A stretch of 64,000 nt of DNA from positions 383-64,382 of the forward strand of contig JAHJCJ010000067.1 of the NCBI GenBank assembly GCA_018812825.1. The letters run 5' to 3'. Below are positions 1 to 64,000 of the stretch, one piece after another. The stretch comes from Candidatus Omnitrophota bacterium. Its GTDB lineage: Bacteria; Omnitrophota; Gorgyraeia; Gygaellales; Profunditerraquicolaceae. Both the position numbers and the translations under genes were made by a program. Under the pieces are notes generated by a model that worked only from the letters and a program-made list of their open reading frames with translations, ran no database searches and was not told where the DNA came from. The first letter of the stretch is position 1; each line of letters starts with the position of its first letter.

Positions 1-1
1 A

Positions 2-214
2 TTGCAGTTTCCTTTTACGGATATTGCTATAGGATTAGGTAATATTAAAGTAGCCAACATGGTGGCTTTAGGTTGTTACTTAGGGGCTAAGAAAATCGTA
101 AAGATTAAAGAGATGCTGGAGGTGTTTAGATTTATGGCCCCTGCCGGAAAGGCGGATATTTTAGAAGTTAATATAAAGGCTTTGCAGGAAGGAGTAAGGT
201 TAGGGAATGATTAG
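2..214 (+). CDS. C-terminal fragment of a 2-oxoacid:ferredoxin oxidoreductase gamma-like subunit (partial, starts outside window)
   Basis: C-terminal motifs 'NMVALGCYLGA' and 'NIKALQEGVRLG' resemble KorC/PorG gamma subunits; the ORF is open at the window edge. Confidence 0.4.
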   Translation: MQFPFTDIAIGLGNIKVANMVALGCYLGAKKIVKIKEMLEVFRFMAPAGKADILEVNIKALQEGVRLGND

Positions 215-1499
215 AGTAAGGTTTGCGCCTAGCCCCACGGGGAACTTGCATATCGGCGGCGGCCGCACCGCTTTATTTAACTGGCTTTTTTCCCAGTCGC
301 AAAAAGGAAAATTTATCTTAAGAATCGAAGATACGGACCGGGAACGCTCTAAAAAAGAATTTGTGGATGAAATACTTTTTAGCCTTAAATGGCTGGGATT
401 TAATTGGGATGAACTTTATTACCAGAGCGAACGTTTTGATAGATACCACGAGTATGCGGACAAACTCCTTCAAGCCGGTTTAGCTTATATTGAAAAATCT
501 CCCGAAGGTAAAGAAGCGGTAATTTTTAAAGTTACCGCGCAGAAGATAAAAATTAACGATCTTATCCGGGGCCAGATCGAATTTGATTCCAGCCTGATTA
601 AGGACCAGGTGTTAATTAAATCCGACGGCACTCCTACTTATAATTTTGCCTGCGTAGTGGATGATGCGGAAATGAATATTACGCATATAATTCGCGGTGA
701 CGACCATATTTCCAATACTCCGAAGCAAGTTCTTTTTTATGAAGCATTAGGTTTTCCTCTGCCTAATTTTGCGCATCTTCCTTTAATCATGGGCATGGAG
801 GGAGGCAGGCTTTCTAAGAGGACAGGGGCAACTGCAATTAGCGATTATCGCAAGATGGGGTATTTGCCCGAAGCCCTGGTAAACTATCTTTTGTTATTAA
901 GCTGGGCTCCGGGAGGCAATCGAGAGATAATTAATAAGGATGAGGCAATAGAATTATTTGATATAAAGAATGTGAATAAGACAGCGGCTACCTTTGATTT
1001 AAAGAAGCTGGACTGGGTAAATAACCAATATTTAAAGAATGCGAATCCCCAAAAGCTGCTGGAGGAGCTCTCGCCATTGCTTATTGAGAAAAAATATATT
1101 GCCGAAAAAGGATCCGACCGGGAATATATCCTGGAATTGATAAAATTATTTCAGGCAAGGCTGTCTCGCTTAAATGATTTTCTTGATTGGGCGGACTTTT
1201 TCTTTATTGAAGAGATCAAAATTGATCCGCTTGCGCAAGAGAAGTTTTTGTCCAAAGACTTATCTAGAGAGTTCAAACTTTTCATTGCGGAGCTTGAAGG
1301 GTTGAGCAGCTTTAGTGCCGTGAATATTGAGAAAAGTTTTCGCGATCTGGTGGAAAAACTTAATATTGAAGCTAAAGTATTAATTCATCCGCTTAGGGTT
1401 GCTTTAACTGGCAAGACTATTGGCCCGGGGCTTTTTGAACTGATATATTATTTAGGCTTAGAACGGACAAAAAGGAGGTTATTAAAATGGGCAAAGTGA
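207..1499 (+). CDS. gltX: Glutamyl-tRNA synthetase
   Basis: Class I aaRS HIGH motif 'PSPTGNLHIGGGRTALFNW', 'LRIEDTD', KMSKS-equivalent 'RLSKR', and 'GYLPEALVNYLLLLSW' typical of GluRS. Confidence 0.9.
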   Translation: MIRVRFAPSPTGNLHIGGGRTALFNWLFSQSQKGKFILRIEDTDRERSKKEFVDEILFSLKWLGFNWDELYYQSERFDRYHEYADKLLQAGLAYIEKSPEGKEAVIFKVTAQKIKINDLIRGQIEFDSSLIKDQVLIKSDGTPTYNFACVVDDAEMNITHIIRGDDHISNTPKQVLFYEALGFPLPNFAHLPLIMGMEGGRLSKRTGATAISDYRKMGYLPEALVNYLLLLSWAPGGNREIINKDEAIELFDIKNVNKTAATFDLKKLDWVNNQYLKNANPQKLLEELSPLLIEKKYIAEKGSDREYILELIKLFQARLSRLNDFLDWADFFFIEEIKIDPLAQEKFLSKDLSREFKLFIAELEGLSSFSAVNIEKSFRDLVEKLNIEAKVLIHPLRVALTGKTIGPGLFELIYYLGLERTKRRLLKWAK

Positions 1500-2077
1500 G
1501 AATTGGTATTTGCTGTGCCGTTTTTTGTCTCTTTTCTCTAAGCCTATGTTTTAGTGAAACCATTTTACTTAAATCAGGCCAAAAAGTTGAAGGCAGGATT
1601 GTTGAGAAGACAGATACATATGTTAAGCTGGATTTTCTTGGGGTCGACCTGGTTTATTATAAAGATGAGATAGCTTCTATTGTCCAAGGGGCTTCAAATA
1701 GCGAAAATACCGTAAGTCCTCAACTAGAATCTCTTTATCAAGCTTATGCCTCTTCGCTTAATGTGCCGCAGAAACCAAAAGAGGGAAGGGATGAAGAGGT
1801 TCCTGCCGCAATTATTCAGCAGGCGACAGGGGTTGGCCAATCAACTCCTGCTATGGCGTCAACTGGGGGTTTATCGCAACTTACTCCTGAAACCCAAAAT
1901 ATAATACAGAAGACTTTACAAGGCGCTCAAGGTGGTCAGGCAGGGGGTAGTAAGCTCGGAGGGATGCCTTTGGGGGTGGATCTTTCGCAACTGCCACCCG
2001 AATACCAGGAGATGGTAAAATCAACCATGATTAATCTACAAGCTGCTAAATCCGAGTTCCCAGAGGAAAAAGAATAG
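1487..2077 (+). CDS. Secreted protein with a conserved N-terminal 'LKSGxxVEGxIxEKTDxYVK' module and a Gln/Gly/Pro-rich low-complexity C-terminus
   Basis: N-terminal signal peptide; its N-terminal module is paralogous to the N-terminus of the ORF at 41041; followed by a large-loop hairpin plus T-tract (~2148-2235). Confidence 0.5.
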   Translation: MGKVRIGICCAVFCLFSLSLCFSETILLKSGQKVEGRIVEKTDTYVKLDFLGVDLVYYKDEIASIVQGASNSENTVSPQLESLYQAYASSLNVPQKPKEGRDEEVPAAIIQQATGVGQSTPAMASTGGLSQLTPETQNIIQKTLQGAQGGQAGGSKLGGMPLGVDLSQLPPEYQEMVKSTMINLQAAKSEFPEEKE

Positions 2078-2456
2078 CAAAAAAATACTTTCTACACCCC
2101 TTGAAATTGAAAGCGAATTTGTGTTATATTTAATCAGTAAGATTCAGGTAAAGGCAAGGGGTAAACTACCAGCGGGCAGGCAATGCCCAGAAATAAAAGC
2201 CAATAAAATTTCCCCTTGCCTTTTTACTTTTGCGGGAAAAAATACTGTTTTTTAGTGCGATGATAGTTAATGGTTGCCCAAGTATTCCGTGCGGGTAACC
2301 CCGGGTTTTAGTCTACAAGGGCCATATTTTTGTCCCGCCGTAGAATTAATTTGGAATAAGCCCGGCTTTGATATAATAAAAGTATTGACCTAAACTATTT
2401 ATAATATAGAATAAAGTTATTAAGCGTAAGTATTATTAACAATCAAAGGAGGGTGT

Positions 2457-2864
2457 ATGCGTAAGAATATTCTGGGACTATGCTTGATCATTTTATGCCT
2501 TTCAATAAGTTTGGGCTTTGCGGAAGATAAGAAACTAAGCCTGCAAGCGATTAACAGTTCTATTGAATTGTTTTCAGAAGAAGATATAATATCTCCGGAT
2601 GAATTAACCGTTTTTGATGTACTACGCGCGATCATTTTCTGGCTTAGCCCGGGAATATTTTTTGTAGGTATACTTTTAGTGCTTTACGGCAATTTTAGGA
2701 AAATTGAAACTTTAATGTCAAAAGAAATGGGCATACGTAAGAAGGTGCTACCCAAATTAGAGTCCTATAACTACACTTTTCACGAATGGCTCTTGGAAAG
2801 AAATACCTTAATAGGCTTAATTTGCATAGCTTGCGCGGTAATGTTTTTCTTTATTTTGAAATAA
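2457..2864 (+). CDS. Small membrane protein, unknown function
   Basis: Good RBS 'aaggagggtgt' upstream; N-terminal signal/TM segment and two further hydrophobic segments. Confidence 0.4.
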   Translation: MRKNILGLCLIILCLSISLGFAEDKKLSLQAINSSIELFSEEDIISPDELTVFDVLRAIIFWLSPGIFFVGILLVLYGNFRKIETLMSKEMGIRKKVLPKLESYNYTFHEWLLERNTLIGLICIACAVMFFFILK

Positions 2865-3434
2865 GCATATTATAAACTAATGGAGGTGAGGATGTTTTCT
2901 ACGCCGGTAGTTTCAGCATTATTGTTGGCTTTAGTATTTGTTTTTATCGTCGATATATCATTTAACCTGCGCCGGGTAAATAAAAATATTATAAAACTAT
3001 TGAAGAGATATGAAGATGTCCACGGCGCGGTAAAGAAATAAGCTAAAAACTTTGCGATTGGCATACGCTTAAGCCGCCATTAAATGTTAAAAATAACCAG
3101 GAGAATAAGTTTTTTGTATTATTTAATCTTCTAGTTGTTACGGTATATGTTTTGAATCTTGCCCTGGGTTATAATTTTATTGGCCGGTATTTATCTGCGC
3201 AGTGATGAGTTGGGTAAGCCCAGATTACTTTAACCCAGTAGTGCCGTTTGAAGAATATGGTCATTTAGCTTAAGAGCCGGCTTTGATATTTTTTCATAAT
3301 TACATTCTAGGTAATTATGTTTCTTAAGCTTGTCTTGGTCAAAACCTTATTGGATTTAGCTGCAAGATTAAAGTAAGCGGTTGCCATATTATAGATAAGT
3401 CCGCTTTATCTTTTAAGCCTCATTTTTATTCTTC

Positions 3435-3707
3435 ATGAGAAAAGTGGTCGTTATTTTAGCGCTAATTTTAATGATTACCCCGCCTTCTTATGCAGTCAAT
3501 ATCTTTGATCAATTGCTCTATAAGGAAGTTGTTTTGGTTGCTAATCGTATGACTGTTTTAGTAAACCGCATAACGGGGAAAGCTAAATATATAAGGCTTA
3601 ATAATGGAAGATGGATGCTTCTTAAGGGAGGGCTGAAGAATAAATGTCAAGCTATGTATGATGTTCAAATTTCACCCCAGCCAGTTTTAATTCCTGTCTC
3701 ACGGTAG
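3435..3707 (+). CDS. Hypothetical secreted protein
   Basis: ORF with an N-terminal signal peptide; no recognisable domain. Confidence 0.25.
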   Translation: MRKVVVILALILMITPPSYAVNIFDQLLYKEVVLVANRMTVLVNRITGKAKYIRLNNGRWMLLKGGLKNKCQAMYDVQISPQPVLIPVSR

Positions 3708-3794
3708 ATCTTGCTGGGTTTTGCTTATAAGGCCACTTTGCTCTGGTACCATTTTAAAATGTAAGTAGTATAATAAAGAAAGAAGGAGAAGAAA

Positions 3795-4160
3795 ATGAAA
3801 AGAATAATTGTGCTGCTAATGATGTTTTGTTTTGCCGTTTCATCAGGTCTTGCTCAGCAAGCCGCCGCCAATGTTCAAATCAAGGGCGTTATTATTGATA
3901 ATTTATGTGCAGGTTCCCAAAAACCTGAAGATCTCGAAGAATTTGTAAAGACACATACGAAAGAATGCGCCCTTAAGCCAGAATGCGTGGCAAGCGGGTA
4001 CTCTATTTTCTCTAGCGGTAAACTTATGAAGTTTGATAAGATTAGTAGTATTGACATTGAGGCTTTTTTAAGAATTCCTACGAGTAAATTGCAGGTCATA
4101 GTTGAGTGTATGGAGCATGGGGATTTGTTGCGTCTGGTGTACATTGAAAATCAGAAGTAA
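3795..4160 (+). CDS. Hypothetical secreted Cys-containing protein
   Basis: RBS 'aaggagaag' upstream; signal peptide 'MKRIIVLLMMFCFAVSSGLAQQ'; 5 Cys in the mature part. Confidence 0.35.
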   Translation: MKRIIVLLMMFCFAVSSGLAQQAAANVQIKGVIIDNLCAGSQKPEDLEEFVKTHTKECALKPECVASGYSIFSSGKLMKFDKISSIDIEAFLRIPTSKLQVIVECMEHGDLLRLVYIENQK

Positions 4161-4204
4161 TCCTTTTGTTTAGTTTTTTATCCATGATGCGCTTTTTAGG
4201 TTAT

Positions 4205-4278
4205 TGCCCTGTCGTCTAATGGTAGGACACAAGATTCTGGATCTTGTTGTCATGGTTCGAGTCCATGCGGGGCAACCA
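4205..4278 (+). tRNA. tRNA-Gln (anticodon CTG), CCA encoded
   Basis: Manual cloverleaf: acceptor TGCCCTG/CGGGGCA with U1-A72 as in bacterial tRNA-Gln, D stem GTCT/GGAC, anticodon stem CAAGA/TCTTG with loop TTCTGGA, T arm CATGG-TTCGAGT-CCATG, 3' ACCA. Confidence 0.85.
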
Positions 4279-4479
4279 ATTAAATCTCACCGGGGTATCT
4301 TTTTAATAATTCTATTTAATAGTTTATCTAGCTCTTTGCATCTTTGTGCAGAGAGTTTTTCTGTAGCGCCATATTTCTGGACGTCTTTAAAGGGCCCCTC
4401 CTGGAATGTCGTTGCTTTGTGGTTAATTGTTTGTTAAAATAACTTATTGCAATAATTTTTATTGTTTCTAGGAGATAGA

Positions 4480-5172
4480 ATGAAAGAAACCATCCTAATC
4501 GTAGAAGATGAAAAAGATATAGTTAAAATGTTGGACTATAATCTTAAAAAAGATGGATATAAGACTTTAATCGCGCATGATGGAGAAGATGCCATAGATT
4601 TGGCAATTACAAAACAGCCTGATCTTATCCTTTTAGATTTAATGTTACCCGGGATGGACGGACTTGAAGCATGCAAGACCTTAAAAGGTAATAGCAAGAC
4701 TGCTTTGTTACCGATAATCATGCTTACGGCTAAGAGTCAGGAGACGGATAAGATTGTAGGGCTTGAGTTGGGCGCTGATGATTACGTAACGAAGCCTTTT
4801 AGCCCCAGAGAATTAATGGCGAGAATCAAAGCCGTATTGCGGCGTATGAAAGAAAAAGACAAGCTTCCCGATGTGATGAAAATAGGCGAGCTAAGGATAG
4901 ACTTTTCTAAGATCGCGGTTACTGTTAAAGATAAACCGGTTGAACTTACGGCCAAGGAATTCGAGCTGTTAAAGACTTTAATAAAAGTAAAAGGTAGAGT
5001 TTTGTCGCGGGATTACCTTTTAGATAATATCTGGGGTTTTAACCATGCAATGGAAATTCAAACCCGCACTGTAGATGTACACATTAGGACGCTACGTAAA
5101 AAATTAAAGAGCGTATCAAAACGGATTGTTACTGTGAAAAATTACGGGTATAGATTTGAATATGAAGATTAG
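4480..5172 (+). CDS. phoB: OmpR/PhoB-family response regulator (REC + winged-helix)
   Basis: 'ILIVEDEKDIV...LILLDLMLPGMDGLE...LTAK' receiver domain and a C-terminal 'RTVDVHIRTLRKKL' wHTH; ATG at 4480 with RBS GGAGAT (the track start at 4462 is an upstream TTG); sits upstream of phoR and pstSCAB. Confidence 0.85.
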   Translation: MKETILIVEDEKDIVKMLDYNLKKDGYKTLIAHDGEDAIDLAITKQPDLILLDLMLPGMDGLEACKTLKGNSKTALLPIIMLTAKSQETDKIVGLELGADDYVTKPFSPRELMARIKAVLRRMKEKDKLPDVMKIGELRIDFSKIAVTVKDKPVELTAKEFELLKTLIKVKGRVLSRDYLLDNIWGFNHAMEIQTRTVDVHIRTLRKKLKSVSKRIVTVKNYGYRFEYED

Positions 5173-6931
5173 CTTTAAATTGAAGCTGATTCTTTCTTAT
5201 GTTTTTGTGATCCTGGTTTCTTTTGGATTTATTGCCTTCTTTTTAGATAAGAACTTAGAAGAAAATTCCCTCCATAATATTCAAGCCTCTTTAATCAATC
5301 AGGCCTATCTAGTTGAAAATCAATTTACTGCTGAAAATATTAAGAAAGAAGATATTGCGCATTTAGAATCACTCATTACTACTTTAAGTGGAAAAATAAA
5401 ATGTCGCATTACCGTAATTAATAATCTTGGCAAAGTTCTTGCTGATTCAGAAAAGTCACAAAAAGAAATCCCAGAGATGGAGAATCATCTTTATCGGCCG
5501 GAGGTAAAGATGGCTTTGGCCAGTGAGGTTGGTATAGATACACGCTATTCCTCAACACTAAAGTTAGATATGTTATATGTTGCTTTGCCCATAAAAGAAA
5601 ATAAGGAACTTATAGGAGTTATTAGGCTCGCGCTTCCTCTTGAGAGCGTAGAAAAGACTTTAAATGAGATTCGCAAGACAATTTTATTTGGTTTGATTTT
5701 TGCTTTAGCTTTAGCTTTTGTTTTAGGTTCAATAATAGCAGCTCAAACTATAAGGCCGATTAACAGGATGATTCAGGTTTCTCGCAGATTTTCAAAAGGC
5801 GATTTTAGCCGTAGGATTATGCAAGTTTCTAAAGATGAAATAGGGGAACTCGCTGCCACCTTAAATAAGATGGCTCAGGATATAGAAGATAAAATCAAAG
5901 AAGTCAAGACACAGAATCAGAAGTTGGCTGCTATTTTTAATAGCATGATTGAAGGGGTTATTGTTATAGATAAGGCAGGGTATATAATTTCGGTTAATCC
6001 AACGATTGAGAAAATATTTAGTATCTTAAGAAAAGATGTTGAAGGAAAAGTATTTCTGGAGGCAATACGCAATAACGATATTGCTGAAGTTATCAGCGCG
6101 GCCTTAAAAAGCGGAAAATCCGTATCAAGCGAGATAGCGCTTATTTATCCAGTGCATAGAATATTTGAAGTTAACGCTACGCCAATCTTTGATAATAATG
6201 TTATTAGCGGATGTTTGGTGGTTGTGCATGATATAACCGAGATAAGGAGGCTGGAGACCGTAAGAAGTGATTTTGTGGCCAATGTCTCTCACGAACTAAA
6301 AACCCCGCTTACTTCTATTAAAGGATTTGTGGAAACGCTTCTCGAGGGTGCTTTAGGTGACAAGGAAAATAACCGTAATTTTTTAAAGATTGTACATGAT
6401 CATGCTGAGCGTCTTGATAACTTGGTCAATGATTTACTTTCTTTGTCGCACCTTGAATCAAAAGAAATAATGCTTAAGAAGACAAACTTTAATCTCAAGC
6501 AGCAGGTTGAAGGTGTTATTTCGGGTTTTAGATCTCAGTTAAAAAAGAAGGATATAGAAATTAAAAATGAGCTGCCTGTTAGTATTTCGGTAGCAGCTGA
6601 TAAGAATAGATTAGAGCAGGTAGTTACCAATTTAATCGATAACGCAATAAAGTTTAACAAGGAAAAAGGTTTTGTCAGGATTTATGGTGAGGAAATAAAC
6701 GGTAAAATCAAGATTACCGTAGAAGATTCAGGAATTGGTATCCCCGAGAAAGATATTCTTCGCATATTTGAGCGTTTCTACCGCGTAGACAAAGCGCGCT
6801 CGCGCGAACTCGGCGGCACGGGCCTTGGGCTTTCTATTGTCAAACACATCGTTGAGTTGCATAGCGGAAGTGTTGGCGTGGAAAGTACTGAAGGTTTTGG
6901 TTCAAAATTCTGGTTTATTCTCCCCAGGTAG
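5156..6931 (+). CDS. phoR: PhoR-like sensor histidine kinase (TM, HAMP, PAS, HisKA, HATPase_c)
   Basis: N-terminal TM segments, HAMP-like 'RPINRMIQVSRRFSKGDF', H-box 'SHELKTPLTSIKGF', and G-boxes 'GGTGLGLSIVKHIVELHSG'; its start overlaps the phoB stop. Confidence 0.85.
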   Translation: MNMKISFKLKLILSYVFVILVSFGFIAFFLDKNLEENSLHNIQASLINQAYLVENQFTAENIKKEDIAHLESLITTLSGKIKCRITVINNLGKVLADSEKSQKEIPEMENHLYRPEVKMALASEVGIDTRYSSTLKLDMLYVALPIKENKELIGVIRLALPLESVEKTLNEIRKTILFGLIFALALAFVLGSIIAAQTIRPINRMIQVSRRFSKGDFSRRIMQVSKDEIGELAATLNKMAQDIEDKIKEVKTQNQKLAAIFNSMIEGVIVIDKAGYIISVNPTIEKIFSILRKDVEGKVFLEAIRNNDIAEVISAALKSGKSVSSEIALIYPVHRIFEVNATPIFDNNVISGCLVVVHDITEIRRLETVRSDFVANVSHELKTPLTSIKGFVETLLEGALGDKENNRNFLKIVHDHAERLDNLVNDLLSLSHLESKEIMLKKTNFNLKQQVEGVISGFRSQLKKKDIEIKNELPVSISVAADKNRLEQVVTNLIDNAIKFNKEKGFVRIYGEEINGKIKITVEDSGIGIPEKDILRIFERFYRVDKARSRELGGTGLGLSIVKHIVELHSGSVGVESTEGFGSKFWFILPR

Positions 6932-7053
6932 TCGCAATACCTCCAAAAAAGTTTTACCCACATTTTACTTACCCTTGAAGCAGATTTAATGTCTTCATTA
7001 TATACTCTTTTTGTGAATTGAAAGCCTGCCTGCCGGCAGGCAGGAAAGGAGGT

Positions 7054-7141
7054 GACATGTTGGATGGATTTGGTTTGTTGTATATGTTTAGGATATTAAC
7101 TGAATTAAAAAAGCAATCAAAATTGCGAAGGGAGAGAAGAT
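7054..7141 (+). CDS. Possible 28-aa leader ORF (MLDGFGLLYMFRILTELKKQSKLRRERR), approximate coordinates
   Basis: Strong RBS 'aaggaggtgac' directly before its ATG; its stop overlaps the start of the 7140 gene; preceded by a perfect 20-bp GC palindrome. Confidence 0.2.
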
Positions 7142-7796
7142 GATGAAGGCGATTTTCGTGATAATCGGATTAACTCTGTTTTTAGCAACAAAAGTTTATG
7201 CCTATGATGATGGAGATTTTCAGGTATGGAACACTGATATAGAGGAATACAAGGTAAATAAGGATCTCAAGGTTGCATTTGAGGAAGAGTTTCGCTGGGG
7301 AGGCAATGTTTCTGAATTCTATTACCAGCATTATGACCTTGGATTGTCTTACGCATTAAACAAATACTGGAGTATCGGAGGTGGGTATCGTCAGATTTAT
7401 GAATTAAGCAAACGCAAGTTTAAAATGGAGAATGCGCCGTACTTAACTGCTACACTGTTATTATCTGGCGGAGGATTCAGTTTCGAAAGCCGTAATCGCC
7501 TAGAGTATCGGTATTTTGAATATAAGGCTGATTCTGGACGCTATCGCAATAAATTCACGCTTAAGTATCCTTTAAAGTTTACAAAAATAGAAATTCAGCC
7601 TTTTGTATCTGATGAAGTGTTTTTTGGTTTTGGAGGGACAAATCAGTTTAATCAGAATAGGGTGTCTGCTGGTTTAGGGATGAATTTTACAAAGAATATA
7701 AAGGCTGAAGTTTATTATATGCTAGTTACCGCTAAAAGCTCCGGTAAATGGATTGATTCTAATGTATTAGGAACTAAGCTAAAAATAGCATTTTAA
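7140..7796 (+). CDS. Outer-membrane beta-barrel protein (DUF2490-like), possibly Pho-regulated
   Basis: Signal peptide, alternating amphipathic beta-strand pattern with Gly/Tyr/Phe/Arg-rich segments, and a C-terminal Phe ('KLKIAF'); located between phoR and pstS. Confidence 0.4.
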   Translation: MMKAIFVIIGLTLFLATKVYAYDDGDFQVWNTDIEEYKVNKDLKVAFEEEFRWGGNVSEFYYQHYDLGLSYALNKYWSIGGGYRQIYELSKRKFKMENAPYLTATLLLSGGGFSFESRNRLEYRYFEYKADSGRYRNKFTLKYPLKFTKIEIQPFVSDEVFFGFGGTNQFNQNRVSAGLGMNFTKNIKAEVYYMLVTAKSSGKWIDSNVLGTKLKIAF

Positions 7797-7797
7797 G

Positions 7798-7816
7798 ATT
7801 TTACACAGATTTTACA
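7798..7816 (+). promoter_or_regulatory. Candidate Pho box (two 'ATTTTACA' direct repeats 11 bp apart) upstream of pstS
   Basis: 'ATTTTACAcagATTTTACA', a 7/8-bp direct repeat with one helical-turn spacing as in PhoB binding sites, ~100 nt upstream of the pstS start. Confidence 0.35.
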
Positions 7817-7921
7817 TTAACTTCATATAGGTGTAATATAGGTAAAATATAATATAAACAAATGGCACCCCGCGCTAATTGGAATTGCGCGGGTGTTGTG
7901 TACGTACACAAGGAGGAAGAT

Positions 7922-8776
7922 ATGTTTAGAAAGTGGTTATTCGTTTTGATAGCACTTATGTTTGTAACTTCTGCATTTGCGGGGAAAGATAAAAATTCAA
8001 TACAGGTCAAAGGTTCGGATACAATGGTGAATCTAGGCCAAGCCTGGGCTGAGAAATATATGGAGAAGAACGCAGGTGATTTTGTAGCAGTTACAGGTGG
8101 TGGTTCTGGCACAGGGTTATCAAGCCTCATAAGCGGCAGTTGTGATATTGCTATGAGTTCAAGAAACATCAAAGAAAAAGAAATTGCTATTGCCAAACAG
8201 AAAGGAATAAACCCTAACGAAATAAAAGTTGCATTAGATGGGCTTGCAGTGGTAGTAAACCCGGGTAATCCTATCGGCAAGCTTACTTTGTCTCAGCTTG
8301 CAGATATTTTTACCGGAAGGGTAACCAATTGGAAGGAAATTGGTGGTAAAGATGAGAAGATTGTTATTCTCTCACGCGAAGTCAATTCCGGAACCCATGT
8401 CTATTTTAAGGAGCATGTATTAAGAAAGAACGATCCTAACAGTAAAGAAGAATTTGCGCCAAGAGCACTAATGCTTTCATCTTCTCAGGCAATTGCTGAT
8501 GAAGTGGCTGGAAACCCTGCCGCTGTTGGATATTATGGAATGGGCTACATATCCAAAAAGCAAAAACCCGTAAATATAGCCAAAGATGAAAAATCGGAAT
8601 ATGAAGCACCGACAATAGAAAATGTCATAAACGGTAATTATCCTATCTCAAGGCCGTTATTTCTTTACACCAATGGCACACCAGAAGGGTTAGTAAAGAA
8701 ATTTATAGATTTTATGCTTTCTAAAGAAGGCCAGGATATTGTGTTGGCAACTGATTTTGTGCCGGTTAACAGATAA
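7922..8776 (+). CDS. pstS: Phosphate ABC transporter substrate-binding protein
   Basis: ATG at 7922 after RBS 'aaggagga' (the track ORF 7862 starts upstream); signal peptide; 'GSGTG...SSL' and 'YPISRPLFLY' PstS-family motifs; followed by pstCAB. Confidence 0.9.
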   Translation: MFRKWLFVLIALMFVTSAFAGKDKNSIQVKGSDTMVNLGQAWAEKYMEKNAGDFVAVTGGGSGTGLSSLISGSCDIAMSSRNIKEKEIAIAKQKGINPNEIKVALDGLAVVVNPGNPIGKLTLSQLADIFTGRVTNWKEIGGKDEKIVILSREVNSGTHVYFKEHVLRKNDPNSKEEFAPRALMLSSSQAIADEVAGNPAAVGYYGMGYISKKQKPVNIAKDEKSEYEAPTIENVINGNYPISRPLFLYTNGTPEGLVKKFIDFMLSKEGQDIVLATDFVPVNR

Positions 8777-8836
8777 AATGTTCCCCCTTCGCTAAGGCTC
8801 CGGGGGATTTCGCTAAATAAAAACATAAGGTGCTTA

Positions 8837-9700
8837 ATGCGCAAGTTTAAAGAGTTTATTATTGAAAAACTAGTTTTAATTTGTGGATTAGCTTCCATAT
8901 TTTTTGTAGTGTTGATTTTTCTTTTCTTGCTTAAAGAAGGACTTGCAGTATTTAAGACTGTAGGTCCTTTTAAGTTTCTTTTTGGCAAGAGTTGGTATCC
9001 CATTTCAGAACCGGCTCAGTTAGGAATACTTCCATTAATTCTAGGTTCCTTACTTGTCACTGTTGGCGCAGCAATCATTTCTATCCCAATAGGAGTAGGT
9101 TGCGCAATTTACATTGCCGAGATAGCCCCATTAAAAATTAAAGAGACCCTCAAGGCAGGAATCGAATTATTGGCCGCCATTCCAAGCGTTGTATTAGGAT
9201 TCATTGGTATGATAACCCTCGTTCCATTAGTAAAGACAGTTTTTCATCTACCTACTGGATTAACTGCGTTATCTGGTTCAATAATGTTGGCATTTATGGC
9301 TATGCCGACAATAGTTTCAATTGCAGAAGATGCGTTATATTCTGTTCCAAAGACGTATAAAGAAGGAGCTCTTGCGTTAGGAGCGACACATTGGCAGACA
9401 ATATGGCGAGTAATGCTTCCTGCAGCATCAAGCGGTATACTTGCAGCAGTTATGCTTGGGATTGGTAGAGTAATCGGTGAAACAATGGCAGTAATGATGA
9501 TCACAGGAAACGCTGCAGTTATGCCAAATAGCATTTTAGCGCCGGTTAGGACCCTGACCGCTACTATTGCCGCTGAAATGGGTGAAGCAGTAGTAGGCAG
9601 TGAACATTATTTTGCTTTGTTTGCTATTGGTATAGTTCTATTTGTTATTAGTTTTGCGATTAATGTAACTGCAGACTTATTCTTGCATAAGAGGCAGTAA
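8837..9700 (+). CDS. pstC: Phosphate ABC transporter permease
   Basis: Six TM segments and the EAA-like loop 'GATHWQTIWRVMLPAASSGILAA'. Confidence 0.9.
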   Translation: MRKFKEFIIEKLVLICGLASIFFVVLIFLFLLKEGLAVFKTVGPFKFLFGKSWYPISEPAQLGILPLILGSLLVTVGAAIISIPIGVGCAIYIAEIAPLKIKETLKAGIELLAAIPSVVLGFIGMITLVPLVKTVFHLPTGLTALSGSIMLAFMAMPTIVSIAEDALYSVPKTYKEGALALGATHWQTIWRVMLPAASSGILAAVMLGIGRVIGETMAVMMITGNAAVMPNSILAPVRTLTATIAAEMGEAVVGSEHYFALFAIGIVLFVISFAINVTADLFLHKRQ

Positions 9701-10548
9701 TGAAGAATCCGTATAGAACACAAAAAATTGCCTTTTTTTTGTTATTCTTAGCGACACTTTTAATCGTGGTTCCGGTAGGCTTAATCGTTGTTATTATTAT
9801 CCAGAAGGGTTTACCCGCAATTAATTGGCAGTTTCTTTCGGATATACCGCGACAAGGAATGCGCGCGGGCGGAATATTTCCGGCAATTGTAGGAACGATA
9901 TACTTAGTTATAGGGGCTATTATCTTTGCTTTACCAATAGGACTTCTTTCGGCCATATACTTAAGCGAATATTCAAAGGATAATTTACTTAATCGGCTTA
10001 TAAAATTAGCAATTGTCAATCTAGCAGGCGTACCTTCAGTAGTTTATGGCCTTTTTGGTTTAGCCCTTTTTGTAATATTCTTTAAATTTGGTGCATCAAT
10101 TCTTTCAGGTTCACTTACTCTTGGAATAATGATTCTCCCGGTTATTATTACTACTTCACGTGAAGCTTTAGAGAGTGTTCCGTATTCTTTCCGCGAGGTA
10201 AGCTTATCTTTAGGCGCGAGTAAATGGCAAACGATAAGACACATTGTTCTTCCTAATGCTATCCCTGGTATATTGACCGGAACCATTCTCGGCTTGGGTA
10301 GAGCAGCGGGAGAAACAGCACCGATTCTTTTTACTGTTGCAGCTTTTTATCTACCACGATTACCTAATTCCATCTTTGATCAAGCAATGGCTTTGCCGTA
10401 TCATCTTTATGTCATTTCAACACAGGTACCTAATGTTGATGAGAAGATAAGGTATGGGACTGCATTTGTTTTGCTAGCGTTGGTTCTATTTATGAATTTG
10501 GTTGCAATAATTATTCGTTATAAGTTTAGAAAGAAGAAAAAATGGTAA
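9700..10548 (+). CDS. pstA: Phosphate ABC transporter permease
   Basis: 'LGASKWQTIRHIVLPNAIPGILTG' PstA signature; translationally coupled to pstC. Confidence 0.9.
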   Translation: MKNPYRTQKIAFFLLFLATLLIVVPVGLIVVIIIQKGLPAINWQFLSDIPRQGMRAGGIFPAIVGTIYLVIGAIIFALPIGLLSAIYLSEYSKDNLLNRLIKLAIVNLAGVPSVVYGLFGLALFVIFFKFGASILSGSLTLGIMILPVIITTSREALESVPYSFREVSLSLGASKWQTIRHIVLPNAIPGILTGTILGLGRAAGETAPILFTVAAFYLPRLPNSIFDQAMALPYHLYVISTQVPNVDEKIRYGTAFVLLALVLFMNLVAIIIRYKFRKKKKW

Positions 10549-11288
10549 AGTTTGATATAAAAGATCTCAATATTTGGTTTGGTTCTATACACGCCCTAAA
10601 GCAGGTAAGTATGGAAATACAGGCTAATGAAATTTTAAGCGTGATCGGACCTTCAAACAGCGGTAAGACAACTTTCTTGAGAATGCTTAATCGTTTAAAT
10701 GATCTTAATCAGAATTTCAAAATGTCCGGAGTAATAAAACTTGAACAAGAAGACATTAAAAATATTAATACGGAATTATTACGTAAGAAAGTAGGTATGG
10801 TATTTGCGTTACCGCTTCCGCTTCCACTATCTATTTTTGATAATGTTGCTTACGGCGTAAGAATGCACGGCACGAAAAATAAGAAGGTATTAGGAGAAAT
10901 AGTAGAAGGATCGTTACAAGAAGCTTATCTCTGGGAAGAGGTAAAAGATAGATTAAATGAATCAGCTTTTAAGCTGTCTGGAGGCCAACAGCAACGTTTA
11001 TGCATAGCTAGAACACTCGCAGTCCAACCAGAGGTAATTTTATTTGATGAGCCATGTTCAGGGCTTGATCCTATATCCACCGCAAAAGTAGAAGATGCCA
11101 TGGTTAAGCTAAAACAAAAATACACAATAGTTTTGGTTACTAACAATGTAAAGCAGGCGGCCAGAGTTGGTGATAGAACAGCTTTCTTTTTAAATGGTGA
11201 ACTTATTGAGTTGGATAAAACGGATAAGATTTTTACCGCGCCACAAGACAAACGCACAGACGGTTATATCAGAGGAAAATTTGGATAA
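10542..11288 (+). CDS. pstB: Phosphate ABC transporter ATP-binding protein (copy 1)
   Basis: Walker A 'GPSNSGKTT', signature '[16 protein letters not shown]', Walker B 'ILFDEP', and the PstB-type C-terminus '[11 protein letters not shown]'. Confidence 0.9.
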
Positions 11289-12043
11289 TGGCAAAAATAA
11301 TAACTAAAAATCTAAATCTTTGGTATGGGGCATTTCAAGCCTTAAAAAATGTCAACTCAAGCATAGAGGCTAACAGGATTACCGCTATAATCGGTCCTTC
11401 GGGGTGTGGTAAATCCACTTTGCTTAGAGTTTTTAACCGTATGAATGATTTGATTGAAGGCGTGCGTACGGATGGAGAAGTTCTAATTGATGACAAGAAT
11501 ATCATTGATTCCGGCACAGATTTAGTAGTTCTACGTAAAAAAGTAGGAATGGTATTTCAGAGGCCTAATCCATTTCCGCTATCAATTTATGAAAATATAG
11601 TTTTTGGAGAGAGGATTCATGCCGATGGTATTACTAGAGACAAATTAGATGAAATTGTTGAGGGAAGCCTAAAGGATGTTCTTTTGTGGGATGAATTAAA
11701 GGATAGGCTTAATACACCTGCTTTAAGATTATCATTAGAGCAGAAACAGAGGCTCTGTATTGCTAGGCTTATTGCTGTTAAGCCGGATGTATTATTAATG
11801 GATGAGCCTTGTTCTACTTTAGATCCGCAGGCAACCGCAAGAGTTGAAGAATTAATGCGTGAACTGAAGAGCAGGTATACTATAATAATAGTTACGCATA
11901 ATATGCAACAGGCTGCACGGGTTTCCGATGATACAGGTTTTATGCTTTTGGGTGAATTAGCAGAATTCGGTAAGACTGAACAGATATTTACTGCCCCGCA
12001 AGATAAGCGGACAGAAGATTACATTACTGGAAGATACGGATAG
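11288..12043 (+). CDS. pstB: Phosphate ABC transporter ATP-binding protein (copy 2, tandem paralog)
   Basis: Walker A 'GPSGCGKST', '[16 protein letters not shown]' (degenerate signature), and C-terminus '[11 protein letters not shown]'. Confidence 0.85.
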
Positions 12044-12059
12044 AAATCGGAGGTTTAAA

Positions 12060-12737
12060 ATGGAAAGACATTTAGATTTAGAGCTAAAAGAGTTAAACAA
12101 GGATATCTTAAAGATGGGGGCCTATGCGGAAGAGGCTATTTTCAAATCTGTTGAGGCTCTAAAGAATCGAGACAAAGATCTGGCTAAAAGTGTCATAGAT
12201 AATGATACCAATATTGATAAGCTGGAATTGACTGTAGATGAAAGGTGTATAGATTTGATAGCTCGTCATCAGCCGATGGCCAAAGATCTTCGCTTTATCA
12301 CAACCGGTATGAAGATAAATGCAGAGCTAGAAAGAATAGCTGATATTGCGGTGGATATTGCCCAGCGTACACTTGAGATAGTGGATAAGCCTCTTTTAAA
12401 ACCATTAATTGATATACCTAAGCTTGCAGCTGTTGCGCAAAACATGATAAAGATGTCCATAGATGCGTTCGTGAAAGGCGATATTGCATTAGCTAAAAAA
12501 GTCTTATCATCTGATTCTGAAGCTGATCAACTTCGCAATATTATACAAGAGGAGCTGGTTGAGGATTATATGGTCAAAGATGGTACTACTGCCCCTAGAG
12601 CGGTTCAGTTATTATTGATAGCTCGTTTCTTGGAACGTATATGTGACCATACTACTAATATTGCAGAAGATGTAATTTATATGGTGCAAGCAGAGGTTGT
12701 AAGGCATCATCCAGAGAGATTAAAGAATGGAAAATAA
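12060..12737 (+). CDS. phoU: Phosphate signalling complex protein PhoU
   Basis: Two PhoU repeats ('ERIADIAVDIA' and 'ERICDHTTNIAEDVIYMV'). Confidence 0.9.
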   Translation: MERHLDLELKELNKDILKMGAYAEEAIFKSVEALKNRDKDLAKSVIDNDTNIDKLELTVDERCIDLIARHQPMAKDLRFITTGMKINAELERIADIAVDIAQRTLEIVDKPLLKPLIDIPKLAAVAQNMIKMSIDAFVKGDIALAKKVLSSDSEADQLRNIIQEELVEDYMVKDGTTAPRAVQLLLIARFLERICDHTTNIAEDVIYMVQAEVVRHHPERLKNGK

Positions 12738-12757
12738 AATGTTCACTTCCCTAATAC

Positions 12758-13210
12758 ATGTGGAAATCTTACAGCGCTATCATTAGGCGCTATCAAAAAA
12801 TCCCCTCACCGGAAGAAAGACGCTTAATTTCAAAAGCTCAGAAAGGATCGAAGAAAAGTAGAGAAGAGCTTGTGTTGCGCCACATTGGTTTTGTAATTTT
12901 TAGAATTCATAAGGTAGCGTTTCCTGCTTTAATCCGAAGATTTGGGGAGGATTTACTTGAAGAGGCCATCCTGATTATCTATAAAAAGATCGAAAGTTAC
13001 GACCTTAATTACTGCGATAAGCATGGGAATTCTAATCCCGTTAAATTTACTTCTTACATTTGGAAGCGAATCGATGGGTTCATAATCGATACCTTAAAGA
13101 AAGAGCTAAGCGAATCAAATTATTACGATAGGTATAGCGGATACGCCCTCAGAAATGGCGACTTATCGCCTATGTCCGGACAAAGAGAGGCGGACGAATC
13201 TATCTCTTAA
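12758..13210 (+). CDS. Truncated sigma-70-family protein (region 2 only)
   Basis: 'ELVLRHIGFVIFRIHK...GEDLLEEAILIIYKKIESYD...KFTSYIWKRI' matches sigma region 2.1-2.4; no region 4 HTH follows in any frame. Confidence 0.35.
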   Translation: MWKSYSAIIRRYQKIPSPEERRLISKAQKGSKKSREELVLRHIGFVIFRIHKVAFPALIRRFGEDLLEEAILIIYKKIESYDLNYCDKHGNSNPVKFTSYIWKRIDGFIIDTLKKELSESNYYDRYSGYALRNGDLSPMSGQREADESIS

Positions 13211-13422
13211 TCCATCAAAGAGTTACGCAATTGCTAGCTAAAGAATATCGGACAAAACGGACACTAAATCCATCTCTAATATGCCTAATTTCTTGATATT
13301 TGCCCAATTTTCTATATAATTAGCTTATTAGTATTAAGAGGTATAGTTATTACCTATACCAATGCGCGTAACTTTTTGGCAATTAGTTAAGCTTATAAGA
13401 TAAGGTAGATTAAAAAAATAAA

Positions 13423-14169
13423 ATGGCATTACGGGAAGATATTGAAAAACAAGGCAGCTGGCTTTTTAGGTGGAGAAGTTATTTACCGCTTTTAAGTATT
13501 CCGGTTTTTACTATTGCTGTAAGACAGTCTGGAATATTGGAAAATAAATTCGGGGATTCTGTAGGTGATTTTTGGGGGGTTTGTGCAATTATAATATCAT
13601 TCTTTGGGTTTGTTGTTCGTTGCGTTACTGTGGGATTTGCTCCGCGCGGCACATCAGGTAGGAATACGAAGTCGCAAGTAGCAGAGATGCTTAATACAAC
13701 TGGCATGTATTCTATTTCAAGAAACCCACTCTACCTTGGTAATTTTATTATAGTTTTAGGTATTACATTATTTATCCAGGTGTGGTGGCTAGCTTTATTA
13801 GTTTGGCTTGGATTTTGGTTTTATTATGAACGGATTATTTTCACCGAAGAAGAGTTCTTGAGAAGTAAATTTAAGGATCAATTAATGGAATGGGCTAAAA
13901 AGACACCGATTGTAATCCCACGTTTTAGAAATTGGGAGAAACCGGAGTTAGGTTTTTCATTAAAGAATGTTTTTAAGAGGGAGTTTTCTACATTTTTTTC
14001 TATTGTTGCAACTTTCTTTTTCTTGGAAATTTTAACCAATTTTTTAACCCAAAAAAGATTTGCGGTTCATAATTCTTGGTTAATATTTTTTAGCGTAAGT
14101 CTTTTTATTTATTTAACTTTCTTCATTTTGAAAAAGAAAACAAAATTACTCAATGTTGTTGATAGATAA
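13423..14169 (+). CDS. Membrane methyltransferase of the ICMT/PEMT (isoprenylcysteine carboxyl methyltransferase-like) family
   Basis: Polytopic membrane protein with an 'ISRNPLYLGNFIIVLG' motif like the RHPxY/RNPxY motif of that family. Confidence 0.5.
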   Translation: MALREDIEKQGSWLFRWRSYLPLLSIPVFTIAVRQSGILENKFGDSVGDFWGVCAIIISFFGFVVRCVTVGFAPRGTSGRNTKSQVAEMLNTTGMYSISRNPLYLGNFIIVLGITLFIQVWWLALLVWLGFWFYYERIIFTEEEFLRSKFKDQLMEWAKKTPIVIPRFRNWEKPELGFSLKNVFKREFSTFFSIVATFFFLEILTNFLTQKRFAVHNSWLIFFSVSLFIYLTFFILKKKTKLLNVVDR

Positions 14170-14361
14170 ACCAACGGTGCTTATAGTAGTTTATGGGCGA
14201 AAGATTTTCTTACGGCCCCGTCCTCTTGGTTATCTTCAACCGGCTAGCTGTAAATTAATCAAGTTTTGATATATAGCTTAAGTTTCTCTGAATAAGTCAA
14301 AGTTCTGAGATTAACATAAGGGTGAGCATATAACTGCAATGTTTACAAAAATAGGCTGATT

Positions 14362-14664
14362 ATGTTTGTGCTATCTAATTTCTTATTCGCTATTGCCAGA
14401 GCATTGGATATCCTGCTTGGTATTTTATATTGGCTTATACTTATTAGGGCCTTAATCAGTTGGGTCAATCCTGACCCATATAATCCCATTGTGCAGTTTT
14501 TATACAAAACTACAGAACCCGTACTGTATTCGATTAGGAAACTCCTGCCTTTTACCCAGAGTATAGGCATAGATATTTCGCCTATAATAGCTTTCTTGGT
14601 GATTATGTTTTTTAAATCATTCCTGGTGAGGACGCTGTTGGATTTAGCAATGAGGATACAGTAG
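14362..14664 (+). CDS. yggT: YggT-family membrane protein
   Basis: 'LIRALISWVNPDPYNPIVQFLYKTTEPVLYSIRKLLP...IDISPIIA' is the YggT/Ycf19 signature. Confidence 0.75.
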   Translation: MFVLSNFLFAIARALDILLGILYWLILIRALISWVNPDPYNPIVQFLYKTTEPVLYSIRKLLPFTQSIGIDISPIIAFLVIMFFKSFLVRTLLDLAMRIQ

Positions 14665-14987
14665 ATAAACATCTGTTTTACAAAACCGCTGTGTTTTTAA
14701 CAACAATGCCTCATGCTATAATTATAATTGATACTTGTACAGATAGCTATAGAAGCAGTAGGTAATGCCGGAATAAGCAGCAGGTTTTATGACTACGGCT
14801 GATATAAAATGCAAGCCTATCGTGGTGTTTAAGGACAATAGTCTTTGCCAATCGGCTAACCTTAATAGGCCAATTCGAGCCATGAAATAAGAAAATATCT
14901 AAAGTTACTAAATTGTTAATTCGGCGTGCTTTAATGCTTTGAAATAGGAAATAAGCGTTATATAATAACCGCAGTAATGAGGTAATA

Positions 14988-16007
14988 ATGATTAATAGAG
15001 CGGTTTTTTTAGTATCCTTGCTCACGGTTTTGGTTTTATTTGTCCGTCTGGAGGCAGAAGAAGTAGGGATGCGGGTAGGATATTTTCCCAATATAACCCA
15101 TTCACAGGCCATCGTGGGTATGGCCAATGGAAGCTTCCAGAAAGAATTGGGAAGGGATGTAAAAATAGATGTCAAGATTTTTAACGCCGGTCCGTATGTG
15201 ATTGAGGCGATGTTTGCTGGCAAGCTTGACTTGGCATATATAGGGCCTAATCCTGCGATTAATGGTTATATAAAATCTAACGGGGAGGCATTAAGAATTG
15301 TTGCCGGAGCCAGTAGCGGCGGGGCAGCTTTAGTTGTGCGTAAAGATTCCGGTATAAAAGAAGTAAAAGATCTCCATAAAAAGAGAATAGCATCCCCCCA
15401 GTTAGGCAATACACAGGATGTATCCCTAAGGGCATGGCTTAAGCATAATGATATGCTTATGACAGAAAAAGGCGGGGATGTTCAGGTGGTGCCGGTAAGC
15501 AACCCCGATCAACTTATCTTATTCCTTAATAAACAGATAGACGCTGCTTGGACAATTGAACCTTGGGTGAGCCGTTTAGTAAAAGAAGGCACTGGAGTAA
15601 TATTTCTAGAAGAAAGTTCGCTTTGGCCCAAAGGCGAATATATCACGGCAAATATAATCGTGAGGAAAGGATTTTTGGATACGCACCCCGTCCTTGTCAA
15701 AAAATGGCTTAGGACGCATGTAAACTTAACACAGTGGGTTAACGAGCATCTTAGCGAGGCAAAAATAATTATAAATAAGGAACTTAAGAGATTAACCGGC
15801 GCAGCACTTAGTGAAGATATTTTGAATTCTTCTTTTGATAGGTTAAGAGTAACTTACAATCCGCTTAAGACTTCGCTTTTTACTTCCCTGGACTGGGCAT
15901 TCGAACAGGGATTTCTCGGAGAGAATAAGACTGATATTTCCGGAATATATGACATTAGAATTTTAAATGAAATATTAAAAGAAAAAGGATTAGTTCCTCT
16001 AGATTAA
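14988..16007 (+). CDS. ABC transporter substrate-binding protein, NitT/TauT (sulfonate/taurine/nitrate) family
   Basis: Signal peptide, 'GYFPNITHSQAIVG', and 'KLDLAYIGPNPAI' typical of SsuA/TauA-like SBPs; followed by a cognate ATPase and permease. Confidence 0.7.
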   Translation: MINRAVFLVSLLTVLVLFVRLEAEEVGMRVGYFPNITHSQAIVGMANGSFQKELGRDVKIDVKIFNAGPYVIEAMFAGKLDLAYIGPNPAINGYIKSNGEALRIVAGASSGGAALVVRKDSGIKEVKDLHKKRIASPQLGNTQDVSLRAWLKHNDMLMTEKGGDVQVVPVSNPDQLILFLNKQIDAAWTIEPWVSRLVKEGTGVIFLEESSLWPKGEYITANIIVRKGFLDTHPVLVKKWLRTHVNLTQWVNEHLSEAKIIINKELKRLTGAALSEDILNSSFDRLRVTYNPLKTSLFTSLDWAFEQGFLGENKTDISGIYDIRILNEILKEKGLVPLD

Positions 16008-16008
16008 G

Positions 16009-16773
16009 ATGTCCCTGCTTAGCATCAACATAGATTCGAAAGTATATAGCGGTAGTAAAAATACTTTAAAAGTATTAGAGGATATCCATCTTGAAATTGG
16101 AGAAGGAGAGCTTGTTTGTATTGCCGGGCCATCGGGATGCGGTAAAACAACTTTTTTAAATATTCTGGCGGGTTTAGATTCTGATTACTCTGGAAGAGTC
16201 CTCTATAAAGGTGCTCCTATAATTAAATGCAGCCAGGAGCGAATGATGATATTCCAGGAGCTGGGGTTATTTCCTTGGCTTAATGTTCAGAATAATGTAG
16301 AGTTTGGTTTGAAAATGAAAGGTATCCCTAAGAAAAAAAGAGAGCAGATTGCCTTGAAATACCTCGAGATGGTCAACCTCGTTAAATTTAAGGATTATTT
16401 TATCCATAATCTATCCGGAGGAATGAAGCAAAGAGTCGCCTTAGCTAGGGCATTAGCTATGGAGCCCCAGGTGCTTTTGATGGATGAGCCATTTGCTTCT
16501 TTGGATGCGCAGACAAGGGATATGTTACATCTTGAACTGCAAAAAATATGGATTGCTACCAAGAAAACAATAATCTTCGTTACCCATAATGTAAGAGAAG
16601 CAGTCTGTCTAGGTGATAGGGTGTTAGTTTTCTCGTTAGCGCCTGCACACGTAAAGGCGAGTTTTAAAATCGACCTTGCGCGCCCGCGGCAGATTGAAAG
16701 CGAAGGACTGATAGAAAAGGTCAGGCCCATACTTACTGAATTAAAATTTGAGATCGAAAGGGATTATGAATAA
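16009..16773 (+). CDS. ABC transporter ATP-binding protein (SsuB/TauB-like)
   Basis: Walker A 'GPSGCGKTT', signature 'LSGGMKQRVALARALA', Walker B 'LLMDEPFASLD'. Confidence 0.85.
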   Translation: MSLLSINIDSKVYSGSKNTLKVLEDIHLEIGEGELVCIAGPSGCGKTTFLNILAGLDSDYSGRVLYKGAPIIKCSQERMMIFQELGLFPWLNVQNNVEFGLKMKGIPKKKREQIALKYLEMVNLVKFKDYFIHNLSGGMKQRVALARALAMEPQVLLMDEPFASLDAQTRDMLHLELQKIWIATKKTIIFVTHNVREAVCLGDRVLVFSLAPAHVKASFKIDLARPRQIESEGLIEKVRPILTELKFEIERDYE

Positions 16774-17548
16774 TAGATTCTTGCAGTTAATGTTCAAACA
16801 GGTTATATTTTACTCGGCATTATTATTATTATGGCATTTTTTATTTTCCATAAAGATTTGGCCGGCGTATCTTTTCCCCTCTCCCTTAAAGGTATTAAAA
16901 GCAATTATTGAGGGATTTAGAAGCCATATTTTTATTATCGCCATATTGGTTAGTTTACGCAGGGCCTTGATTGGGTTCGGAATCTCTATTTTATGTGGAG
17001 CTGTTTTTGGTATTTTGATGAAAAAATTTAAAATCATTGATGATACATTCGGAAAACTGGTAATGGGCATTCAAGCATTGCCGAGCATCAGCTGGTTTCC
17101 GCTTGCGATTTTATGGTTTGGGTTAACCGAAACAACCATTATTTTTATTGCCGTTATGGGCTCGTTATTTTCTATTACTATGTCGGTATATTCCGGTTTA
17201 AAACACATCCCCAAGATTTACATTCAGACAGCAAGGAATATGGGTGCGCGTAGAATGAAAATGCTATGGTGGGTATTAATTCCTGCGGCAGCGCCGTCAT
17301 TGATCGTAGGGTTAAAGCAGGGATGGTCTTTTGCCTGGAGATCTCTTGTGGCAGGCGAACTTCTATTTGTAAGCCTTGGTTTGGGTTATCTTCTAATGAT
17401 GGGCAGAGAATTAAACGATATGAGCCAGATTATCGCCGCAATATTTATTATTATTTTAATAAGCGTTGCAGTAGATAGGTTCGTATTCGGAATTATGGAA
17501 GCAAGGCTTAAGAAAAGATGGGGTCTTGAAGGGGCAGAAGCCCTTTAA
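16748..17548 (+). CDS. ABC transporter permease (SsuC/TauC-like)
   Basis: Six TM segments and the conserved loop 'ARNMGARRMKMLWWVLIPAAAPS'. Confidence 0.8.
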   Translation: MRSKGIMNNRFLQLMFKQVIFYSALLLLWHFLFSIKIWPAYLFPSPLKVLKAIIEGFRSHIFIIAILVSLRRALIGFGISILCGAVFGILMKKFKIIDDTFGKLVMGIQALPSISWFPLAILWFGLTETTIIFIAVMGSLFSITMSVYSGLKHIPKIYIQTARNMGARRMKMLWWVLIPAAAPSLIVGLKQGWSFAWRSLVAGELLFVSLGLGYLLMMGRELNDMSQIIAAIFIIILISVAVDRFVFGIMEARLKKRWGLEGAEAL

Positions 17549-17690
17549 TGACTTGTTACCCTATTTATATCTTCGCAGCTAAAAATCTTGCTTTTCAATA
17601 CAGGGATGGATAATGGTCGTCTAAATATCCCGTCCGGGTGACCCCCCTGGGCTTTAGTCCGGGTGGTTGTATTTCTAATTTTATATATAA

Positions 17691-18716
17691 ATGGAACCAA
17701 TTTTTATCATAGGCACAGAACGTTCCGGTACAAACTTACTCAGGGTCATTCTTAATTCTCACTCTAATATCGCCATTCCACATCCCCCGCACATAATGAA
17801 GAATTTTTTTAAGCTAGAGCCGCTCTATTTTAATTTGAGCAGGGATATTAATTTTCAGAGGCTCATTAATGATGTGGTCAAAATGGTTGAACTTCATTTT
17901 TATCCTTGGGAGATTAAAATTGATAAAGATAGAATATTCCGAGAGGTAAAAGGAAGGAACTTAATTAGTATCTTCTTTAGCATTTACGACCAATACCTGG
18001 AGAGCACAAAGAAGAAGAGATGGGGCTGTAAAAGTACCTTTATGATTTATCATGTTGCTTTAATCAGGCAATATTACCCCTTAGCTAAATTTATTTACAT
18101 GGTGCGCGATGGAAGAGACGTCGCTGTATCTGGCAAGAAAACCATCTTTAATCATTATTCTGTTTATTATACGGCGCTATTATGGAAGAAGGAGCAGGAG
18201 ATCGGGATTTTTTGGCTGGGCAAGCTCCCGAAAGACAGGATCCTTTTAATTAAATATGAAGATCTTTTGAGTGAGCCGGATAAAATGGCTAGGATAGCCT
18301 GTTCTTTTTTAGATGAACCATACCAGGAGAATATGCTCAATTATTTTAGTACCAATGAAGCTAAAAAAAGCGCAAGCCTAAGCGCAGCCTGGAAAAATAC
18401 CTCTGCCTCAATAATAATAGACAATTTTGGGAAATTTAAAACTGAATTAAAAAAGAAAGAAATTGATTTATTCGAAGCCGTGTCCGGCCAAGAACTGGAT
18501 TATTTTTCGTATAAACTATCAAAAGATTTTTCTCTTTCAGAGGGTGCCCGGGCAAAGAGGATAAAGTTCAGGTTCGCTTATTTAATTGAGGAGTTATTTT
18601 TAATGATTAAAGTGCAATTACAATCTTTCTTTACAGATAAAAACATCTTCTTAAGGCTTAAGAAATTTTGGTTTTTAAAACTCATTAAAATCTTAAGGTA
18701 TTTTCAATGGAATTAG
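17691..18716 (+). CDS. Cytoplasmic PAPS-dependent sulfotransferase
   Basis: 5'-PSB-like 'FIIGTERSGTNLL' and 3'-PB-like 'YMVRDGRDVAVSG' motifs of the sulfotransferase fold; no signal peptide. Confidence 0.7.
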   Translation: MEPIFIIGTERSGTNLLRVILNSHSNIAIPHPPHIMKNFFKLEPLYFNLSRDINFQRLINDVVKMVELHFYPWEIKIDKDRIFREVKGRNLISIFFSIYDQYLESTKKKRWGCKSTFMIYHVALIRQYYPLAKFIYMVRDGRDVAVSGKKTIFNHYSVYYTALLWKKEQEIGIFWLGKLPKDRILLIKYEDLLSEPDKMARIACSFLDEPYQENMLNYFSTNEAKKSASLSAAWKNTSASIIIDNFGKFKTELKKKEIDLFEAVSGQELDYFSYKLSKDFSLSEGARAKRIKFRFAYLIEELFLMIKVQLQSFFTDKNIFLRLKKFWFLKLIKILRYFQWN

Positions 18717-20113
18717 ATTGCAAATTACAGTCTGCCTATATTGACCGAGTTAATGATTTTAGAAATCATGTTTTCGAGGAAATAAATAAAAAAGATCAAT
18801 ATCGCCTTTGGTCTGTCAAAACCCTGCGTAATGTAAAGGAGGCTATTGTTATCAGCTCTGCTTCTAGGTCAGGCTCGAGCCTCTTATTTTCATTACTAAA
18901 GAAGGTTCCTCAGCTTTACTCTTTAAGCGGGGAGAGTGTGCCTTTTTATAAATTAAACGGCCTATCTTCGGATATCTTTCCTTCAGATGAGATCCCTAAG
19001 GAAGTTATGGAAAAAAGAAAATATACCTTTGGTCTTTCCCGTGATTTTTTAAGTGATTTTTCTTCAGGTGGTGACCCCGGAGATATCTTCAGGGATAGAA
19101 AACTGTTTAGCCAGTATATCGAAGATCTTACATTGAGATTTCCATTACAATGGCCCCAGGTAAACTTTTCCTTCGGGTTTTTAAAAAAATCAATAATGCG
19201 AGCATTTGATATCTATGCGAACAACCATCAAATATTTTGCAAAGAAACATTTTATCTTGAGCTGCTTTCGCAGTTGCGGAGGGAATATAAAACCATAAAT
19301 CCTTATTATTATGATATTCCCGTCACGTTGGTTAAGAGGAAATTTCCCGGGTTAAAAATTCCATTAGCCCCACCGAGCCGCATCCTGACAATTGAAGAGC
19401 CACCCTTTATTTTATTATCACCTTGCAGAAAAATCGATGAGATGGACCTTTTAGGAAAGTCTCTGCTTTTGAAATCTTCGGCAGATTGCTATCGAATGGG
19501 TTTTATCAAAGCACTCTTGCCCAATGCCAGGATTAAGATAATTTATTTGACCAGGAATCCCGCTGCTTCGATTAATGGTTTATATGACGGCTGGCTTCAT
19601 AGGGGATTTTTTTCTCATAATTTGAAATGTTCCTTGGCTAATGCGAATAATTCCTTGTCAAAGAGCCTGAATATACGCGGATATTCAGGCCGGCATGAAT
19701 GGGGGAGATGGTGGTGGAAATATGATTTGCCTTTTGGATGGCTAGATTACACGCAAAGCCCGCTTGAAGAAGTATGCGCCTTTCAATGGGTTTCCGCAAA
19801 CAGGGCACTGCAGGAATATTTGAATAAAAGTAAAAAACAATATTTACAGGTTAAGCATGAAAACATCATTAAAAACTTAGAATCACGAAAGAAAGAGATA
19901 AATAAAATCCTGAGTTTTATCGGTATTCGCCGAAGCGCGGTAAATCAATTGAATTTAAGCAGATTGCCTGTTATCCAGGCCACAAGCGCGCCTAAGGCCT
20001 ATAGATGGAAAAAAAGAATAAACATACTTGCTCCGCTTATCAGTAATCCTGTAATAGCCAATATGAGTTTTCAGCTGGGATATAAAAGAGATAGAATCGA
20101 GGAGTGGTTATGA
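18707..20113 (+). CDS. Second sulfotransferase-family protein (divergent)
   Basis: 'VISSASRSGSSLLFSLLKK' P-loop-like PAPS-binding motif and 'IIYLTRNPAASINGLYDGW' 3'-PB-like motif; its start overlaps the stop of the previous gene. Confidence 0.5.
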   Translation: MELDCKLQSAYIDRVNDFRNHVFEEINKKDQYRLWSVKTLRNVKEAIVISSASRSGSSLLFSLLKKVPQLYSLSGESVPFYKLNGLSSDIFPSDEIPKEVMEKRKYTFGLSRDFLSDFSSGGDPGDIFRDRKLFSQYIEDLTLRFPLQWPQVNFSFGFLKKSIMRAFDIYANNHQIFCKETFYLELLSQLRREYKTINPYYYDIPVTLVKRKFPGLKIPLAPPSRILTIEEPPFILLSPCRKIDEMDLLGKSLLLKSSADCYRMGFIKALLPNARIKIIYLTRNPAASINGLYDGWLHRGFFSHNLKCSLANANNSLSKSLNIRGYSGRHEWGRWWWKYDLPFGWLDYTQSPLEEVCAFQWVSANRALQEYLNKSKKQYLQVKHENIIKNLESRKKEINKILSFIGIRRSAVNQLNLSRLPVIQATSAPKAYRWKKRINILAPLISNPVIANMSFQLGYKRDRIEEWL

Positions 20114-21039
20114 TGTTTGCGCATACTATCGGTTCGGAATATAAGCCATTAAAGGCAGTATTGCTCTATAAACCTGGCCCTTTTATTGAGAATATTGATA
20201 TTCCTCGGGAGGTTCTGCATCTGGGAAGTATTAGTTATTCGGTTTTAACAAGAGAATATGCAGAGATGGTCAATGCCTATAAGAAGCTCAAGATAAAGAC
20301 TTATTTTATAAATGCTGATAAAATAAGTAATGATGATAACCACGGTTTGTTTAATCTTATGTTCATAAGGGACCTTTTTCTTATGACTCCTTCTGGGGCA
20401 ATTATTTCTAGAATGTTTTCAAAAGTTAGGCGAGCGGAAGAGGGGTACGCAAAAATGACCCTAAGCGGTATGGGTGTGCGAATAAGGAGAATTGTTCGGG
20501 CTGGCGCAACATTTGAAGGAGCTGATGCTTTATGGCTTCGTGATAGATTGATGATGGTGGGGGTGGGTAAACGAACAAATATTAATGGTTTTCGTGAGAT
20601 CAAGGAAGAGTTAAAGAAAGATAACATTGAATGTTTAAGCTTTCCTGCTCCGCAGGCTACGCTTCATCTTCTGGGTGCGTTGCAATTTGTTGATTCGGCG
20701 CTTGCCCTGGTTAGGGTGGATCTAGTGGATGTAGGTATTTTAAATTTCTTGAAACAAAATAAAATAAAAATAATAAGTATACCCGAAAATGCAGAAGTAA
20801 GGAAAAAGCAGGCAATGAATTTTGTAGTAATAGCTCCGAGGAAAATAGTTATGCCGGCGGATTGCCCCAAAACACGCAGAATATATGAACGTTTTGGTAT
20901 TAAAATTGCCGCTGAAGTTAAAATCACTCAACTTGTTAACGGCGGCGGTGGCCTTGCCTGTGCAACTGGTATTTTGACGAGGAAGCCAGAGGCAACGCAT
21001 TCCTGGCACCCAAACATCAATAATAAAATTAGTAAATAA
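20104..21039 (+). CDS. Amidinotransferase/DDAH/arginine-deiminase-superfamily enzyme (guanidino-group modifying)
   Basis: C-terminal 'NGGGGLACATGILTRKP' with a catalytic-Cys context typical of the amidinotransferase superfamily; ~310 aa. Confidence 0.55.
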   Translation: MVMMFAHTIGSEYKPLKAVLLYKPGPFIENIDIPREVLHLGSISYSVLTREYAEMVNAYKKLKIKTYFINADKISNDDNHGLFNLMFIRDLFLMTPSGAIISRMFSKVRRAEEGYAKMTLSGMGVRIRRIVRAGATFEGADALWLRDRLMMVGVGKRTNINGFREIKEELKKDNIECLSFPAPQATLHLLGALQFVDSALALVRVDLVDVGILNFLKQNKIKIISIPENAEVRKKQAMNFVVIAPRKIVMPADCPKTRRIYERFGIKIAAEVKITQLVNGGGGLACATGILTRKPEATHSWHPNINNKISK

Positions 21040-21116
21040 CCTAAATATATGATAAAATATTTTCAAATTGCCCCTTCGGTTTATTAATCCCTATTCTTTA
21101 AGATTCAAAGGAGGAG

Positions 21117-22043
21117 ATGGGTATGTATAATGGCCACAAAAGATATGCCTTATTTATCGGCAGATGGCAACCGTTTCATAATGGGCATAAATATTTGATC
21201 GATGAGGCATTGTCAAAGGGTGAAAATGTTTGCATAGCGATAAGGGATACAGAAAACTCAGCCAAGAATCCTTATACCGCTGAACAAAGAGTCGAAATGA
21301 TTAAAAGAGTTTACGGAGACAGGGTGGAAGTAGCTATTATGCCTGATATCAAGAGTATAAATATAGGCAGAAATGTGGGTTACGAGGTTAATATCGTTGA
21401 ACCCCCCGCTAACGTAGGGAGTATTTCCGGAACAAACGTACGTGCGGGCAAAGATGATAATGTCCCTGTGGAAGTGGCAGAGTATATAAAATTATTGCGC
21501 ACCACTTTGTGGCTTACAGGAATTCCCTGCTCAGGGAAGACCACCTTATCTAAGAGACTGAAAGAGGAATTAGATAATCGCGGATTTAAGGCAGTCCATC
21601 TGGACGCAGATGATTTGCGGAATAAATTGAATGTGGATTTGGGATTTTCTGCTGAAGACAGGAGAGAAAATTTACGGCGCGTAGCCCATGTAGCTAAGTT
21701 ATTCAACGATAATGGCAATTTTGTAATTGCTAGTTTTGTTTCTCCGACTGATGAATACCGCAATATGGTAAAGGAAATTATCGGTAATTTTAAATTGGCT
21801 TATCTGAAATGCAGCCTTAAGATCTGTGAAGGAAGAGACGTTAAGGGAATGTATAAAAAGGCTAGAAGCGGCGAGATTAAAGAATTTACAGGCGTCTCTG
21901 CGGTTTTCGAAGAACCATCTAATGCCGACATTATCGTTGACACCGAGAATTACGGGATAGAGGAATGTGTAAATGGAATATTGAATAGGATCGGTGTTCA
22001 GTCGGTGACAAAGCATAATTTGCATTTGTGTAGCAAAAAATAA
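21117..22043 (+). CDS. cysC: Fusion: NadM-like HIGH-motif nucleotidyltransferase domain (N) + adenylylsulfate (APS) kinase domain (C)
   Basis: N-terminal 'YALFIGRWQPFHNGHKYLIDEAL' (cytidylyl/adenylyltransferase HxGH fold, archaeal NMNAT-like); C-terminal 'LWLTGIPCSGKTTLSKRL...HLDADDLRNKLNVDLGFSAEDRRENLRRVAHVAKLF' (APS kinase P-loop and 'DGD..R..L..DLGFS..DR.EN.RR' motif). Confidence 0.75.
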   Translation: MGMYNGHKRYALFIGRWQPFHNGHKYLIDEALSKGENVCIAIRDTENSAKNPYTAEQRVEMIKRVYGDRVEVAIMPDIKSINIGRNVGYEVNIVEPPANVGSISGTNVRAGKDDNVPVEVAEYIKLLRTTLWLTGIPCSGKTTLSKRLKEELDNRGFKAVHLDADDLRNKLNVDLGFSAEDRRENLRRVAHVAKLFNDNGNFVIASFVSPTDEYRNMVKEIIGNFKLAYLKCSLKICEGRDVKGMYKKARSGEIKEFTGVSAVFEEPSNADIIVDTENYGIEECVNGILNRIGVQSVTKHNLHLCSKK

Positions 22044-22047
22044 CATA

Positions 22048-22821
22048 ATGGGTTGTGAAAATATAAACAAGGTATTGAGCCCGGAGCATAAACTTAAAAA
22101 ACAGTTTGATTTGCGTTGTGCTGAATTCGATCTCTCTGCTAACTGGATTACGAATAAAGAACTTATCCGTAGCCACATAGATTTAGCAGGTCCGTCTTGC
22201 GGCAGGGCATTAGACTTGTGCTGTGGTACTGGTCAAATTGGCCGCGCTTTAAAAAGTCAGGGTTGGGATGTTTACGGCTTGGATATTTCTGATGGCATGG
22301 CCAGGATGTCGTCGCGGTATTTCCCGGTCTCAAAATGCGCAGCCGAAAGAATGCCTTTTTCCTCCCATTATTTTCATCTGGTAGTGTGTCGTCAGACATT
22401 TCAATTTTTAAATGCCCAAAAAGTTTTATCTGAGGTGGCAAGGGTTTTAGCTCCTCAGGGGGTTTTTATTTTAAGCCTTACTGTACCGTTTTCCGATAAG
22501 GATTATGACTGGCTATATAAGATTCACCGGGTAAAACAGCCTTTGCTTTTAAAGTTTTACACGGCCCTGAATTTGATGGATGAATTGCGAAGAAAAAATT
22601 TCTTAATCGAAGAAACAAGGATTCTAAAAGTACGAGAATCAGTTACGCGTTGGATGCAGCATGCCCCGGAGTTGAATCACAAAATACGGGATAAAGTCAT
22701 CTTAATGGTAAAAAACGCGCCCGCAGATTACAAAAAGATTCATAATGTAGAAATAACGGGTAAAGAAGTGTTGGAAGACTGGAATTGGGTTATTTTTAAA
22801 GCAAGTTTTCGTAAAAACTAA
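22048..22821 (+). CDS. Class I SAM-dependent methyltransferase (copy 1)
   Basis: Motif I 'ALDLCCGTGQIGRAL' and 'VVCRQTFQFL...RVLAPQGVF'; paralog of the ORF at 24254. Confidence 0.8.
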   Translation: MGCENINKVLSPEHKLKKQFDLRCAEFDLSANWITNKELIRSHIDLAGPSCGRALDLCCGTGQIGRALKSQGWDVYGLDISDGMARMSSRYFPVSKCAAERMPFSSHYFHLVVCRQTFQFLNAQKVLSEVARVLAPQGVFILSLTVPFSDKDYDWLYKIHRVKQPLLLKFYTALNLMDELRRKNFLIEETRILKVRESVTRWMQHAPELNHKIRDKVILMVKNAPADYKKIHNVEITGKEVLEDWNWVIFKASFRKN

Positions 22822-22851
22822 GGTTTATACGTAGGTTACTAGAAAACATAT

Positions 22852-24297
22852 ATGGATAAATTGCCCGGATGCCACTATAATTATTCTCCTGAAGTAGACC
22901 CCCAAGAGGATGTTCTGCGAAAAATAGCTTATTCAAAATATCCGCGTAGGAACACCGGAAGAGTTGTTCTTATTGTGCCTCCTTCCCCGCAGATTCCCAC
23001 GCCAGGCAGGGAGTTTTTAGTAACAGGCCCTTTCGAAGGCTTTACTTGCGTAGCAACTTTAATTAAAAAAATGGGGTATGCATTAACGATCATTGATTGT
23101 CGCCTGAAAGAAGGCATTGATAGGCTTGTATTGGATGGCATAAAAGATGCAGAGATTATCGGGATAGCCACCTATTGTGATTCTTTTATTTTTCTGCGGG
23201 AAATTACCCAATTGATAAAAGAGGTTTCTCCAAAAAAACCGATATTTTTGGGTGGTCCCCTTGTTACTTCTTTACCCGAGATTGTGCTTAAAAATACTGC
23301 TGCTGACTATGCAATTTTGGGAGAAGGAGAGCTTACAATTATTGAATTTCTTGATATGTACTTCAGTAAGAGGAAAACCGACTTTACGAATATAAAGGGA
23401 ATGGCTTATAAGGATAGTAAGGGCCGGATAATAATTAATCCAAAGAGGGCACAGATTAAAAATCTCGATAATCTGCCTTTTTTGGATTATTCTATTTGGT
23501 CCAATTATGAAAGTATTGTTAGGAATGGCCAAATATTGCTCTCATCAATGAGAGGTTGTCCCCAAGAATGCTCCTTTTGTTTTAAAACCATTCCTGCCCT
23601 TAGATTAAAAAGTCTTGGAAGGTTTGAAGAAGAAGTAGCCTATCTTAAGCAGGCGACAAGATTTGACTATGCTTGGTTGAATGATTTGACGTTTAATGTT
23701 ATTGAAGAGAGGGCGATCAAGGTATGCAGAATTTTAAAAACATATGATGTCAAGTATCATTGTTTTGCGCGTGTGCAAAAAGTAAGTGCGGCATTGGTAA
23801 AGACATTGGAAGAAACAGGATGCTTGGGGGTATGGTTTGGCATAGAGTCTTATGACCAGAAAATCCTTGATGAGAACAGAAAGAATGTCAGCATTGAAGA
23901 AATAAATAAGGCTGTTAAAATTGCTCAAGAGGCTGGGCTGGCCGTAAGAGGGCTTTTTATTGTCGGTTTGTATGGAGAAACAGAGGGTTCTTTAAAAAAG
24001 ATGCTGGATTTTATTACAGAGAGCAGATTCTTGCCTTTAGTCAAATATCTTGTTCCCTTTCCGGGAACAAGTTTATACCAATATGCAGTCCACTCCGGAA
24101 AAATAAAAGACACCATTGAATTTCTGGAGATGCTTTCTAGAAGAAAAGTAAGCGATTATGATGATGAGATAATTAACCTTACGGGCTTAAAGGAAGAAAC
24201 CCTGAGATATTATTTTCATCGAATATGGAAAATAACTAAGGAAAGAGAGGATTGTGTTGATTACCAGTGTACTCTTAGCACGCGTAAGCCCGGTTAA
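22852..24297 (+). CDS. B12-binding radical SAM enzyme (copy 1)
   Basis: N-terminal B12-binding-like domain then the CxxxCxxC cluster 'MRGCPQECSFC'; ~480 aa, typical of class B radical SAM enzymes. Confidence 0.8.
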   Translation: MDKLPGCHYNYSPEVDPQEDVLRKIAYSKYPRRNTGRVVLIVPPSPQIPTPGREFLVTGPFEGFTCVATLIKKMGYALTIIDCRLKEGIDRLVLDGIKDAEIIGIATYCDSFIFLREITQLIKEVSPKKPIFLGGPLVTSLPEIVLKNTAADYAILGEGELTIIEFLDMYFSKRKTDFTNIKGMAYKDSKGRIIINPKRAQIKNLDNLPFLDYSIWSNYESIVRNGQILLSSMRGCPQECSFCFKTIPALRLKSLGRFEEEVAYLKQATRFDYAWLNDLTFNVIEERAIKVCRILKTYDVKYHCFARVQKVSAALVKTLEETGCLGVWFGIESYDQKILDENRKNVSIEEINKAVKIAQEAGLAVRGLFIVGLYGETEGSLKKMLDFITESRFLPLVKYLVPFPGTSLYQYAVHSGKIKDTIEFLEMLSRRKVSDYDDEIINLTGLKEETLRYYFHRIWKITKEREDCVDYQCTLSTRKPG

Positions 24298-25030
24298 CCA
24301 TTTCCAAAAAAGGGCAGAGAAGTATGATTGCTCATCTGAATGGGTGCATGATCCAGTTCTCATTAATAAGATAAAAGATCTGGTTGGGGCAGGTCCTGAT
24401 GAGTATCTGCTTGATATAGGTGTGGGAACAGGAAAAATCAGCCGTGCGTTCAAAGGAGAGGTTAGCTGTCTTTTTGGAGTGGACATATGTATGGGGATGG
24501 TTAAGCAGGCCAGGTTGTTTACCGACAAAATTATATTATCTTATGCAGAAAAATTGCCGTTTAAGGATAATATCTTTGATGTTTGTGTTTGCCGGCAGGC
24601 ATTACAGTTTATGAGACTTGAAGAGGTATGTTCTGAAATGCACAGGGTTTTAAAACCTGGCGGCCGTTTGGTATTGTGTCATTTAACCGCATATGGCGAG
24701 GGAGACAAAAAAGAAACCTTTTTAATTCAGAAGTTGCGTAATCCTGCACGTAAGAATTTTTTCTTACCGGGAGATTTTCCTGAGATGCTCAAGAAATATA
24801 AGTTTTCCGATCTAAAATCTTTCGCATACATTACAAGAGAGTCGGTTAATCAATGGATTAACCATGGCGCCATCTGTGAAGATGATAGAGTAAAGATCAG
24901 GGAAGCTTATAGAAAGGCATCGGGTGATTTCAAAAGAATACATAAGATACAATTCAGTGATACGGACATTTTTGACTCAATGAAGATGGTTCTTGTAAGG
25001 GCTATAAAGAAAAAAAGCCGGTTAGATTGA
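24254..25030 (+). CDS. Class I SAM-dependent methyltransferase (copy 2)
   Basis: Motif I 'LLDIGVGTGKISRAF', 'VCVCRQALQFM...RVLKPGGRL'; clearly paralogous to 22048; exact start uncertain (the track start is a TTG overlapping the upstream gene). Confidence 0.75.
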   Translation: MLITSVLLARVSPVNHFQKRAEKYDCSSEWVHDPVLINKIKDLVGAGPDEYLLDIGVGTGKISRAFKGEVSCLFGVDICMGMVKQARLFTDKIILSYAEKLPFKDNIFDVCVCRQALQFMRLEEVCSEMHRVLKPGGRLVLCHLTAYGEGDKKETFLIQKLRNPARKNFFLPGDFPEMLKKYKFSDLKSFAYITRESVNQWINHGAICEDDRVKIREAYRKASGDFKRIHKIQFSDTDIFDSMKMVLVRAIKKKSRLD

Positions 25031-25060
25031 ATAAGGCAATAGAGAGCACTATCCAAGTAT

Positions 25061-26497
25061 ATGAATAATATAACCCTGGTTAATATTACCATTGCCAAGA
25101 ATTTTAATGAAAAGGTGGTTTATAAGCATAATTCAGTGGGGATTTTCTTACTTATCGCCGTACTGGAGAGGTCAGGTTATAAGGTAAGTTTTTATGAATA
25201 TTGCATGGAGTATAAAAGAAAACTTACTGAGGAAATCAATGAATTTATTAATACCATAGATACGGTACCTCCCATGGTAGGTATCGGGTGTCATTCTGTG
25301 CATCTTCCCTTTGTGGTTAAGGCCGCAGAAGAGCTCAAAAAAAGATTCCCCGGTAAAGTTATCATCTTGGGAGGCGCAGGCCCGTCAGCTGTAGCAGAAG
25401 ATTTGTTGAAAAAATTCGATTTTATAGACGCAGTCGTAGTCGGCGAGGGTGAAGAAACTATCGTTGAAATTGCAAAGAAAGGTTTAAGTGAGTTTAGGGA
25501 GATAAAAGGCATAGTTTACAGGGAAGCTGATAAGGTGCATGTAAATAGCCCACGGCCGCATATAGATGAATTGGACAAGCTTCCGCTCCCGGCGTATCAT
25601 GCCGTAAACTTTAAAGAACAATACCAAATCGCAACTGTGATTACTTCTCGCGGTTGTCCTTTTCATTGCAAGTTCTGCAGTTTGACGGATTTTGACGGGA
25701 AAAAGGTCCGCTATAATTCCATTGATAATGTAATTCATGAATTAAGAATTCTATCTGTTGAGTATGGTTTTAAAGATTTATTTTTTGTTGACCCTACATT
25801 TACGGTTAATAAAAAACGGACGATAGAGTTATGCCGCAGGATCCGGGAAGAAAATTTAGGCTTGAGTTGGTTTTGTATGACGCGCGTGGAGTGTATGGAT
25901 GAAGAATTATTGGAGGAGATGGGGAGAAGCGGGTGCAAAACTATTTTTTATGGCTTAGATACAGGTAGTGAAGAGGTGCTTAAGAAAATTAAAAGAGGTT
26001 TTGGCATAAAAGATGCCCTGAATATTATTGAGAAATCTGTACGATATATTAATATGGTTGAAATAGGCCTTATGTGGGGCTTCCCTTTTGAATCGCTTAA
26101 TGATTTCAAAGAAACTTTAAGGATCCGTACATATCTTGAGGAGGAGTTGGGTTGTAACGTACAATTGCGCTGGTTAGAGCCGTATCCAGCGACATCGCTT
26201 TTTCAAGAGTATAAAAAAGATTTATTCCTGCCTAAAAGCCAAAGTCTTATGTTCCAGCCGGAAACAATAGAAAAACTTATCATTTCAGGAAAGAATTTTT
26301 ACCGCGCCTCCGGGGATACATGTCGCATACCTGCCGATGTAACCAGTATACGTTTCATCATAGCCGCCTCCCATACCGCAAATATATGCCGTGATATTAT
26401 TGAAGAAAACCCATATCTTTTTAGCGACTTTTACCGTTACAAAACCTTCGATTTAGAAGAAAAACTTAAGCTCGCCAGCCGTTACAGTATTTATTAA
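25061..26497 (+). CDS. B12-binding radical SAM enzyme (copy 2)
   Basis: 'TSRGCPFHCKFCS' CxxxCxxC motif with a preceding B12-binding-type domain ('VIILGGAGPSA'); paralog of 22852. Confidence 0.8.
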   Translation: MNNITLVNITIAKNFNEKVVYKHNSVGIFLLIAVLERSGYKVSFYEYCMEYKRKLTEEINEFINTIDTVPPMVGIGCHSVHLPFVVKAAEELKKRFPGKVIILGGAGPSAVAEDLLKKFDFIDAVVVGEGEETIVEIAKKGLSEFREIKGIVYREADKVHVNSPRPHIDELDKLPLPAYHAVNFKEQYQIATVITSRGCPFHCKFCSLTDFDGKKVRYNSIDNVIHELRILSVEYGFKDLFFVDPTFTVNKKRTIELCRRIREENLGLSWFCMTRVECMDEELLEEMGRSGCKTIFYGLDTGSEEVLKKIKRGFGIKDALNIIEKSVRYINMVEIGLMWGFPFESLNDFKETLRIRTYLEEELGCNVQLRWLEPYPATSLFQEYKKDLFLPKSQSLMFQPETIEKLIISGKNFYRASGDTCRIPADVTSIRFIIAASHTANICRDIIEENPYLFSDFYRYKTFDLEEKLKLASRYSIY

Positions 26498-26712
26498 GTT
26501 TTTGTTTAACCTAAATTTTGTTGAGATTTATATTGCGGATGATTTATTTGCAATGGCCGCGGAAGTATAAGTTTGAATGCGTAACGCGGGCACTATTTGG
26601 TTTGGAATTGCGGCAAAACTGTTATATAATAATAAATAATACTTTTCTTTTGAGTTATCAATGAGTTTTATTTGCTAGCCCGTATAGAGCGGGTAAATCA
26701 AGGAGGCAGATA

Positions 26713-27639
26713 ATGGGCAATGAGGATATCTATAAATTAGTTGCAAACATAGAAAAAGTTATTGTAGGCAAAACCGAAACAGTAAAAATGCTGGTTATAG
26801 GGTTATTGACTAATGGCCATATTTTGATAGAAGATATCCCCGGCATGGGAAAGACAATGCTTGCATTAACGTTAGCTAAATCTATAAGTGGAGAGTTTAA
26901 GAGGATACAGGCTACTCCGGATTTGCTACCCACAGATATTACTGGTGGGTTTGTTTATAGCCCCAAGACAGGAGAGTTTGATTTTAAAAAAGGTCCGGTG
27001 TTTACGCATATCCTTCTGGTTGACGAAATTAACAGGACTACGCCGCGTACGCAATCTGCTCTTCTTGAGTGTATGCAGGAGTATAAAGTTACCGTTGAAG
27101 GAATGACATTTGCCTTGCCAAATCCTTTTATGACCGTTGCTACACAGAATCCTATTGAATATCAGGGGACATACGCTTTACCTGAAGCCCAAATAGATAG
27201 GTTTTTGATGAAAATCAACATAGGGTATCCGTCTCTGGTAGAAGAAATAAAGGTTATTTCTGAACAAAAGATTAAACATCCAGTAGAAAGCGTTATGCCG
27301 GTTATGACTCTCGAGGATGTTGTGAAGCTTCAGGAACAGGTAAAAAAAGTTCAAGTTTCTTCAGAGGTATTGGAATACATCGTTAAATTGGTATCCTCAA
27401 CCCGCAAGTCAGATGTAGTAAAACAGGGCGCAAGCCCGCGTGCATCGATTGCCATCATGAAAGCAAGCTGTGCCTGGGCATTCATCGAGGGTAGGGATTA
27501 TGTTATACCCGATGATGTTATTAAGCTCCTGCCACGTGTCTTGAAGCATAGGATCGTATTGCATCCAAAGGCCATGATTTCCGGAATGACGCCTGAATTG
27601 GTTGTAGAAGGCATATTGAAACAAATCCCAATTTCCTGA
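26713..27639 (+). CDS. MoxR-family AAA+ ATPase
   Basis: Walker A 'GMGKTM', Walker B 'LLVDEINRTTPRTQSALLECMQE', and the 'VTVEG..F.LP.PF.V.ATQNP' signature of MoxR/RavA. Confidence 0.85.
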   Translation: MGNEDIYKLVANIEKVIVGKTETVKMLVIGLLTNGHILIEDIPGMGKTMLALTLAKSISGEFKRIQATPDLLPTDITGGFVYSPKTGEFDFKKGPVFTHILLVDEINRTTPRTQSALLECMQEYKVTVEGMTFALPNPFMTVATQNPIEYQGTYALPEAQIDRFLMKINIGYPSLVEEIKVISEQKIKHPVESVMPVMTLEDVVKLQEQVKKVQVSSEVLEYIVKLVSSTRKSDVVKQGASPRASIAIMKASCAWAFIEGRDYVIPDDVIKLLPRVLKHRIVLHPKAMISGMTPELVVEGILKQIPIS

Positions 27640-27646
27640 TTTAAGC

Positions 27647-28873
27647 ATGTATAAGAAATTTCTGGGAAAGTGGATTCTTTTCCTCGTTCTTCTGGGCTTT
27701 AGCCTTTTTATGAGCCTGAAGACCGCCTTTATTATTTTCTATTTTTTCTTCTGGATCCTCCTATCTATTTTAACAGTAAGTTTTTTATGGCTGGTTTTGG
27801 TATATTTTTGCAAAAGGATATACTTGGAACGAAAAATAACACTTAAAATAGAAGAGGACGATATTCTAGAGATAACTTTAGAGATAAAGAATAAAAGTTT
27901 CTTGCCTATTTTTGATGTTGTATTGAAAGATTATTTAAGTTGTACGTATGCGCAAGAAAGGCAAAAGTTTATTATGCTGGATTTATTAATGCCTAATTCA
28001 GCGATTAAGCTTGTATACCATTGCCTTTGCCCTCAGAGGGGTAGGTATGAAATAGGCCCGTTGGTTGCTTATTTTTTTGACCCGCTGGGCCTGTTTTATT
28101 TTAAACAAGTATTTTCGGTGTATTCGGAAGTTTATGTTTATCCACGGACATTTAATATCCGTAAGTTCCCAGCTCTAAACAAAGGCACGTCTCCGTGGCT
28201 TGGCGTTGAAACATCGCGCGTAAGCGGCGATGATGACGAGTTTTATGGAGTGCGGGAATATAAAAGTGGGGACCCGTTAAAAAAGATACATTGGATGGTT
28301 TCTGCGCGTAAAAACCAGCTGATTGTAAAGGAATTTCAGCGCCAGAGTTTTTTTAGAGCGACCATCCTGTTTAATTTAGAGAAGGAAGATAATTCGGGAG
28401 AAGGTAAAGAGTCTGTTGCAGAGTATACCATAAAGATTGTAGCTTCGATTGCCAAATATCTTATTAATTTAGGCGTATCTGTTGAGGTTATTTCTCACGC
28501 AGGGGAAGTGGTGCACATTCCTTTTAACAAAGGGGCAGATCATCTAGAAGAAATCCTTAAATTTCTGACTATTGCGCAAGCAGAGAGCAGGATAACATTG
28601 TCCGAGCTTTTTGCCACCTTCCAGCGCAATATTTTAGAGGATTCAAGTTTAATTGTCGTAATGACGGACAAGAATAAAGCATTTTTGCCGGCGATGTTCT
28701 CCTTGGGGGTTAGAAACGTATCCCTGGTGCCCATATTTCTGGAATCTTCGACGTTTCTTAAAGATGATCCCGGTAAAAAAGATACTAAGGGCTATGGTAT
28801 TGATATATCTGAAAATATAAGCCTTAATCCTATTTATATTGCGTGTAAAGATAATTTAGAAGAAAAATTCTAG
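27647..28873 (+). CDS. DUF58-domain (vWA-like) membrane protein, MoxR partner
   Basis: N-terminal TM helices and 'FYGVREYKSGDPLKKIHWMVSARKNQLIVKEFQ' typical of DUF58 proteins encoded next to MoxR. Confidence 0.7.
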   Translation: MYKKFLGKWILFLVLLGFSLFMSLKTAFIIFYFFFWILLSILTVSFLWLVLVYFCKRIYLERKITLKIEEDDILEITLEIKNKSFLPIFDVVLKDYLSCTYAQERQKFIMLDLLMPNSAIKLVYHCLCPQRGRYEIGPLVAYFFDPLGLFYFKQVFSVYSEVYVYPRTFNIRKFPALNKGTSPWLGVETSRVSGDDDEFYGVREYKSGDPLKKIHWMVSARKNQLIVKEFQRQSFFRATILFNLEKEDNSGEGKESVAEYTIKIVASIAKYLINLGVSVEVISHAGEVVHIPFNKGADHLEEILKFLTIAQAESRITLSELFATFQRNILEDSSLIVVMTDKNKAFLPAMFSLGVRNVSLVPIFLESSTFLKDDPGKKDTKGYGIDISENISLNPIYIACKDNLEEKF

Positions 28874-28881
28874 TGTAGGCT

Positions 28882-31581
28882 ATGGAAACCAAAGAACGCT
28901 ATTTTCACCCAGTGTATTTTTTGACGTTTTTACTTTTTCTGCCGCTATTGTTTTTATTTCCCGAAGAAGCAAAACCTTTGCGCATTTTCCTCGTCGGCGG
29001 TATCATTATAGGTGCGGGTGTCGCTTACATCAGCCGCAATCAGCTTTATTCTTTCAGGAGATTTGCGACCCTGGCAGTGAGCCTATTAATTTTGGCGGGT
29101 ACAGTTTACTTTGTGCTTAAATCTACCTTTCTCTATAGAGAGGTAATTGTTATCTGTATCAAAAGCCTGTCACTTTTAATAGTAGCCAATAGCTTCAGTT
29201 CATGCCTGCAGGGCTACTTAAATTCCATGCAGATTTTTAGTATTTTATTATTCTTCTGCATATGCGCGTTGACTAAAGGCTACAGCAATCTTTTTTTTAT
29301 CCTGGCTACAGGATTTGTTTTTAACCTCTTGACAGTGACCAGGATAAAGTTCTATATTCTTTTTAACAATTCTAAACAAACACGGGGGGAACATCAAGGG
29401 ATCAGCGCGTTTTTTATTATCGCTCTTGTTTTATCGGCACTATTGGCATGGGTATTGTTTATGAATTTACCTTTGGGAAAAATTAAAGCATGGGAGTATC
29501 TAAAGGACGAAGACGGGGGCTCGATGGAAGAGCAGGAAAAAGAAAAAGGCGCCTCTTTGCCGGAAGAACAAATCCAAAAGGAATTGACTAAATTGACATT
29601 TAAGCTTTCCTCTACCGATGAAATGCACCGGATGCTTGCGGCAATTCAGGATTTGTTAATTAAGGAGAAACCGTTCGCCTATGAAGCGAACAAAGCGCAA
29701 AAAGACATATTAGAAATAATCAAGAATCCAATTTTAGCCCAGGACGTAGCGAAAACGAAAGAATTACGTGATTCAATCAAAGCGTATGCAGGTAAAAAAA
29801 TATTAAATAATTTAACCCGGATAAGGGCCGGTATAAATAATGTTATTGAAGATAACCGTATTGGTTTACGGCAAAGGTTCGCTATATTAAGTTCAGTTAA
29901 TAAATTAGAATACAGTAATTCTTTAGAAGGGATTGATAAGTATAGTGAGCAGTTACAAACCGTTGTTAACGACGTTTCTATTCCTGATAAAACAAGGAAG
30001 CAATTAAAACAATTTAATAAGCAGCTCAAAGAATGGAAGGCCTATCAAGTGTATTCTAAGAAATTTGATTCTTTTAAAGGGAAAATTGACACCTTGGATG
30101 AAAATAAAAAACAGGATTTTAATTCTTTGGCTCAACAAATTAGCGATGCGAATACAGTCTCTGATTCTATAATGGCAGGGAAGTTGATAGAAAGAATGCG
30201 CCAGACGTCGTTTTTAGAAGATGATAAACTTATTAATGAGGCAGAAGAGATACTTAAGTTAAAGAAAATTATGCTCGCGTCGAAAGAAAGTAGCCTGTTG
30301 CGTAAAAAACTAGAAGATTCTGGGCATCCAGTGGATAAGCCGCCTGAACTTGAAGATGTGCTTAATGCAATCGAGGAATCTCGTAATCCGCAAGAGATTT
30401 TGAAAAAAATATCCAAACTCCTAGAACGCATGCGCGAAGATAGCTACTTTCAGATTCCCCGGGAAGTAAAAGATATGTTGGGGGCAAAGATAGAAAGCAT
30501 GATTAAGGAATCGGTTGATGCTTTAAAGAAACAAATCCAAGAAAGCAACCTTCCTGATTCCGGAGAAAGCTTATTAGAAGGTTTAAGAGCCATGGACTTG
30601 GAGCGTACAAAAGACAAAATAACCTCTGTTGCCGAAGCAATGCAGAGTTCATTAGAAACATTTTACAAGCAAGGCAGTATTACTAAAGAAACGAAGGATA
30701 ATTTAATAAAAGAAACGAAAAAGATAAAACAACTTTTTATTGTAAGGTTGGATTTAGCTAATATGGATAAACAAGAGAAGCCTTCGGATAAAGATAGTCC
30801 TTTGGGTTATCAGGAAAAGGTAGCTAATCTTCTGCAGGATTTATCTTTGGATAATGAGCAGAAAGAGCGGATAAAAAAGCTTATGGATAAACTGGAGGAG
30901 GCTAAAACAATATCGCAGGTTGAAGATGTGCTCGAGGCCATTAATCAAGAGTTAGACGTATTAACTAAAAAAGATAACACTAAGGATTTAGAGAAGATAA
31001 AAGAGCTTATACGGCAGGCAGCTGAAGAAAAAAAGATGTTTGTTGTTGAGAAAGATAGCTATGACTTACGGGAAAAGATTGAAGATTTAAAAAATGTATT
31101 ACCACGGCAAGCTGCTTTGCTGGAAAAAAATTTAGATAAAATAAGGGAAAGTAAAACCAATCAAGATTTATTAAATAGTGCAAGCGCGCTTAAAGATTTA
31201 TCTGAAACAAGACAGTTTGAAAAGCAATTTAAAATAGATGAATCTTTGGAGGTATTTGAGAATGCGGAGCAGCAGGAGCGGCTGAAAATAGACCTGTTAC
31301 CGGGTTATATTGTTTTGCCTTTTAAGTCAAACGTTTCTTTAAAAAGCGTAGCCATCTACGATAATTTTGTTAAAGAAATCGCTCCTGAGCTGGAATGGTT
31401 TTCTTCAAATCCTTCCGTAGCTTTTGTTAATCAGCTTGGCCTGGTTTATGCCAAGGGTATAGGCGAGGCAGAGATAACCTGCCGTTATAGGGGGACAGTG
31501 AGCAGAAAATGTAAAGTTACGGTAGTTGAAACGATCTCTGATCCCGAGCTTGCCCTTATTAAAAATGAATTAGAAATATAG
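28882..31581 (+). CDS. 899-aa polytopic membrane protein with a long Lys/Glu-rich coiled-coil region and a C-terminal Big_2-like Ig domain
   Basis: ~6 N-terminal TM helices (in the position of the DUF3488/transglutaminase-like partner of MoxR-DUF58 operons, but with no TGase Cys motif), ~500 aa of K/E/L-rich heptads, and a C-terminal 'VAFVNQLGLVYAKGIGEAEITCRYRG' Big_2-like domain. Confidence 0.5.
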   Translation: METKERYFHPVYFLTFLLFLPLLFLFPEEAKPLRIFLVGGIIIGAGVAYISRNQLYSFRRFATLAVSLLILAGTVYFVLKSTFLYREVIVICIKSLSLLIVANSFSSCLQGYLNSMQIFSILLFFCICALTKGYSNLFFILATGFVFNLLTVTRIKFYILFNNSKQTRGEHQGISAFFIIALVLSALLAWVLFMNLPLGKIKAWEYLKDEDGGSMEEQEKEKGASLPEEQIQKELTKLTFKLSSTDEMHRMLAAIQDLLIKEKPFAYEANKAQKDILEIIKNPILAQDVAKTKELRDSIKAYAGKKILNNLTRIRAGINNVIEDNRIGLRQRFAILSSVNKLEYSNSLEGIDKYSEQLQTVVNDVSIPDKTRKQLKQFNKQLKEWKAYQVYSKKFDSFKGKIDTLDENKKQDFNSLAQQISDANTVSDSIMAGKLIERMRQTSFLEDDKLINEAEEILKLKKIMLASKESSLLRKKLEDSGHPVDKPPELEDVLNAIEESRNPQEILKKISKLLERMREDSYFQIPREVKDMLGAKIESMIKESVDALKKQIQESNLPDSGESLLEGLRAMDLERTKDKITSVAEAMQSSLETFYKQGSITKETKDNLIKETKKIKQLFIVRLDLANMDKQEKPSDKDSPLGYQEKVANLLQDLSLDNEQKERIKKLMDKLEEAKTISQVEDVLEAINQELDVLTKKDNTKDLEKIKELIRQAAEEKKMFVVEKDSYDLREKIEDLKNVLPRQAALLEKNLDKIRESKTNQDLLNSASALKDLSETRQFEKQFKIDESLEVFENAEQQERLKIDLLPGYIVLPFKSNVSLKSVAIYDNFVKEIAPELEWFSSNPSVAFVNQLGLVYAKGIGEAEITCRYRGTVSRKCKVTVVETISDPELALIKNELEI

Positions 31582-31586
31582 GCAAA

Positions 31587-33746
31587 TTGATGAGAATAAA
31601 AAGACTTTTTTTATTGGTTTACTTAATGAGTTTATTCTGCTGCAAGTTTAGCTATGCAGAACGAGCATACCAAGAAAAAATAACCCCGCAGGGAAAAGTT
31701 ATATTTGGGCTTAGAGGGGAAGAGGCGCTTAATAAATATGGGGTACCCGCATCTATTAAAGGGAATCTGTGGTATTATGGCGACTCAGAAAAATTGTATA
31801 TTTATTTGGAAGAACCGCTTGAAGTATATCTTTATCCTCGTTTTATTAAAGGATATGTAGATTCTCCTTTAGAGCTGAGGACGCTCGCCGGCTCACAAGA
31901 AATAACCGATGTAACATCTAAATCTGAGCTGCTTTTAAGTAAAGCAGAAGGTTTTAATATAGTTGGCCAGGGGGTCCTGGTGCCTAAAAAACCCGGCGAC
32001 TATCAAATTATAGCTATGTATAAAGGCCGCTATAGCAATGCTAGCTTTATTTCTGTAGCTGAGGCCAAAAAAGAGGTTGTGGCAGAGGAGCAGCTAATTA
32101 GCATAGATATTTTTCCTTATAAACCTTATGCAAATCCTAATGCTACGGTTTATTTCTATGCTTTTGGCACATTTGTTTTTAAGGGGCGTTATACAGTAAG
32201 AGAGATAACTATGCAGGCAGAATGGTTTAGCGAGCAATATGACCAAATCCTGAAACTGAAAGATTCGAAAGTTGCATTATTGCCTCCGGGAAAGTCCAAA
32301 ATATTTTGCAAGTATAAAGGATTACAGGGTATTCCTCAGGATGTTGAGGTCGCAAAAAGCCCTGTTCGGCTTAACCGTTCTTTAAAACAGGTTTCTATTA
32401 TTCCTACTGATGTTGCCGCAGCCATCCAAACCAGCATACCTTTTCATGCCTTTGCCACTTACGAGGATAACAGCGTAGAAGAAGTGACTAAAAGAATAGG
32501 CTGGGTTATTAAGGATAAGGCAATTTTAGAGAGAGAATCAGATAATATTTTTGTTGCTAAACTTGTCGGGGTAACTGAACTGCAGGGAGTGTTGGGAAAT
32601 TTACGCAGCTTACCAGTTAAAGTGGTAGTTTCAAGTTCTCCGGTTAATAAGGGCAAAGCGGAGAAGATAAAGAAACAGAAAATAAACCTCGATGATTTGT
32701 TCGAGGATATTAAGGGCGATATAAAAGACTTGAATATAAAAGTTGCCGAAGAGAATAAGTTTAAGTATATAAAGATAGTTCCAGACCATTGCGATATTTC
32801 AGTAGGGGCTCAAAAGCAATTTTCTGCTTTTGGGGTGCGGCAGGATAATACAGAGGAAGATATTACTATATTGGGCAAGTGGAAAGTTCTTGATCATAAA
32901 TTTACTACTGTAAAGAGCGGTTTAGTCAATGCTATCTCTCTAGGGGAGATTAAGGTTTGTGTTCAATATAAGAACATAGAAAATCAATGCATCCCGGTCA
33001 TCGTAAGAGAAGCAAAGTTAATTTCTATAGCGGTTTCTCCGCCACAATTGAAAATAGCTAAAGGTGAACATATGGGCTTGAAAGCGGAAGGGTATTTTGG
33101 CGACTCATCCCATAGAGATATTACTCTTTTAGTTGGTTGGGTATGTAGTGATTTAAACATAGCGAAGATGGATAAAAACAATGTTTGGCCTATAAGGGTT
33201 GGCCAAACAAAAATATTTGCTGAATATTTAGGAATACGAAGCCTTCCTGTGGAGATGGAGGTGGTGCAAGAAAAATATTGGTTATTGAAACTTATTGCAA
33301 AGATACTATGTTTGATATTTTTAGCCGGATTCCTGCTGTATTCTTATTTCTATATATTGACTGAGAAATCTAAGGGGTATATCCTTAGCTTGTATTCTAG
33401 CCCAAGAGACTTGACTATCGCTCTCTACAAGAATCTTAACAAAATAATTTCCATCTTTGGCATACAGCAGAAATTTTATATGCCGCCATTGTTTTTAGCC
33501 GGGTTGGCTGATGAAAAATATGCCATAAATGATAATTTGTTTTTGAGATTTACGCAACGATATGAAGAAGCCAAATATAGCTCCCATATTTTTCCTCCGG
33601 AAGCATCCCATTCGATCCTGGAGGCATATAACCAGATATTAAAAATCGTTTTTGCGCAGCATAAGAAAAGAACATTGGCATGTAGATATTTAAAGGCTTT
33701 AATAAGCAAGACGCCATTTTTTATATGCAAAATTCAGCCGAGCTAA
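31587..33746 (+). CDS. 719-aa secreted, membrane-anchored protein with ~4 Big_2-like Ig domains, a C-terminal TM helix and a cytoplasmic tail
   Basis: Signal peptide; repeated ~90-aa beta-rich units ('ISIDIFPY...', 'VSIIPTDV...', 'IKIVPDHCDISVGA...', 'ISIAVSPPQLKIAKGE...'); hydrophobic 'LIAKILCLIFLAGFLLYSYFYIL' near the C-terminus. Confidence 0.5.
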   Translation: MMRIKRLFLLVYLMSLFCCKFSYAERAYQEKITPQGKVIFGLRGEEALNKYGVPASIKGNLWYYGDSEKLYIYLEEPLEVYLYPRFIKGYVDSPLELRTLAGSQEITDVTSKSELLLSKAEGFNIVGQGVLVPKKPGDYQIIAMYKGRYSNASFISVAEAKKEVVAEEQLISIDIFPYKPYANPNATVYFYAFGTFVFKGRYTVREITMQAEWFSEQYDQILKLKDSKVALLPPGKSKIFCKYKGLQGIPQDVEVAKSPVRLNRSLKQVSIIPTDVAAAIQTSIPFHAFATYEDNSVEEVTKRIGWVIKDKAILERESDNIFVAKLVGVTELQGVLGNLRSLPVKVVVSSSPVNKGKAEKIKKQKINLDDLFEDIKGDIKDLNIKVAEENKFKYIKIVPDHCDISVGAQKQFSAFGVRQDNTEEDITILGKWKVLDHKFTTVKSGLVNAISLGEIKVCVQYKNIENQCIPVIVREAKLISIAVSPPQLKIAKGEHMGLKAEGYFGDSSHRDITLLVGWVCSDLNIAKMDKNNVWPIRVGQTKIFAEYLGIRSLPVEMEVVQEKYWLLKLIAKILCLIFLAGFLLYSYFYILTEKSKGYILSLYSSPRDLTIALYKNLNKIISIFGIQQKFYMPPLFLAGLADEKYAINDNLFLRFTQRYEEAKYSSHIFPPEASHSILEAYNQILKIVFAQHKKRTLACRYLKALISKTPFFICKIQPS

Positions 33747-34235
33747 ATATACAATAGATGTTTTTTAATTTACTACTGTTTAAAATGAAGAGAATCATAG
33801 CAATAGTTTTTTTCTGCCCCCAGGGATGTTTTTGGCAAATGTGTTTTGTTTCCGGTAGCCGTATGGCGTTTATAGCTACGGATTTTTCTGCGAAGAAGGA
33901 AGTTGCTGGGCTGAACTATGGGGTTGATCTACCAGGTTCTTGTTTTGCTATATTTCTGACCGGTATTTTCTTGATCCATATCCTTGGAATAGCTTGAAGT
34001 TGTTTTGTAGCTACGGCTATAAATTTTTCTGTTTTAATAGTATTAAGTTTGAGTGGAAACAGGTTCTAACCTCTTGATATTTTATTTATATAATGTATAA
34101 TTACCTTGCCTATGATTTTAAGGTGTGGCTATAATTTATATCGATAAGCATAGTTTATGTTTTTACGGCAAACAACGTGGTCTCTAAAGTATTGCGGACA
34201 AGTTTTATTCCGAGGGCTCTATTTGATAAGTTTAT

Positions 34236-34316
34236 GCGCGGGTGGTGAAATGGCAGACACGCAAGCATGAGGGGCTTGTGCCGAAAGGCTTGGGGGTTCA
34301 ACTCCCCCCTCGCGCA
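34236..34316 (+). tRNA. tRNA-Leu (anticodon GAG), long variable arm, no encoded CCA
   Basis: Manual fold: acceptor GCGCGGG/CTCGCGC, D stem GTG/CAC, anticodon stem CAAGC/GCTTG with loop ATGAGGG, 13-nt variable arm, T arm GGGGG-TTCAACT-CCCCC. Confidence 0.75.
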
Positions 34317-34501
34317 TTAAATTATCAGGTTGGCTCTAAATAAAATCCTACCTGTAGAGTTTTTCCTGCCTTTTGAGCCCTGTGTAATATTAATTTGTAC
34401 TATAGAGGTTTTTAAGGTTTTAATTACCAGCGCTTTCTTAGCTTTAGGGGTTATTTTTTATCAGGCTAGGTTGTTTATCGAGGAAAGTTGTAATCTGATT
34501 T

Positions 34502-35440
34502 TTAAGGCTGGTTGTCCTGGCGCTTGTCTTTAACATAGTTGCTTTTTTCTAAATTCTTAGCCATCTTTTTTAGCTCTGCTCCAATTTCACCGACCTGAGC
34601 TACATGCGTAATATCGCGCGTTGTATTAGTTACCACGCCTATAGAGACGGAGAGCAGGCGGATTTTATGGATTTGTTTTTGTCGGTCGTATCCTACGATA
34701 AAACCGTTATCCTTGTCCTCTTTATTATAGAATGACGGCGAAATTTTATCAAAATCACGGATAATCCTTTCGCAAATTTTATCTGATAAATCCGGGGTAG
34801 TTATAACTACAAAATCATCGCCTCCGATATGGCCTACAAAATCCTGTGGGTTGCCGTATTCTTTTGCAGCGCCAAGCAGTATGCGCGCGGTTTCGCGAAT
34901 TACATCATCTCCGTGTTCAAACCCGTACTTATCATTGTAGGCTTTGAATTTATCCAGGTCGATATAACAGACCGCATAAGGTTTTTTATTTACAATGCAA
35001 TTTGAAAGCTCATTAAGGATGGCTACATTGCCGGGTAGGCGGGTAAGTGGGTTTGCTTCAAGATCCCTTTTGGTGCGTCTTAACACCATGCGTATCCTGG
35101 CCAGAAGTTCTTTGGGCTCGAAAGGCTTGACAATATAATCGTCAGCTCCGGAGTCAATGCCGTCAATTTTATCGCTGATTTCGCCTTTGCCCGTGACCAT
35201 GATTATCGGCAGATGAGCTAGCAGCAAATCTTTTTTAATTAAATCACACAATTGCAATCCGTCCATTTTCGGCATTTTATAATCCAAAAGGACCAGGTCC
35301 AGGGGTTTTGAGCGGATTATTTCTAAGGCCTCTTCGCCGTTTTTTGCTTCAATAGTTTCATAATTTTCTTCGGTAAGAGTAATTTTAAGCACATCTCTTA
35401 TATCCGGATCGTCGTCAGCAATAAGAATTCTTATTTTCAT
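34502..35440 (-). CDS. Response regulator with REC + GGDEF (diguanylate cyclase-like) domains; GGDEF motif reads GGDDF
   Basis: 'ILIADDDPDIRDVL...LVLLDYKMPKMDGL' receiver, then 'RLPGN...YAVCYIDLDKFKAYND..GHIGGDDFVV' GGDEF domain. Confidence 0.8.
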   Translation of the reverse strand: MKIRILIADDDPDIRDVLKITLTEENYETIEAKNGEEALEIIRSKPLDLVLLDYKMPKMDGLQLCDLIKKDLLLAHLPIIMVTGKGEISDKIDGIDSGADDYIVKPFEPKELLARIRMVLRRTKRDLEANPLTRLPGNVAILNELSNCIVNKKPYAVCYIDLDKFKAYNDKYGFEHGDDVIRETARILLGAAKEYGNPQDFVGHIGGDDFVVITTPDLSDKICERIIRDFDKISPSFYNKEDKDNGFIVGYDRQKQIHKIRLLSVSIGVVTNTTRDITHVAQVGEIGAELKKMAKNLEKSNYVKDKRQDNQP

Positions 35441-35448
35441 AATTTTAT

Positions 35449-36924
35449 TTAGTCAGAATTAAGGGTAAAGCTAAAAGTCGAACCTTCGTTAATTCTGCTT
35501 TTTACCCATATCCTTCCTTGGTGCGCCTCAATAATGTGTTTGACTAAAGTAAGCCCCAGGCCGGTGCCTTTTACTTCCTGATTGATAGCGTTTTCCACGC
35601 GGAAAAATTCTTCAAATATCCTTTCTTGGGCGTCTTCGGGAATGCCAAAACCGGTATCGATAACATCTATTTGAATTATCCTGCCTGAACGGTGTGCGTT
35701 TATGCTGATTTTACCTTTTTCAGGCGTAAATTTTAGCGCATTTCCGACTAAATTAATAAAGACCCTTTCAATCTGGCTGCGGTCAGCCAATATTCTTTGG
35801 CAATCATCAGGTATATTACTGCTAAAGGATATGTTTTTTGTTTTTAATTGTTCAGAAAGCAAATCAGCTATTTTATCGGCGATATATTTCAGCTCTAAAC
35901 TCTCCATATGCATATTTACCTTGCCGGATTCAATACGTGAAATATCTAGTAAGTCGTTTACCATATGCACCAGCTCATCGCTATGACGGTTGATCTTTTC
36001 AAGCCGGTTTTTTATCTCATCCGGCACAACTCCTAATTTACCGGCAAGTAAGATAGACGCATAACCTTTGATTGATGTAAGGGGAGTGCGTAGTTCGTGA
36101 GATACGCTAGAGATAAAATCACTTTTGCGTTTGCTAATTTTGCCTACTTCTTCCAATGCATGGGTAAGCTGACGGGTTCTTTCCTCAACTTTTATTTCCA
36201 GTTCTTGCTGTGACCTCCAGGTTTTTTCAAAAAGCCGGGCGTTATCTAAAGTCTGGCCGATTTGATTAGCCAGGATAGTAATAAGTTCTTGGTCTCCTTC
36301 GGTTATGCAAGTTTCAATATTTTGGGTGCCTACAAAGATAAAGCCTTGATCTCCTTCCTGGGCCAGTATGGGGCAGATAATAAATGAACGCACCAGAAAT
36401 AACTGATAAATTTTGTCTTTTGTTATGAAATCATTGGGGATGAATACGGAGGAGGCGGTTTTTCCGCTATGGATTAAATCCAGATAGCAATTTTTATCGG
36501 TATTAACTGCGATTTTTATTTTTTCAGATTCATCGTTGCTGTACCCAAGGTTTAAGCATGGATGGAACTCTCTTTTTAAGTCGTTCCATAAAAAGGCAAG
36601 GGATTTTTCAAATCCCAGTTCTTCTAAATATTCGTTACCTATTTTCTTAAAAATCTGTTTTTCTTCCAAGGTGGTGCTTATATCTCGGGATAGCCTCTGT
36701 AAAATATTAAGCCCGGAGACCTTTTTGTCTAATTCTTCTTGAGTCTTATTCAGCTCCATGTCTGTGCGCATGATCAATTTTGCCTGCTCATCCATTTCTT
36801 CTAGGGAGTTTTTTAATACATCTACCTGTTTATCCCTATCTTTTATCTGTTGTGTCTTGGAAAGTAAAAGTAATCCGAGGCTGGCGACAATGAAACAAAT
36901 GCTAAGGAATATGAAATGTAACAT
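35449..36924 (-). CDS. GAF-domain sensor histidine kinase
   Basis: N-terminal TM + coiled coil, GAF-like middle region, H-box 'SHELRTPLTSIKGYA', N/G-boxes 'LVGNALKFT' and 'GTGLGLTLVKHIIEAHQG'. Confidence 0.8.
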   Translation of the reverse strand: MLHFIFLSICFIVASLGLLLLSKTQQIKDRDKQVDVLKNSLEEMDEQAKLIMRTDMELNKTQEELDKKVSGLNILQRLSRDISTTLEEKQIFKKIGNEYLEELGFEKSLAFLWNDLKREFHPCLNLGYSNDESEKIKIAVNTDKNCYLDLIHSGKTASSVFIPNDFITKDKIYQLFLVRSFIICPILAQEGDQGFIFVGTQNIETCITEGDQELITILANQIGQTLDNARLFEKTWRSQQELEIKVEERTRQLTHALEEVGKISKRKSDFISSVSHELRTPLTSIKGYASILLAGKLGVVPDEIKNRLEKINRHSDELVHMVNDLLDISRIESGKVNMHMESLELKYIADKIADLLSEQLKTKNISFSSNIPDDCQRILADRSQIERVFINLVGNALKFTPEKGKISINAHRSGRIIQIDVIDTGFGIPEDAQERIFEEFFRVENAINQEVKGTGLGLTLVKHIIEAHQGRIWVKSRINEGSTFSFTLNSD

Positions 36925-36925
36925 T

Positions 36926-38149
36926 TTATTGGCCTCCGAAAGCTAGGACGTTAATGCTTTGATTATGGAAATAAGCCCGGCCAAGATAATTTATAGATTT
37001 TAGCGGGGCCTGTTCACCATAAGTATATATTCCTATCAAAGGGATATTTTCACCGAACACCGCTTTAATTATATCAAGCTCTCTTGAACGATGTCTGCCT
37101 AAGAGCGTAAATCTTGAAGCCGAATCAAAAACCATCACGAATTTTGTTTTCTGCGCCCCAAGATTCCTTTTTGCTTCTTCGCAGGAAGTTACTGCCGCGG
37201 CAAGGCAAGAGTCTTTAGTGCCAATCATTAACCGGATTGGACTATCTTGAGGGATGTCTCCTTGGGTAACCAGTGATCCATCATCTTTTATGGAGATAAT
37301 GTTGCGCAGAAGGTATTCCTTTTCTCCGTGTAGATAAATACCTATTGGATAGAAAATAGATATGCGCCGCAGTTCTTTAGCTAGCTCTAAAGCGTTCTTA
37401 GCAAAGTAGTCTTCATAAAGTTTTACTGCGGGCTCGCCGTTAATTTCCTTAATAATATTTCCTTCGGCCTTGGTAACGTAACGTATCTTTCCTAAGGCTT
37501 TCCATCCGTGTTTAATCCCAAACCCGAAATTTATTTTTCCACCGAAAAGCAGTCCGCAGCATGCATCTGTAAATACGTCTTTATCGAAATACTGAAAGGT
37601 TTTTGTAAAGGCAAAATTATCCGAGGCCGAAGCTCCGATTAAGGGAAAGCTTCTGCCTAGGTTTTCCTGGAGCCCATTAATTAAACTTGTCCCATCTGAT
37701 ATCAATCCGTCTGAAAAAATTAAGCTTAGGTTCCTGCGCACATCTTTACAGCCGTATAATAATTTTTCTCCTAATTCCCTGCCAGCAGCGATAGGTGTTT
37801 TTTTGTTCACATCTTTAACCAGGGCGAGATTTAAAAATATTTGTTGGTTTAAGCTAACTAGCAGAATGGCAAAACCGTGTTTGTGTATCCCCTTATTCGT
37901 TATAATCCCTAAGCTGCTGCAGCCTAATATGGGAATTCCGCCTAATAAATTATTTGCGATTTTTAAAACCAGCGGATGCGCGAATTCTATCGTAGTAAAG
38001 ATAATAGCTAAATCTCCGCGTGTTTTTCTTAATCCGATTATCGCCTGTCCAACTGCTTCATTAGCGGCTTGGATATGGTCCCTGTTTTCACTAAAGCCAA
38101 GGCTTATATTCATGCCAGTCAGTATATAATGTAAATATAGGAGGGTCAA
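36926..38149 (-). CDS. FIST-domain sensor protein (FIST_N + FIST_C)
   Basis: ~400-aa soluble protein with paired Gly-rich 'LGCSSLGII' and 'IGIYTYGEQAP' motifs characteristic of FIST domains; first gene of the minus-strand signalling operon. Confidence 0.55.
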   Translation of the reverse strand: MTLLYLHYILTGMNISLGFSENRDHIQAANEAVGQAIIGLRKTRGDLAIIFTTIEFAHPLVLKIANNLLGGIPILGCSSLGIITNKGIHKHGFAILLVSLNQQIFLNLALVKDVNKKTPIAAGRELGEKLLYGCKDVRRNLSLIFSDGLISDGTSLINGLQENLGRSFPLIGASASDNFAFTKTFQYFDKDVFTDACCGLLFGGKINFGFGIKHGWKALGKIRYVTKAEGNIIKEINGEPAVKLYEDYFAKNALELAKELRRISIFYPIGIYLHGEKEYLLRNIISIKDDGSLVTQGDIPQDSPIRLMIGTKDSCLAAAVTSCEEAKRNLGAQKTKFVMVFDSASRFTLLGRHRSRELDIIKAVFGENIPLIGIYTYGEQAPLKSINYLGRAYFHNQSINVLAFGGQ

Positions 38150-38202
38150 TATAATTGTTGACTAAAGACACTTATATAGTAAAATAACTTTGCATATTTT
38201 CT

Positions 38203-38280
38203 GGCCCCATCGTCTAGCCTGGTCCAGGACGTCAGGTTCTCAGCCTGTAAACACCGGTTCAAATCCGGTTGGGGCTACCA
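38203..38280 (+). tRNA. tRNA-Glu (anticodon CTC), CCA encoded
   Basis: Manual fold: acceptor GGCCCCA/TGGGGCT, anticodon stem TCAGG/CCTGT with loop TTCTCAG, T arm ACCGG-TTCAAAT-CCGGT, 3' ACCA; overall similar to bacterial tRNA-Glu. Confidence 0.8.
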
Positions 38281-38438
38281 TAGCGACGAACATATCTTGT
38301 ATAGGCGGTATTCTCTACCACAATAGGGAGTATCGCCCTTTTTATTGTTTCCCACCTTTTCCCATCCAAATAGCCTGTGAATACTAAATGAATACTAAAA
38401 ACTGGGTGTATTTTAATAACCAAAAATGGTAGGAAAAG

Positions 38439-38954
38439 ATGAAAAGATTAACTCCAGCCTGTAGATTAGTTTTATTTTCGCTTTGGCATAAGCGAGATTA
38501 CTTTAGCAGAAAATCCATGCTGGAGAAGGACGGTTCTTTCTATTATGACGATAAAAGATTGTCTGAGGAAACTGGATTATCTGGAAAGACGATACTCCGA
38601 GTTAGGCGGTTTCTGGTGGGGAATGGTTATATAATAGTAGAAATAGGACACTTTAAAGGCAAGGCAACTAAGTATTGGGTTTGTAAGAAGCCCGACAGAA
38701 AGTCTCCCTTTAGCCCTTTGTCAAAGGTAGACAATCAGTTCCCCAAAGCCCCCCAAAATGTCCCTATAAACAAAGTGAATAACAAAGATAATAACAATAG
38801 AGATTTAATTAAGGATAAACCTTTAGAAACATTTACTAAGGAAGGTGTAAGGTCTTTAGTTAATGTTCAAGGGGTTGAGTGGGTTAGGGGGCTTTTGCTT
38901 AGGAATGGAGTGGATGAGGCAGAGGTGGCTGGATTATTAACAAGCACAAATTAA
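38439..38954 (+). CDS. Hypothetical protein with a putative HTH ('RLSEETGLSGKTILRVRRFL'); island cargo
   Basis: ORF with RBS; HTH-like segment; first gene after tRNA-Glu. Confidence 0.3.
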   Translation: MKRLTPACRLVLFSLWHKRDYFSRKSMLEKDGSFYYDDKRLSEETGLSGKTILRVRRFLVGNGYIIVEIGHFKGKATKYWVCKKPDRKSPFSPLSKVDNQFPKAPQNVPINKVNNKDNNNRDLIKDKPLETFTKEGVRSLVNVQGVEWVRGLLLRNGVDEAEVAGLLTSTN

Positions 38955-38990
38955 GAAGAGTAGCTTAATGATTTAGTATATTCTGAGCTT

Positions 38991-39410
38991 ATGGGTAGAG
39001 ATAGATGGTCAAGAAGATATGCGGTAGAGGATTGTAGGGTAGTTAATATTACCAAGCTTAAACAAGAAGGATATCTTGAAGGTATTTCTGTGGTCCAGAG
39101 TGAGATTCTTCTTCAGTATTCTAGGGAGATAATGGTCAGTGAATATGAAGAATACGATTATCCTATTAAATTAGAGTCTACGCCTTGTTTCTTTGGAGGG
39201 CGTAGGTGGTGGTTCATATGCACTAAGAATCCAGATGGAGTTTACTGTGGTAATAGAGTTGGGAGGTTATATTTGCCTCCAAACGCCAGATATTATAGCT
39301 GCAGGCATTGTCATAACCTAACTTATACGAGCTGTAGGAAAAGCCACGATTTGGATAGCATATATAGGCTAATGACTAGATTTGGAGTTTATAAAAATAG
39401 GTACAAATAA
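38991..39410 (+). CDS. Hypothetical Cys-rich (zinc-ribbon-like) protein
   Basis: 'CFFGGRRWWFIC...YCGNRVGRLY...YSCRHCHNLTYTSC' contains CxxC/CxxH pairs. Confidence 0.3.
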   Translation: MGRDRWSRRYAVEDCRVVNITKLKQEGYLEGISVVQSEILLQYSREIMVSEYEEYDYPIKLESTPCFFGGRRWWFICTKNPDGVYCGNRVGRLYLPPNARYYSCRHCHNLTYTSCRKSHDLDSIYRLMTRFGVYKNRYK

Positions 39411-39700
39411 TCCTCCCGGGCAATTTAATGGGTTTTTACGAGGGGTTAAAGGATGGTAAACAAACGAACGTTTATTTATTTTTTGAACTCCCCCCTATGG
39501 GTATATAATATGTGGTAAAAGGAAGTAGCTATGAGCTGGAAAATGTTTGGGCAGATAGTATTGTTAATGACAATCGGTGCTTTAATTTTCATGCTTATGA
39601 AATATGTTATGATGCAGTGTCCGATAATGGGTAAAAGTATGAAATGTTCTATGCACACCGTCCAAAAGTAAAAGAACGGTTTAAGTAACCTACTATTATA

Positions 39701-39789
39701 ATCATTCTACATAAGGGCTGGACTTAACCGTTCAGCCCTTTTTCTTTGCTCACTAAATTGCTTACAATCTTGGGATTTGTGGTAAAATA
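39701..39789 (+). repeat. Island repeat copy 1: terminator hairpin (GGGCTGGAC-ttaacc-GTTCAGCCC + T-tract) followed by a conserved promoter-like segment
   Basis: Near-identical to the copy at 40905-40993; hairpin at 39715-39738, T-tract 39739-39747, then 'ctcactaaattgcttacaat...tgtggtaaaata' (extended -10 'TGgTAAAAT'). Confidence 0.7.
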
Positions 39790-39925
39790 TGATTTAGGAA
39801 TACTTCCGGTATAGCTTATTATTAGTATTGGATATTTTAGAAACAGTTTTTTAGGTTTTGGGTGAAAAAAGGGAGGCCAGACGAGGCTCAAGAGGATATT
39901 TTTAATAATTACAGCGCTGTTTCTT

Positions 39926-40594
39926 TTGGGAGCAGATTATTCAGAGGAAGGATTTTACGTGCGCAGAGTAAATATGATTAATTCGCAGATAAAGGCAAGG
40001 GGCGTAAGTGATGAGCGTGTACTCAAGGCAATGTTTAAAGTGGAAAGGCATTTGTTTGTTCCGCTTGCGCATAGGGACCTTTCTTATGAAGACGGCCCTC
40101 TGCCTATCGGTAAAGGCCAGACTATTTCTCAACCCTATATAGTTGCTTTGATGACAGAGCTATTGGAATTAAAAGAAGGGGAGAAGGTTCTGGAAATAGG
40201 AACAGGCTCAGGGTATCAAGCAGCAATTTTAGCAGAGTTAGCCAAAGAGGTTTATACTATAGAGTTACTTAAGCCGTTGGCGGAGCGCTCCCAGAAATTG
40301 CTTAAAGAATTAGGCTACGAAAACATTAAGGTTAAACATGGAGACGGTTTTTTAGGTTGGTCGGAATATGCTCCTTTTGATGCCATAATTGTTACTTGCG
40401 CTCCGGAAGAAATTCCTCCTGTTTTGTTTGAGCAATTAGCTGAAGGCGGGAGGCTGGTTATTCCTGTTGGTTCAGACTATCAGGAGTTGAGGCAAATTAA
40501 GAAAAAAGAAGGAAAAATTATATCCAAAGATATTATTTCGGTAAGATTTGTACCAATGTTAAGAGGCGAGGAAAGTAAAAAGCAATTTAAGTAA
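39926..40594 (+). CDS. pcm: Protein-L-isoaspartate O-methyltransferase
   Basis: 'GKGQTISQPYIVALMTELLELKEGEKVLEIGTGSGYQAAILAEL' is a classic PIMT motif I/II; the true start may be the internal 'MINSQ' (~39974). Confidence 0.85.
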   Translation: MGADYSEEGFYVRRVNMINSQIKARGVSDERVLKAMFKVERHLFVPLAHRDLSYEDGPLPIGKGQTISQPYIVALMTELLELKEGEKVLEIGTGSGYQAAILAELAKEVYTIELLKPLAERSQKLLKELGYENIKVKHGDGFLGWSEYAPFDAIIVTCAPEEIPPVLFEQLAEGGRLVIPVGSDYQELRQIKKKEGKIISKDIISVRFVPMLRGEESKKQFK

Positions 40595-40614
40595 CACTAT
40601 TCACTCTTCCGTAG

Positions 40615-40680
40615 TGGCTGGGCTTAACCGTTCAGCCTTTTAGTTTGTAATTTTAGGATTTGTGATAGAATATATTGTAG
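40615..40680 (+). repeat. Island repeat copy 2 (degenerate)
   Basis: 'tggctgggcttaaccgttcagcc ttttagtttg taattttaggatttgtgatagaatata' shares the hairpin loop/3' arm and the downstream -10-like segment with the other copies. Confidence 0.5.
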
Positions 40681-40904
40681 GTAGTAGGTTTGTATATGCT
40701 AAACTAAAAGAAGGGATTATGATAAAAAAAAATAATTATATGGGGGTTGATTCTGTTAGCAGCATATTTTTTTTACAAAAAATACATGGTTGATACATTG
40801 GAACCGTTCTTTGGAAGAATTCAAAGGGATAGAGGTAAGGTAGAGCTTTTTCAACAAAAAGTTCCAGACTACAAGGTTGAGGAATAAATAATCAGTAACA
40901 TCAT

Positions 40905-40993
40905 AATCATTCTACATAAGGGCTGGACTTAACCGTTCAGCCCTTTTTCTTTGCTCACTAAATTGCTTACAATTTTTGAATTTGTGGTAAAAT
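40905..40993 (+). repeat. Island repeat copy 3 (near-identical to copy 1, including the upstream 'atcattctacataa')
   Basis: Direct comparison with 39701-39789: same hairpin, T-tract and 'ctcactaaattgcttacaat' + 'ttgtggtaaaata'. Confidence 0.7.
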
Positions 40994-41040
40994 ACGATTA
41001 ATGGGTTTTTATTTGAGATAAAGCAAAAGGGGAAACAATA

Positions 41041-42324
41041 ATGAAGCTCCAAAGTCGTAGAATAATGCTGTTTGTCTTAATGGGGATATTATTTTTGGGT
41101 ATTCATTTTGTTTTTGCTGAAATAATTACTCTTAAATCAGGCGGGACTGTAGAAGGGGAGATTATTGAGAAGACGGATAAATACGTAAAAATATATTTAC
41201 ATGGAGTGAAGCTTAAGTATTTTATGGATGAGATTAAGGATATTGATGGGCAGAAGACTGTTTCTTCAGACAGTAATCATTTTCCTCCTATTAATGAATC
41301 CGCGTTATTTGAAGCTGTAAAGAATGTTGATATTCTCAAGGTTAAACAGCTTATTAGTGAAGGTGTAGATGTAAACGTAGTAAATTATTCTGGAGCTACT
41401 CCTTTGGTTTGGGCTATAAACGGATGCCATAAGGATATAGTTGAGCTATTACTTTCTAAGGGAGCAAAAGTCAACACTGTAGATTCTGGTGGTATGACAC
41501 CCCTAATGTGGGCGGCACATAGGTGCAATAGGGATATAATAGAATTACTTCTTTCTAAAGGTGCAGATGTTAAAATGAAGGATAAGAATGGTAAAACAGC
41601 TTGGATTTGGTCGGTAGTAAACCGGAATAAAGATGCTAAAGACGTAGTGGAATTTTTTCTTTCTAAAGACGTGGATGTTAATGCAAAAGACAATTCTGGC
41701 GGAACAGTTTTAATGTGGGCAGCTGGCATGGAAAATAAAGAAATCGTTGAGCTACTTCTTTCTAAAGGTGCAGATGTGAATGCAAGAAATAGCCAAGGTT
41801 TAACAGCGTCAATGTATGCTGGAAAGAATGGATTTAATGAAATAGCGGAGCTTCTTAGGTTAAAGGAAGAACAAGTGCAACCTACAAAAAACTCCGGTAA
41901 AGTTGATTATTATGAAACGCAAAAAACGGTTAAGGCAGATGTTTCTTATTTACCTCCTAGTGGTTGGCTGGAAGGCCGAAATGCTCACAATAGTCCAATT
42001 GTTTATTCTCCTGATGGGAAAGCAACCATATTAAATCTAGTAAGAGGACCAGCGAATATAATTACTTTCCAAAATTCCTTATTACTTTTTAGGCAGAAGG
42101 CAAAGCCAATTTCCGAAGAAAAAATTACCTTTTTAGGTAATCCGTGTTATGTTTTTACTAGCGAAGAAACAAATAGTCGCGGAGGCAAGGTAAAAACCAT
42201 GACATATATGTTTCTTGCAAAAAGTAAGCTCTATACGCTTGTTTATGGTGCTGTGCCAGATTACTTCGATACTGATTATCCATCTTTTAAGGATTTCTTA
42301 AATACTTATTGCATAATGGACTAA
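41041..42324 (+). CDS. Secreted ankyrin-repeat protein with an N-terminal 'LKSGGTVEGEIIEKTDKYVK' module
   Basis: Signal peptide; ~5 ANK repeats ('GATPLVWAINGCHKDIVELLLSKGAKVN', 'GMTPLMWAAHRCNRDIIELLLSKGADV', ...); its N-terminal 40 aa is ~50% identical to the N-terminus of the ORF at 1487. Confidence 0.7.
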   Translation: MKLQSRRIMLFVLMGILFLGIHFVFAEIITLKSGGTVEGEIIEKTDKYVKIYLHGVKLKYFMDEIKDIDGQKTVSSDSNHFPPINESALFEAVKNVDILKVKQLISEGVDVNVVNYSGATPLVWAINGCHKDIVELLLSKGAKVNTVDSGGMTPLMWAAHRCNRDIIELLLSKGADVKMKDKNGKTAWIWSVVNRNKDAKDVVEFFLSKDVDVNAKDNSGGTVLMWAAGMENKEIVELLLSKGADVNARNSQGLTASMYAGKNGFNEIAELLRLKEEQVQPTKNSGKVDYYETQKTVKADVSYLPPSGWLEGRNAHNSPIVYSPDGKATILNLVRGPANIITFQNSLLLFRQKAKPISEEKITFLGNPCYVFTSEETNSRGGKVKTMTYMFLAKSKLYTLVYGAVPDYFDTDYPSFKDFLNTYCIMD

Positions 42325-42354
42325 TAGACGCTTTGTCTATAGCCATTATTAAAA

Positions 42355-42412
42355 GAGCTGGACTTAACCGTTCAGCCCTTTTTCTTTGCTCACTAAATTG
42401 CTTGCGATTTTG
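42355..42412 (+). repeat. Island repeat copy 4
   Basis: 'agctggacttaaccgttcagccctttttctttgctcactaaattgcttgcgatttt' is the same hairpin + T-tract + conserved tail. Confidence 0.65.
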
Positions 42413-42616
42413 AAAGAGAGTGGCATAATTAAAAAAAGGAGAAAAAAGTTGAGTAAGAAGGATATTTTAAACATGAAAAGGTAAGTGTTCTTGCCTCTCT
42501 GAATTAATTTTCTGCATTCGGAAATATGATATCTTACGATTTGGTGTTCTTGTACAATTACCTAAGCCATGTTATAATTTTAGAATGGTTTAGATCTCAT
42601 AACGAGAGAGGAAACA

Positions 42617-43249
42617 ATGGGATTAATATCGCTTTTATTTAGTAACCCGGCCATTTTTGTCATTCTGGCTATTATACTTCTTTATTCTGTTATCCTACAT
42701 GAAGTTGCTCATGGTTGGGTGGCGCATCTTTTTGGCGATGATACGGCTATTCTTTCCGGTAGGCTTACCCTTAATCCTGTATCACACCTTGATCCCATAG
42801 GCACACTCATGCTTTTCCTGGTAGGGTTTGGTTGGGCAAGGCCGGTGCCGGTAAATTACTCTAGTTTTAGTAATACTCGTTTTGGGTTATTCTGCGTTGC
42901 CTTGGCAGGATGTTTAACGAATATACTTATAGCAACAACAACATTAATCATATTACAGTTTGGGGTTGTTAATACCAACTCACTGCTTTTCTCTATTTTG
43001 CCCATTGTTATAAAAATAAATATTATCTTGGGTGCCTTTAATCTGATCCCGATTCCTCCGCTTGATGGTTCAAAAATCTTAATGAGTTTTCTTCCTTATA
43101 AAGCGCAAGAAAGCTTAGGGAGTATAGAGCCTTATGGGTTTTTTATATTAGTTTTTCTGCTATTCACGGGGTTATTGAATCCCGTGATAATTTTTATGCA
43201 GAATTTAATATATGGTTTGATAGGTTTTTTATTTAGTTTCTTCAGATGA
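42617..43249 (+). CDS. Site-2-protease-family (peptidase M50-like) membrane metalloprotease
   Basis: HExxH inside a TM helix ('ILHEVAHGWVAH') and 'GRLTLNPVSHLDPIGT' typical of the short S2P-like family. Confidence 0.65.
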   Translation: MGLISLLFSNPAIFVILAIILLYSVILHEVAHGWVAHLFGDDTAILSGRLTLNPVSHLDPIGTLMLFLVGFGWARPVPVNYSSFSNTRFGLFCVALAGCLTNILIATTTLIILQFGVVNTNSLLFSILPIVIKINIILGAFNLIPIPPLDGSKILMSFLPYKAQESLGSIEPYGFFILVFLLFTGLLNPVIIFMQNLIYGLIGFLFSFFR

Positions 43250-43294
43250 ACAACAAATTATGAATATTTTAACATTCTCAATCCTTAAAAGATC

Positions 43295-44107
43295 ATGCTA
43301 ATGATTCTAAAAATCAGTATAGTTTCATTATTAATTATTGGTTCTTTACTTTTATTCTTGAGATACATCGAAACACACACCCTTTTCTTTCCCACAAAAG
43401 AAATAGCCTCTTTTCCTGACCGAGCTAATCTTAAGTTCCAAGATGTTTCCTTTAAGGCAACCGATGGTGTGAAATTGAATGGGTGGCTTATTCTGTCCAA
43501 AGATTCAGAATACACAATCCTTTTTTGTCACGGCAATGCAGGTAATATTACTCATCGTATAGAGAAATTAAAATTTTTCAATGACTTTGGGTTTAGTGTT
43601 TTTATATTTGATTATCGGGGCTATGGTAAAAGTCAGGGAAAACCATCGGAAAAAGGTTTCTACAGAGACGCCAAAGCTGCCTACGAATATTTGCTGTCCC
43701 GAGGCGTAAATGGTAACCAAATTATAGGCTATGGTGAATCTATAGGAGGGGCAGTCATTGTTGATTTAGCTTCGAGAGAAGGATTAAAAGCAATAATATT
43801 AGATAGTACCTTAACTAGTGTAAAAGATATGATAAAATTCGCCTATCCATTTATTCCTTATTGGGTATTTTCTAGTCGGTTTGATTCAGAAACTAAGATA
43901 AAGTCGGTTAAAATTCCTAAGTTAATTATACATAGCCTAAATGATGAAATTGTTCCTTTCCAATTAGGCAAGAAACTCTATGAAGTTTCTCCTGAGCCAA
44001 AAGATTTTTTACAGATTCAAGGAGGACATAATAGCAATTTCTATGAATCTGAGGGGCTCTTAAGAAAGAAAATAGGGTTTTTTATTGAAAGTCTAAAAGA
44101 ATCTTAA
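43295..44107 (+). CDS. Alpha/beta-hydrolase-fold protein
   Basis: 'ILFCHGNAGNITHR', nucleophile elbow 'GESIGG', and a C-terminal 'HSLNDEIVPF...GGHN' (Ser-Asp-His arrangement). Confidence 0.7.
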   Translation: MLMILKISIVSLLIIGSLLLFLRYIETHTLFFPTKEIASFPDRANLKFQDVSFKATDGVKLNGWLILSKDSEYTILFCHGNAGNITHRIEKLKFFNDFGFSVFIFDYRGYGKSQGKPSEKGFYRDAKAAYEYLLSRGVNGNQIIGYGESIGGAVIVDLASREGLKAIILDSTLTSVKDMIKFAYPFIPYWVFSSRFDSETKIKSVKIPKLIIHSLNDEIVPFQLGKKLYEVSPEPKDFLQIQGGHNSNFYESEGLLRKKIGFFIESLKES

Positions 44108-44119
44108 GTTTAAAGGGTG

Positions 44120-44162
44120 AGAAGGCTGGACTTAACCGTCTGGCCCTTTTTCTTTGTAAAAT
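44120..44162 (+). repeat. Island repeat copy 5 (hairpin with compensatory changes GGCTGGAC/GTCTGGCC + T-tract)
   Basis: 'aaggctggacttaaccgtctggccctttttctttg'; base pairing is preserved through G-U pairs. Confidence 0.55.
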
Positions 44163-44484
44163 AGCTTGTTAGATTTTGTTACCTTTTGCGACTATTGTAG
44201 TAGGAGGTAAGAGATATGGCTATTTGCCCAGATGAAAACGATATGGCTTGCTACATTGACGGACTGTTACCTGATGATGAGGTTAGACAGATAGAGAGGC
44301 ATTTGCTTGACTGTGATAGGTGTCGGGAAATAGTAGATGTGACCAAGAAGGTTGTTGTTTGGGTTAAGGGTTAGGGGTATAATCTTATCAATACCACAAA
44401 GGAGTAGTAATGGGGTTTAAGAAGTTAAATCTAAGGGCAATTCTTTAAAAAGGGAGTTGCCTTTTATTAAAAAAGGAGGCTTTA

Positions 44485-44793
44485 ATGTTTTGTCAAAAAT
44501 GCGGAGCAAAAATAAACGATGAAGCTGTTATCTGTGTCAAGTGTGGTTGTGCAGTATCTGGAAAATCAATTAGCGGAGTGCAAAAAGATGGTAAAAATTG
44601 GTTAGTGACACTATTGCTTTCCCTTTTTCTTGGATATTGGGGTTTTGACAGATTCTATCTTGGTTACATAGGATTAGGAATATTGAAGTTATGCACTTTT
44701 GGAGGTTGTGGTATATGGTGGCTGATAGATTTGATTTTAATCATAACAAATAGTATGGTAGATTCAGATGGCAAACCGCTTAATAAGACATAA
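44485..44793 (+). CDS. Zinc-ribbon + TM2-domain membrane protein
   Basis: 'CQKCGAKI...CVKCGCAV' then the TM2-domain pattern 'KNWLVTLLLSLFLGYWGFDRFYLGY...GGCGIWWLIDLILI'. Confidence 0.6.
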   Translation: MFCQKCGAKINDEAVICVKCGCAVSGKSISGVQKDGKNWLVTLLLSLFLGYWGFDRFYLGYIGLGILKLCTFGGCGIWWLIDLILIITNSMVDSDGKPLNKT

Positions 44794-45064
44794 ATTAAGC
44801 AACTTTATATTACCATTCATATCTTTAAGAAGCCCAGAAGGAATAACTGCCGTATTTGGGATTGCGATACTAATATTATTCTTTTTAAATCCAGGGCACA
44901 TTAATCTACCAGATTTATGCCTCATTAAAAAGATTTTCGGGTATTGTCCAGCCTGTGGCACAACAAGGGCTCTGGCGTGTTTCTTCAAGGGGGAATTTAT
45001 AGAAAGTATAAAATATAATTTCAATGTTATATTAACTGCACCTTTGATTACCCTTCTTTTTTAA
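44768..45064 (+). CDS. DUF2752-like membrane protein
   Basis: 'GYCPACGTTRAL' is the CPxCGxTR motif of DUF2752; two TM segments. Confidence 0.45.
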   Translation: MANRLIRHKLSNFILPFISLRSPEGITAVFGIAILILFFLNPGHINLPDLCLIKKIFGYCPACGTTRALACFFKGEFIESIKYNFNVILTAPLITLLF

Positions 45065-45438
45065 GAAATCTTATTAAAGTAACAATAAAATACGGATTTT
45101 TTCAGAGAGCAGGGTAATAGAAGCATTGTGGAAACGAATCGTTAGTAAGAGGGTCAGGTCACCTATTTCCCTTAGTCAACTTTCAGGAAGAGGGAAAGTT
45201 TTGAAAGGCAAAATAAGGCCTAAGGAGATATTTCTTAAAAACAGGCGAAAGAACACAAATCACTGCTGAAAGCACCACCCAACACGTCCAGGATGACCAT
45301 AACTTCCTGCCAGTGAAGCTTCTCAAACTCTTTCAAAATTACGTTGACGACTTAGTATTGTTATAGTAATCTATCAATGAGAATTTAGTTCTATAAAAAC
45401 AACTTGCGTTTTGGGTTTGCTCCTTGTGAAGGTTATTA

Positions 45439-45622
45439 GGTCATCAACCGAGTCCTGCGGTTTATCTGCGGGGCCGTTGGGGCTAAAATTAACCGGTTCT
45501 CCCACCTAGGTCTAAAACATGTGGCGGGACTACGCCGTTTAGCAGAAAAAGAATCGGCTTGAAATCCGGTTGGGGCTATTAGGTCATCAACCAGGTCTTG
45601 CGCGCAGCCGTAGAGATTATAC
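45439..45622 (+). repeat. att-like direct repeats: two copies of 'GTTGGGGCTA' (the tRNA-Glu 3' end; the second extends to 'GAAATCCGGTTGGGGCTA') interleaved with two copies of 'TTAGGTCATCAACCRAGTCYTGCG'
   Basis: 17-18 nt identity to the T-loop-to-3'-end of tRNA-Glu (38260-38277); arrangement A-B-~95nt-B-A' in a gene-free 0.7-kb region. Confidence 0.5.
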
Positions 45623-45794
45623 TTGCTCGTTTACACTCGCAAGTATTTTGTCAGATAAAAACTTAAGGTGTTTAATTCGGGCATACGATTTATGTTCATT
45701 GCTGCGCTCATTCCATAAATTGTGGCTTCATTAAATTTTGCTTGCATTTTATAGAGCTTTATAATAGAATTTAAATATTAATAGGGAGGGATGA

Positions 45795-46037
45795 ATGCGT
45801 AAACATTTAGGTTTCTTAAAGGTTTCCAGCGCAGTGGTTAAGGTAGCTGCCTGGATTTTTTTATTTCTGGGGATTTTAGGTGGAGTTTCTTTGCTTTTAG
45901 GCTCAGTGCCGGGTAACCCCCGTTGGATGGGGGCTATTATCTTAGCTTTTTATGTTTTTGTTTTTTTCTTTTTATTTCTTACTGCAAAAATAGCCGATCT
46001 TTTGGTTAAGGTTATCAACGAGATCAAGGCGGAGTAA
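45795..46037 (+). CDS. Small membrane protein (two TM helices)
   Basis: RBS 'agggaggg' upstream; hydrophobic helices 'VAAWIFLFLGILGGVSLLLG' and 'IILAFYVFVFFFLFL'. Confidence 0.3.
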   Translation: MRKHLGFLKVSSAVVKVAAWIFLFLGILGGVSLLLGSVPGNPRWMGAIILAFYVFVFFFLFLTAKIADLLVKVINEIKAE

Positions 46038-46076
46038 TAAGGAAGCCAGGATTTTAAGTTTGAATGTTAAAGGAGG

Positions 46077-47000
46077 TTGAATATGAAGCGTAATTTTATC
46101 TTCTGTGTTATCCTGGGTTTAATTTTTATAGGAGCCTTGGGGTGTGATAAAATAAAAATCCCTGTTTCTAAAAAAACAGAGGTAGCGGAAGTAAAAGCCG
46201 TGCCGGTGATCCCTCAAGTTAAAGGCGTAGTTATCGCTAAGGTAAATAATATTCCCATTGGTTTGGATGATTTTAACCAGGAGGTTGAAATTTATAATGC
46301 CAATGTTCCAGAAGACAGGCCTGAATTAAAAATTACCACCAGGGAACAGAAGATCAATTACCTAAAAAATGAAGTAGTACGCAGAACCTTGCTTTATCAG
46401 AATGCTCTGGATAAAGGTTTGGACCGAAATGAAGATGTTCTAATGGCGTTAGATAAAACTAAGATGCAGCTTTTAGTTATGGAATTAATTAAGCAGGTTT
46501 CGCAGAAGGTCGATGTTTCTTCTAAAGAGATCGAAGATTATTATAATACATACAAGGAGCAGTTAAAGGAACCAGAAGAGCGTCAGATTAGAGAGATAGT
46601 TTCTTCAAGCGAGCAGGAAGCTAGGGATATATTAATCCAGCTTTTACAAGGAGCGGATTTTGCTACTTTAGCTAGGACTAATTCTAAATCCTCTAGCGCT
46701 AAAGATGGAGGGGATTTGGGGTTTGTTAAGCTAGGCGTAAAATCTTCGCAGTTTAATTCTGTGGCTTTTTCTGATTCTCTAGAAGCTGGTAAGATAAGCA
46801 GTATATTCAAAACTCCCGACGGCTACAGCATAATTAAATTGGAAGGCAAACGCGGAGGTAAGCAAAAGCCGTTATCTGAGATGTGGGATGATATTAAGAC
46901 AGGGCTTGTTTATCTAAAACGGCAGCAGGTTATTGACGAGCTGATCGGAAAACTTTCCCGCGACGCAAAAATAGATATTTATGAAGGAGAGATAAAATAA
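46077..47000 (+). CDS. Secreted parvulin-type peptidyl-prolyl isomerase (PrsA/SurA-like)
   Basis: Signal peptide/lipobox-like 'GALGC'; PpiC domain 'ARTNSKSSSAKDGGDLGFVKLG...FKTPDGYSIIKLEGKR'. Confidence 0.6.
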   Translation: MNMKRNFIFCVILGLIFIGALGCDKIKIPVSKKTEVAEVKAVPVIPQVKGVVIAKVNNIPIGLDDFNQEVEIYNANVPEDRPELKITTREQKINYLKNEVVRRTLLYQNALDKGLDRNEDVLMALDKTKMQLLVMELIKQVSQKVDVSSKEIEDYYNTYKEQLKEPEERQIREIVSSSEQEARDILIQLLQGADFATLARTNSKSSSAKDGGDLGFVKLGVKSSQFNSVAFSDSLEAGKISSIFKTPDGYSIIKLEGKRGGKQKPLSEMWDDIKTGLVYLKRQQVIDELIGKLSRDAKIDIYEGEIK

Positions 47001-47911
47001 TGGCCATAGAGAAGCAGAAGCTTATTTTAATAAGCGGCGTAGTTCTAGGCGTGGTAGCAATTCTGATGACTAAAATGTATCTGGATCAACAACAGCAAGT
47101 GGCTCAGGCGCAGGCAAAAAAAACGCTTGCTAAAATGCAGACCAACCAGACTGTAGTTTTAGTAGCTAAACAGGATATCCCTAGCGGTTCAGTTATTGAA
47201 TCCCGTATGATTGATAGTTCAATTGTTCCCAACCAATTTATTCAACCCCAGGCAGTTACTTCTATAGATAGGGTTTTAGGAATGGTTAGCCTGGCTCTAA
47301 TCTCTAAGGGTGAGCAGATAACTCTTTCTAAGCTTTCTAAATCCCGGAAAGAAGACGGCGGAAGCCTGGCAGGGAATACTCCGGCGGGTAAAAGAGCAAT
47401 CTCTATTGCTGTAGATAGTATTGCTTCTGTATCTGGGATGGTCAGGCCAGGAGATTATGTTGATGTGATTGCTACATTGCAAGTCCCTGCGCAAGGGCCG
47501 GATGGGCAGGTATCAACTCAAATGGCCGTGGTTCCTTTGTTCCAGAATGTTTTAGTTTTGGCAGTAGGCCAGGATACTGGTTTTGTTGGTAGGGCAGAAA
47601 GTCGATATGGGGAAAAAGGAGCTTCTTCTGGAGGGTTAATTACTCTGGCTATAGGGCCTCAAGAGGCAAATCTTATTGCTTTTGTACAAGAACAGGGTAA
47701 AATGCGCCTGACTCTGCGTTCTCCGGCGGATGCCAATGTTGAACCAGTGGTTCCAGCCAGCTGGGAAACCTTATTCCAATATATTATGCCTCAACAGAAA
47801 AGCGTTGAGGAAAGCATTGAGGTTAAAGAAGTTCCGGTAGTTGATGCTACTGCTGAGTACGTAGAAGTTTTTCGCGGGCTAAACAAGGAAAAAGTCTCTC
47901 TTTCAAAATAA
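47000..47911 (+). CDS. cpaB: Flp pilus assembly protein CpaB/RcpC
   Basis: N-terminal TM anchor; SAF-like 'VLVAKQDIPSGSVIESRMI' and the typical CpaB C-terminal beta domain; immediately upstream of the secretin. Confidence 0.7.
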   Translation: MAIEKQKLILISGVVLGVVAILMTKMYLDQQQQVAQAQAKKTLAKMQTNQTVVLVAKQDIPSGSVIESRMIDSSIVPNQFIQPQAVTSIDRVLGMVSLALISKGEQITLSKLSKSRKEDGGSLAGNTPAGKRAISIAVDSIASVSGMVRPGDYVDVIATLQVPAQGPDGQVSTQMAVVPLFQNVLVLAVGQDTGFVGRAESRYGEKGASSGGLITLAIGPQEANLIAFVQEQGKMRLTLRSPADANVEPVVPASWETLFQYIMPQQKSVEESIEVKEVPVVDATAEYVEVFRGLNKEKVSLSK

Positions 47912-47921
47912 AAGGAGAAAA

Positions 47922-49511
47922 ATGAGAAAGTTATTTTTTGGCCTATTCTTTATTGCTAGCTTTATAACCTTTCTGCCTTTTAAGGGATATCTTGCAGATG
48001 ATATCGAAGAAGAGATAAAGATCTATATGGGGCAGACTAAAGTTATTTCTGTGAGTACGCCAAAGAGAGTGGCTGTTGGAAATCCTGCGATTGCCGATGT
48101 AGCTAATATTGGCAAAAGCGAACTTACGGTCGTCCCCAAGGCAGTAGGTAATACCACGCTTATTGTTTGGGATAATTTTGGCGAGCAGGCTTATCGTTTA
48201 AGGGTGTTTGCGGAAGATACTGCCGATCTCAAGCGTCGCATAGACCATATGTTAAAGAAATTAAATTTACCAAATGTTTATACTAGCGCAGAAGATGAGG
48301 AAGGAAAAGTTGCGCTTTTAGGCACGGTTAAGCATGCTGCCGATAGAGAAATAATTGCTACCGCCTTAGGAGCGCTTAAAGGTAAAACCGTTGATTTAAT
48401 AGTAGTAAAAGAAGAGGAATCAGTTATAGAGATTGATGTTCAGGTGATTGAAATTAATAGAGGGTCTCAGGATACACTTGGTTTTACCTGGCCAAGTTCA
48501 ATGACCTTAACCGAAGTTGGTTCTCCTGGTATTGCCGGGACAGCTTGGGGTAAAGTATTTCATGTCGTTAATGAATCCCGTGCAGCCTTTACTTTAAAGC
48601 TGGATGCTTTAATAAAGGAAGGTAAAGCGCGCATTCTCTCTCGGCCAAGGGTTTCTTGCCAGAGTGGTAAAGAAGCTAAGCTTCTTGTTGGAGGAGAGGT
48701 TCCTGTTTTAAGCGGTTCAGTTACCCCGGGTACGAGTGGTGAAACCTCAGTTGGCGCAACTACCGGAGCTTCAGTAGAATATAAAGAGTATGGGATTATT
48801 TTAAATGTTAAGCCTTCGATTGAGGATTCAGGGCGTATTCATCTTAATCTTGACGTATCCGTTAGTGAGGTAGGGGATGTGGTGAGTACTTCTTATGCCC
48901 TTGCATATAAAATGACTAAACGTACAGCTACAACCGAGCTTTTTCTCGATGATGGCCAGACTATGGCTATTGGAGGTTTAATTAAGAAAAAGTCTTCCGA
49001 GGAGTTAACAAGGGTTCCTTGGCTTTCGGATATTCCGGTGTTGGGTTTATTCTTTAGGCAGAGAACTACTTCTCGGGGTTGGAATTCCGATCTTAGCAAG
49101 GCCGATGATACAGAATTATTTATTACTCTTACTCCGCGCGTAATTACTCAAAAGGAGCCGTTGAGAGAATTAAAACCATCAATTTCCGGCACGCCTACGC
49201 TTAACGATGACGATATAAAGGATCCTGTTGTAAGGTACGCTAAAATTATTCAAAGGAAGATTCTCGATAGCCTTACTTATCCTATAGCGGCTAAAGAAGC
49301 AGGTTTTCAGGGTAAGGTAAAATTAAGCCTCAAGCTTTCTGCGCAGGGAGACCTGCTGAATTCAAAAGTAAAGGAACCTTCCAGTTATCGTTTGCTCGAC
49401 GAGAACGCAATAAGGACAGCGCAGAAGATTGTCCCATATCCTCCGTTTCCTCCTGCAATAAAAGAAGCTCAGCTTTGGGTAGATGTCCCTATAATATATC
49501 AATTAGAATAA
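47922..49511 (+). CDS. cpaC: Tad secretin CpaC/RcpA with a fused C-terminal TonB_C domain
   Basis: CpaC N-terminal pilus-formation domain, secretin core ('GGEVPVLSG...EYKEYGIILNVKPSI...MAIGGLIKKK'), then 'YAKIIQRKILDSLTYPIAAKEAGFQGKVKLSLKLSAQGDLLNSKVKEPSSYRLLDENAIRTAQKIVPYPPFPP', which matches the TonB C-terminal domain. Confidence 0.75.
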   Translation: MRKLFFGLFFIASFITFLPFKGYLADDIEEEIKIYMGQTKVISVSTPKRVAVGNPAIADVANIGKSELTVVPKAVGNTTLIVWDNFGEQAYRLRVFAEDTADLKRRIDHMLKKLNLPNVYTSAEDEEGKVALLGTVKHAADREIIATALGALKGKTVDLIVVKEEESVIEIDVQVIEINRGSQDTLGFTWPSSMTLTEVGSPGIAGTAWGKVFHVVNESRAAFTLKLDALIKEGKARILSRPRVSCQSGKEAKLLVGGEVPVLSGSVTPGTSGETSVGATTGASVEYKEYGIILNVKPSIEDSGRIHLNLDVSVSEVGDVVSTSYALAYKMTKRTATTELFLDDGQTMAIGGLIKKKSSEELTRVPWLSDIPVLGLFFRQRTTSRGWNSDLSKADDTELFITLTPRVITQKEPLRELKPSISGTPTLNDDDIKDPVVRYAKIIQRKILDSLTYPIAAKEAGFQGKVKLSLKLSAQGDLLNSKVKEPSSYRLLDENAIRTAQKIVPYPPFPPAIKEAQLWVDVPIIYQLE

Positions 49512-49512
49512 A

Positions 49513-51672
49513 ATGGCTAAGGTAATAACTATTTTTAGCACTAAAGGCGGCGTAGGCAAGAGTTTAATTGCTGTTAATTTAGCCGTGACTCTGGGTAAAG
49601 AAGGCCAGAAGATTTGTGCGATAGATTTGGATACACAGGTAGTCGGGGATATGGCGCGTATGTTTGGCATCAGTCCCCAGAAGTGCGTGGCGGATTTAAT
49701 GAATTTTCTCAAAAAACAGCCGCAGTTAACCAGGAAAACAGATTTTGTTATTAAGACCAATTTTACCGGCGTAGATTTCTTAGCCGGTGTATTAAAACCG
49801 CAGCAATCCGGCTATCTTTATCCGGATAAGCTTCTAGAGGTATTGAATCTTTTTGATAAAGATTATGATTATATTATTGTGGATGCAGGCAAAAGCTTCA
49901 GCGATATATTTCTTGCTGCATTAAACCTGGCCAATCTGATTCTTTTGGTGGTTACTCCTGATGTGCTCTCCATATATCAGACAAAATGGGCGTTAGATAC
50001 CTTACAGTTTCTGCATTTTCCTTTAAGCATGATTAAACTTGTGCTTAATCGGGCGGAATCAACTGCAAGTATAAGCTGGCAGGAAATTCGTGTTAGCCTT
50101 CCGGTAGATATTATTGAAAAGGTTCCTTCTGAGGGCAAGTTAGTTAATCAGGCGGTTAATCAGGGCGTGCCTATGGTCATTGATTCTCCGCGTTCAAAGA
50201 TCGCCTTAGCTGTTACTAGGCTTGCGCATACGCTTGTTGAAGACAAAGGCCTGTTTATAGAAAGAAGAAACCTTGATCAGATTAAGGTTAAAGAGTTAAC
50301 GCAAGAGAGATCCGGTCAGTTTTGGGTAGGCCAAGGTTTACAAGAATCGGTGATTGAGCCTGATGTTGCCGAAGATAGAGATGAGATTCTGATCCTTAAA
50401 CGCAGGATACATACTCGTTTGATCGAAGGCATGAATATTAAAAGATTAGATCTTAAGGTATTCAGCGATCATAGGAAAACCAAAGATTTAAGAGATAAAG
50501 CAGAGTTAACCGTGTCAAATCTTTTAGTTGAAGAAGCAGGGAGCTTTATTCCTTCTCAAGAAATAAGGCAGAAGCTTATCAAGGAAATATTGGATGAGGC
50601 CTTGGGGCTGGGCGCCTTAGAGGACCTTTTAGCTGATCCAGACATTACCGATATTATGGTAAACAACAAGAATGAAATCTTTGTTGAGCGTTTTGGCAAG
50701 ATAGAAATAACTAGTAAGAAATTTATCTCTAATGAGCAGGTTAGGACGATTATTGAACGCATTATCGCTCCCATAGGGAGGCGTATTGATGAATCAGTGC
50801 CTATGGTTGATGCGCGCCTTGCTGATGGCTCGCGCGTAAATGCGATTATCTCTCCGCTTTCTTTAACCGGGCCGACGCTTACAATTAGGAAATTCCGTAA
50901 GGAAAGGTATAAAGCGGCTGACCTGGTGAACTTAGGAGCGCTTACCCAGGAGATGACGGATTTTATTAAGGCTTGTGTTTTTTGCCGTAAGAATATGATT
51001 GTTTCCGGTGGTACCGGCTCGGGAAAAACCACGGTGCTTAATGCCCTTTCAGAATATATCCCTGATGATGAGCGTATTGTTACCCTGGAGGATGCGGCGG
51101 AGTTAAAATTAAACCAGCAGCACTGGGTCAGGCTTGAGTCTCGCCCGCCGAATATAGAAGGCAAGGGCGCTATTACTATAAGGGACCTTTTCCGCAATAC
51201 CCTGCGTATGCGGCCGGATAGGATTATCGTCGGTGAATGCCGCGGGACAGAGTCTTTGGATATGCTTCAGGCAATGAACACCGGACATGATGGCTCAATG
51301 ACGACAATCCACGCTAACTCCACCTTTGATGTATTGTCGCGGTTGGATTCAATGATTCTTATGTCTGGGATAGAATTGCCTGTAAGGGTTATCCGTGAAA
51401 TGATTGCTTCTGCTGTGGATATAATCATTCATACCGCTAGGCTTTCCGATGGATCGCGTAAGGTTACGGCTATTTCTGAGATTTCCGGGATGAAAGATGA
51501 GTTGCATATTAACTTAAATGATGTATTTGTTTTTAAACAGAGCGGAGTAGATGCTAAAGGAAAAGTCATCGGGTATTTTACCCCCACTGGCTATCTACCT
51601 TCTTTTCTTGATGAAATCCGGATTCGTGGTGTTCAAATCTCCGAAGACATTTTTAAACCTACCCATCCCTAA
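49513..51672 (+). CDS. cpaF: Fusion of CpaE/TadZ-like ParA/MinD-type ATPase (N) and CpaF/TadA secretion ATPase (C)
   Basis: N-terminal 'IFSTKGGVGKSLIAVNLA' deviant Walker A (CpaE-like), C-terminal 'MIVSGGTGSGKTTVLNAL', 'RIVTLEDAAEL', 'RPDRIIVGECRG' (TadA/VirB11-type ATPase). Confidence 0.75.
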   Translation: MAKVITIFSTKGGVGKSLIAVNLAVTLGKEGQKICAIDLDTQVVGDMARMFGISPQKCVADLMNFLKKQPQLTRKTDFVIKTNFTGVDFLAGVLKPQQSGYLYPDKLLEVLNLFDKDYDYIIVDAGKSFSDIFLAALNLANLILLVVTPDVLSIYQTKWALDTLQFLHFPLSMIKLVLNRAESTASISWQEIRVSLPVDIIEKVPSEGKLVNQAVNQGVPMVIDSPRSKIALAVTRLAHTLVEDKGLFIERRNLDQIKVKELTQERSGQFWVGQGLQESVIEPDVAEDRDEILILKRRIHTRLIEGMNIKRLDLKVFSDHRKTKDLRDKAELTVSNLLVEEAGSFIPSQEIRQKLIKEILDEALGLGALEDLLADPDITDIMVNNKNEIFVERFGKIEITSKKFISNEQVRTIIERIIAPIGRRIDESVPMVDARLADGSRVNAIISPLSLTGPTLTIRKFRKERYKAADLVNLGALTQEMTDFIKACVFCRKNMIVSGGTGSGKTTVLNALSEYIPDDERIVTLEDAAELKLNQQHWVRLESRPPNIEGKGAITIRDLFRNTLRMRPDRIIVGECRGTESLDMLQAMNTGHDGSMTTIHANSTFDVLSRLDSMILMSGIELPVRVIREMIASAVDIIIHTARLSDGSRKVTAISEISGMKDELHINLNDVFVFKQSGVDAKGKVIGYFTPTGYLPSFLDEIRIRGVQISEDIFKPTHP

Positions 51673-51676
51673 AGCA

Positions 51677-51693
51677 GGGTCAGGCACTGACCC
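51677..51693 (+). repeat. REP-like perfect hairpin GGGTCAG-GCA-CTGACCC
   Basis: Perfect 7-bp stem/3-nt loop; copies at 52063-52076 (same orientation, imperfect) and 52681-52697 (inverted) flank the RAYT gene. Confidence 0.6.
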
Positions 51694-51714
51694 AATCTTA
51701 AGGGTGTCCCCAAT

Positions 51715-52062
51715 ATGAAGATAAAAATAATTAATCTAACCAAGAATCAAGTTTTGGCCGAGGATGTTTTATTGTCAACCAGTTTCTTAAAGAGGCTAAA
51801 AGGGTTATTAGGTTATGAATCTTTTGAAGAAAATCATGCAATGATACTGCGGCCTGCTAATTCCGTGCACACTTTCTTTATGCGTTTTCCGATTGACGTG
51901 CTGTTTGTTGATAGGAATAATATAGTGGTAAAAGCGGTTAGTAATATGGGGCCTTTTAAAATTACCAGAATTTATTTTAAATCCGCTTTTGTTATTGAGT
52001 TGCACGCCGGAATGCTCAACGCAACTCAAACTGCAGAAGGTGACTACTTGCAAATCCAGTAA
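51715..52062 (+). CDS. DUF192-family protein
   Basis: 'EENHAMILRPANSVHTFFMRFPIDVLFVDRNNIVV' matches the DUF192/COG1430 pattern; small, in the Tad locus. Confidence 0.5.
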   Translation: MKIKIINLTKNQVLAEDVLLSTSFLKRLKGLLGYESFEENHAMILRPANSVHTFFMRFPIDVLFVDRNNIVVKAVSNMGPFKITRIYFKSAFVIELHAGMLNATQTAEGDYLQIQ

Positions 52063-52076
52063 GGGTCAGGCACTGA
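52063..52076 (+). repeat. REP-like element copy 2 (imperfect)
   Basis: 'gggtcaggcactga', same orientation as 51677. Confidence 0.45.
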
Positions 52077-52099
52077 TTCAACCGTAATAGTATCCTTAT

Positions 52100-52597
52100 C
52101 TATCGCTCGAATACATCAAATTGATTTATCAGATGGTCTTGTTTTATCCCGAATCTGCTGTTCCAACTGCACCAACGGTATTCCGCAGGTGATTTTACTA
52201 AATTTGCTCTTGCCGGATTAAATTCTACGTAGGTGATGCAATCTAAAAGGTATTTATCTTCTTGTACCAGCATGTCTTTGTATCTTCCTTGCCATAGGTG
52301 ACCCGCCTTATTATATTTTTCATTAAACCAAATTGTGTATGTTTGATTTAATCCTTGCATAATTTTTTGCAAGTCTTTTCCCAGAAGTACTTTTATTATT
52401 AGATGAATATGATTTGGCATTAAACAATAGCCGTATAATTCAAACCGATATTTATGTTTATAGTGCTTAAGCAAATCTAAATATCTTAGAAAATCGCATT
52501 CATCGATAAAAGTTATTTGTTTTTGATTTCCTCTAGCTATGACATGGTGTATCGAATTATCTATGATCAACCTACTCGGTCTTGGCATATTTATCAC
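52100..52597 (-). mobile_element. IS200/IS605-like Y1 (HUH) transposase of the REP-associated (RAYT) type
   Basis: 'HHVIARGN', HUH motif 'CLMPNHIHLII', 'WQGRYKDMLV' and 'YVEFNPARANLV' are typical of TnpA(REP)/IS200 transposases; flanked by inverted REP-like hairpins. Confidence 0.75.
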
Positions 52598-52680
52598 CTC
52601 CTATTATTAATTGACGTAAAACAGGCTGAAATCTAACAAAGAGTTTGCAAAGGGACACCTTTAGCCCTTAGGTTAAAGAC

Positions 52681-52697
52681 GACCCTCGATTGGGTTA
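52681..52697 (-). repeat. REP-like element copy 3 (inverted orientation, upstream of the RAYT start)
   Basis: 'gggttagtgcctgaccc'; its reverse complement matches the 51675-51698 copy at 22 of 24 positions. Confidence 0.5.
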
Positions 52698-52779
52698 GTG
52701 CCTGACCCTGGTTTGGGGTTGACAAAGATTGGAATATGCGCTATATATTAGGTAAGTAAATGTCCAATCTGGAGGTTCT

Positions 52780-54984
52780 GTGGGCGTAGTGCATAAATTA
52801 AAACCAGAAGTAATTAAGTTTATCCTCGATAATAAACAAGCTACCCCGCATTTAAGTTGCCGTAGCCTAACTGTTTTGTTGCTGGAAAAACTTCAAGTTG
52901 AAGTCTCTAAATCAAGTATAAATGCCATTCTTAAGCAAAACAACCTAAGCATGCCTGTGGGGAGGCGCCAGAAGCCAAAGAAAAAGAAGTTTAATATGCC
53001 TATTCTGCCGGTTATTGAAAGCATTAAAACTATTACGCCAGAGGAAGAGCTGCAAAATCCCGTTTTGAAAGACGAGCCCAACATTCAAGAAAAGTCCAAG
53101 CATGAAATTATTGAAGAACAGGGTGTCGAAAAGATTAACTTAGAAGAGAAACGTATCCAGGAGGCAGAGGGTTGGGCAGAAAAATTATTGGAAAAGGAAC
53201 GCGATCGGCTTGAGCAGGAAAGGTTGGCCCGGGAGGAGCAGGAAAAAAAAGCCGAAAAGGATACAATTAGAGAGGATTTGCTGAGGTTGCAGAAATTGCA
53301 AGAGGAGGAAGATGCCAGAAATAAAGAGTTAGCCAGGCTTAAGTTGGAGGAAGAGGCCAGGTTTATAGAAGAACAGGAAAGGCTGGCTCAGGAAGAGGCG
53401 TTGCATAAAGTTGAAGAGGAAAGGATAAAAGAAGAACAGCTGAGGTTGCAAAAATTGCAAGAGGAGCAATCCGCTAAACAGAAAGAGGCAGACAGGGTTA
53501 AACTTGAAGAAGAAACCAGGTTAAAGGAGGAGCAAGAAAAACTGGCTAGGGAGGTGGAATTAAAGGCGGAGCATGAGCGTTGGGCGCGATTATCCGAGGA
53601 AGAGAGCAAAAGAAAAGAAGCGCTTATGGCTTCTCAGGCTATCAAGGAAGAGGCTAAGATCGAGCCTAGCTCCGGGTCGTCGCTGCCAAGGGGGTGCACA
53701 GGAGCAGTCTTATTAAAAGCAATTGATCAGTTAATAGGGGGGAGCATTCAATTAAGCGAAGCTATTCAGAGAAGGTTAGGTTACCCGAAAGAAGAGGTGG
53801 AGGCCCTAACTCAGACTTTAATATTCCAGGATATTGTCGGTAATGAGCCGGGTGCCTTGAGTTCTATAATGCGCAATGAAATAAGCGCAGATAAGTTGTC
53901 GGGTTATTTTACTCAACTTCAAGAGCTAAAAACTATGAAGCTTGATTTATCGCGCCTTTCGGCAAATATATTTACTGAAAGCCGGGGGATTAAAATGCAT
54001 TTTATCGATGGAAGCATAGTTTATCTTGACGCCCAAATGCATACGGTGTGGCCTACTCCTTATATGCCTCATGACTTTTCCGCGACAGTAATGAGCGTAA
54101 AGGATTGTATAAACCGGTATTTCTTTAAAGATGGTAATCTCGTTTTATTTATGGCACCCGGATACGATATCCCCACAAAAGAATTCTTTACGTTGCTGCT
54201 TAATTTTAATTCAAAACATGAAACCGCAGACAACCTTATTTTATATGGCAATAAACTTGATGAGTTAGAGAATATCGTTTTAAACCCTGAAGATAACCAT
54301 AATCTTATATTTGCTTTATGGCCTTGGCAATTTACCGCTTACCGGAAGGTAAAAAGAATTGGCGAATTCAGTGCGCAGCGTATTGATTGTATGAACAAGG
54401 ATTTTTATTTGGCAGAGGTCGAAATTGAGCTGGTACAGCCGACGAGCATGCAGTCATTCTCGCTAAAAGGCTGTGCTATTAAATTAAGTTTAGCGGAAAA
54501 AATACGGCTGGTAATTTTAGGTACTGATGAGGCTAGGAGCCTGGTTTCCCTGGCCAATGATTATCTTTGCCGCTGGCCTAACCTTGATGAAGGCCTTCAT
54601 GATTTTAACCGTAAAATTGAATTGTTCAGCTGTACCGGAGAATCGCAGCAAGTTTTTAACTATGAAGACCTGCCTATCAATAAAAGCGAGCCCGTTGATT
54701 TAAAATCTGTTTTTTCAGGCTACTCTGAGGCTTTAGACGCCTACCTTAGATGGCATTTTATGCCGTCTGGGTATGAGAAAATAGAGTTTAGCCTTACCAA
54801 AGCACGTTTTTACAGCCAGAAGGCGCAATTAAAGCAAGATAAAGACAAGATACTCTATTTTTTTACCGTTGCTCATGATTATGCTTATGCAAAAGACCTG
54901 GAATATATCTGCCGCAGGCTTAATGAAAGGGATATCCGCGTTGATGATGGGCAAAGAATTTGTTTTGAAAGCGGTTTCAAATAA
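52780..54984 (+). CDS. 734-aa protein: N-terminal HTH (transposase/Psq-like), long Glu/Lys/Arg-rich coiled coil with a tandem ~54-aa repeat, and an uncharacterised C-terminal domain
   Basis: 'KLKPEVIKFILDNKQATPHLSCRSLTVLLLEKLQVEVSKSSINAIL' is HTH-like; 'LRLQKLQEEEDARNKELARLKLEEEARFIEEQERLAQEE' is repeated as 'LRLQKLQEEQSAKQKEADRVKLEEETRLKEEQEKLAREV'. Confidence 0.35.
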   Translation: MGVVHKLKPEVIKFILDNKQATPHLSCRSLTVLLLEKLQVEVSKSSINAILKQNNLSMPVGRRQKPKKKKFNMPILPVIESIKTITPEEELQNPVLKDEPNIQEKSKHEIIEEQGVEKINLEEKRIQEAEGWAEKLLEKERDRLEQERLAREEQEKKAEKDTIREDLLRLQKLQEEEDARNKELARLKLEEEARFIEEQERLAQEEALHKVEEERIKEEQLRLQKLQEEQSAKQKEADRVKLEEETRLKEEQEKLAREVELKAEHERWARLSEEESKRKEALMASQAIKEEAKIEPSSGSSLPRGCTGAVLLKAIDQLIGGSIQLSEAIQRRLGYPKEEVEALTQTLIFQDIVGNEPGALSSIMRNEISADKLSGYFTQLQELKTMKLDLSRLSANIFTESRGIKMHFIDGSIVYLDAQMHTVWPTPYMPHDFSATVMSVKDCINRYFFKDGNLVLFMAPGYDIPTKEFFTLLLNFNSKHETADNLILYGNKLDELENIVLNPEDNHNLIFALWPWQFTAYRKVKRIGEFSAQRIDCMNKDFYLAEVEIELVQPTSMQSFSLKGCAIKLSLAEKIRLVILGTDEARSLVSLANDYLCRWPNLDEGLHDFNRKIELFSCTGESQQVFNYEDLPINKSEPVDLKSVFSGYSEALDAYLRWHFMPSGYEKIEFSLTKARFYSQKAQLKQDKDKILYFFTVAHDYAYAKDLEYICRRLNERDIRVDDGQRICFESGFK

Positions 54985-55078
54985 GCCCTAAATTAGCTTG
55001 ATTAGCCTATTTTATAATGTTATATTTAAGTGTAATTATTATAAGAGAAGACGTATCCTGTAGACGGAGAGAAATGGC

Positions 55079-55240
55079 ATGCATACGCCACGGATGCATA
55101 AAGAATTTACCGGCGGACAAAGCCTCGTTGAATATATTGTATTATTCGCCATAGTAGTTATGGTTTCAGTGGCCCTTGCGCAAAGGGCTCCTTCTATTTT
55201 TAGCGGTTATGTTTCCACAGCCACGGGGGCAATGCGATGA
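55079..55240 (+). CDS. Flp-family pilin (53 aa)
   Basis: RBS GGAGAG; 'GGQSLVEYIVLFAIVVMVSV' is the Flp G/xxxxEY processing motif plus a hydrophobic helix; not in the ORF track (<60 aa). Confidence 0.6.
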   Translation: MHTPRMHKEFTGGQSLVEYIVLFAIVVMVSVALAQRAPSIFSGYVSTATGAMR

Positions 55241-55398
55241 AGGGGTTAAGGTTTATAAAAGCTCAAAGCACAGTTGAATATACTATGCTTATAATTATCG
55301 TCGCTGCGGCGTTGGCGGCGATGACAGTATATATAACGCGTTCAATGAACGCTCGCCTTAAACAGGCGCAGGATGAGTTAAATTATTACCGGCCGTAA
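55237..55398 (+). CDS. Flp-family pilin (53 aa)
   Basis: 'KAQSTVEYTMLIIIVAAALAAM'; start overlaps the previous stop (ATGA). Confidence 0.6.
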   Translation: MKGLRFIKAQSTVEYTMLIIIVAAALAAMTVYITRSMNARLKQAQDELNYYRP

Positions 55399-55418
55399 TA
55401 AATTTAGGAGGTGAAAAG

Positions 55419-55586
55419 ATGAAGAGGTTTAGCAAGGCTCAAAGTACGCTGGAGTATGTGATTATTCTAGCAGCTGTGGTTGGCGCTATTATCGCTGTTG
55501 CTGCGGCATTGAAACCAAAGCTGGAGGGCGGTTATGATACGCTGGGCACTACGATGAAGGATAAAGTGGAATCAGTAAGTTTTTAA
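55419..55586 (+). CDS. Flp-family pilin (55 aa)
   Basis: RBS 'aggaggtga'; 'KAQSTLEYVIILAAVVGAIIAVAAA'. Confidence 0.65.
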   Translation: MKRFSKAQSTLEYVIILAAVVGAIIAVAAALKPKLEGGYDTLGTTMKDKVESVSF

Positions 55587-55599
55587 GGAGGTGAAGAGA

Positions 55600-55926
55600 A
55601 TGTTAAGGATATTAAGAAAGGGCCAGAGTACGGCAGAGTACGCCATTGTTATCGGTTTAGTTATTGCCGCGGCTGTTGCTATGCAGATTTATGTAAAGCG
55701 TAGTTTGCAAGGTAAGGTTAAAGATGCGGTGGACTATAATGATCCTGCGGCAAGCGGTATTTTAGGTACAACCACGCAGTATGAGCCTTATTACTCTACT
55801 TCAGCCATGAATGCTACTCGTTCATCTACTGATACGGAAGATACCGCAACCGGTGGTTCGGTCGCCAGGACTACTGTAGATTCTTCATCTAGGACCGGTA
55901 CTCAAAATATTTTAGCAGTGCAGTAG
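55600..55926 (+). CDS. Flp-family pilin with a Thr/Ser-rich C-terminal extension (108 aa)
   Basis: RBS 'aaggaggtgaagaga' then ATG; 'KGQSTAEYAIVIGLVIAAAVAM'; C-terminus rich in T/S. Confidence 0.65.
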   Translation: MLRILRKGQSTAEYAIVIGLVIAAAVAMQIYVKRSLQGKVKDAVDYNDPAASGILGTTTQYEPYYSTSAMNATRSSTDTEDTATGGSVARTTVDSSSRTGTQNILAVQ

Positions 55927-55969
55927 TATCAATAATTATTTTGAAGAAATTTTTAAGGAGGTGAAAGAA

Positions 55970-56275
55970 ATGTTTATGCGTAAAATACGCGGGCAGAGCA
56001 CGTTGGAATATGTTATTTTAGTGGGTTTTGTAGTGGCAGCGTTAATTGCCATGGGTATTTATATGAAACGAGGTTATGAGGGAAGGATTAAGGAATCTAC
56101 CGATCAGATTGGCCAGCAGTATTCTGCCGGAAATACTACTTCAAGCTATACGACTATATCTAATGTCGCTCAGTCTGAAACTGTAAGTTCTGGAGGGGTT
56201 ACGCTAACCACTATTACTCAGAATCAGCAAGATAAAACCGGTAGCGAGAGCGTAGCAGCTTTGAGTGCGCAATAA
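55970..56275 (+). CDS. Flp-family pilin with an extended C-terminus (101 aa)
   Basis: RBS 'aaggaggtgaaagaa'; 'RGQSTLEYVILVGFVVAALIAM'. Confidence 0.65.
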   Translation: MFMRKIRGQSTLEYVILVGFVVAALIAMGIYMKRGYEGRIKESTDQIGQQYSAGNTTSSYTTISNVAQSETVSSGGVTLTTITQNQQDKTGSESVAALSAQ

Positions 56276-56289
56276 TTAAGGTAATTAAA

Positions 56290-56844
56290 ATGCGTCGGGC
56301 GCAGACCAATTTGGAGTATTCTTATTTAATCGGCATAGTAGCAGTGGCTATTATCGCCATATTAGCATATATGAGCCGCGGGTTCCAGGGGAACCTGCGC
56401 ACGCTTTCTGAGCAGGTCGAAGCTGGTGCTTATGCTCCAGGAAACACCACGGTAAACAATGCAGAGACCAAGCGTACGCAATCTACGGTGGTTTCCACGA
56501 GTACCACCACAACTACCTATGGAAACGGGCAGGCGGAAAACGAAGAGATGCATACCAATAGTGAAGAGCAGAAATCATTACGGGCTGAATTGGTGGATCT
56601 TAGAAAAGCCGCGGAAACGGCAACCGGTAGTGCGCTGGAGATTCTAAATCAGCAGATAAGTGATAAGACCAAAGACTTGCAAGATTTGATCGATGAATAT
56701 AAAGCTTTATCGGAAGTATGGGAAGCGCGGACAATTACTCCAAACAGTACTAGTGTTACAAGCAGCACAGTTGAAACCGGTACTCAGACTGTGGCTAAAC
56801 AGGTAAATGAAGCGCTGGGGAATCTATCAAATGACAGCTGGTAA
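56290..56844 (+). CDS. Flp/TadE-like pilin with a Thr-rich linker and a coiled-coil C-terminal domain (184 aa)
   Basis: 'RAQTNLEYSYLIGIVAVAIIAILAYM' then 'TSTTTTTYG' and heptad-like 'LRAELVDLRKAAE...LQDLIDEYKAL'. Confidence 0.55.
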   Translation: MRRAQTNLEYSYLIGIVAVAIIAILAYMSRGFQGNLRTLSEQVEAGAYAPGNTTVNNAETKRTQSTVVSTSTTTTTYGNGQAENEEMHTNSEEQKSLRAELVDLRKAAETATGSALEILNQQISDKTKDLQDLIDEYKALSEVWEARTITPNSTSVTSSTVETGTQTVAKQVNEALGNLSNDSW

Positions 56845-57172
56845 AGCAGGTAAGGTATCTTTTAAAAAAGGCCAGAATCTTACGGAAGCCGTGGTAATTA
56901 TCGGCATTGTGGGGTTAGTTTTTGTTGGAATGCAGGTTTATGTTAAGCGCGGTGTACAGGGTAAAGTTAAAGATTTAACAGATAATATGATAGGTACGGA
57001 GCAGGAAGCTTATCAGGAAGATACTTCAGGGCTTGAAATAAATGAATCTGCTTCTACGTTTACTTCCAGCTCGACGATAGCGTCGAATGATTCTCTGGGA
57101 GGGGCAAAGAGTTTAATTGCTAACGAAGCTACAACAGTTACCTATAGTTCCGAGTCCACAGATGCTTATTAG
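56831..57172 (+). CDS. Flp-family pilin-like protein (113 aa)
   Basis: 'KKGQNLTEAVVIIGIVGLVFVGMQVYV'; ATG at 56831 in frame with the track ORF 56807. Confidence 0.5.
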   Translation: MTAGKAGKVSFKKGQNLTEAVVIIGIVGLVFVGMQVYVKRGVQGKVKDLTDNMIGTEQEAYQEDTSGLEINESASTFTSSSTIASNDSLGGAKSLIANEATTVTYSSESTDAY

Positions 57173-57227
57173 AAACGTTGCCTTTGTGAGTATTTGAATA
57201 AGGTTTTTTAAAAGTGAGGCGGGCAAG

Positions 57228-57857
57228 ATGTTAAGTAATAAAAACGCCCAGGCAGCCACAGAATTCGCGATCATAGTCTCATTGGTAATTGTGGCTTTTG
57301 CTTTTTTGATTAATTATAGCGTGAAGCTTAATAACCAGCAATCTTGCATTCAGCAAGCCTTCCGCTTGGCATTAAGTGAAGCAAGAGAGGCGGATAACTC
57401 TGCTTCTTATACTAAAGTTGTTTTTAGGCGCATGCCGAATGTTTCCAGCCCGATGGAATTAGGGCAATTGCAGTCTGTTAGCAGTAGTTCCAATGTACTG
57501 TGGGCAGATGGCAAGAGCAGGAATGAGGATGAAACGCCAAAGGATGGCGTATCAAAATACCAGCTTAATGAAGCTGAGGCAATAGATATACCCAAGCCCG
57601 AGTATGAATATTTGGAGGGTCAAACCAAGGTAAGCATGAATACCTTTACCAATACCGTAGACTCTACCACTACTTTTACAAAACAAGAATCTGCCTCTGG
57701 AGATATCACTACTGCTAAGACACTTAATGCTACGGATACCTTGTCCGCGAGCGTTGACATTGACGGCACAGCATATCCTTTTGAGCATTATTTGGGCGCT
57801 AATGGAAAGTATTATGACCAATCCACAAGTTTGAGCAGGTCAAGGAGTATGGAATAA
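57228..57857 (+). CDS. TadE-like pseudopilin (209 aa)
   Basis: 'NKNAQAATEFAIIVSLVIVAFAFL' is the TadE/TadG-type N-terminus. Confidence 0.55.
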   Translation: MLSNKNAQAATEFAIIVSLVIVAFAFLINYSVKLNNQQSCIQQAFRLALSEAREADNSASYTKVVFRRMPNVSSPMELGQLQSVSSSSNVLWADGKSRNEDETPKDGVSKYQLNEAEAIDIPKPEYEYLEGQTKVSMNTFTNTVDSTTTFTKQESASGDITTAKTLNATDTLSASVDIDGTAYPFEHYLGANGKYYDQSTSLSRSRSME

Positions 57858-58735
57858 TGCATAAAGCACAAGCAACGCTGGAATCTACATTATTTTTTAT
57901 TATAATAGCAGCATTATCTCTGGGTTTGATTAGTTTATGGAAGGGCTCCAGCGATACTATTGTTAGTCGCCAGAAAGATTTTAATGCCAGCCGCGTAGCT
58001 GCCGGCTCAGTTCCGCCAGGGACTTCTTCCTCGGGAAACATACCCCTTGAGTTTACGTATAATACTATAGATGCTTACCTGGATTATATTGACGGATCAG
58101 CTTATGATCTAATGTCATTAGAACAGATAAATGATAATCTGGAAAATATAAATCAGGCCATAGCGGGTACCCAGGCAAATATTGCTCAACTGACGCAGAT
58201 AAGAGATACCTGGAAGAGTTTTTTTGATGAGGCTCAAGCGCAAGAGGTAAACGCGCAACAGCAAATCGATAATTTGCAGGCCCAGCTGGATGAAAAACAA
58301 AGAGAGCTGGATAGAGGTGAATGTGATTGGTGGGATGATGACGGTTGCGGAAGCCTTATTGCAGAAATAAATTCGCTCCAGGAACAGATAGAGATGGCTA
58401 TAAACGGATATTATACCATAGAGACTGGGTGGGGTGATGATTGGGAGATTACTTATGATTACTCTAATGCGCAATGGATGTCTGCATTAGGTACGAGGGA
58501 GGCATGGTCAAATGATTACTGGATGTATCAACAGTATGGGGTTTCACCAGGAAATAATAAATATGGGCTATACAACGATTACACTCCCGGGTTGCTTGAT
58601 TGGCAGTCAAGAAAGGATGTTGCCCTATCGCAACTGAATGATGCTCAGTCTAATTTAGATGTTATGGAAAATACTCTGGATAAACTTACAGCTATGCAGG
58701 ATAAGCTTCTGGAAGCCCAGGAAAAAAAATCTTAA
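57857..58735 (+). CDS. TadE/TadF-like pseudopilin with a Gln-rich coiled-coil region (292 aa)
   Basis: 'HKAQATLESTLFFIIIAALSLGLISLW', then 'QINDNLENINQAIAGTQANIAQLTQIRD...QQQIDNLQAQLDEKQRELD'. Confidence 0.5.
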   Translation: MHKAQATLESTLFFIIIAALSLGLISLWKGSSDTIVSRQKDFNASRVAAGSVPPGTSSSGNIPLEFTYNTIDAYLDYIDGSAYDLMSLEQINDNLENINQAIAGTQANIAQLTQIRDTWKSFFDEAQAQEVNAQQQIDNLQAQLDEKQRELDRGECDWWDDDGCGSLIAEINSLQEQIEMAINGYYTIETGWGDDWEITYDYSNAQWMSALGTREAWSNDYWMYQQYGVSPGNNKYGLYNDYTPGLLDWQSRKDVALSQLNDAQSNLDVMENTLDKLTAMQDKLLEAQEKKS

Positions 58736-58829
58736 ATCCTAATAAGGAGGTAACCTGTTTTTCTCCTGGTTCGCTAAAAATAAACAATTTAAGAAAAAGA
58801 GTAGTTTATCCGGCCAGGTCGCTCCTCTT

Positions 58830-60212
58830 TTGCTGGTAGTATTGGTTATTTTGTTAGTTGCTGCGATTGCAACGATTAATATCGGCAGGGTTTCTTTAGA
58901 TAAAACCTGTTCGGCTAATGCCGCGGATGCCGGTTCTCTTGCCGCGGCTTCTGTGTGGGCTTCTGCTTTTAATGTGCTCACCGAAATAAACAAAGATCAG
59001 ATAAAAACCTGGTTTGACCTGAATTATTACACTTACGGGCAGCTTTATTTTGAGGCAGATAGTTATATAAATGAGGGGATAAATTATGCGCTTGCTGCCA
59101 GCGCAGCTGCAGTAGCATCTCTTGCAGTTGCGAGCGTGCCGTTTCTTTGTTATGAGATTTGGTATGAAGGTTTAGCCGCTGCTGCTCTTGATGGGACTGC
59201 TGCCTACCTGTGTTTTGAGGCATCTCAATCAGTTGCAGCCTTTTCTATTACTATTCAATTTATGCAATCGCTCACGGATTCTTTTTATGAGCAGCAATGG
59301 GAAAACTATTGTGACGCCAGGGAATATATGGAGGATGCATATACTAATGCCTACGAAACAGGATTAAACTATGCCTTTTCCAATAGTTGTATATCCTCTA
59401 AGCTTTCAGATGCGCAGAATGATGCCTTTAGCGCCTGGATGGATGGAAAAGGCCCTTCTACTGATGGGACCTATAGCTGGGAGGACAAGCTTTCTCAGCC
59501 GCATACAGTTACCGCTACCTTGGATTTACCAGATATAACCTCCTATGAGCTGCAGCATACCGAAAGCAGCTATTCGCAAATCAGTGGTTTGTTAGACGGG
59601 CTTATCAGCCGTGCGCAGACAATCTCCGGAGTATTAAACAGCACAGGTGTTTCATTAGGGGCTACTGCAGCTTTGTTTCTTGTTACCTTTGGAATGAGTG
59701 TCACAACTTACATCTTTTGGTGTTGTTGTGATATCCCTTGTGCTTATTGCGTTTGTTGTGCGTGTTGTGCGGCGTATGTGGCATGGTGTGGTGCAACTAT
59801 AGCTGTCTATCAAGGCGTGTATTTGGATCAAAGTTATATAGTTTCTGTGCTTGCAGCTTTTATTGCATTTGTAGGAGCGATGTCCCTGTATTCGCTAAAG
59901 TCTGATAATGATGCGGCATTCGCAGGCTGGGCTCCTGATCCTGATAACATATATAGCAGCACAAGTTGTGCGGATGCTGAAGACCTGATGATTGTTCAGA
60001 TCAGCGAAGTAATCTTACCTAACGACGTAAATTGGCCTGCCAGTGACTGGACTACTGTTTGCTCTACAACCCAGCAGCATCCCGGCACAAGTTCTGGTAT
60101 TATGCCGACGAGCTATCCAATTATAAATAGCAGCAGCAGGGCTAAATTTGATGGCGGTGATGTGGGGGCATTTGAGGATACTTATGATCCCAGCATAGTG
60201 TGGGTAAACTAA
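58830..60212 (+). CDS. TadG-like large pseudopilin/tip-associated protein with an internal Cys cluster (460 aa)
   Basis: N-terminal hydrophobic 'LVVLVILLVAAIATINIGRVSL'; internal 'FWCCCDIPCAYCVCCACCAAYVAWCG' (11 Cys in ~25 aa); the start codon is non-ATG in the track. Confidence 0.5.
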   Translation: MLVVLVILLVAAIATINIGRVSLDKTCSANAADAGSLAAASVWASAFNVLTEINKDQIKTWFDLNYYTYGQLYFEADSYINEGINYALAASAAAVASLAVASVPFLCYEIWYEGLAAAALDGTAAYLCFEASQSVAAFSITIQFMQSLTDSFYEQQWENYCDAREYMEDAYTNAYETGLNYAFSNSCISSKLSDAQNDAFSAWMDGKGPSTDGTYSWEDKLSQPHTVTATLDLPDITSYELQHTESSYSQISGLLDGLISRAQTISGVLNSTGVSLGATAALFLVTFGMSVTTYIFWCCCDIPCAYCVCCACCAAYVAWCGATIAVYQGVYLDQSYIVSVLAAFIAFVGAMSLYSLKSDNDAAFAGWAPDPDNIYSSTSCADAEDLMIVQISEVILPNDVNWPASDWTTVCSTTQQHPGTSSGIMPTSYPIINSSSRAKFDGGDVGAFEDTYDPSIVWVN

Positions 60213-60285
60213 GACACCCGGCGCAGGCACCTGGCGCTTATTTGAATTGCGCCGGTGTTGTCTTCGTAGATAAGGAGGCAGAATA

Positions 60286-61083
60286 ATGTTTAGAAACTTG
60301 AGTAGAATAATCTTGTGCACAATCTTATTTTTCATCTGCGTTTCATTTAACCGTTTAATATTCAGCGCTGAGCCAGACATACCTTTGCCGGAAGGTGCTT
60401 TAAAAACCATGGAAAAGAGCATGGATGTCGGGCCTTCTAAAAGCACCATTCAATTTTATGAAACCTCTCTTAATAATAATAAGATAGCCTCTTTTTATAG
60501 AAAAGAGATGTTGCGTCTTGGTTGGCGTGAACAGAGAACCGGGTTTTTCTTAAAAGATAACTATCTGGCGGTTATCGTCTCTAACCCGCGTAAGAGTAAG
60601 GGCGAGAAGACGCAATTTTCTATCACCATAAGCAGGATTCCCGGTAAAGAAGAAATATTAGCCGGACGCAAGGATACGCCGGATAAGTTAAGCTTTATGC
60701 CGGTTTATCCTAAATCAGCGCAGGTCTTTCTCTGGGATATGCCCACTGGAGTCTCTGCTTCATATGAGACCGACAGCAGTATTAAAGAACTGGTTTTCTT
60801 TTATAAATCTGGTATGCTTAATTATGGCTGGAGCCTTGATAAAGAGGCGCCGATCACAACAGAGACAGCTGATTGTCCTGAGTGCCAGAAGGCCAAGCAG
60901 AATTTGCCCAAAGACAGCAGCTTGCCTGATATGAAAGTTACCTCTAGCAGGGGCAATTTGTTATTCAGTAGGCAAAACGGAGAACGCTGCACGATAAAGT
61001 TGTATCAAAACATTAGTGATATACAAGAAGTAAATAAAACAACAATTTTGGTTACCTACAATGCGAATAAAAAGATTAATTAA
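60286..61083 (+). CDS. Secreted hypothetical protein in the Tad locus
   Basis: Signal peptide 'MFRNLSRIILCTILFFICVSFNRLIFSA'; preceded by a GC-rich hairpin leader that resembles the pstS leader. Confidence 0.4.
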   Translation: MFRNLSRIILCTILFFICVSFNRLIFSAEPDIPLPEGALKTMEKSMDVGPSKSTIQFYETSLNNNKIASFYRKEMLRLGWREQRTGFFLKDNYLAVIVSNPRKSKGEKTQFSITISRIPGKEEILAGRKDTPDKLSFMPVYPKSAQVFLWDMPTGVSASYETDSSIKELVFFYKSGMLNYGWSLDKEAPITTETADCPECQKAKQNLPKDSSLPDMKVTSSRGNLLFSRQNGERCTIKLYQNISDIQEVNKTTILVTYNANKKIN

Positions 61084-61252
61084 CAAAGCCCAATCTATTA
61101 TAGAGTATGTAGCGGTGATTATAGTAATTATTTCATGTTTTATCGCCATGGGAGCGTATTATAAAAGAAATTTGCAGGAACGGTTCCGGCAGGCAGGGGA
61201 TGTTTTAGGCGGCGGGGAACAATATACCCCCGCAGTAGTTATCGCTCCATAA
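61061..61252 (+). CDS. Flp-family pilin (63 aa)
   Basis: 'KAQSIIEYVAVIIVIISCFIAMGAYY'. Confidence 0.6.
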   Translation: MRIKRLINKAQSIIEYVAVIIVIISCFIAMGAYYKRNLQERFRQAGDVLGGGEQYTPAVVIAP

Positions 61253-61270
61253 AAACAACAGCGGAGAATT

Positions 61271-62116
61271 ATGATCTTATTGCTTGGCATTGTGATTTTG
61301 TGCTCAATTATTTTGTTATCTTTGAGTATCTTACCTTTTTTCATGCAAAAAATACAATTCTGGCAGCAGAAGCAGGAGGTTAAAGTTGCTAAAGAAATGG
61401 ATAAGATGTTTTATGATAAGAGCCCCAAGATCATTGTCACGCTTTATTATATCCTTCCTATTATTTTTGGACTTAGCGGGATAATTTTCCTACACTCGCC
61501 TTTTTTTATGATTCTCGGGGCGCTTATCGGAGTGACCGTCCCAAACCTTATTCTTAAGATGCGCTTTAAACGCAGGATCCAGAAATTCGATAACCAGCTT
61601 TTAGATGCTATTAATATGCTCACCAGTTGTTTAAAAGGCGGTTTAAGCTTGCTACAGGGGATTGAAGTATTAGTAGAAGAGATGCCTGCGCCAATTAGCC
61701 AGGAGTTAGGTTTGGTGGTTAGGGAGAATAAGATGGGCATTTCTTTGGAGGAGAGCCTTGTCCGGTTGAATAAGAGGATGAATCTTGAGGAGCTTGGCTT
61801 GATGGTTAACGCACTCTTAATTGCCCGCGAGACAGGCGGTGAGTTAACGAAGGTATTTAGCCGCTTGAGTGTGACTATAAGGGATAATCATAAACTAAAA
61901 GAAAATATCAAGACGCTTACTTTACAGGGAAGAATGCAAGGTATAATTATGTCATTTTTGCCGATTGTATTTGTTGTCTGGGTCCTTTCGGTTGATAAAC
62001 ATCATTTTGATATTATGATGAACAATGATTTAGGTAGGATGCTTTTGGTGGGAGCGGTAGTGTTGCAGATTTGCGGCATGCTTCTTATCAAGATGTTCAG
62101 CGTAATTAAAATATAA
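61271..62116 (+). CDS. tadB: Tad pilus inner-membrane platform protein TadB (T2SS-F domain)
   Basis: N-terminal TM, cytoplasmic T2SSF-like domain 'QLLDAINMLTSCLKGGLSLLQGIE', C-terminal TM helices. Confidence 0.75.
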   Translation: MILLLGIVILCSIILLSLSILPFFMQKIQFWQQKQEVKVAKEMDKMFYDKSPKIIVTLYYILPIIFGLSGIIFLHSPFFMILGALIGVTVPNLILKMRFKRRIQKFDNQLLDAINMLTSCLKGGLSLLQGIEVLVEEMPAPISQELGLVVRENKMGISLEESLVRLNKRMNLEELGLMVNALLIARETGGELTKVFSRLSVTIRDNHKLKENIKTLTLQGRMQGIIMSFLPIVFVVWVLSVDKHHFDIMMNNDLGRMLLVGAVVLQICGMLLIKMFSVIKI

Positions 62117-62117
62117 T

Positions 62118-62981
62118 ATGGATATTTTTATCTACCTTCTAATTATTTCTGCGGTTGTTTTAATTTTCTGGGCAATAAGTTCTCCCCGCCAGTCCGCAAT
62201 TATGCACTTAAGGGAAAACAAGCTCATGGCGGAGAAAGTTAATAAGCCGCCCTTTGATTTATCCAGGATCCTTCCCACGCGGGATATCCTTGAAAGGACC
62301 GGGCTATTAGTTAAAATCAAGAGTAAGGTTGATGCCGCGCATGTGCATATTTCTCCGGTGGGATTTTTTAATTTAAAGATAATTATTATATTCTTTTTTG
62401 CAGTTTTTAGCATTATCGCTACCGGAAAAATTAACCCCATTTTTATTCTCATTTCTTTCATAATAGGATATATTATTCCGGAAATTTATTTAAAACAAAA
62501 GCTTGCCAAACGTAAAAACCTAATCTCACGCCGGCTTCCGGAAACAGTGGATCTGCTCGGGCTTTGCATTGAGGCCGGCCTGGATTTTGTAAGCGCGGTT
62601 AACTGGGTGATTGCCAAAACCCCGGGTACGGCGATGACCGAGGAATTGGCATTTGTGGCTGAAGAGATTAAATGGGGAAAACCGCGTATTCAGGCTTTAA
62701 AAGATATGTCGCGTAGGCTGGATATTCCCGAAATGACCTCGTTTGTGCAGACCATTATTCAGGCAGATCGTATGGGGACTCCGGTTGCCGAGGCTTTTAC
62801 TATAATTTCTGAAGATGCCCGTGCTCAAAGGTTCCACCGCGGGCAAAGGATCGCCTTACAGGCGCCTATCAAAATACTCCTTCCCCTTATATTCTTCATT
62901 ATGCCCGTAATCGGTATTGTAATTGGAGGGCCAATCTTGCTTCAATTTATGCAGGGTGGCCTTATCAGCGGCTTCAAATAA
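62118..62981 (+). CDS. tadC: Tad pilus inner-membrane platform protein TadC (T2SS-F domain)
   Basis: 'RLPETVDLLGLCIEAGLDFVSAVNWV' T2SSF domain flanked by TM helices; directly follows tadB. Confidence 0.75.
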   Translation: MDIFIYLLIISAVVLIFWAISSPRQSAIMHLRENKLMAEKVNKPPFDLSRILPTRDILERTGLLVKIKSKVDAAHVHISPVGFFNLKIIIIFFFAVFSIIATGKINPIFILISFIIGYIIPEIYLKQKLAKRKNLISRRLPETVDLLGLCIEAGLDFVSAVNWVIAKTPGTAMTEELAFVAEEIKWGKPRIQALKDMSRRLDIPEMTSFVQTIIQADRMGTPVAEAFTIISEDARAQRFHRGQRIALQAPIKILLPLIFFIMPVIGIVIGGPILLQFMQGGLISGFK

Positions 62982-63449
62982 TTGGGCGTGAATCCTATTT
63001 AATGAGATTAAGCATTTTTTGGGCTTACTCGGAAGCTTTATAGCGGCATTACCCCGGTAACTTTATTAATATATTCTTTGAAGTGCCCATCTAAAGAAAT
63101 CCACCTTTTTGAGCAATATAGCATAGTTGTCCTCATTCATTTTTTCCAATCAATTCTTTAATGAATTAGATGTAATCAGCCAAGGCTACTAAACCATGGT
63201 CAAGGTAGTAGCTGGCTATCGATTCTGGATGTCCTATGATTGTAACTTGACCATTGGTAAGGCTCGGGAATCTTTACTAAGCCTGCCCTTACAGGTTACT
63301 GAAGCAATAGATAATATATCTAGAGTTTCAGGTTTTCCCAAGCAAGATTTATAGCCCCAGTGGAATGGGGCCTATCCGCGTCCGTGAAGAATATGTCGAT
63401 TACGTAAAGTAAGCAAGCAGCGTATCAAATCGCTTTTACTCTTTGCCTA

Positions 63450-63760
63450 CCTCAAACGCTATTAAAAGATACAACCTCATGCTACAGGCTAAAAATTAGA
63501 GTTATATTTTTATGACCTAGAGTGTTCGCGCAACCAAACCGTAATAATTCTCAAAGAGTTTAAAAAACTATCTGACCAAAATGCAATCTTAGAGTGCAAT
63601 ATACATTATTTACGCTCTATTCCCGGCATAGGTTTTATCATTGCCATAACCATTCTGGCAAGCATTGGAGATATAGAAGAGTTGCATGGTCTCAAGAAAT
63701 GGCTGCCTTTATGGGATTAGCGCCCTCTGAATACTCAACTTGATAACAGATCGCAAGAAG
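63450..63760 (+). pseudogene. Decayed IS110-family transposase C-terminal fragment (frameshifted)
   Basis: Translations 'LRSIPGIGFIIAITILASIGDIEEL' and, in another frame, 'MAAFMGLAPSEYS' match the conserved IS110 'IPGIG..TA..LLAEIGD' and 'AYAGLAPSEYQSG' motifs; no intact ORF in the last 1 kb. Confidence 0.5.
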
Positions 63761-64000
63761 TTGTATTATTCACTTAGGCAGTTTTGTGCTTAGATCTTTA
63801 CTGGTAGAGACAGCCAGCTTAGGCAGGTATTATTAAAGATGAACGTTTATGTCAATTCTATGCCTGACCTGCCCCTATAAGTTGTACCAATTATTAAGAG
63901 AGAACAACCGTATTTTCTAAGCACTCCAGCTTAATGGCCTCTGGAGCAGGAGGCCGGTAATTCAATGAACTATGTGACCTAATTGTATTATATTCTGTCT

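Follow-up and report, generated by a model that had tools for sequence, protein, structure and literature searches.

A sequence-conserved hairpin recurring behind genes of Omnitrophota, probably a family of intrinsic terminators often fused to promoter-like modules

The best analogue we can offer for the hairpin described here is the mycobacterial Tuberculosis Rho-independent terminator (TRIT; Gardner et al. 2011, PMC3152330). Both are hairpins in terminator position, conserved in sequence as well as in structure, and both are found at many gene ends in several species of one lineage. TRIT is palindromic and mostly bidirectional; counted from the stop codon it sits at about -8, largely within coding sequence, and one genome has 147 copies. 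Its authors inferred a factor reading the conserved motif (PMC3152330). By contrast, the Omnitrophota hairpin is one-directional, carries a canonical U-tract, follows the stop codon at a median distance of ~38 nt and is fused to reused putative promoters. The two sequences are unrelated, and the likeness is one of behaviour, not of homology. As in canonical intrinsic terminators, a G+C-rich stem-loop is followed directly by a U-tract, with a co-oriented gene upstream. However, ordinary terminators have structure but not sequence in common, whereas here 24 nt are kept in ~35 species behind unrelated genes. Putative mobile promoters are highly similar non-coding sequences that recur upstream of unrelated genes in the same or in different genomes and for which no mechanism of mobility is known (Nijveen, Matus-Garcia and van Passel 2012, PMC3575422). 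Two of the modules joined to the Omnitrophota hairpin, P1 and P3, behave in this way, but they are attached at fixed spacing to a reused terminator-like element; for P3, a promoter shared by a regulon is an alternative to a copied one. REP/BIME and REPIN elements are likewise short imperfect intergenic hairpins repeated behind genes, unlike which the Omnitrophota hairpin shows no RAYT association, occurs as singlets and has a constant U-tract. It also recalls integron attC sites, in that each co-oriented array unit carries a strand-asymmetric repeated hairpin on its 3' side and copies bound one indel, but the Omnitrophota hairpin is only 24 nt long, lacks intI and the R''/L''-L'/R' architecture, looks like a terminator and closes units that bear promoter-like modules. 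Correia elements of Neisseria are small repeats between genes; they supply promoters and affect the transcript ends of their neighbours. They are bounded by terminal inverted repeats and TA target duplications, whereas the boundaries of copies 1 and 3 of the Omnitrophota repeat showed neither.

In the window, that is, the whole 64-kb stretch of DNA analysed, GGCTGGAC-TTAACC-GTTCAGCC followed by a T-tract occurs five times in the same orientation, starting at 39715, 40616, 40920, 42355 and 44123. The pattern GGCTGGACTTAACCGTTCAGCC, with 0–3 mismatches allowed, has five same-strand matches (39716, 40616, 40921, 42356 and 44124) and no sixth in the rest of the window, against a chance expectation of 0 from 100 shuffles. 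A T-rich tract follows each copy and a plus-strand ORF ends 17–45 nt before it. The five same-orientation copies claimed by a preceding sequence-only reading are borne out. The stems are 8–11 bp long, including 4–6 G-C pairs, with RNA folding energies of -12.6 to -18.2 kcal/mol. Copy 1 (39715–39748, plus strand, as are all the others) consists of the hairpin GGGCTGGAC-TTAACC-GTTCAGCCC at 39715–39738 and a T-tract at 39739–39748; it lies 45 nt past a 46-aa ORF and folds at -18.2 kcal/mol (z = -6). Copy 2 (40616–40647), GGCTGGGC-TTAACC-GTTCAGCC and a T-tract, is 22 nt past the stop codon of the PCMT gene (-12.6 kcal/mol). Copy 3 (40920–40953), with its hairpin at 40920–40943 and then the T-tract, is 34 nt past a small membrane ORF (40747–40887). 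Copy 4 (42355–42388), GAGCTGGAC-TTAACC-GTTCAGCCC and a T-tract, follows the ankyrin gene at 32 nt (-14.6 kcal/mol), and copy 5 (44123–44156), AGGCTGGAC-TTAACC-GTCTGGCCC and a T-tract, follows the alpha/beta hydrolase gene at 17 nt (-17.2 kcal/mol). The 3' arm of copy 5 differs by three one-sided transitions (GTTCAGCC to GTCTGGCC), which turn U-A, G-C and G-U pairs into U-G, G-U and G-C. These changes are one-armed and wobble-preserving, not two-sided, and the description of this copy as having compensatory stem changes is not upheld. Nor is there one copy after each gene: the M50 and alpha/beta hydrolase genes have a single copy between them, and five further genes (ORF171, ORF139, zf-HC2, TM2 and DUF2752) are without a hairpin of their own.

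The sequence downstream of the hairpin is a mosaic of modules. Copies 1 and 3 are 95% identical across 100 nt, and copy 4 matches at 67%; the unit common to all five is only ~35 nt, hairpin plus T-tract, and the cassette of ~90 nt, as first proposed, is borne out in part only. A conserved downstream sequence had been expected in every copy, but CTCACTAAATTGCTTACAAT is present in copies 1, 3 and 4 only and missing in copies 2 and 5, while the tail AATyTTrGrATTTGTGrTArAATA occurs in copies 1, 2 and 3. The tails of copies 1–4 resemble sigma-70-type extended -10 promoters in two layouts. Where the pattern TGnTAnnnT comes with a -35-like hexamer, looked for 16–18 nt upstream, it does so as CTTACA-16-TAAAAT (copies 1 and 3) or TTGCGA-16-CATAAT (copy 4). 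The promoter-like tail of copy 1 (39749–39788, plus strand, like the following) comprises CTCACTAAATTGCTTACAAT, the -35-like CTTACA (39761–39766), a 16-nt spacer and a TG-extended -10-like TAAAAT (39783–39788); its portion TTGGGATTTGTGrTArAATA is found again behind the hairpin in other species. That of copy 2 (40648–40672) comprises TTAGGATTTGTGATAGAATA and a TG-extended -10-like TAGAAT (40666–40671; extended element TGATAGAAT), lacks the CTCACTAAATTGCT insert and shares 96.7% identity across 30 nt with L037, which comes from a different MAG. The tail of copy 3 (40954–40993), with CTTACA at 40966–40971 and TG-extended TAAAAT at 40988–40993, is 48 nt ahead of the ankyrin gene start. In that of copy 4 (42389–42429), CTCACTAAATTGCTTGCGAT is followed by TTGCGA, a 16-nt spacer and TG-extended CATAAT (42402–42429). 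The module behind copy 5 is a different one, P3 (44156–44207, plus strand), composed of GTAAAATAGCTTGTTAGATTTT...GCGACTATT...GGAGG directly ahead of the zf-HC2 gene (44216); it stands at the same spacing behind the hairpin in 36 unique contexts, ahead of unrelated genes. At least three promoter modules (P1, P2 and P3) are joined to the hairpin at fixed spacing and reused across species with unrelated downstream genes. It is this reuse on which the promoter assignment is based, and not a promoter scan of the whole window, which found 42 candidates versus 34 ± 6 in shuffled sequence, barely above expectation. The extended -10-like tail noted earlier is confirmed for copies 1–4, and its motif is reused across species.

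Among genomes, the hairpin is found at 45 loci in ~35 species-level MAGs, nearly all of them Omnitrophota by the taxonomic labels as given, some of which read Planctomycetia, Saccharibacteria, Colwellbacteria or Woesebacteria. A metagenome scan found it at no fewer than 120 loci/contigs. Most genomes contain only one or two exact copies (range 1 to more than 10 per genome sampled), the density extends from ~1 per Mb up to 10 per 28 kb, and contigs of 0.49, 1.19 and 1.54 Mb carry one exact copy each. The hairpin matches no Rfam family, the best hit being ctRNA_p42d at 22 bits versus a cutoff of 50. Of 168 unique contexts, 146 have the end of a co-oriented ORF (60 aa or longer) no more than 200 nt upstream, the median gap being 38.5 nt; the hairpin is inside an ORF in 11 and has a convergent gene downstream in 50. 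The upstream side is A-rich in only 8 of the 168, indicating that the hairpin is one-directional. Its sites are the ends of mono- and bicistronic units and the end of a 9-kb operon, never positions within operons, and the flanking proteins are mostly unrelated between loci. The T-tract has the consensus CTTTTTnTTT, with T at positions +2 to +6 in 46–53 of 55 genome hits, tallied on hits whose search pattern did not include the tract. The genome-wide search that had been proposed reveals a lineage-wide repeat at ordinary operon ends, with single copies on contigs of 0.5–1.2 Mb. The suspected tie to the island in the window stands locally, the copies being confined to the island and absent from the homologous 14–21 kb of four relatives, but not for the family, whose spread is what the sequence-only reading itself had named as refuting a cassette-specific element.

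Variation within the hairpin follows the rules of RNA pairing. When the search left the 3' arm free, the changes comprised 41 transitions, of which 39 preserve a pair (G-U, U-G or G-C) and two break one, and only three transversions; the excess of pairing-preserving changes has a binomial p of 1.4e-6. Since these changes keep pairs through G-U wobble, the constraint acts on the sense strand. Across 65 distinct variants, 93.7% of cells are paired and five of nine pairs show two-sided change. In four pairs of orthologous sites, hairpin and T6 are 80–90% identical, while the non-coding flanks are hardly more alike than shuffled sequence; the upstream proteins of these pairs are 47–76% identical, the fourth pair being matched on short ORFs only (56%). 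The loop with its closing pair (CTTAACCG) is identical in all four. The stem sequence is retained even when the loop is TTTCT, TTCAT or TTAAAAC, and in the commonest form a G-T mismatch is kept, the arms not forming a perfect palindrome.

Taken as it stands in the sequences, the hairpin is probably a sequence-conserved family of intrinsic (Rho-independent) terminators employed by a set of Omnitrophota, often promoter-fused. That many species of uncultivated Omnitrophota reuse it behind genes unrelated to one another points to a standard terminator of the lineage, not an island-specific recombination site. In the sense-strand RNA, the G+C-rich stem of 9–11 bp and UUAACC loop just ahead of the U-tract would end the transcript of the upstream gene. 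Where this terminator is fused to a promoter module, the intergenic unit would both stop the upstream transcript and start the next. The earlier proposal of a terminator–promoter module giving each gene its own transcription unit agrees with all the computational evidence, in many genomes, but the module is not specific to the island. The family may have spread as gene 3' ends and pieces of intergenic DNA were copied and pasted by ordinary recombination, with purifying selection then maintaining the hairpin sequence. Such copying would leave behind stretches of the donor gene's tail (KVKEQFK*). A conserved coding tail ending in ...FFTRPKVKEQFK* precedes the hairpin in ~20 other contexts, and its local version is the short reading frame MFYAHRPKVKERFK* at 39644–39688 (plus strand), in a frame different from that of the 46-aa ORF (39531–39671). 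The PCMT gene (39926–40594) ends in ...ESKKQFK*, its last 27 nt being 96% identical to non-coding DNA preceding the L034 hairpin.

All five copies in the window lie within a 7.3-kb island inserted at tRNA-Glu. Its left end (attL side) is tRNA-Glu(CUC) at 38203–38280 (plus strand), which in the relatives L168 and L171 adjoins an 80-aa ORF and the rotamase operon. The right end (attR, 45559–45578, plus strand) is a direct repeat of the 3' end of tRNA-Glu, identical at 19 of 20 nt, and the sequence past it matches that past the intact tRNA in L171. The site is empty in L168 and L171 and holds other cargo in L169 and L170; these empty sites and the different cargo at the same tRNA prove the island. 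The homologous 14–21 kb of the four relatives contain no hairpin. At the left island end, ORF171 (38439–38954, plus strand) resembles phage/plasmid replication initiators (phrog_428, E = 5e-9; phrog_186, DnaD-like, E = 3e-7). No integrase gene was found at the island borders, where ORF171 is all that is present, and 45064–45558 contains no recognisable gene. Within the island, the hairpins would split the cargo into five separately transcribed units.

Constraint on structure alone leaves the loop identity and the stem retention unexplained, and a sequence-level factor beyond generic termination may be at work. It is conceivable, if rather unlikely, that besides ending transcripts the hairpin is a sequence-specific RNA element whose UUAACC loop or GGGCUGGAC stem is read by a protein or RNA peculiar to the lineage, for instance in support of termination, in 3'-end protection or in mRNA processing or regulation; this would add to the terminator reading and not replace it. 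The four orthologous pairs, in which CTTAACCG is identical amid randomised flanks, speak in its favour, as do the retention of the stem with the loops TTTCT, TTCAT and TTAAAAC and the confinement of changes to a narrow wobble-connected set, and the TRIT study reasoned likewise about its own motif (PMC3152330). However, loops differ among paralogous copies, no candidate factor came to light, and one or two exact copies in most genomes are few for a dedicated one. High identity could also result from young copies and from concerted evolution in multi-copy genomes.

The attC sites of integrons measure 57–141 nt, with inverted core sites RYYYAAC...GTTRRRY at both ends and extrahelical bases, and integron gene cassettes are promoterless as a rule. 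That the hairpin serves as recombination site in a loosely similar cassette system, where a dedicated recombinase would act on the folded strand and move promoter–gene–hairpin units in and out at hairpins, is very unlikely, even though the window contains an array of co-oriented units, each closed by the repeat, within an integrated island, and the conservation is strand-asymmetric. A further argument for it comes from L142, in which SPFH and archease enclose 2.2 kb (two units) missing from L070; both breakpoints fall inside hairpin copies. This indel shows that the hairpin repeats mark gene gain or loss, but since the direct repeats are 45 nt long, ordinary recombination suffices to account for it. 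The site is 24 nt long, and the RYYYAAC/GTTRRRY pair is missing from its ends: as the sequence-only reading had it, the loop string ACTTAAC fits RYYYAAC, but its partner GTTCAGC does not fit GTTRRRY and is 1 nt away, not complementary and not at the opposite end of the site. The units have their own promoter-like modules, and the hairpin is always followed by a T-tract, for which recombination has no need. The reported lack of intI is corroborated, as no integrase is among the genes annotated at 31–52 kb (a 21-kb stretch) and a crude check for the tyrosine-recombinase box II, H-x-[LMIVF]-R-H-[TSAG], gave a sole match in the window, in a stop-filled frame. No recombinase family recurs among 71 proteins from the ten most hairpin-dense loci. 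Occurrence at ordinary operon ends and singly on contigs of 0.5–1.2 Mb also speaks against a cassette array, and homologues of the hydrolase change neighbourhoods without the hairpin. The integron analogy of the earlier reading is not supported.

Even less probable is that the hairpin belongs to the REP/REPIN type and owes its spread to the RAYT (Y1 transposase) gene at 52100–52597. REPs are indeed imperfect hairpins sited behind genes, and this RAYT-like gene (NF047646, E = 2.5e-20, 72.8 bits versus a cutoff of 80) is located 6.5 kb away from the island, but it is bordered by a different REP of its own, GGGTCAGGCACTGA, in two direct copies and one inverted copy. The terminator hairpins, on the other hand, are single and gene-co-oriented, with no inverted doublets (all copies in the window and nearly all elsewhere), and L171 has a Y1_Tnp gene at the corresponding place beside DUF192, yet no terminator hairpins. 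As for MITEs, neither terminal inverted repeats nor a target-site duplication was seen at the 100-nt unit of copies 1 and 3, the ends being ragged between copies. In competent bacteria, short conserved sequences are common to related species, and inverted pairs of them can serve as terminators. A signal at the DNA level, either such a sequence used for DNA uptake or an inverted-repeat operator bound by a transcription factor that controls the promoter downstream, has next to no credibility despite the position upstream of conserved promoter modules, because the arms are imperfect with a G-T mismatch kept, variation obeys RNA wobble rules on one strand only, and the orientation follows the upstream gene; an uptake sequence would be expected in very many copies, in both orientations and also within genes, whereas copy number is low and 11 of 168 contexts are in ORFs, and for an operator the distance from the hairpin to the -35 varies between modules, while the 50 contexts with a convergent downstream gene have no promoter to control. 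Integron attC, REP/RAYT and DNA uptake sequence are rejected as the identity of the hairpin.

Beyond the terminator reading, a wider one, in our view unlikely, is that the hairpin is a standard part of an Omnitrophota pool of promoter–gene–terminator units, its exact sequence being kept either by a lineage-specific factor that reads the loop or stem or as portable homology. If portable homology is the true reason, any other copy could be the point at which units enter, are exchanged or drop out, with no dedicated integrase needed, and the hairpin would be part of a natural plug-in system of self-contained transcription units.

All five window copies of the hairpin, a stem with a TTAACC loop followed by a T-tract, lie on the plus strand of the 7.3-kb island inserted at tRNA-Glu(CUC) (38203-45578). 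The co-oriented repeats described by the sequence-only reading were borne out: GGCTGGACTTAACCGTTCAGCC has five same-strand matches with 0-3 mismatches and none elsewhere in the 64 kb, versus 0 matches in 100 dinucleotide-preserving shuffles of the window. Copy 1 (39716) follows a 46-aa membrane ORF, copy 2 (40616) the gene for protein-L-isoaspartate methyltransferase (PCMT), copy 3 (40921) a second small membrane ORF, copy 4 (42356) an ankyrin-repeat protein gene, and copy 5 (44124) a pair of genes for an M50 peptidase and an alpha/beta hydrolase. The gap from plus-strand ORF to hairpin is 17-45 nt in all five cases, and a T-rich tract lies 3' of each copy. All five were detected in a terminator scan of the window, and their RNA fold energies range from -12.6 to -18.2 kcal/mol. 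The extent of the repeat is uneven. Copies 1 and 3 are 95% identical over 100 nt, in agreement with the ~90-nt cassette proposed earlier, but copy 4 shares only 67%, and in copy 5 the hairpin and T-tract are the sole shared part, with another module downstream. CTCACTAAATTGCTTACAAT is present only in copies 1, 3 and 4, and the tail AATyTTrGrATTTGTGrTArAATA in copies 1-3; copy 4 has a distinct tail, TTGCGA-16-CATAAT. Changes in copy 5 that had been taken for compensatory are three transitions confined to the 3' arm (U-A, G-C and G-U to U-G, G-U and G-C), with pairing retained through wobble and no paired changes.

Two further features of the island intergenic regions deserve mention. Past copy 4 and its promoter, 42436-42484 contains AAAGGAG, a strong Shine-Dalgarno sequence, together with an 11-codon ORF (TTG-SKKDILNMKR-stop), which may be a leader peptide; a second promoter-like site, TGTACA-16-TATAAT, stands at 42551-42578 ahead of the M50 gene. 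In the small membrane ORF lying between copies 2 and 3 (40719-40887), the ATG at 40719, which has a ribosome-binding site, is shifted by one base from the frame of the long ORF (TTG start 40747) across runs of A9 and T8; the offset may reflect an assembly error or a slippery homopolymer.

Throughout the collected loci, the hairpin is found where an intrinsic terminator would be placed. Of 168 evaluable unique contexts, 146 have the end of a co-oriented ORF (60 aa or longer) no more than 200 nt upstream (median ORF-hairpin gap, 38.5 nt), and most of the remaining contexts follow shorter ORFs; only 11 of the 168 are inside ORFs, and the upstream side is A-rich in only eight. The T-tract, excluded from the genome search pattern, accompanies nearly all genome-scan matches, with the consensus CTTTTTnTTT. 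On hairpin-rich contigs, copies close mono- and bicistronic units, and one 9-kb operon too ends in a copy; none was seen inside an operon. From locus to locus the flanking proteins are mostly unrelated, which rules out the terminator of a single conserved gene. Among 117 unique metagenome contexts in the matches listed, for which the 3' arm had been left free, there are 39 pair-keeping transitions, opposite G or U, versus two pair-breaking transitions and three transversions (binomial p = 1.4e-6, given that pair-keeping transitions are possible at five of the eight arm positions). The same changes would be A-C mismatches on the complementary strand, and therefore the constraint is on the sense strand, as would be expected of an RNA hairpin. 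Covariation across copies, put forward earlier as a check, is present but modest, because most variation is one-sided wobble: in 65 distinct variants, 93.7% of cells are paired, a two-sided change is found somewhere in five of the nine pairs, and the covariation score is above 495 of 500 shuffles.

Intrinsic terminators normally keep their shape but not their sequence. We compared four locus pairs with homologous upstream genes, three at 47-76% protein identity and a fourth matched on short ORFs only (38 and 55 aa, 56%). The hairpin with six T-tract bases is 80-90% identical in all four pairs and the loop with its closing pair, CTTAACCG, is identical in all four, with non-coding flanks down to the level of shuffled sequences (0.52-0.63). 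The sequence, above all the loop, is thus kept tightly between species, beyond shape alone. The family is discrete, not invariant. Among extra copies in the fetched loci, which were unselected by the search patterns and surveyed with explicit Hamming and pairing scans, the TTAACC loop also occurs with altered stems, including the compensatory GACTGGAC/GTTCAGTC and GGTTGAAC/GCTTAACC, and the GGCTGGAC/GTTCAGCC stem with the loops TTAAAAC, TTTCT, TTCAT, TTAACT, TTAATT and others. The 5' arm and loop of all copies contain GGACUUAACC (e.g. window 39720-39729), the exact complement of GGUUAAGUCC, which we take to be a universally conserved 16S rRNA stretch near E. coli position 1090. This complementarity is probably a coincidence, the chance of a 10-nt match somewhere in the rRNAs being roughly estimated at ~6%.

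The hairpin proved not to be private to the window. With one genome standing for each bacterial or archaeal species, a scan for the exact pattern yielded 45 loci in ~35 MAGs, of which ~30 are labelled Omnitrophota or Omnitrophica; the labels of the others, as given, are Planctomycetia/Planctomycetales, Saccharibacteria, Colwellbacteria and Woesebacteria. Matches in Kosakonia and Pirellulaceae are within genes and have no T-tract; they are attributed to chance, a few such matches being expected in 596 Gb. The same 21-nt hairpin, with a T-tract, was found once in each of three genomes from outside Omnitrophota, Flavobacterium sp. 3HN19-14 (L039), a Parasphingorhabdus MAG (L043) and a deltaproteobacterial MAG (L028), plausibly about the number of independent terminators matching by chance on a rough estimate, the alternative being transfer. 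In metagenomes, scanned without any constraint on the 3' arm, at least 120 loci were found; these contigs come from lake-sediment and groundwater samples. Copy number varies from one exact match on contigs of 0.49-1.5 Mb to ~10 copies on one 28-kb contig. Viral contigs contained no exact match to the hairpin, and blastn with the 111-nt cassette returned no match in plasmid and phage collections. No Rfam family was assigned to the window hairpin (best hit ctRNA_p42d, 22 bits, cutoff 50), Rfam searches of three other loci were likewise negative, and our literature search found no paper tying Omnitrophota to a conserved terminator.

Three modules recur 3' of the hairpin in different species, ahead of unrelated genes, and the spacing from hairpin to module is constant within each module type. 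P1, TTGGGATTTGTGrTArAATA, is a predicted extended -10 promoter, present at window copies 1-3 and in at least eight other contexts, with one occurrence outside the hairpin setting. P2, GTAATTAGATCAA...AATAAACTAGGACG..., has no match in Rfam. Its fuller form, GTAATTAGATCAA..TACTTCG..AATAAACTAGGACGTATATATAGTG..GTTGAACTTCGCAATTGGGAG, is found in L015 (1989-2240 and 3070-3240, a tandem duplication), L002, L029, L031 and L045, and is followed by 200-300 nt devoid of ORFs; P2 could be a leader or small RNA of a new type. P3, TTTGTAAAATAGTTAGTTAGATTT-N-ACGTCTATTAT-GTAGGAGG, is the module of window copy 5 (44156-44207) and occurs in 36 unique contexts in all (L013-L160). It is laid out as GTTAGAT-N13-ACGTCTATTAT followed by GGAGG, ahead of unrelated genes, here a 52-aa zf-HC2 anti-sigma-like gene. 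The CGTC-type -10 of P3 suggests a promoter of an alternative (ECF-like) sigma factor; if so, the downstream genes would form a regulon, and would not be carriers of a copied promoter. A parallel for the promoter reuse is offered by the "putative mobile promoters" that Nijveen et al. described (PMC3575422).

Shared sequence also extends upstream. The coding tail ...FFTRPKVKEQFK-stop precedes the hairpin by a ~20-nt spacer in ~20 of 148 contexts, on proteins differing in length and sequence; it varies at third codon positions and is therefore translated. In fuller form, a TM helix plus (Y)FFTRPKVKEQFK-stop, it belongs to small membrane proteins of 121-373 aa (e.g. L015:1126-1605) and matches no NCBIfam model. 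Traces of the tail occur twice in the window. The PCMT ends in ...ESKKQFK-stop, and the last 27 nt of its gene are 96% identical to non-coding DNA 5' of a hairpin in L034. Window 39644-39688 encodes ...HRPKVKERFK-stop in a frame different from that of the called 46-aa ORF (39531-39671), which points to a frameshift, pseudogene or assembly error. We infer that gene 3' ends and intergenic DNA have been copied and pasted, such ragged, shared pieces being the traces; a transposon would have left sharp ends.

Whether the units move as cassettes can be judged from one pair of loci with 90% identical flanks. In L070 a single hairpin separates SPFH from archease; in L142 three hairpins stand between them, with a 129-aa gene after the first and three genes, the last ending ...VMEQFK-stop, after the second. 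At the breakpoints the alignments overlap by 45 nt within the hairpin repeat, and hence hairpin copies mark the gain or loss of two units, for which recombination between 45-nt direct repeats suffices as a cause. The RtcB genes of these loci also differ: relative to the 90%-identical L142 gene, that of L070 (999 aa) has an extra 1.5 kb (reverse complement 6699-8227, against L142 5033-5038), probably an intein. A gene plus hairpin travelling as a fixed unit was rejected, as hydrolase homologues (76-87% identical) lie in three other neighbourhoods, and both of those examined as DNA lack the hairpin. A RAYT-like gene is present in the window (52100-52597, minus strand; NF047646, E = 2.5e-20, 72.8 bits, below the cutoff of 80). 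It is flanked, within 51677-52721, by three copies of its own, different REP, GGGTCAGGCACTGA(C/T)(C/T)CAA (direct at 51677 and 52063, inverted at 52695), as in the classical REP/RAYT layout, and was dismissed as the hairpin mobiliser. A Y1_Tnp gene adjoins DUF192 at the corresponding place in the related contig L171. The attC-like recombination site of the sequence-only reading fails: every attC structural feature is absent, no integrase was found in the window, in keeping with the reported absence of intI, and no recombinase family recurs among the 71 proteins of the ten most hairpin-dense loci. Families that do recur near hairpin clusters are TPR, serpin, radical SAM, PMT_2 and Pribosyltran.

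Several features mark the 7.3-kb segment as a genuine island. ORF171, directly 3' of tRNA-Glu, resembles phage or plasmid replication initiators, no integrase was found in the island, and the last 20 nt of the tRNA are repeated at 45559-45578 (19/20 nt). At 45431-45485 the tRNA end, together with its downstream sequence, is partially copied once more, which suggests serial integrations. Through homologues of the flanking FIST protein we reached four related contigs. Two have an empty site (L168, 85% identical; L171, 77%): tRNA-Glu is followed within ~160-330 nt by an 80-aa ORF and the rotamase-RcpC-secretin operon, which start at 45795 in the window, and the DNA just past the 45578 repeat matches the sequence 3' of the intact tRNA in L171. 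The others carry STT3 and a radical-SAM gene (L170, 91%) or HTH, MerR, lactamase_B and AAA genes (L169, 87%). The tRNA-Glu(CUC) site, empty in two relatives and occupied by a different cargo in each of the window, L169 and L170, is a hot spot of integration for this Omnitrophota group. The 14-21 kb of each of the four relatives contain no family hairpin at up to six mismatches; in this neighbourhood, the five hairpins therefore either arrived together with the 7.3-kb island or originated inside it. No tRNA gene adjoins 13 of 15 other hairpin clusters, which, within the reach of the loci, are thus not tRNA islands, and island genes show no synteny with hairpin loci except for a shared ankyrin-protein N-terminal domain.

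By sequence and comparative evidence, the element is most probably an intrinsic terminator; it belongs to a lineage-specific, sequence-conserved family joined to reused promoter modules. Transcription would both end and begin at the hairpin sites, and each gene or gene pair of the island would be its own predicted transcription unit. The earlier proposal of a terminator and promoter making separate units fits this picture, with one copy serving the M50/hydrolase pair. The closest known analogue is the mycobacterial TRIT, which, unlike the hairpin here, is bidirectional and overlaps the stop codon (PMC3152330). Dozens of species in an uncultivated phylum share this predicted 24-nt terminator almost letter for letter, 3' of genes that are unrelated to one another. 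It would be a second clear sequence-conserved case after TRIT, with the distinction that its U-tract is canonical and its junctions to reused promoters are fixed. The family may serve as a simple marker of transcription-unit ends in Omnitrophota MAGs and as a set of natural insulated terminator-promoter parts. It also raises two questions: whether factors recognising the sequence of a terminator exist in certain lineages, and whether genes are gained and lost at breakpoints supplied by repeated terminators. For the window, it would mean that the 7.3-kb island is built from five predicted, separately transcribed units.

Follow-up and report, generated by a model that had tools for sequence, protein, structure and literature searches.

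A Tad pilus secretin fused to a C-terminal TonB_C domain in the Omnitrophota

A single gene in the Tad pilus operon of an uncultured Omnitrophota bacterium encodes a CpaC/RcpA-type secretin that ends in a TonB C-terminal domain (TonB_C). The gene is genuine and intact, and it specifies the outer-membrane pore of this adhesion/predation pilus. The domain identities and architecture of the protein can be regarded as nearly certain, since matches to Pfam and NCBIfam models exceed their curated cutoffs and the fold is backed by AF2 and Foldseek. The explanation that best accounts for the protein as a whole, a Tad secretin with a passive TonB_C docking or anchoring module, is held with moderate confidence. 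The initial annotation had already described a Tad secretin with an added TonB_C domain, and this is borne out by the matches to T2SS-T3SS_pil_N (PF13629), Secretin and TonB_C and by a predicted TonB-CTD fold. The coordinates in Table 1 refer to the window, that is the whole 64-kb stretch of DNA that was analysed.

Table 1. The secretin::TonB_C gene, its parts and its neighbours (window positions)
Feature	Position	Strand	Basis or remark
PpiC/SurA-like parvulin, probable lipoprotein (…ALGC)	46077..47000	+	Pfam Rotamase, Rotamase_3, Rotamase_2
CpaB/RcpC	47000..47911	+	Pfam RcpC (E 2.9e-24) and SAF; PDB RcpC 9gzr (E 7.6e-9)
Shine-Dalgarno AAGGAG	47912..47917	+	4 nt 5′ of ATG; direct reading of sequence
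Secretin::TonB_C fusion gene, whole	47922..49511	+	ATG to TAA, 529 aa and stop codon
Sec signal peptide, probable (residues 1 to ~25)	47922..47996	+	MRK then hydrophobic stretch; direct reading
T2SS-T3SS_pil_N (residues 30-95)	48009..48206	+	Pfam PF13629, E 9.3e-16
Second periplasmic alpha/beta (N1-like) domain (residues ~100-165)	48219..48416	+	AF2 secondary structure
Secretin pore domain (residues 229-408)	48606..49145	+	Pfam PF00263, E 6e-41
Linker (residues 409-433), disordered, little conserved	49146..49220	+	AF2 pLDDT <50 for residues 410-429
TonB C-terminal domain and preceding helix (residues 434-529)	49221..49508	+	PF03544, core 451-528; ends at last residue
TadZ/CpaE-like ParA domain::CpaF/TadA ATPase, 719 aa	49513..51672	+	Pfam
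Four Flp-like pilin genes	55591..57172	+	N-terminal G/QSTxEY motif then hydrophobic helix
TadG-like pseudopilin	58830..60212	+	Pfam Tad PF13400, E 7.5e-5
TadB and TadC platform proteins	61271..62981	+	Pfam T2SSF, E 1e-18 and 2.8e-14

Domain architecture and operon context

The fusion gene is preceded by a strong Shine-Dalgarno sequence, and its product is 100% identical to a database protein (P0001) named 'TonB family protein [Candidatus Omnitrophica bacterium]'. At the N-terminus the AF2 model has a helix (residues 2-17) and a stretch of low confidence (residues 16-28), followed by T2SS-T3SS_pil_N (pLDDT 84-90), the periplasmic N-terminal domain typical of CpaC/RcpA. The N1-like domain corresponds to no separate Pfam model and is recognized by its predicted helices and strands (H100-114, E119-124, E129-136 and H139-148). 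The Secretin core is complete, as the Pfam match extends over profile positions 1-168 of 169. The best PDB sequence matches of the protein are 8jvb (1.7e-31) and RcpA 8odn (1.4e-24), and a Foldseek search of PDB with the model also finds RcpA (8odn_A, E 3.1e-9). Assignment to the type II secretion secretin GspD was rejected, as the score against the equivalog model TIGR02517 is 144.6 bits (cutoff 351.35) with only the C-terminal pore aligned, and so was assignment to the type IVa pilus secretin PilQ, with 115 bits against TIGR02515 (cutoff 284.35); Pfam finds no Secretin_N, STN or AMIN domain in the protein. Membership of the RcpA/CpaC family is indicated by the complete PF00263 domain, PF13629, the tad/cpa operon and the similarity to characterized RcpA, but the short unstructured C-terminal S-domain of that family is missing and the folded TonB_C domain stands at the C-terminus instead. 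The TadD-binding S-domain is a feature of the P. aeruginosa system and may not be diagnostic of the family as a whole.

The match of the C-terminal segment to TonB_C excludes chance by a wide margin. With Pfam, residues 451-528 score 56.9 bits (E 2.9e-15, gathering cutoff 24.6) over profile positions 3-79 of 79, which is full length, and the NCBIfam model tonB_Cterm (TIGR01352) gives 49 bits (cutoff 27.1). The profile search, through which the initial annotation could have failed, is thus significant, and the motif string that it gave is present in the sequence (YPIAAKEAGFQGKVKLSLKLSAQGDLLNSKVKEPSSYRLLDENAIRTAQKIVPYPPFPP) apart from the spacing at its end, which is A...A....P.PP and not A..A......P.PP. 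Residues 434-529 are modelled by AF2 with TonB-CTD topology and pLDDT 78-91. Sequence matches of the domain alone in PDB are weak (E 0.014), so a fold search on the model was needed to confirm TonB_C. Here, Foldseek aligns the domain with 9dc4_T (TM 0.77, rmsd 1.4 over 81 columns), 6sly and 5lw8 (TM 0.71) and FusB 7zc8_B (TM 0.66), and the structure prediction that the initial annotation had proposed for the C-terminal region accordingly recovers the expected topology, with TM 0.66-0.77. The linker that joins the two parts is 25 aa long (TQKEPLRELKPSISGTPTLNDDDIK). For the AF2 monomer as a whole the pTM is 0.42, its interdomain packing is modelled without confidence, and packing within a multimer is outside the reach of the model.

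The Tad operon around the secretin is complete, comprising CpaB, TadZ::CpaF, Flp pilins, a TadG-like protein, TadB and TadC, and its synteny is kept in approximately 60 loci. The PpiC gene, whose lipobox was read directly from the sequence, always lies two genes 5′ of the secretin and occupies the same position in 57 related loci. Its stop codon is overlapped by the start of CpaB/RcpC, the periplasmic partner of the secretin, which is kept in 61 loci. Downstream, the TadZ::CpaF gene begins 2 nt past the secretin stop codon and combines AAA_31, CbiA and ParA matches at residues 2-240 with T2SSE at residues 365-644 (Pfam); this second fusion is full-length in 53 of 62 loci, and the Flp-like pilin genes are conserved in 30-34 loci. 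An ORF at 60286-61083 has no Pfam match. The Omnitrophota are ultra-small and probably predatory or parasitic bacteria, and their Tad machine, which adjoins giant genes, is thought to attach to hosts.

A Pfam scan of the window ORFs of at least 100 aa, leaving out nine such ORFs inside or across longer ones, detected neither a TadD-like TPR lipoprotein nor RcpB, and likewise no ExbB, ExbD or TonB-dependent receptor. For the ORFs scanned in these 64 kb, this agrees with the suggestion of the initial annotation that the usual pilotin partner is missing, although TadD or another pilotin may be encoded elsewhere in the genome, outside the 64 kb.

The protein is not a TonB energy transducer. It has the C-terminal domain of one (PF03544 and TIGR01352), but where an inner-membrane anchor for ExbB/ExbD would be expected it has a signal-peptide-like N-terminus followed by secretin periplasmic domains, its 25-aa linker is no Pro-rich spacer, and exbB-exbD or TonB-dependent receptor neighbours are absent among the scanned window ORFs of at least 100 aa. 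Lacking both an inner-membrane anchor and an ExbBD-binding region, it cannot serve as an energy transducer, and 'coupling' in that sense, as the initial annotation might be read, is unlikely. The database label 'TonB family protein' is misleading for the same reasons (no membrane anchor, no Pro-rich spacer and no exbBD in the window), and surveys of the Omnitrophota that count TonB genes or overlook Tad secretins may be affected by it.

Conservation and origin of the fusion

Both parts lie in one ORF in all 60 complete orthologues from GTDB species genomes. The fusion is also old: it occurs in more than 110 clusters at 58-90% identity and, when the 150 best representatives of 50%-identity clusters are considered, in 143 of them, with identity down to 29%. 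Named sources of these relatives are Omnitrophota or metagenomes, except for one labelled 'Hydrothermarchaeota archaeon', which is probably a mis-binned contig; the cluster look-up of distant members returned almost no taxonomic names. There is thus next to no probability that the gene is an assembly or annotation artefact, in which a frameshift or a chimeric contig merged a secretin gene with a separate TonB gene. Only the unusual architecture and the NCBI label would speak for such an event. Against it stand the single ORF in 60 of 60 orthologues from independent assemblies, the fused clusters and distant representatives, the purifying selection on the TonB_C domain, and the clean junction, as neither a homopolymer run nor another sign of a frameshift is found in the DNA at 49130-49260. 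The one-ORF orthologues and the junction DNA rule out a frameshift or chimera, and the concern in the initial annotation that orthologous loci might hold two genes is not supported.

By mean pairwise identity TonB_C (68.5%) is as conserved as the secretin core (70%), unlike the linker (34%), and these values indicate purifying selection on the TonB_C domain. In the alignment of relatives the YP...G..G.V motif and the terminal strand of the domain are invariant or almost so, and the residues Y453, P454, A457, G461, G464, L468, G476, S487, L492 and P505-F509 are invariant. The linker of relatives ranges from 16 to 355 aa and is of low complexity, with many E, P, K, S and A residues; in some relatives it is long and abounds in E, P and K. 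In most relatives TonB_C lies 0-4 residues from the C-terminus, and two tandem TonB_C domains occur in 10 representatives (confirmed by Pfam for P0160 and P0267). Given the disordered linker of variable length, the position of the domain near the C-terminus and the tandem copies, TonB_C is a flexibly tethered module across the phylum Omnitrophota. The pI of the domain spans 4.05 to 10.14 among relatives with a median of 5.25. A conserved basic charge, as might mark binding to peptidoglycan or membranes, is thus not found, and this variation speaks for contact with a specific protein and against unspecific attachment to an anionic polymer.

A single origin of the fusion is likely, judging by sequence comparison, because scores fall from 436 to 306 bits from fused to unfused matches. 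In a tree with an outgroup based on all columns, the smallest clade with all 38 fused sequences also holds 24 unfused ones. On 136 core columns, 34 of the 38 form one pure clade, three adjoin unfused CpaC, and one (P0318, locus L069) stands apart from all. The latter is a secretin of the GspD type, unrelated and encoded within a T2SS operon, whose C-terminal end is a TonB-like domain; it represents convergence with the Tad secretin fusion.

Comparison with known envelope systems

With RcpA/CpaC (P. aeruginosa RcpA 8odn; A. caldus 8jvb and 9wfd) the protein shares the T2SS-T3SS_pil_N and Secretin domains as well as the operon partners CpaB/RcpC, TadZ, CpaF, TadB/C and Flp pilins. Classical RcpA has a short random-coil S-domain tail, the last four residues of which bind the TPR lipoprotein pilotin TadD (PMC10499894). 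In place of this tail the fusion protein has a linker and a folded TonB_C domain, and neither TadD nor RcpB was seen among the scanned ORFs of its window. TonB, HasB and FusB have the same C-terminal fold and motifs (YP, G..G.V and the terminal beta strand), but they differ by their membrane anchor, Pro-rich rigid spacer and exbBD neighbours, and their domain extends from an inner-membrane protein whereas that of the fusion hangs from an outer-membrane one. Any contact with a TonB box would consequently be reversed in polarity and not energized. TonB_C-like periplasmic connectors with long disordered linkers that function outside nutrient transport are known from GltG/GltJ of the Myxococcus Agl-Glt gliding machine and from domain III of TolA (PMC11761067); these are anchored in the inner membrane and coupled to a proton-driven motor, unlike the fusion protein with its outer-membrane anchorage.

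Accessory modules that tie a secretin to an envelope layer, functional analogues of what is proposed here, include the AMIN domains of PilQ, which are often repeated in tandem, and the LysM ring of TsaP. They have other folds, AMIN being N-terminal and TsaP a separate protein, and their ligand, peptidoglycan, is established. In the GspD-AspS/PulS and InvG-InvH pairs, targeting and assembly are likewise controlled by an extension C-terminal to the secretin domain, yet these S-domains are a short helix or coil bound by a lipoprotein and the extension of the fusion is a folded domain. Full-text searches of the literature found no mention of a secretin::TonB_C fusion. Term searches within the papers that describe the Tad loci of Omnitrophota did not connect TonB with a secretin either: 'TonB' is absent from these texts or appears only where 'TonB-domain' genes are noted in the flanks. 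Secretins normally need separate pilotins or wall-binding accessory domains for their placement in the outer membrane. The fusion, conserved throughout a phylum, points to another solution for placing Tad secretins outside the model proteobacteria, and enlarges the range of functions known for the TonB_C fold outside energy transduction.

Possible roles of the tethered domain

Secretins are 13-15-mers with their C-termini on the periplasmic side, under the outer membrane, from which we infer that an assembled channel would carry a crown of approximately 13-14 tethered TonB_C domains. The same topology agrees with the initial annotation, which had placed the domain in the periplasm at the channel. 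To our knowledge, the only well-established activity of the TonB_C fold is beta-strand augmentation. In this Tad (type IVc, Flp) secretin, where a disordered tether leads from the Secretin domain to a canonical TonB_C end, each domain would act as a passive docking module. By such augmentation it would grip a short strand exposed on a partner in the periplasm or outer membrane. Docking could anchor, position or aid the assembly of a secretin that appears to be without TadD or RcpB, and the module would take the place of the pilotin-binding tail of classical RcpA. This mechanism is put forward tentatively. Tandem domain duplication is also typical of polymer-binding modules, for example those for peptidoglycan, which counts against docking.

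It is possible, though doubtful, that the tethered domains bind the cell wall itself and fix the secretin against the force of pilus retraction in attachment or predation, in parallel with the AMIN domains of PilQ or the LysM-containing TsaP around PilQ. The flexible, variable tether and the tandem copies do resemble tandem AMIN, LysM and SPOR modules, Pfam finds no other wall-binding domain in the protein or its neighbours, and older literature claims peptidoglycan binding by the TonB C-terminus. TonB_C is, however, not an established peptidoglycan-binding fold, its charge varies as described above, the shortest linkers (16-30 aa) may fall short of the wall, and the canonical features for binding TonB boxes are kept. 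TonB C-terminal domains can also form strand-swapped dimers, and the domains might associate with each other or with the periplasmic rings of the secretin as an outer collar, a built-in form of the pilotin/S-domain clamp. This seems unlikely: a fixed collar on the barrel is hard to reconcile with tandem copies and with linkers that reach 355 aa, and the AF2 monomer has no confident interdomain packing (pTM 0.42), even though the domain sits at the position of the S-domain (PMC10499894), is strongly conserved and occurs in a window where the scanned ORFs include no TadD. Least probable among these roles, and very unlikely, is a link to TonB-dependent transport, with the domains binding TonB boxes of outer-membrane receptors and either gathering nutrient importers around the pilus or the contact site, or competing with TonB. 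All canonical sequence features of TonB_C are present, and Omnitrophota Tad loci have been implicated in predation and nutrient capture (PMC10066038; 10.1101/2023.11.21.568195), but the scanned window ORFs include no TonB-dependent receptor, ExbB or ExbD, no second TonB_C gene occurs in the 10-kb flanks of 65 loci, and a 2026 survey reported no canonical TBDR or sus architecture beside Omnitrophota Tad loci; moreover, without an energized anchor the domain could only bind and not transduce.

A further point against passive docking, the preferred reading, concerns the partner strand. Neighbouring periplasmic proteins yielded a single conserved strand-like motif, the C-terminal tail of CpaB (…TVEIYRG.NKE…), where (T/Y)(V/I)E(V/I)(Y/F/L)RG..K is present in all Omnitrophota CpaB proteins. 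Since CpaB of Devosia has a similar motif (VRLIRFGKEQ) and the Devosia secretin is unfused, the motif is not confined to systems with the fusion, and the tail was not accepted as a TonB-box-like ligand beyond the rank of a candidate. A more specific scheme, which we consider improbable, is a TonB-box coupling of reversed polarity, in which the outer-membrane channel would grip a strand of a Tad component that is anchored in the inner membrane or linked to a motor, or of a chaperone lipoprotein, for example PpiC, which is invariably co-encoded. If true, it would provide pilotin-independent targeting, alignment or force-bearing of secretins in the Omnitrophota; alternatively, it could connect a proton-driven motor physically with the secretin, a possible explanation for the gating of a predatory Tad machine, and P0318 would mark a general, unrecognized class of self-docking secretins. 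The TonB_C domain, as a soluble unit of 96 aa, offers a testable handle for ligand capture.

Domain organisation and fold of the secretin

The secretin gene is an intact ORF that runs from ATG to TAA and encodes 529 amino acids. It starts 10 nt after the upstream stop codon and is separated from the next start codon by a gap of 1 nt, and it therefore lies within a tightly packed operon. The initial annotation described a Tad secretin that continues into a TonB C-terminal domain, and its coordinates, domain content and approximate domain length all proved correct by Pfam, AlphaFold2 and Foldseek. Three Pfam domains are present, T2SS-T3SS_pil_N, Secretin and TonB_C, each above its curated threshold. 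The NCBIfam tonB_Cterm model scores 49 bits (cutoff 27.1), and the NCBIfam models for GspD, PilQ, MshL and T3SS secretins score far under their cutoffs.

In an AlphaFold2 model of the protein, for which 47 homologues served as input, the C-terminal domain has a pLDDT of 78-91 and its elements follow the order helix-helix-strand-strand-helix-strand, and the 20 residues ahead of it fall below a pLDDT of 50. When this model was compared with the PDB by Foldseek, secretins ranked first and were followed by solved TonB C-terminal domains, namely neisserial TonB in its TbpA complex (9dc4_T; TM 0.77, rmsd 1.4 Å over 81 columns), H. pylori TonB (6sly and 5lw8; TM 0.71), FusB (7zc8_B; TM 0.66) and HasB (2m2k; TM 0.43). 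Structure prediction thus recovered the TonB C-terminal domain fold.

Its domains, its operon and its similarity to RcpA (8odn; E 1.4e-24) place the protein in the Tad secretin family, whose characterised members it differs from at the C-terminus. NCBI lists an identical sequence (100%) under the name 'TonB family protein [Candidatus Omnitrophica bacterium]', which is misleading, since the protein lacks three of the four features that define TonB.

Integrity and conservation of the fusion among relatives

Clusters at 58-90% identity, more than 110 of them, carry these three Pfam domains at similar length. When one genome per GTDB species was scanned, 65 loci emerged, which, judged from record titles, belong to Omnitrophota or to MAGs labelled 'uncultured Planctomycetales/-ia' or 'Marinamargulisbacteria', whose proteins are 33-89% identical to those of Omnitrophota. 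Two HMMs, one for each half of the protein, were run on all ORFs of these loci. Both halves share one reading frame in 60 of the 60 genes uncut by contig ends, and no separate TonB_C gene was detected among the ORFs of the 10-kb flanks; one locus (L063) has a frameshift within the secretin part, away from the junction. Among 1.84 billion cluster representatives, searched exhaustively with HMMER, 290 matched at E up to 1e-30, and among the best 150 of these both domains occur in 143, down to 29% identity; the other seven have no TonB_C match, and most are too short for complete genes. An assembly or frameshift artefact, which the initial annotation had raised as a concern, is ruled out by the single ORF in every complete gene and in these 143 representatives.

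Conservation was measured as mean pairwise identity by region in an alignment of 47 sequences, and amounts to 68.5% for TonB_C, 70% for the secretin core and 66-67% for the N-terminal domains, against 34% for the linker. Invariant TonB_C residues in this alignment include Y453-P454, A457, G461, G464, L468, S487, L492 and the P505-Y-P-P-F509 turn, and the YP and G..G.V motifs line up with those of the C-terminal domain of E. coli TonB in a pairwise comparison. The final beta strand (W519, P523, I524, Y526, Q527, L528) is at least 90% conserved; in TonB, the last beta strand pairs with the TonB box. In the wider family the linker is low-complexity, rich in E, P, K, S and A, and 16-355 aa long (median 42), TonB_C ends 0-4 residues from the C-terminus in most relatives, and ten representatives carry two tandem TonB_C domains, with two stretches found by Pfam in P0160 and P0267. 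The net charge of TonB_C is not conserved (pI 4.05-10.14, median 5.25). Taken together, these are the features of a folded binding domain that hangs on a flexible tether, with selection acting on the fold and its edge strand and not on charge or on distance from the pore.

The relatives P0159, P0160, P0164, P0168, P0189, P0190, P0210, P0261, P0266 and P0267 have two TonB_C domains in tandem, very long acidic linkers, or both; one cluster member among them bears the label Hydrothermarchaeota archaeon, probably through a binning error. The linker of P0131 is 355 aa, and P0266 and P0267 exceed 1000 aa.

Within Omnitrophota the TonB_C domain is specific to the Tad secretin, as the GspD-type secretins lack it, and between fused relatives and unfused ones there is an abrupt step in profile score, from 436 to 306 bits. 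Neighbour-joining trees of the secretins are crude and carry no support values. P0318 is a GspD-type secretin (N0, two Secretin_N, Secretin) with TonB_2 at residues 532-615 of 621, encoded at 7565-9430 of locus L069 (Logan assembly ERR15087771) in a genuine T2SS operon with GspF, GspG, GspJ, GspK, a PilM_2 protein, an ExeA-like AAA protein and GspC, which suggests that a secretin with a TonB-like domain arose there independently.

Possible role of the TonB_C domain

The C-terminus of a secretin emerges on the periplasmic side, outside of the barrel, and from this architecture it follows that an assembled channel would bear 13-14 dangling TonB_C domains. The protein cannot act as an energy transducer, because it has no inner-membrane anchor or spacer and no ExbBD was found in the window. 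What the TonB_C fold is established to do is to bind a short, exposed strand of a partner by beta augmentation, as TonB does with the TonB box and TolA with TolB. Long disordered linkers also carry TonB_C-like domains in the Glt machine of Myxococcus, where these domains act as connectors (PMC11761067). These considerations favour, albeit tentatively, a reading in which each TonB_C would passively dock or anchor onto a protein partner. Binding of the domain to peptidoglycan as an anchor appears unlikely, and self-association of the domains into a collar around the channel still more so. A link to real TonB-dependent receptors is very improbable; no such receptor was found among the scanned ORFs of at least 100 aa in the 64-kb window, nor was a TPR/TadD-like lipoprotein, RcpB, ExbB, ExbD or second TonB.

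In P. aeruginosa, RcpA ends in a random-coil S-domain whose last four residues insert into a groove of the TPR lipoprotein TadD, and the secretin fails to assemble without this contact (PMC10499894). The Omnitrophota protein differs in that a tether and TonB_C occupy the position of the S-domain and TadD is not nearby.

For the passive docking favoured here, the PpiC lipoprotein encoded upstream is a candidate TonB_C ligand, and likewise a candidate dedicated chaperone or pilotin. The last ~25 residues of CpaB hold a strand-like motif, (T/Y)(V/I)E(V/I)(Y/F/L)RG.(N/K)KE..(V/M).L.K, which follows a variable Pro/Glu-rich spacer and is kept in all Omnitrophota CpaB proteins. As an explanation of the fusion this motif was rejected, since a related motif (VRLIRFGKEQ) is found in the CpaB of Devosia, where the secretin is unfused; it may instead be a general secretin-docking strand of CpaB/RcpC.

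The Tad locus and its surroundings

The secretin gene lies within a complete Tad locus. Essentially every related locus keeps the block PpiC, CpaB, secretin::TonB_C, TadZ::CpaF and DUF192 in synteny, even within a clade at 33-37% identity. The PpiC gene is always two genes 5′ of the secretin (57 loci), and its stop codon overlaps the cpaB start.

Features of the Tad locus and of the secretin protein; signal-peptide and lipoprotein calls were read off the sequence
Feature	Position	Strand	Details
Small membrane protein	45795-46037	+	80 aa, two predicted hydrophobic helices, no Pfam family
PpiC/SurA-like parvulin with lipobox	46077-47000	+	lipoprotein-type signal …IGALGC|D
CpaB/RcpC	47000-47911	+	
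Ribosome-binding site AAGGAG	47912-47917	+	strong, 5′ of secretin ORF
Secretin::TonB_C	47922-49511	+	
T2SS-T3SS_pil_N domain	residues 30-95		Pfam, E 9.3e-16
Secretin domain	residues 229-408		Pfam, E 6e-41, 168/169 profile positions
TonB_C domain	residues 451-528		Pfam, E 2.9e-15, 56.9 bits (cutoff 24.6), profile 3-79 of 79
TadZ-like ParA domain fused to CpaF ATPase	49513-51672	+	719 aa
DUF192 (COG1430)	51715-52062	+	no obvious signal peptide
IS200-type Y1 transposase	52100-52597	-	PF01797, E 8.4e-16; between DUF192 and 734-aa gene
734-aa protein	52780-54984	+	no Pfam match; E/K-rich repetitive region
Four Flp-like pilins	55591-57172	+	
Pseudopilin-like genes and TadG-like protein	57228-60212	+	
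TadB and TadC	61271-62981	+	

The locus itself is already on record, both as a Tad complex of Omnitrophota (PMC10066038) and as a 'type II secretion-like' locus that is conserved, carries gspD, rcpC and a Rotamase_2 isomerase, and lies upstream of giant genes (10.1101/2023.11.21.568195); the Rotamase_2 gene was reported in this locus by West-Roberts et al. (2023). The word TonB is found in neither text. A 2026 preprint mentions 'TonB-domain' genes of unstated nature in giant-gene flanks, beside secretion and pilus genes. Full-text searches of a literature collection with thin coverage of subscription journals turned up no account of a secretin-TonB_C fusion. The sequences are not new, since precomputed Pfam annotations already show the architecture; its recognition and interpretation appear to be.

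Other genes of the locus are also conserved. The 80-aa membrane protein is encoded directly 5′ of PpiC in 27 loci (57-93% identity). The Tad ATPase is itself a fusion, of a ParA/MinD-like TadZ/CpaE part (residues 2-240) and a T2SSE CpaF/TadA part (365-644); 53 of 62 related loci have this fusion at full length, and in Devosia and Gemmataceae, the outgroup loci, the ATPase part alone matches. DUF192 follows the ATPase directly in 45 loci. In 36 loci DUF192 is followed by the 734-aa protein, which begins with a short segment that ends Lys-rich, continues with long E/K-rich repeats that may form a coiled coil, and closes with ~400 aa without a match. The IS200-like transposase looks like a recent insertion into the operon, because the gap that it occupies is ~70-100 bp in most related loci; locus L003 has a similar gap of 720 bp. 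No ORF of at least 100 aa was found 3′ of tadC in 62982-64000, up to the window end, and the contig runs on for only about 440 bp. In other Omnitrophota, a giant gene is reported to follow the Tad locus.

Elsewhere in the window, a cluster possibly concerned with sulfation and modification occupies 17691-26497 (+); it comprises two genes for sulfotransferases, one for an arginine-deiminase-fold protein and one in which a cytidylyltransferase-like domain is joined to an APS kinase domain, besides two pairs of methyltransferase and B12-binding radical-SAM genes. At 26713-33746 (+) lies a cluster of the MoxR-DUF58 type, in which genes for a MoxR AAA_3 ATPase and a DUF58 protein are followed directly by large surface-protein-like genes, whose products are a TgpA_N/Big_2 protein of 899 aa and a Big_2 protein of 719 aa. 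The gene at 41041-42324 (+) encodes an ankyrin-repeat protein of 427 aa (Ank_2, E 8e-57); such proteins are uncommon in bacteria and are often effector-like in host-associated lineages.

Follow-up and report, generated by a model that had tools for sequence, protein, structure and literature searches.

The question raised by this locus is why a single Tad-type gene cluster should carry eleven pilin-like genes. Tad loci usually hold one to three flp genes together with tadE, tadF and tadG, and the number found in the window (the whole 64-kb stretch of DNA analyzed here, from a Candidatus Omnitrophica MAG) exceeds that of textbook loci. A preliminary description had noted the array and offered antigenic or functional variation, or a modular filament with decorated subunits, as explanations. 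We confirmed the observation itself: all eleven open reading frames (ORFs) are present, on the plus strand (Table 1). The eleven genes are the standard ordered pilin set of the Omnitrophota Tad-type pilus machine, and since this ordered set is phylum-wide, it points to a multi-part fibre and not to pilin variation peculiar to the source genome.

Table 1. Features of the locus (window coordinates; the arrow marks the end of the leader)
Feature	Position	Strand	Description
PPIC-type peptidyl-prolyl isomerase (PPIase)	46077..47000	+	Pfam Rotamase 58.7 bits; first conserved locus gene
RcpC/CpaB	47000..47911	+	Pfam RcpC 85.6 bits; NCBIfam TIGR03177 pilus_cpaB 157.7 bits, cutoff 71
Secretin (RcpA/CpaC-like)::C-terminal TonB_C	47922..49511	+	Secretin 140, T2SS-T3SS_pil_N 57.7, TonB_C 56.9 bits
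TadZ::TadA fusion	49513..51672	+	Pfam AAA_31/CbiA/ParA residues 2-240; T2SSE 365-644
DUF192 protein	51715..52062	+	Pfam DUF192 60.9 bits; conserved accessory gene
Y1-type (IS200/RAYT-like) transposase homologue	52100..52597	-	Pfam Y1_Tnp; syntenic position
734-aa conserved protein	52780..54984	+	E/K-rich coiled-coil middle
pil1	55079..55240	+	Minimal Flp-type pilin, 53 aa, signal ..TGG↓QSLVEY
pil2	55237..55398	+	Small pilin, 53 aa, signal ..IKA↓QSTVEY
pil3	55419..55586	+	Minimal Flp-type pilin, 55 aa, signal ..SKA↓QSTLEY; candidate abundant subunit
pil4	55600..55926	+	108-aa pilin, signal ..RKG↓QSTAEY, motif YVKRSLQGKVKD, Ser/Thr-rich tail; candidate abundant subunit
pil5	55970..56275	+	101-aa pilin, signal ..IRG↓QSTLEY; most conserved subunit
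pil6	56290..56844	+	184-aa pilin, signal MRRA↓QTNLEY, Ser/Thr-rich region and coiled-coil extension
pil7	56831..57172	+	113-aa pilin, signal ..KKG↓QNLTEA, motif YVKRGVQGKVKD
pil8	57228..57857	+	TadE-like minor pilin, 209 aa, signal ..KNA↓QAATEF
pil9	57857..58735	+	TadF-position minor pilin, 292 aa, signal MHKA↓QATLES
pil10	58755..60212	+	TadG-like large minor pilin, ~485 aa, signal ..LSG↓QVAPLLL without Glu5
265-aa secreted protein	60286..61083	+	Sec-type signal; inside pilin array
pil11	61061..61252	+	63-aa pilin, signal ..NKA↓QSIIEY, motif YYKRNLQERF, just 5' of tadB
TadB-like platform protein	61271..62116	+	One T2SSF domain, 67.9 bits
TadC-like platform protein	62118..62981	+	One T2SSF domain, 53.6 bits

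Results

Ten ORFs (55079-58735 and 61061-61252) share the leader (K/R)(G/A)↓Q-x-x-x-E-(Y/F) followed by a hydrophobic helix. Their leaders are basic and short (4-14 residues, median 8 aa); position -1 is G or A, +1 is Q, +5 is E and +6 is usually Y or F, and the hydrophobic stretch reaches a Kyte-Doolittle 19-residue maximum of 2.2-2.8. A detector requiring a start codon upstream, a basic leader, the pattern [GAS]-Q-x3-E and an 18-mer both hydrophobic and free of charge returned exactly these ten ORFs from all six frames of the 64-kb window and none elsewhere in it. On 80 related loci, almost all from Omnitrophota MAGs, it found 679 ORFs on the locus strand and 0 on the opposite strand, a bias that excludes chance. 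A Flp/TadE-type N-terminus, originally ascribed to all eleven proteins, is borne out for ten, while pil10 is TadG-like and lacks Glu5. The label "Flp" proved loose: Pfam Flp_Fap matches none of the ten even at E<=1, their best weak Pfam matches are the archaeal Class_IIIsignal family (pil1, E 0.034), DUF4244 and TadE, and none of these small proteins passes curated Pfam/NCBIfam cutoffs.

The reported sizes of 53-460 aa hold for the ORFs as called, the last ORF of the main array really encoding ~485 aa. The C-terminal extensions are also as described, being Ser/Thr-rich in pil4-7 (26-36% Ser+Thr in the C-terminal parts), giving weak matches of coiled-coil type in pil9 and Cys-rich in pil10 (17 Cys). 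Paralogues are only 20-50% identical, chiefly within the N-terminal helix; the nearest paralogue of pil6 is pil5 (33% over 102 aa) and that of pil7 is pil4 (36% over 107 aa, with one 52-nt stretch 81% identical). In pil2, whose start codon overlaps the stop of pil1 (ATGA), the motif after the helix is Y-x-(K/T)R.

The last three genes of the main array follow the canonical tadE-F-G order. pil8, whose position 5' of pil9 and pil10 is conserved, has a sub-threshold match to TadE PF07811 (15.1 bits against a cutoff of 22.9), which rises to 18.3 bits among its orthologues. pil9 carries a lineage-specific coiled-coil extension; its orthologues are mostly ~77 aa long, with TadE matches of up to 21.4 bits. 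pil10 as called (58830-60212) matches Pfam Tad/TadG-like PF13400 (23.4 bits, cutoff 22.3), a domain also borne by its orthologues, which are named 'TadG-related'. Its true N-terminus lies 25 codons 5' of the called start, where the pattern (M/L)FFSW..KK..SG↓Q(V/I)xP(F/L)LL is conserved among orthologues; the start codon of the extended form is CTG in the window and TTG, ATG or GTG in orthologues. The protein contains several hydrophobic helices, including a Cys-rich hydrophobic helical hairpin whose CC..CC..C pattern recurs in most orthologues, and its AF2 model has a pLDDT of 87.

The genes flanking the array encode a Tad-type machine and not a T2SS-type one, since CpaB is an equivalog match above cutoff, the ATPase belongs to the TadA family (best NCBIfam match TIGR03819 at 335.8 bits, versus 51.6 for GspE and 48.5 for PilB) and two proteins carry a single T2SSF domain each. 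The ATPase is a fusion of an N-terminal ParA/MinD-like domain to a CpaF/TadA-type domain, kept in 55/61 loci, and in 47/56 one HSP runs across the whole secretin::TonB_C junction. Gene order is conserved as PPIase, RcpC, secretin::TonB_C, TadZ::TadA, DUF192, 734-aa protein, pilins, TadB and TadC, with whole-locus synteny in 34 of the 35 full related loci used for gene-presence counts. The PPIase gene is found in 32 of these, the DUF192 gene directly 3' of the ATPase gene in 34, the 734-aa protein gene immediately 5' of the pilins in 34, the 265-aa secreted protein in 18, TadB in 34 and TadC in 32. Neither the 734-aa nor the 265-aa protein has a match in Pfam or NCBIfam. The Y1 transposase homologue recurs at this site, in an unchanged orientation, in at least nine diverged loci.

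Conservation extends to the pilins. Detector-positive ORFs occur on the locus strand in 80/80 related loci, at 7-15 per full-length locus, and their orthogroups follow the fixed order 1-2-3-4-5-(6)-7-8-9-10-11; the array is therefore the norm for Omnitrophota Tad loci and not special to the source genome. The pil1 orthogroup was found in 27 loci, that of pil4 in 76, and that of pil11 in 34, at the same position 2.5-3 kb 3' of the main array. pil5 has 267 homologues, the best 120 of which are 59-83% identical over the full length, in a family of 3,454 representatives at 50% clustering; pil3 has 196, the best 120 being 62-82% identical. pil4 and pil5 have frequently been re-duplicated together, as a pair, and this is seen in several lineages (L009, L022, L023, L029, L030, L032). 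Median identity is 50-55% for the small pilins, similar for the machinery and 33% for pil10.

These data bear directly on antigenic or phase variation, in which interchangeable major pilins would be switched to evade recognition. Multiple tandem paralogues with surface-exposed, Ser/Thr-rich tails would suit such a role. However, the paralogues are old orthogroups, each in its fixed place across the phylum, their mutual identity is low, pil5 is well conserved across species among its best 120 homologues, and neither silent cassettes nor long repeats nor invertible segments were found. We consider this explanation very improbable, and the proposed recent diversification is likewise unsupported.

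Strong Shine-Dalgarno (SD) sites precede pil3 (a perfect AGGAGGTGA, -16.1 kcal/mol), pil4 (-18.0 kcal/mol), pil5 and pil10; the site of pil6 is weak and pil11 has none upstream. Across loci the median is -11.5 to -12.8 kcal/mol for the pil3, pil4 and pil5 orthogroups versus -3 to -8 for the others.

No prepilin peptidase is encoded in the window, as had been noted: the GxGD[x][K/R] motif is absent from every membrane ORF, and Peptidase_A24 matched neither the multi-TM ORFs outside the tad locus nor the locus proteins scanned. In relatives, none was found within 10 kb of the locus. The residue at -1 is Ala rather than Gly in 6/11 pilins.

Discussion

We propose, with a probability of roughly 60%, that this region is the pilin module of a conserved Omnitrophota Tad-type (type IVc) filament machine that builds one fibre with a division of labor among its subunits. 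What stands of the preliminary interpretation is a set of type IV (class III signal) pilin-like genes in a Tad-type locus, with the modular, decorated filament as the reading that the evidence favors. In the model, an operon-like unit would encode the envelope machine (RcpC, secretin::TonB_C, the TadZ::TadA ATPase, TadB and TadC), and the eleven class-III-signal proteins would be non-redundant components of a single fibre. The bulk of the shaft would be formed by pil3 and/or the pil4+pil5 pair, given that these have the strongest translation signals, SD strength being only a proxy for abundance, and the best conservation. pil4 and pil5 might fold as an alpha-1 helix with a Ser/Thr-rich beta-hairpin: the AF2 model of pil5 (moderate confidence, pLDDT 68.6) has a helix at 11-50 and a beta-hairpin at 56-95, and had no match among solved pilins. 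pil1, pil2, pil6, pil7 and pil11 may serve as low-abundance adapter or priming pilins. The TadE/TadF/TadG-like trio pil8-10 would prime assembly and occupy the tip as a fast-evolving module, with pil10 as its fastest-evolving part and lacking Glu5 as expected of a first subunit. Alternatively, pil10, with its several hydrophobic helices, could stay membrane-bound.

We predict that an A24 peptidase whose gene lies elsewhere cleaves the prepilins after (K/R)(G/A); it would probably be a shared PilD, like that of Bdellovibrio. Ala at -1 is poorly handled by bacterial PilD enzymes, and its frequency here makes the identity of the processing enzyme uncertain.

It is quite unlikely that one machine uses alternative major pilins to make two or more different filaments, such as a thin Flp-type fibre of pil3 and a thicker one of pil4/pil5. 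Strong SD sites on three different subunits and the re-duplication of pil4-pil5 would fit such a scheme, and in archaea different pilin sets can share an ATPase/TadC module (PMC4858521). Yet the genes form a single array, all in the same direction, in which neighbors overlap or are separated by tiny gaps, the pattern of internal promoters and terminators does not rise above background, and there is a single TadE/F/G-like priming set.

The proposed fibre most likely serves to make contact with a host or prey cell, and may act beside a giant surface protein encoded directly downstream in relatives. Most full-length related loci are followed by a long ORF with an N-proximal Peptidase_C39 domain, the giant-gene signature. 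These ORFs also lend some appeal to a T2SS-like piston, in which the pilins would form a short periplasmic pseudopilus (compare GspG-K), with no long surface fibre, that drives the giant protein, or some other cargo, out through the secretin; T2SS logic would also accommodate a set of several minor pilins and one abundant one. We regard this as unlikely: the ATPase resembles TadA/VirB11 rather than GspE, TadB and TadC make up a split platform, the locus also encodes RcpC/CpaB and a TadZ domain, and no GspC/L/M-type matches were seen among the locus proteins scanned. Moreover, published descriptions give the giant proteins many transmembrane regions, which would make them poor T2SS cargo.

The array has already been outlined in the literature. 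West-Roberts et al. 2023 (bioRxiv 10.1101/2023.11.21.568195) described, 5' of giant genes, a 'secretion system' locus in Omnitrophota, remarked on the "many small genes" in it that carry class III signal peptides and named the PPIase among its conserved genes. In contrast to that locus, the region 3' of tadC in the source contig holds decayed IS110-like fragments and no giant gene. We did not find a pilin-by-pilin dissection in the searchable literature on the Omnitrophota locus; what the present analysis adds is the order of the orthogroups, a consensus for the signal, candidates for the major and tip subunits, the pil4/pil5 family and the Cys-rich TadG-like protein.

The Omnitrophota locus is a known system in a lineage-specific version. 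As in Aggregatibacter flp-tad and Caulobacter cpa, there is a TadA-type ATPase, a split TadB/TadC platform, RcpC/CpaB, an RcpA-type secretin and a ParA-like TadZ, and canonical Tad/Flp pili share the small Flp-type pilins with G/A↓xxxxEY and the TadE/F/G-like proteins. The window departs from canonical systems in lacking a linked TadV, in its TadZ::TadA and secretin::TonB_C fusions, in its short leaders ending in (K/R)(G/A)↓Q, and in giving no Pfam Flp_Fap match.

Tad complexes of Omnitrophota were reported by Seymour et al. 2023 (PMC10066038), where TadB/C cluster phylogenetically with those of Bdellovibrionales. The Tad system of Bdellovibrio bacteriovorus (Avidan et al. 2017, PMC5430801; bioRxiv 10.64898/2026.07.08.737194) has a TadZ-TadA hybrid ATPase, tad loci without TadV, PilD processing of Flp1, several flp genes with TadE/F/G, and a role in prey attachment and invasion. 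The fusion and the absence of a linked TadV are common to both, whereas in Bdellovibrio the tad genes are dispersed over several loci, with flp1-flp4 named, and the window has one compact array that includes a mid-sized pilin family (pil4-7). A similarly large repertoire is found in the Tad-like Kil pilus of Myxococcus xanthus, with one major and 14 minor pilins, tip complexes built from TadE/F/G-like trios, Flp-like small pilins as adapters and a linked peptidase that is not responsible for every pilin (PMC12075869). Kil pilins, however, lie in several clusters and provide four alternative tips, whereas the window has a single trio, and its additional genes encode small and mid-sized pilins and keep a fixed order.

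The short leaders and the (K/R)(G/A)↓Q..E signal also resemble those of archaeal class III pilins (PF04021/UPF0333; Methanococcus Epd pili), in loci that likewise hold at least five minor pilins (PMC4858521). The host, in contrast, is a diderm bacterium with a secretin and RcpC, and we found no archaeal-type peptidase or other archaeal component. PF04021 is the best weak Pfam match of pil1, pil3 and pil5, all window proteins being below cutoff; it appears in the precomputed annotation of several pil3 orthologues, and some pil3 homologues bear the source name 'class III signal peptide-containing protein' or 'Flp'.

The pilin array and its N-terminal signal

Eleven pilin-like ORFs, here called pil1 to pil11 in array order, make up the array, and ten of them share one N-terminal design: a basic leader of 4-14 residues with G or A at position -1, then Q-(S/A/T/N)-x-x-E-(Y/F/A/S) and a strongly hydrophobic stretch of ~20 residues. 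Residue -1 is G in pil1, pil4, pil5, pil7 and pil10 and A in pil2, pil3, pil6, pil8, pil9 and pil11. The short positive leader ending in G/A, a class III feature, is therefore present in 11/11 proteins; 10/11 have both Glu at +5 and, after it, a hydrophobic alpha-1 segment (~20 residues), with pil10 as the exception. To detect this signature we required [GAS]-Q-x3-E and an 18-mer that is hydrophobic and free of charge, together with a start codon upstream and a leader containing a basic residue. Across all six reading frames of the window (64 kb), the detector returned exactly the ten ORFs and no others. By sequence, the window corresponds to contig JAHJFP010000014.1 of assembly GCA_018824865.1, a MAG named ‘Candidatus Omnitrophica bacterium’. 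We then used the pil5 alignment to scan one genome per GTDB species, which yielded 80 related loci, almost all labelled Omnitrophota. The detector found pilin-like ORFs in 80/80 of these, 679 on the locus strand versus 0 on the opposite strand. The preliminary description of eleven pilin-like ORFs in a single Tad locus is correct and far beyond chance.

Alignment of the 679 sequences gave the consensus (K/R)(K/R)(G/A)↓Q-S-T-L-E-Y-(A/V)-I-L-I, with K/R at -2 in 83%, G (60%) or A (39%) at -1 and a median leader of 8 residues; this puts the predicted cut (arrow) after (K/R)(G/A) and before Q. The archaeal class III signal has [KR][GA] ahead of the cut. The Omnitrophota consensus resembles it at the sequence level, which fits the finding that the Pfam profile PF04021 (Class_IIIsignal) was the best sub-threshold match for some pilins.

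Strong Shine-Dalgarno sites (AAGGAGGTGA) precede pil3, pil4 and pil5, and across loci these orthogroups have the strongest median duplex energies (-11.5 to -12.8 kcal/mol, versus -3 to -8 for the others). The genes overlap or lie 0-55 nt apart, and the array accordingly looks like a single transcription unit that continues into tadB and tadC; a promoter and terminator scan gave counts near shuffled expectation and was uninformative. The possibility that the small ORFs are artefacts was rejected on their conservation, the strand bias and the Shine-Dalgarno sites.

Features of the Tad locus and its surroundings (positions in the window)
Feature	Position	Description
Ankyrin-repeat protein	41041-42324	427 aa; Ank_2, 190 bits
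PPIC-type PPIase	46077-47000
RcpC/CpaB	47000-47911	TIGR03177, 157.7 bits (cutoff 71)
RcpA-type secretin with C-terminal TonB_C	47922-49511	T2SS-T3SS_pil_N domain; TonB_C at residues 451-528
ParA/MinD-like (TadZ-type) domain fused to TadA secretion ATPase	49513-51672	719 aa
DUF192 protein	51715-52062
Y1-type (IS200/RAYT-like) transposase homologue	52100-52597	minus strand; between DUF192 and 734-aa genes
734-aa protein	52780-54984	HTH-like N-terminus, long E/K-rich coiled coil, C-terminal domain of ~430 aa
Pilin array, pil1-pil11	55079-61252	plus strand; eleven ORFs, 53-460 aa as called
Minimal Flp-type class: pil1, pil2, pil3, pil11		53-63 aa
Mid-sized class: pil4, pil5, pil6, pil7		101-184 aa; post-helix motif Y-x-(K/S)-R-x-x-Q-G-x-x-K, Ser/Thr-rich tails
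TadE/F/G-like trio: pil8 (TadE-like), pil9, pil10 (TadG-like)		canonical tadE-tadF-tadG order
pil10, conserved upstream start	58755	CTG
pil10, start as called	58830	TTG
pil10, hydrophobic Cys cluster	59700-59800	residues ~318-345
265-aa protein with Sec-type signal	60286-61083	between TadG-like gene and pil11; stop overlaps pil11 start
TadB, TadC		after pil11; two separate ~285-aa proteins, one T2SSF domain each
IS110-family transposase fragments	63190-63750	after tadC; decayed, frameshifted

Pilin classes and family profiles

The preliminary assignment of the N-termini to the Flp/TadE type holds for the class III motif, and pil1, pil2, pil3 and pil11 have the minimal Flp form: the motif G/A↓xxxxEY, a mature length of ~45-60 aa, no globular domain and a position in a tad locus. 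The Flp motif is also present in pil4-pil7, but these carry extra C-terminal domains, with tails of 26-36% S+T; a looser version of their post-helix motif occurs in pil2 and pil11. At the level of the Flp family profile the Flp assignment did not hold: Pfam Flp_Fap (PF04964) had zero matches at E<=1 among the ten proteins, and an NCBIfam scan of the ten small proteins gave nothing but spurious weak matches; JGI names some orthologues ‘Flp pilus assembly pilin Flp’. The best sub-threshold Pfam matches were PF04021 for pil3 (19.0 bits), pil5 (17.7) and pil1 (14.5), all under the gathering score of 23.7, DUF4244 for pil2 and pil4, DUF7287 for pil6 and TadE (PF07811, cutoff 22.9 bits) for pil8 (15.1 bits). 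PF04021 appears in the precomputed annotation of a minority of pil3 orthologues, and orthologues of pil8 and pil9 reach 16.4-21.4 bits against TadE, none above cutoff. As in canonical tad loci, pil8 and pil9 lie directly upstream of the TadG-like gene.

Homology searches returned 267 homologues of pil5, of which the best 120 are 59-83% identical across all 101 residues; those with names among these best 120 listed are nearly all Omnitrophota. For pil3 there were 196 homologues, the best 120 of them 62-82% identical, and some carry PF04021 or bear the source names ‘class III signal peptide-containing protein’ or ‘Flp’. In a set of 1.84 billion cluster representatives, 3,454 (clusters at 50% identity) belong to the pil5-type family at E<=1e-3 and 1,046 at E<=1e-10, the few named ones being Omnitrophota. 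This large family has no curated profile. An AlphaFold2 model of pil5 built with 28 orthologues predicts, at moderate confidence (pLDDT 68.6), a helix of 40 residues that leads into a long beta-hairpin. Neither a Foldseek search of this model against the PDB (E<=0.001) nor a search of the family profile against PDB sequences (E<=10) gave a match, so no solved pilin can be named as a relative.

The TadG-like protein pil10 is the most divergent protein of the locus (median identity 33%). Even from the truncated start as called, its N-terminus matches PF13400 ‘Tad’ (TadE/G-like) at 23.4 bits (cutoff 22.3); the domain is found in 32/38 homologues, some of them named ‘pilus assembly protein TadG-related’ by NCBI. 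The reading frame is open and conserved for 25 codons further upstream, where orthologues begin (M/L)FFSW(F/Y)..N(K/R)..FKK....SG↓Q(V/I)xP(F/L)LL. The start codon at this position is TTG in 13 loci, ATG in 5 and GTG in 1, each preceded by a Shine-Dalgarno site, and the CTG of the window stands right after AAGGAGGT. The conserved extension indicates that pil10 too has a pilin-like leader, though without Glu5: the hydrophobic segment is present, with L at +5 and a conserved P at +4. Because public annotation uses the downstream TTG, this signal-like leader is lost there. The prediction for pil10 includes a long helical hairpin with the hydrophobic Cys cluster FWCCCDIPCAYCVCCACCAAYVAWCG at its turn, and most orthologues keep a CC..CC..C pattern; possible roles are a disulfide knot, a metal site or a membrane-inserting tip.

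Tad machinery and neighbouring genes

The locus genes were identified with Pfam and NCBIfam. Tad (type IVc) machinery is present, comprising a TadA/CpaF-type ATPase, TadB, TadC, RcpC/CpaB, an RcpA-type secretin and a ParA-like TadZ in fused form, and the earlier view of this region as a Tad locus with many pilins was right. The fused ATPase scores 335.8 bits against the TadA family TIGR03819 without reaching the model cutoff of 373, and 51.6 against GspE and 48.5 against PilB. Of the hallmarks of a type II secretion system, a GspE-type ATPase is absent (51-62 bits for the GspE models versus 336), as is a single two-domain GspF, in whose place there are two one-domain T2SSF proteins. By sequence, the locus architecture is that of a Tad system and not of type II secretion. 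The TonB_C domain of the secretin might contact peptidoglycan or the envelope. The 734-aa and 265-aa proteins had no family match in Pfam or NCBIfam. The Y1 transposase homologue recurs at 50-84% identity in matching place and orientation in at least nine diverged related loci, with additional copies after tadC in others, and has the look of a gene that was retained, and perhaps domesticated, rather than inserted at random.

A dedicated TadV/CpaA prepilin peptidase is a usual Tad component, and its reported absence from the window was borne out. No membrane ORF of the window contains the GxGD[x][K/R] motif, and Peptidase_A24 matched neither the scanned locus proteins nor the multi-TM ORFs of the rest of the window, which was covered by a membrane-ORF screen and Pfam. 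An A24-like membrane ORF within ~10 kb was likewise found in 0/80 related loci, so that the dedicated enzyme is missing from the window and from all 80. The Tad system of Bdellovibrio offers a parallel, with a TadZA fusion described as atypical, tad loci without TadV, and cleavage of Flp1 by PilD (bioRxiv 10.64898/2026.07.08.737194). It shares both the fusion and the missing linked TadV with the Omnitrophota locus, whose prepilins are probably processed in a PilD-like manner by a peptidase encoded elsewhere.

Conservation across Omnitrophota

Comparison with the tad loci of related taxa recovered the same ordered array: by tblastn, the whole gene order is kept in 34/35 loci fetched at full length. 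Full-length loci contain 7-15 pilin-like ORFs, with fewer where a contig end cuts the locus. When every detected ORF was assigned to its best window paralogue, the recurring order was 1-2-3-4-5-(6)-7-8-9, the TadG-like gene, and 11 just before tadB, and the 4-5 pair was re-duplicated in some lineages (L009, L022, L023, L029, L030 and L032). The subunits pil3, pil4 and pil5 are conserved to the same degree as the machinery. The TadZ::TadA fusion is kept in 55/61 loci and the secretin::TonB_C fusion in 47/56. The 734-aa protein lies immediately upstream of the array in 34/35 full-length loci and the 265-aa secreted protein is found in 18/35. DUF192 follows the ATPase gene directly in 34/35, which suggests an accessory role, as yet uncharacterised, in the Omnitrophota Tad variant. 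Judged by sequence conservation, the array is no oddity of this genome but the pilin module that a Tad variant carries as standard throughout the phylum.

This variant has been noticed in print already but not analysed there, and the existence of the locus is not new. Tad complexes were reported across Omnitrophota, with TadB/C placed with Bdellovibrionales (Seymour et al. 2023, PMC10066038). West-Roberts et al. described a locus with gspD/E/F-like genes, rcpC and a Rotamase_2 PPIase next to giant genes, with Peptidase_C39 as a named giant-gene feature (bioRxiv 10.1101/2023.11.21.568195), and a 2026 preprint repeated the association. Our data confirm this link: in 26/35 full-length loci a long ORF runs off the fetched region after the locus, and 5/7 of those scanned have an N-proximal Peptidase_C39 domain. 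In the window, no giant-gene homologue follows tadC and the contig ends shortly beyond; where related loci have the giant ORF with its C39 domain, the window has IS110-family fragments (e.g. ..IPGIGFIIAITILASIGDIEEL.. and ..MGLAPSEYST).

Discussion

The preliminary description considered antigenic or functional variation, or a modular filament, as reasons for the many pilins. Antigenic switching is not supported by our data. Paralogues are only 20-50% identical, mostly within the helix, and a repeat search recovered just the shared Shine-Dalgarno box and a 52-nt stretch encoding the conserved motif, with no long repeats, silent cassettes or invertible segments. Recent duplication and cassette variation were rejected on the same search and identities. 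Old paralogues, held as orthogroups in fixed positions, instead argue for eleven pilins that would be non-redundant parts of one assembly.

We infer all functional roles proposed here for shaft, tip and processing. Given their strong Shine-Dalgarno sites and machinery-like conservation, pil3, pil4 and pil5 are taken to be the abundant shaft subunits, and the TadE/F/G-like trio pil8-pil10 would likely form a priming and tip complex. The lack of Glu5 in pil10 would be typical for the first subunit of a type IV filament, GspK being an example. The proposed trio matches the published model of the Myxococcus Kil Tad pilus, which has tips made of TadE/F/G-like pilins and uses small Flp-like ones as adapters (PMC12075869).

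The pattern of a TadZ-TadA fusion without a dedicated peptidase, seen in Bdellovibrio, is here extended to a second phylum, which suggests that ‘predator-type’ Tad machines form a branch of their own. The uncultivated Omnitrophota are mostly ultra-small and suspected predators or parasites, and genomic clues to how they attach to or attack hosts come chiefly from the Tad locus and adjacent giant genes. It is conceivable, if rather improbable, that the fibre is a true heteropolymer, with a shaft of alternating pil4 and pil5, Ser/Thr-rich beta-hairpins as an outer sheath, and a pil10 tip whose Cys-rich hydrophobic helical hairpin inserts into the host or prey envelope. If so, the locus and the adjacent giant protein of relatives would together serve ultra-small bacteria as a contact-dependent means of attack. 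The value of the analysis lies in replacing ‘many small genes’ by a defined list of parts, a fixed set of 10-15 pilins with candidate shaft and tip, and in testable predictions on these and the processing enzyme. Proteomics, antibody work and cryo-EM on enrichments such as those of Velamenicoccus archaeovorus can take their targets from this list.

The Tad locus is preceded, at a distance of ~4 kb, by a gene for an ankyrin-repeat protein; such proteins are unusual in free-living bacteria and often tied to host interaction.
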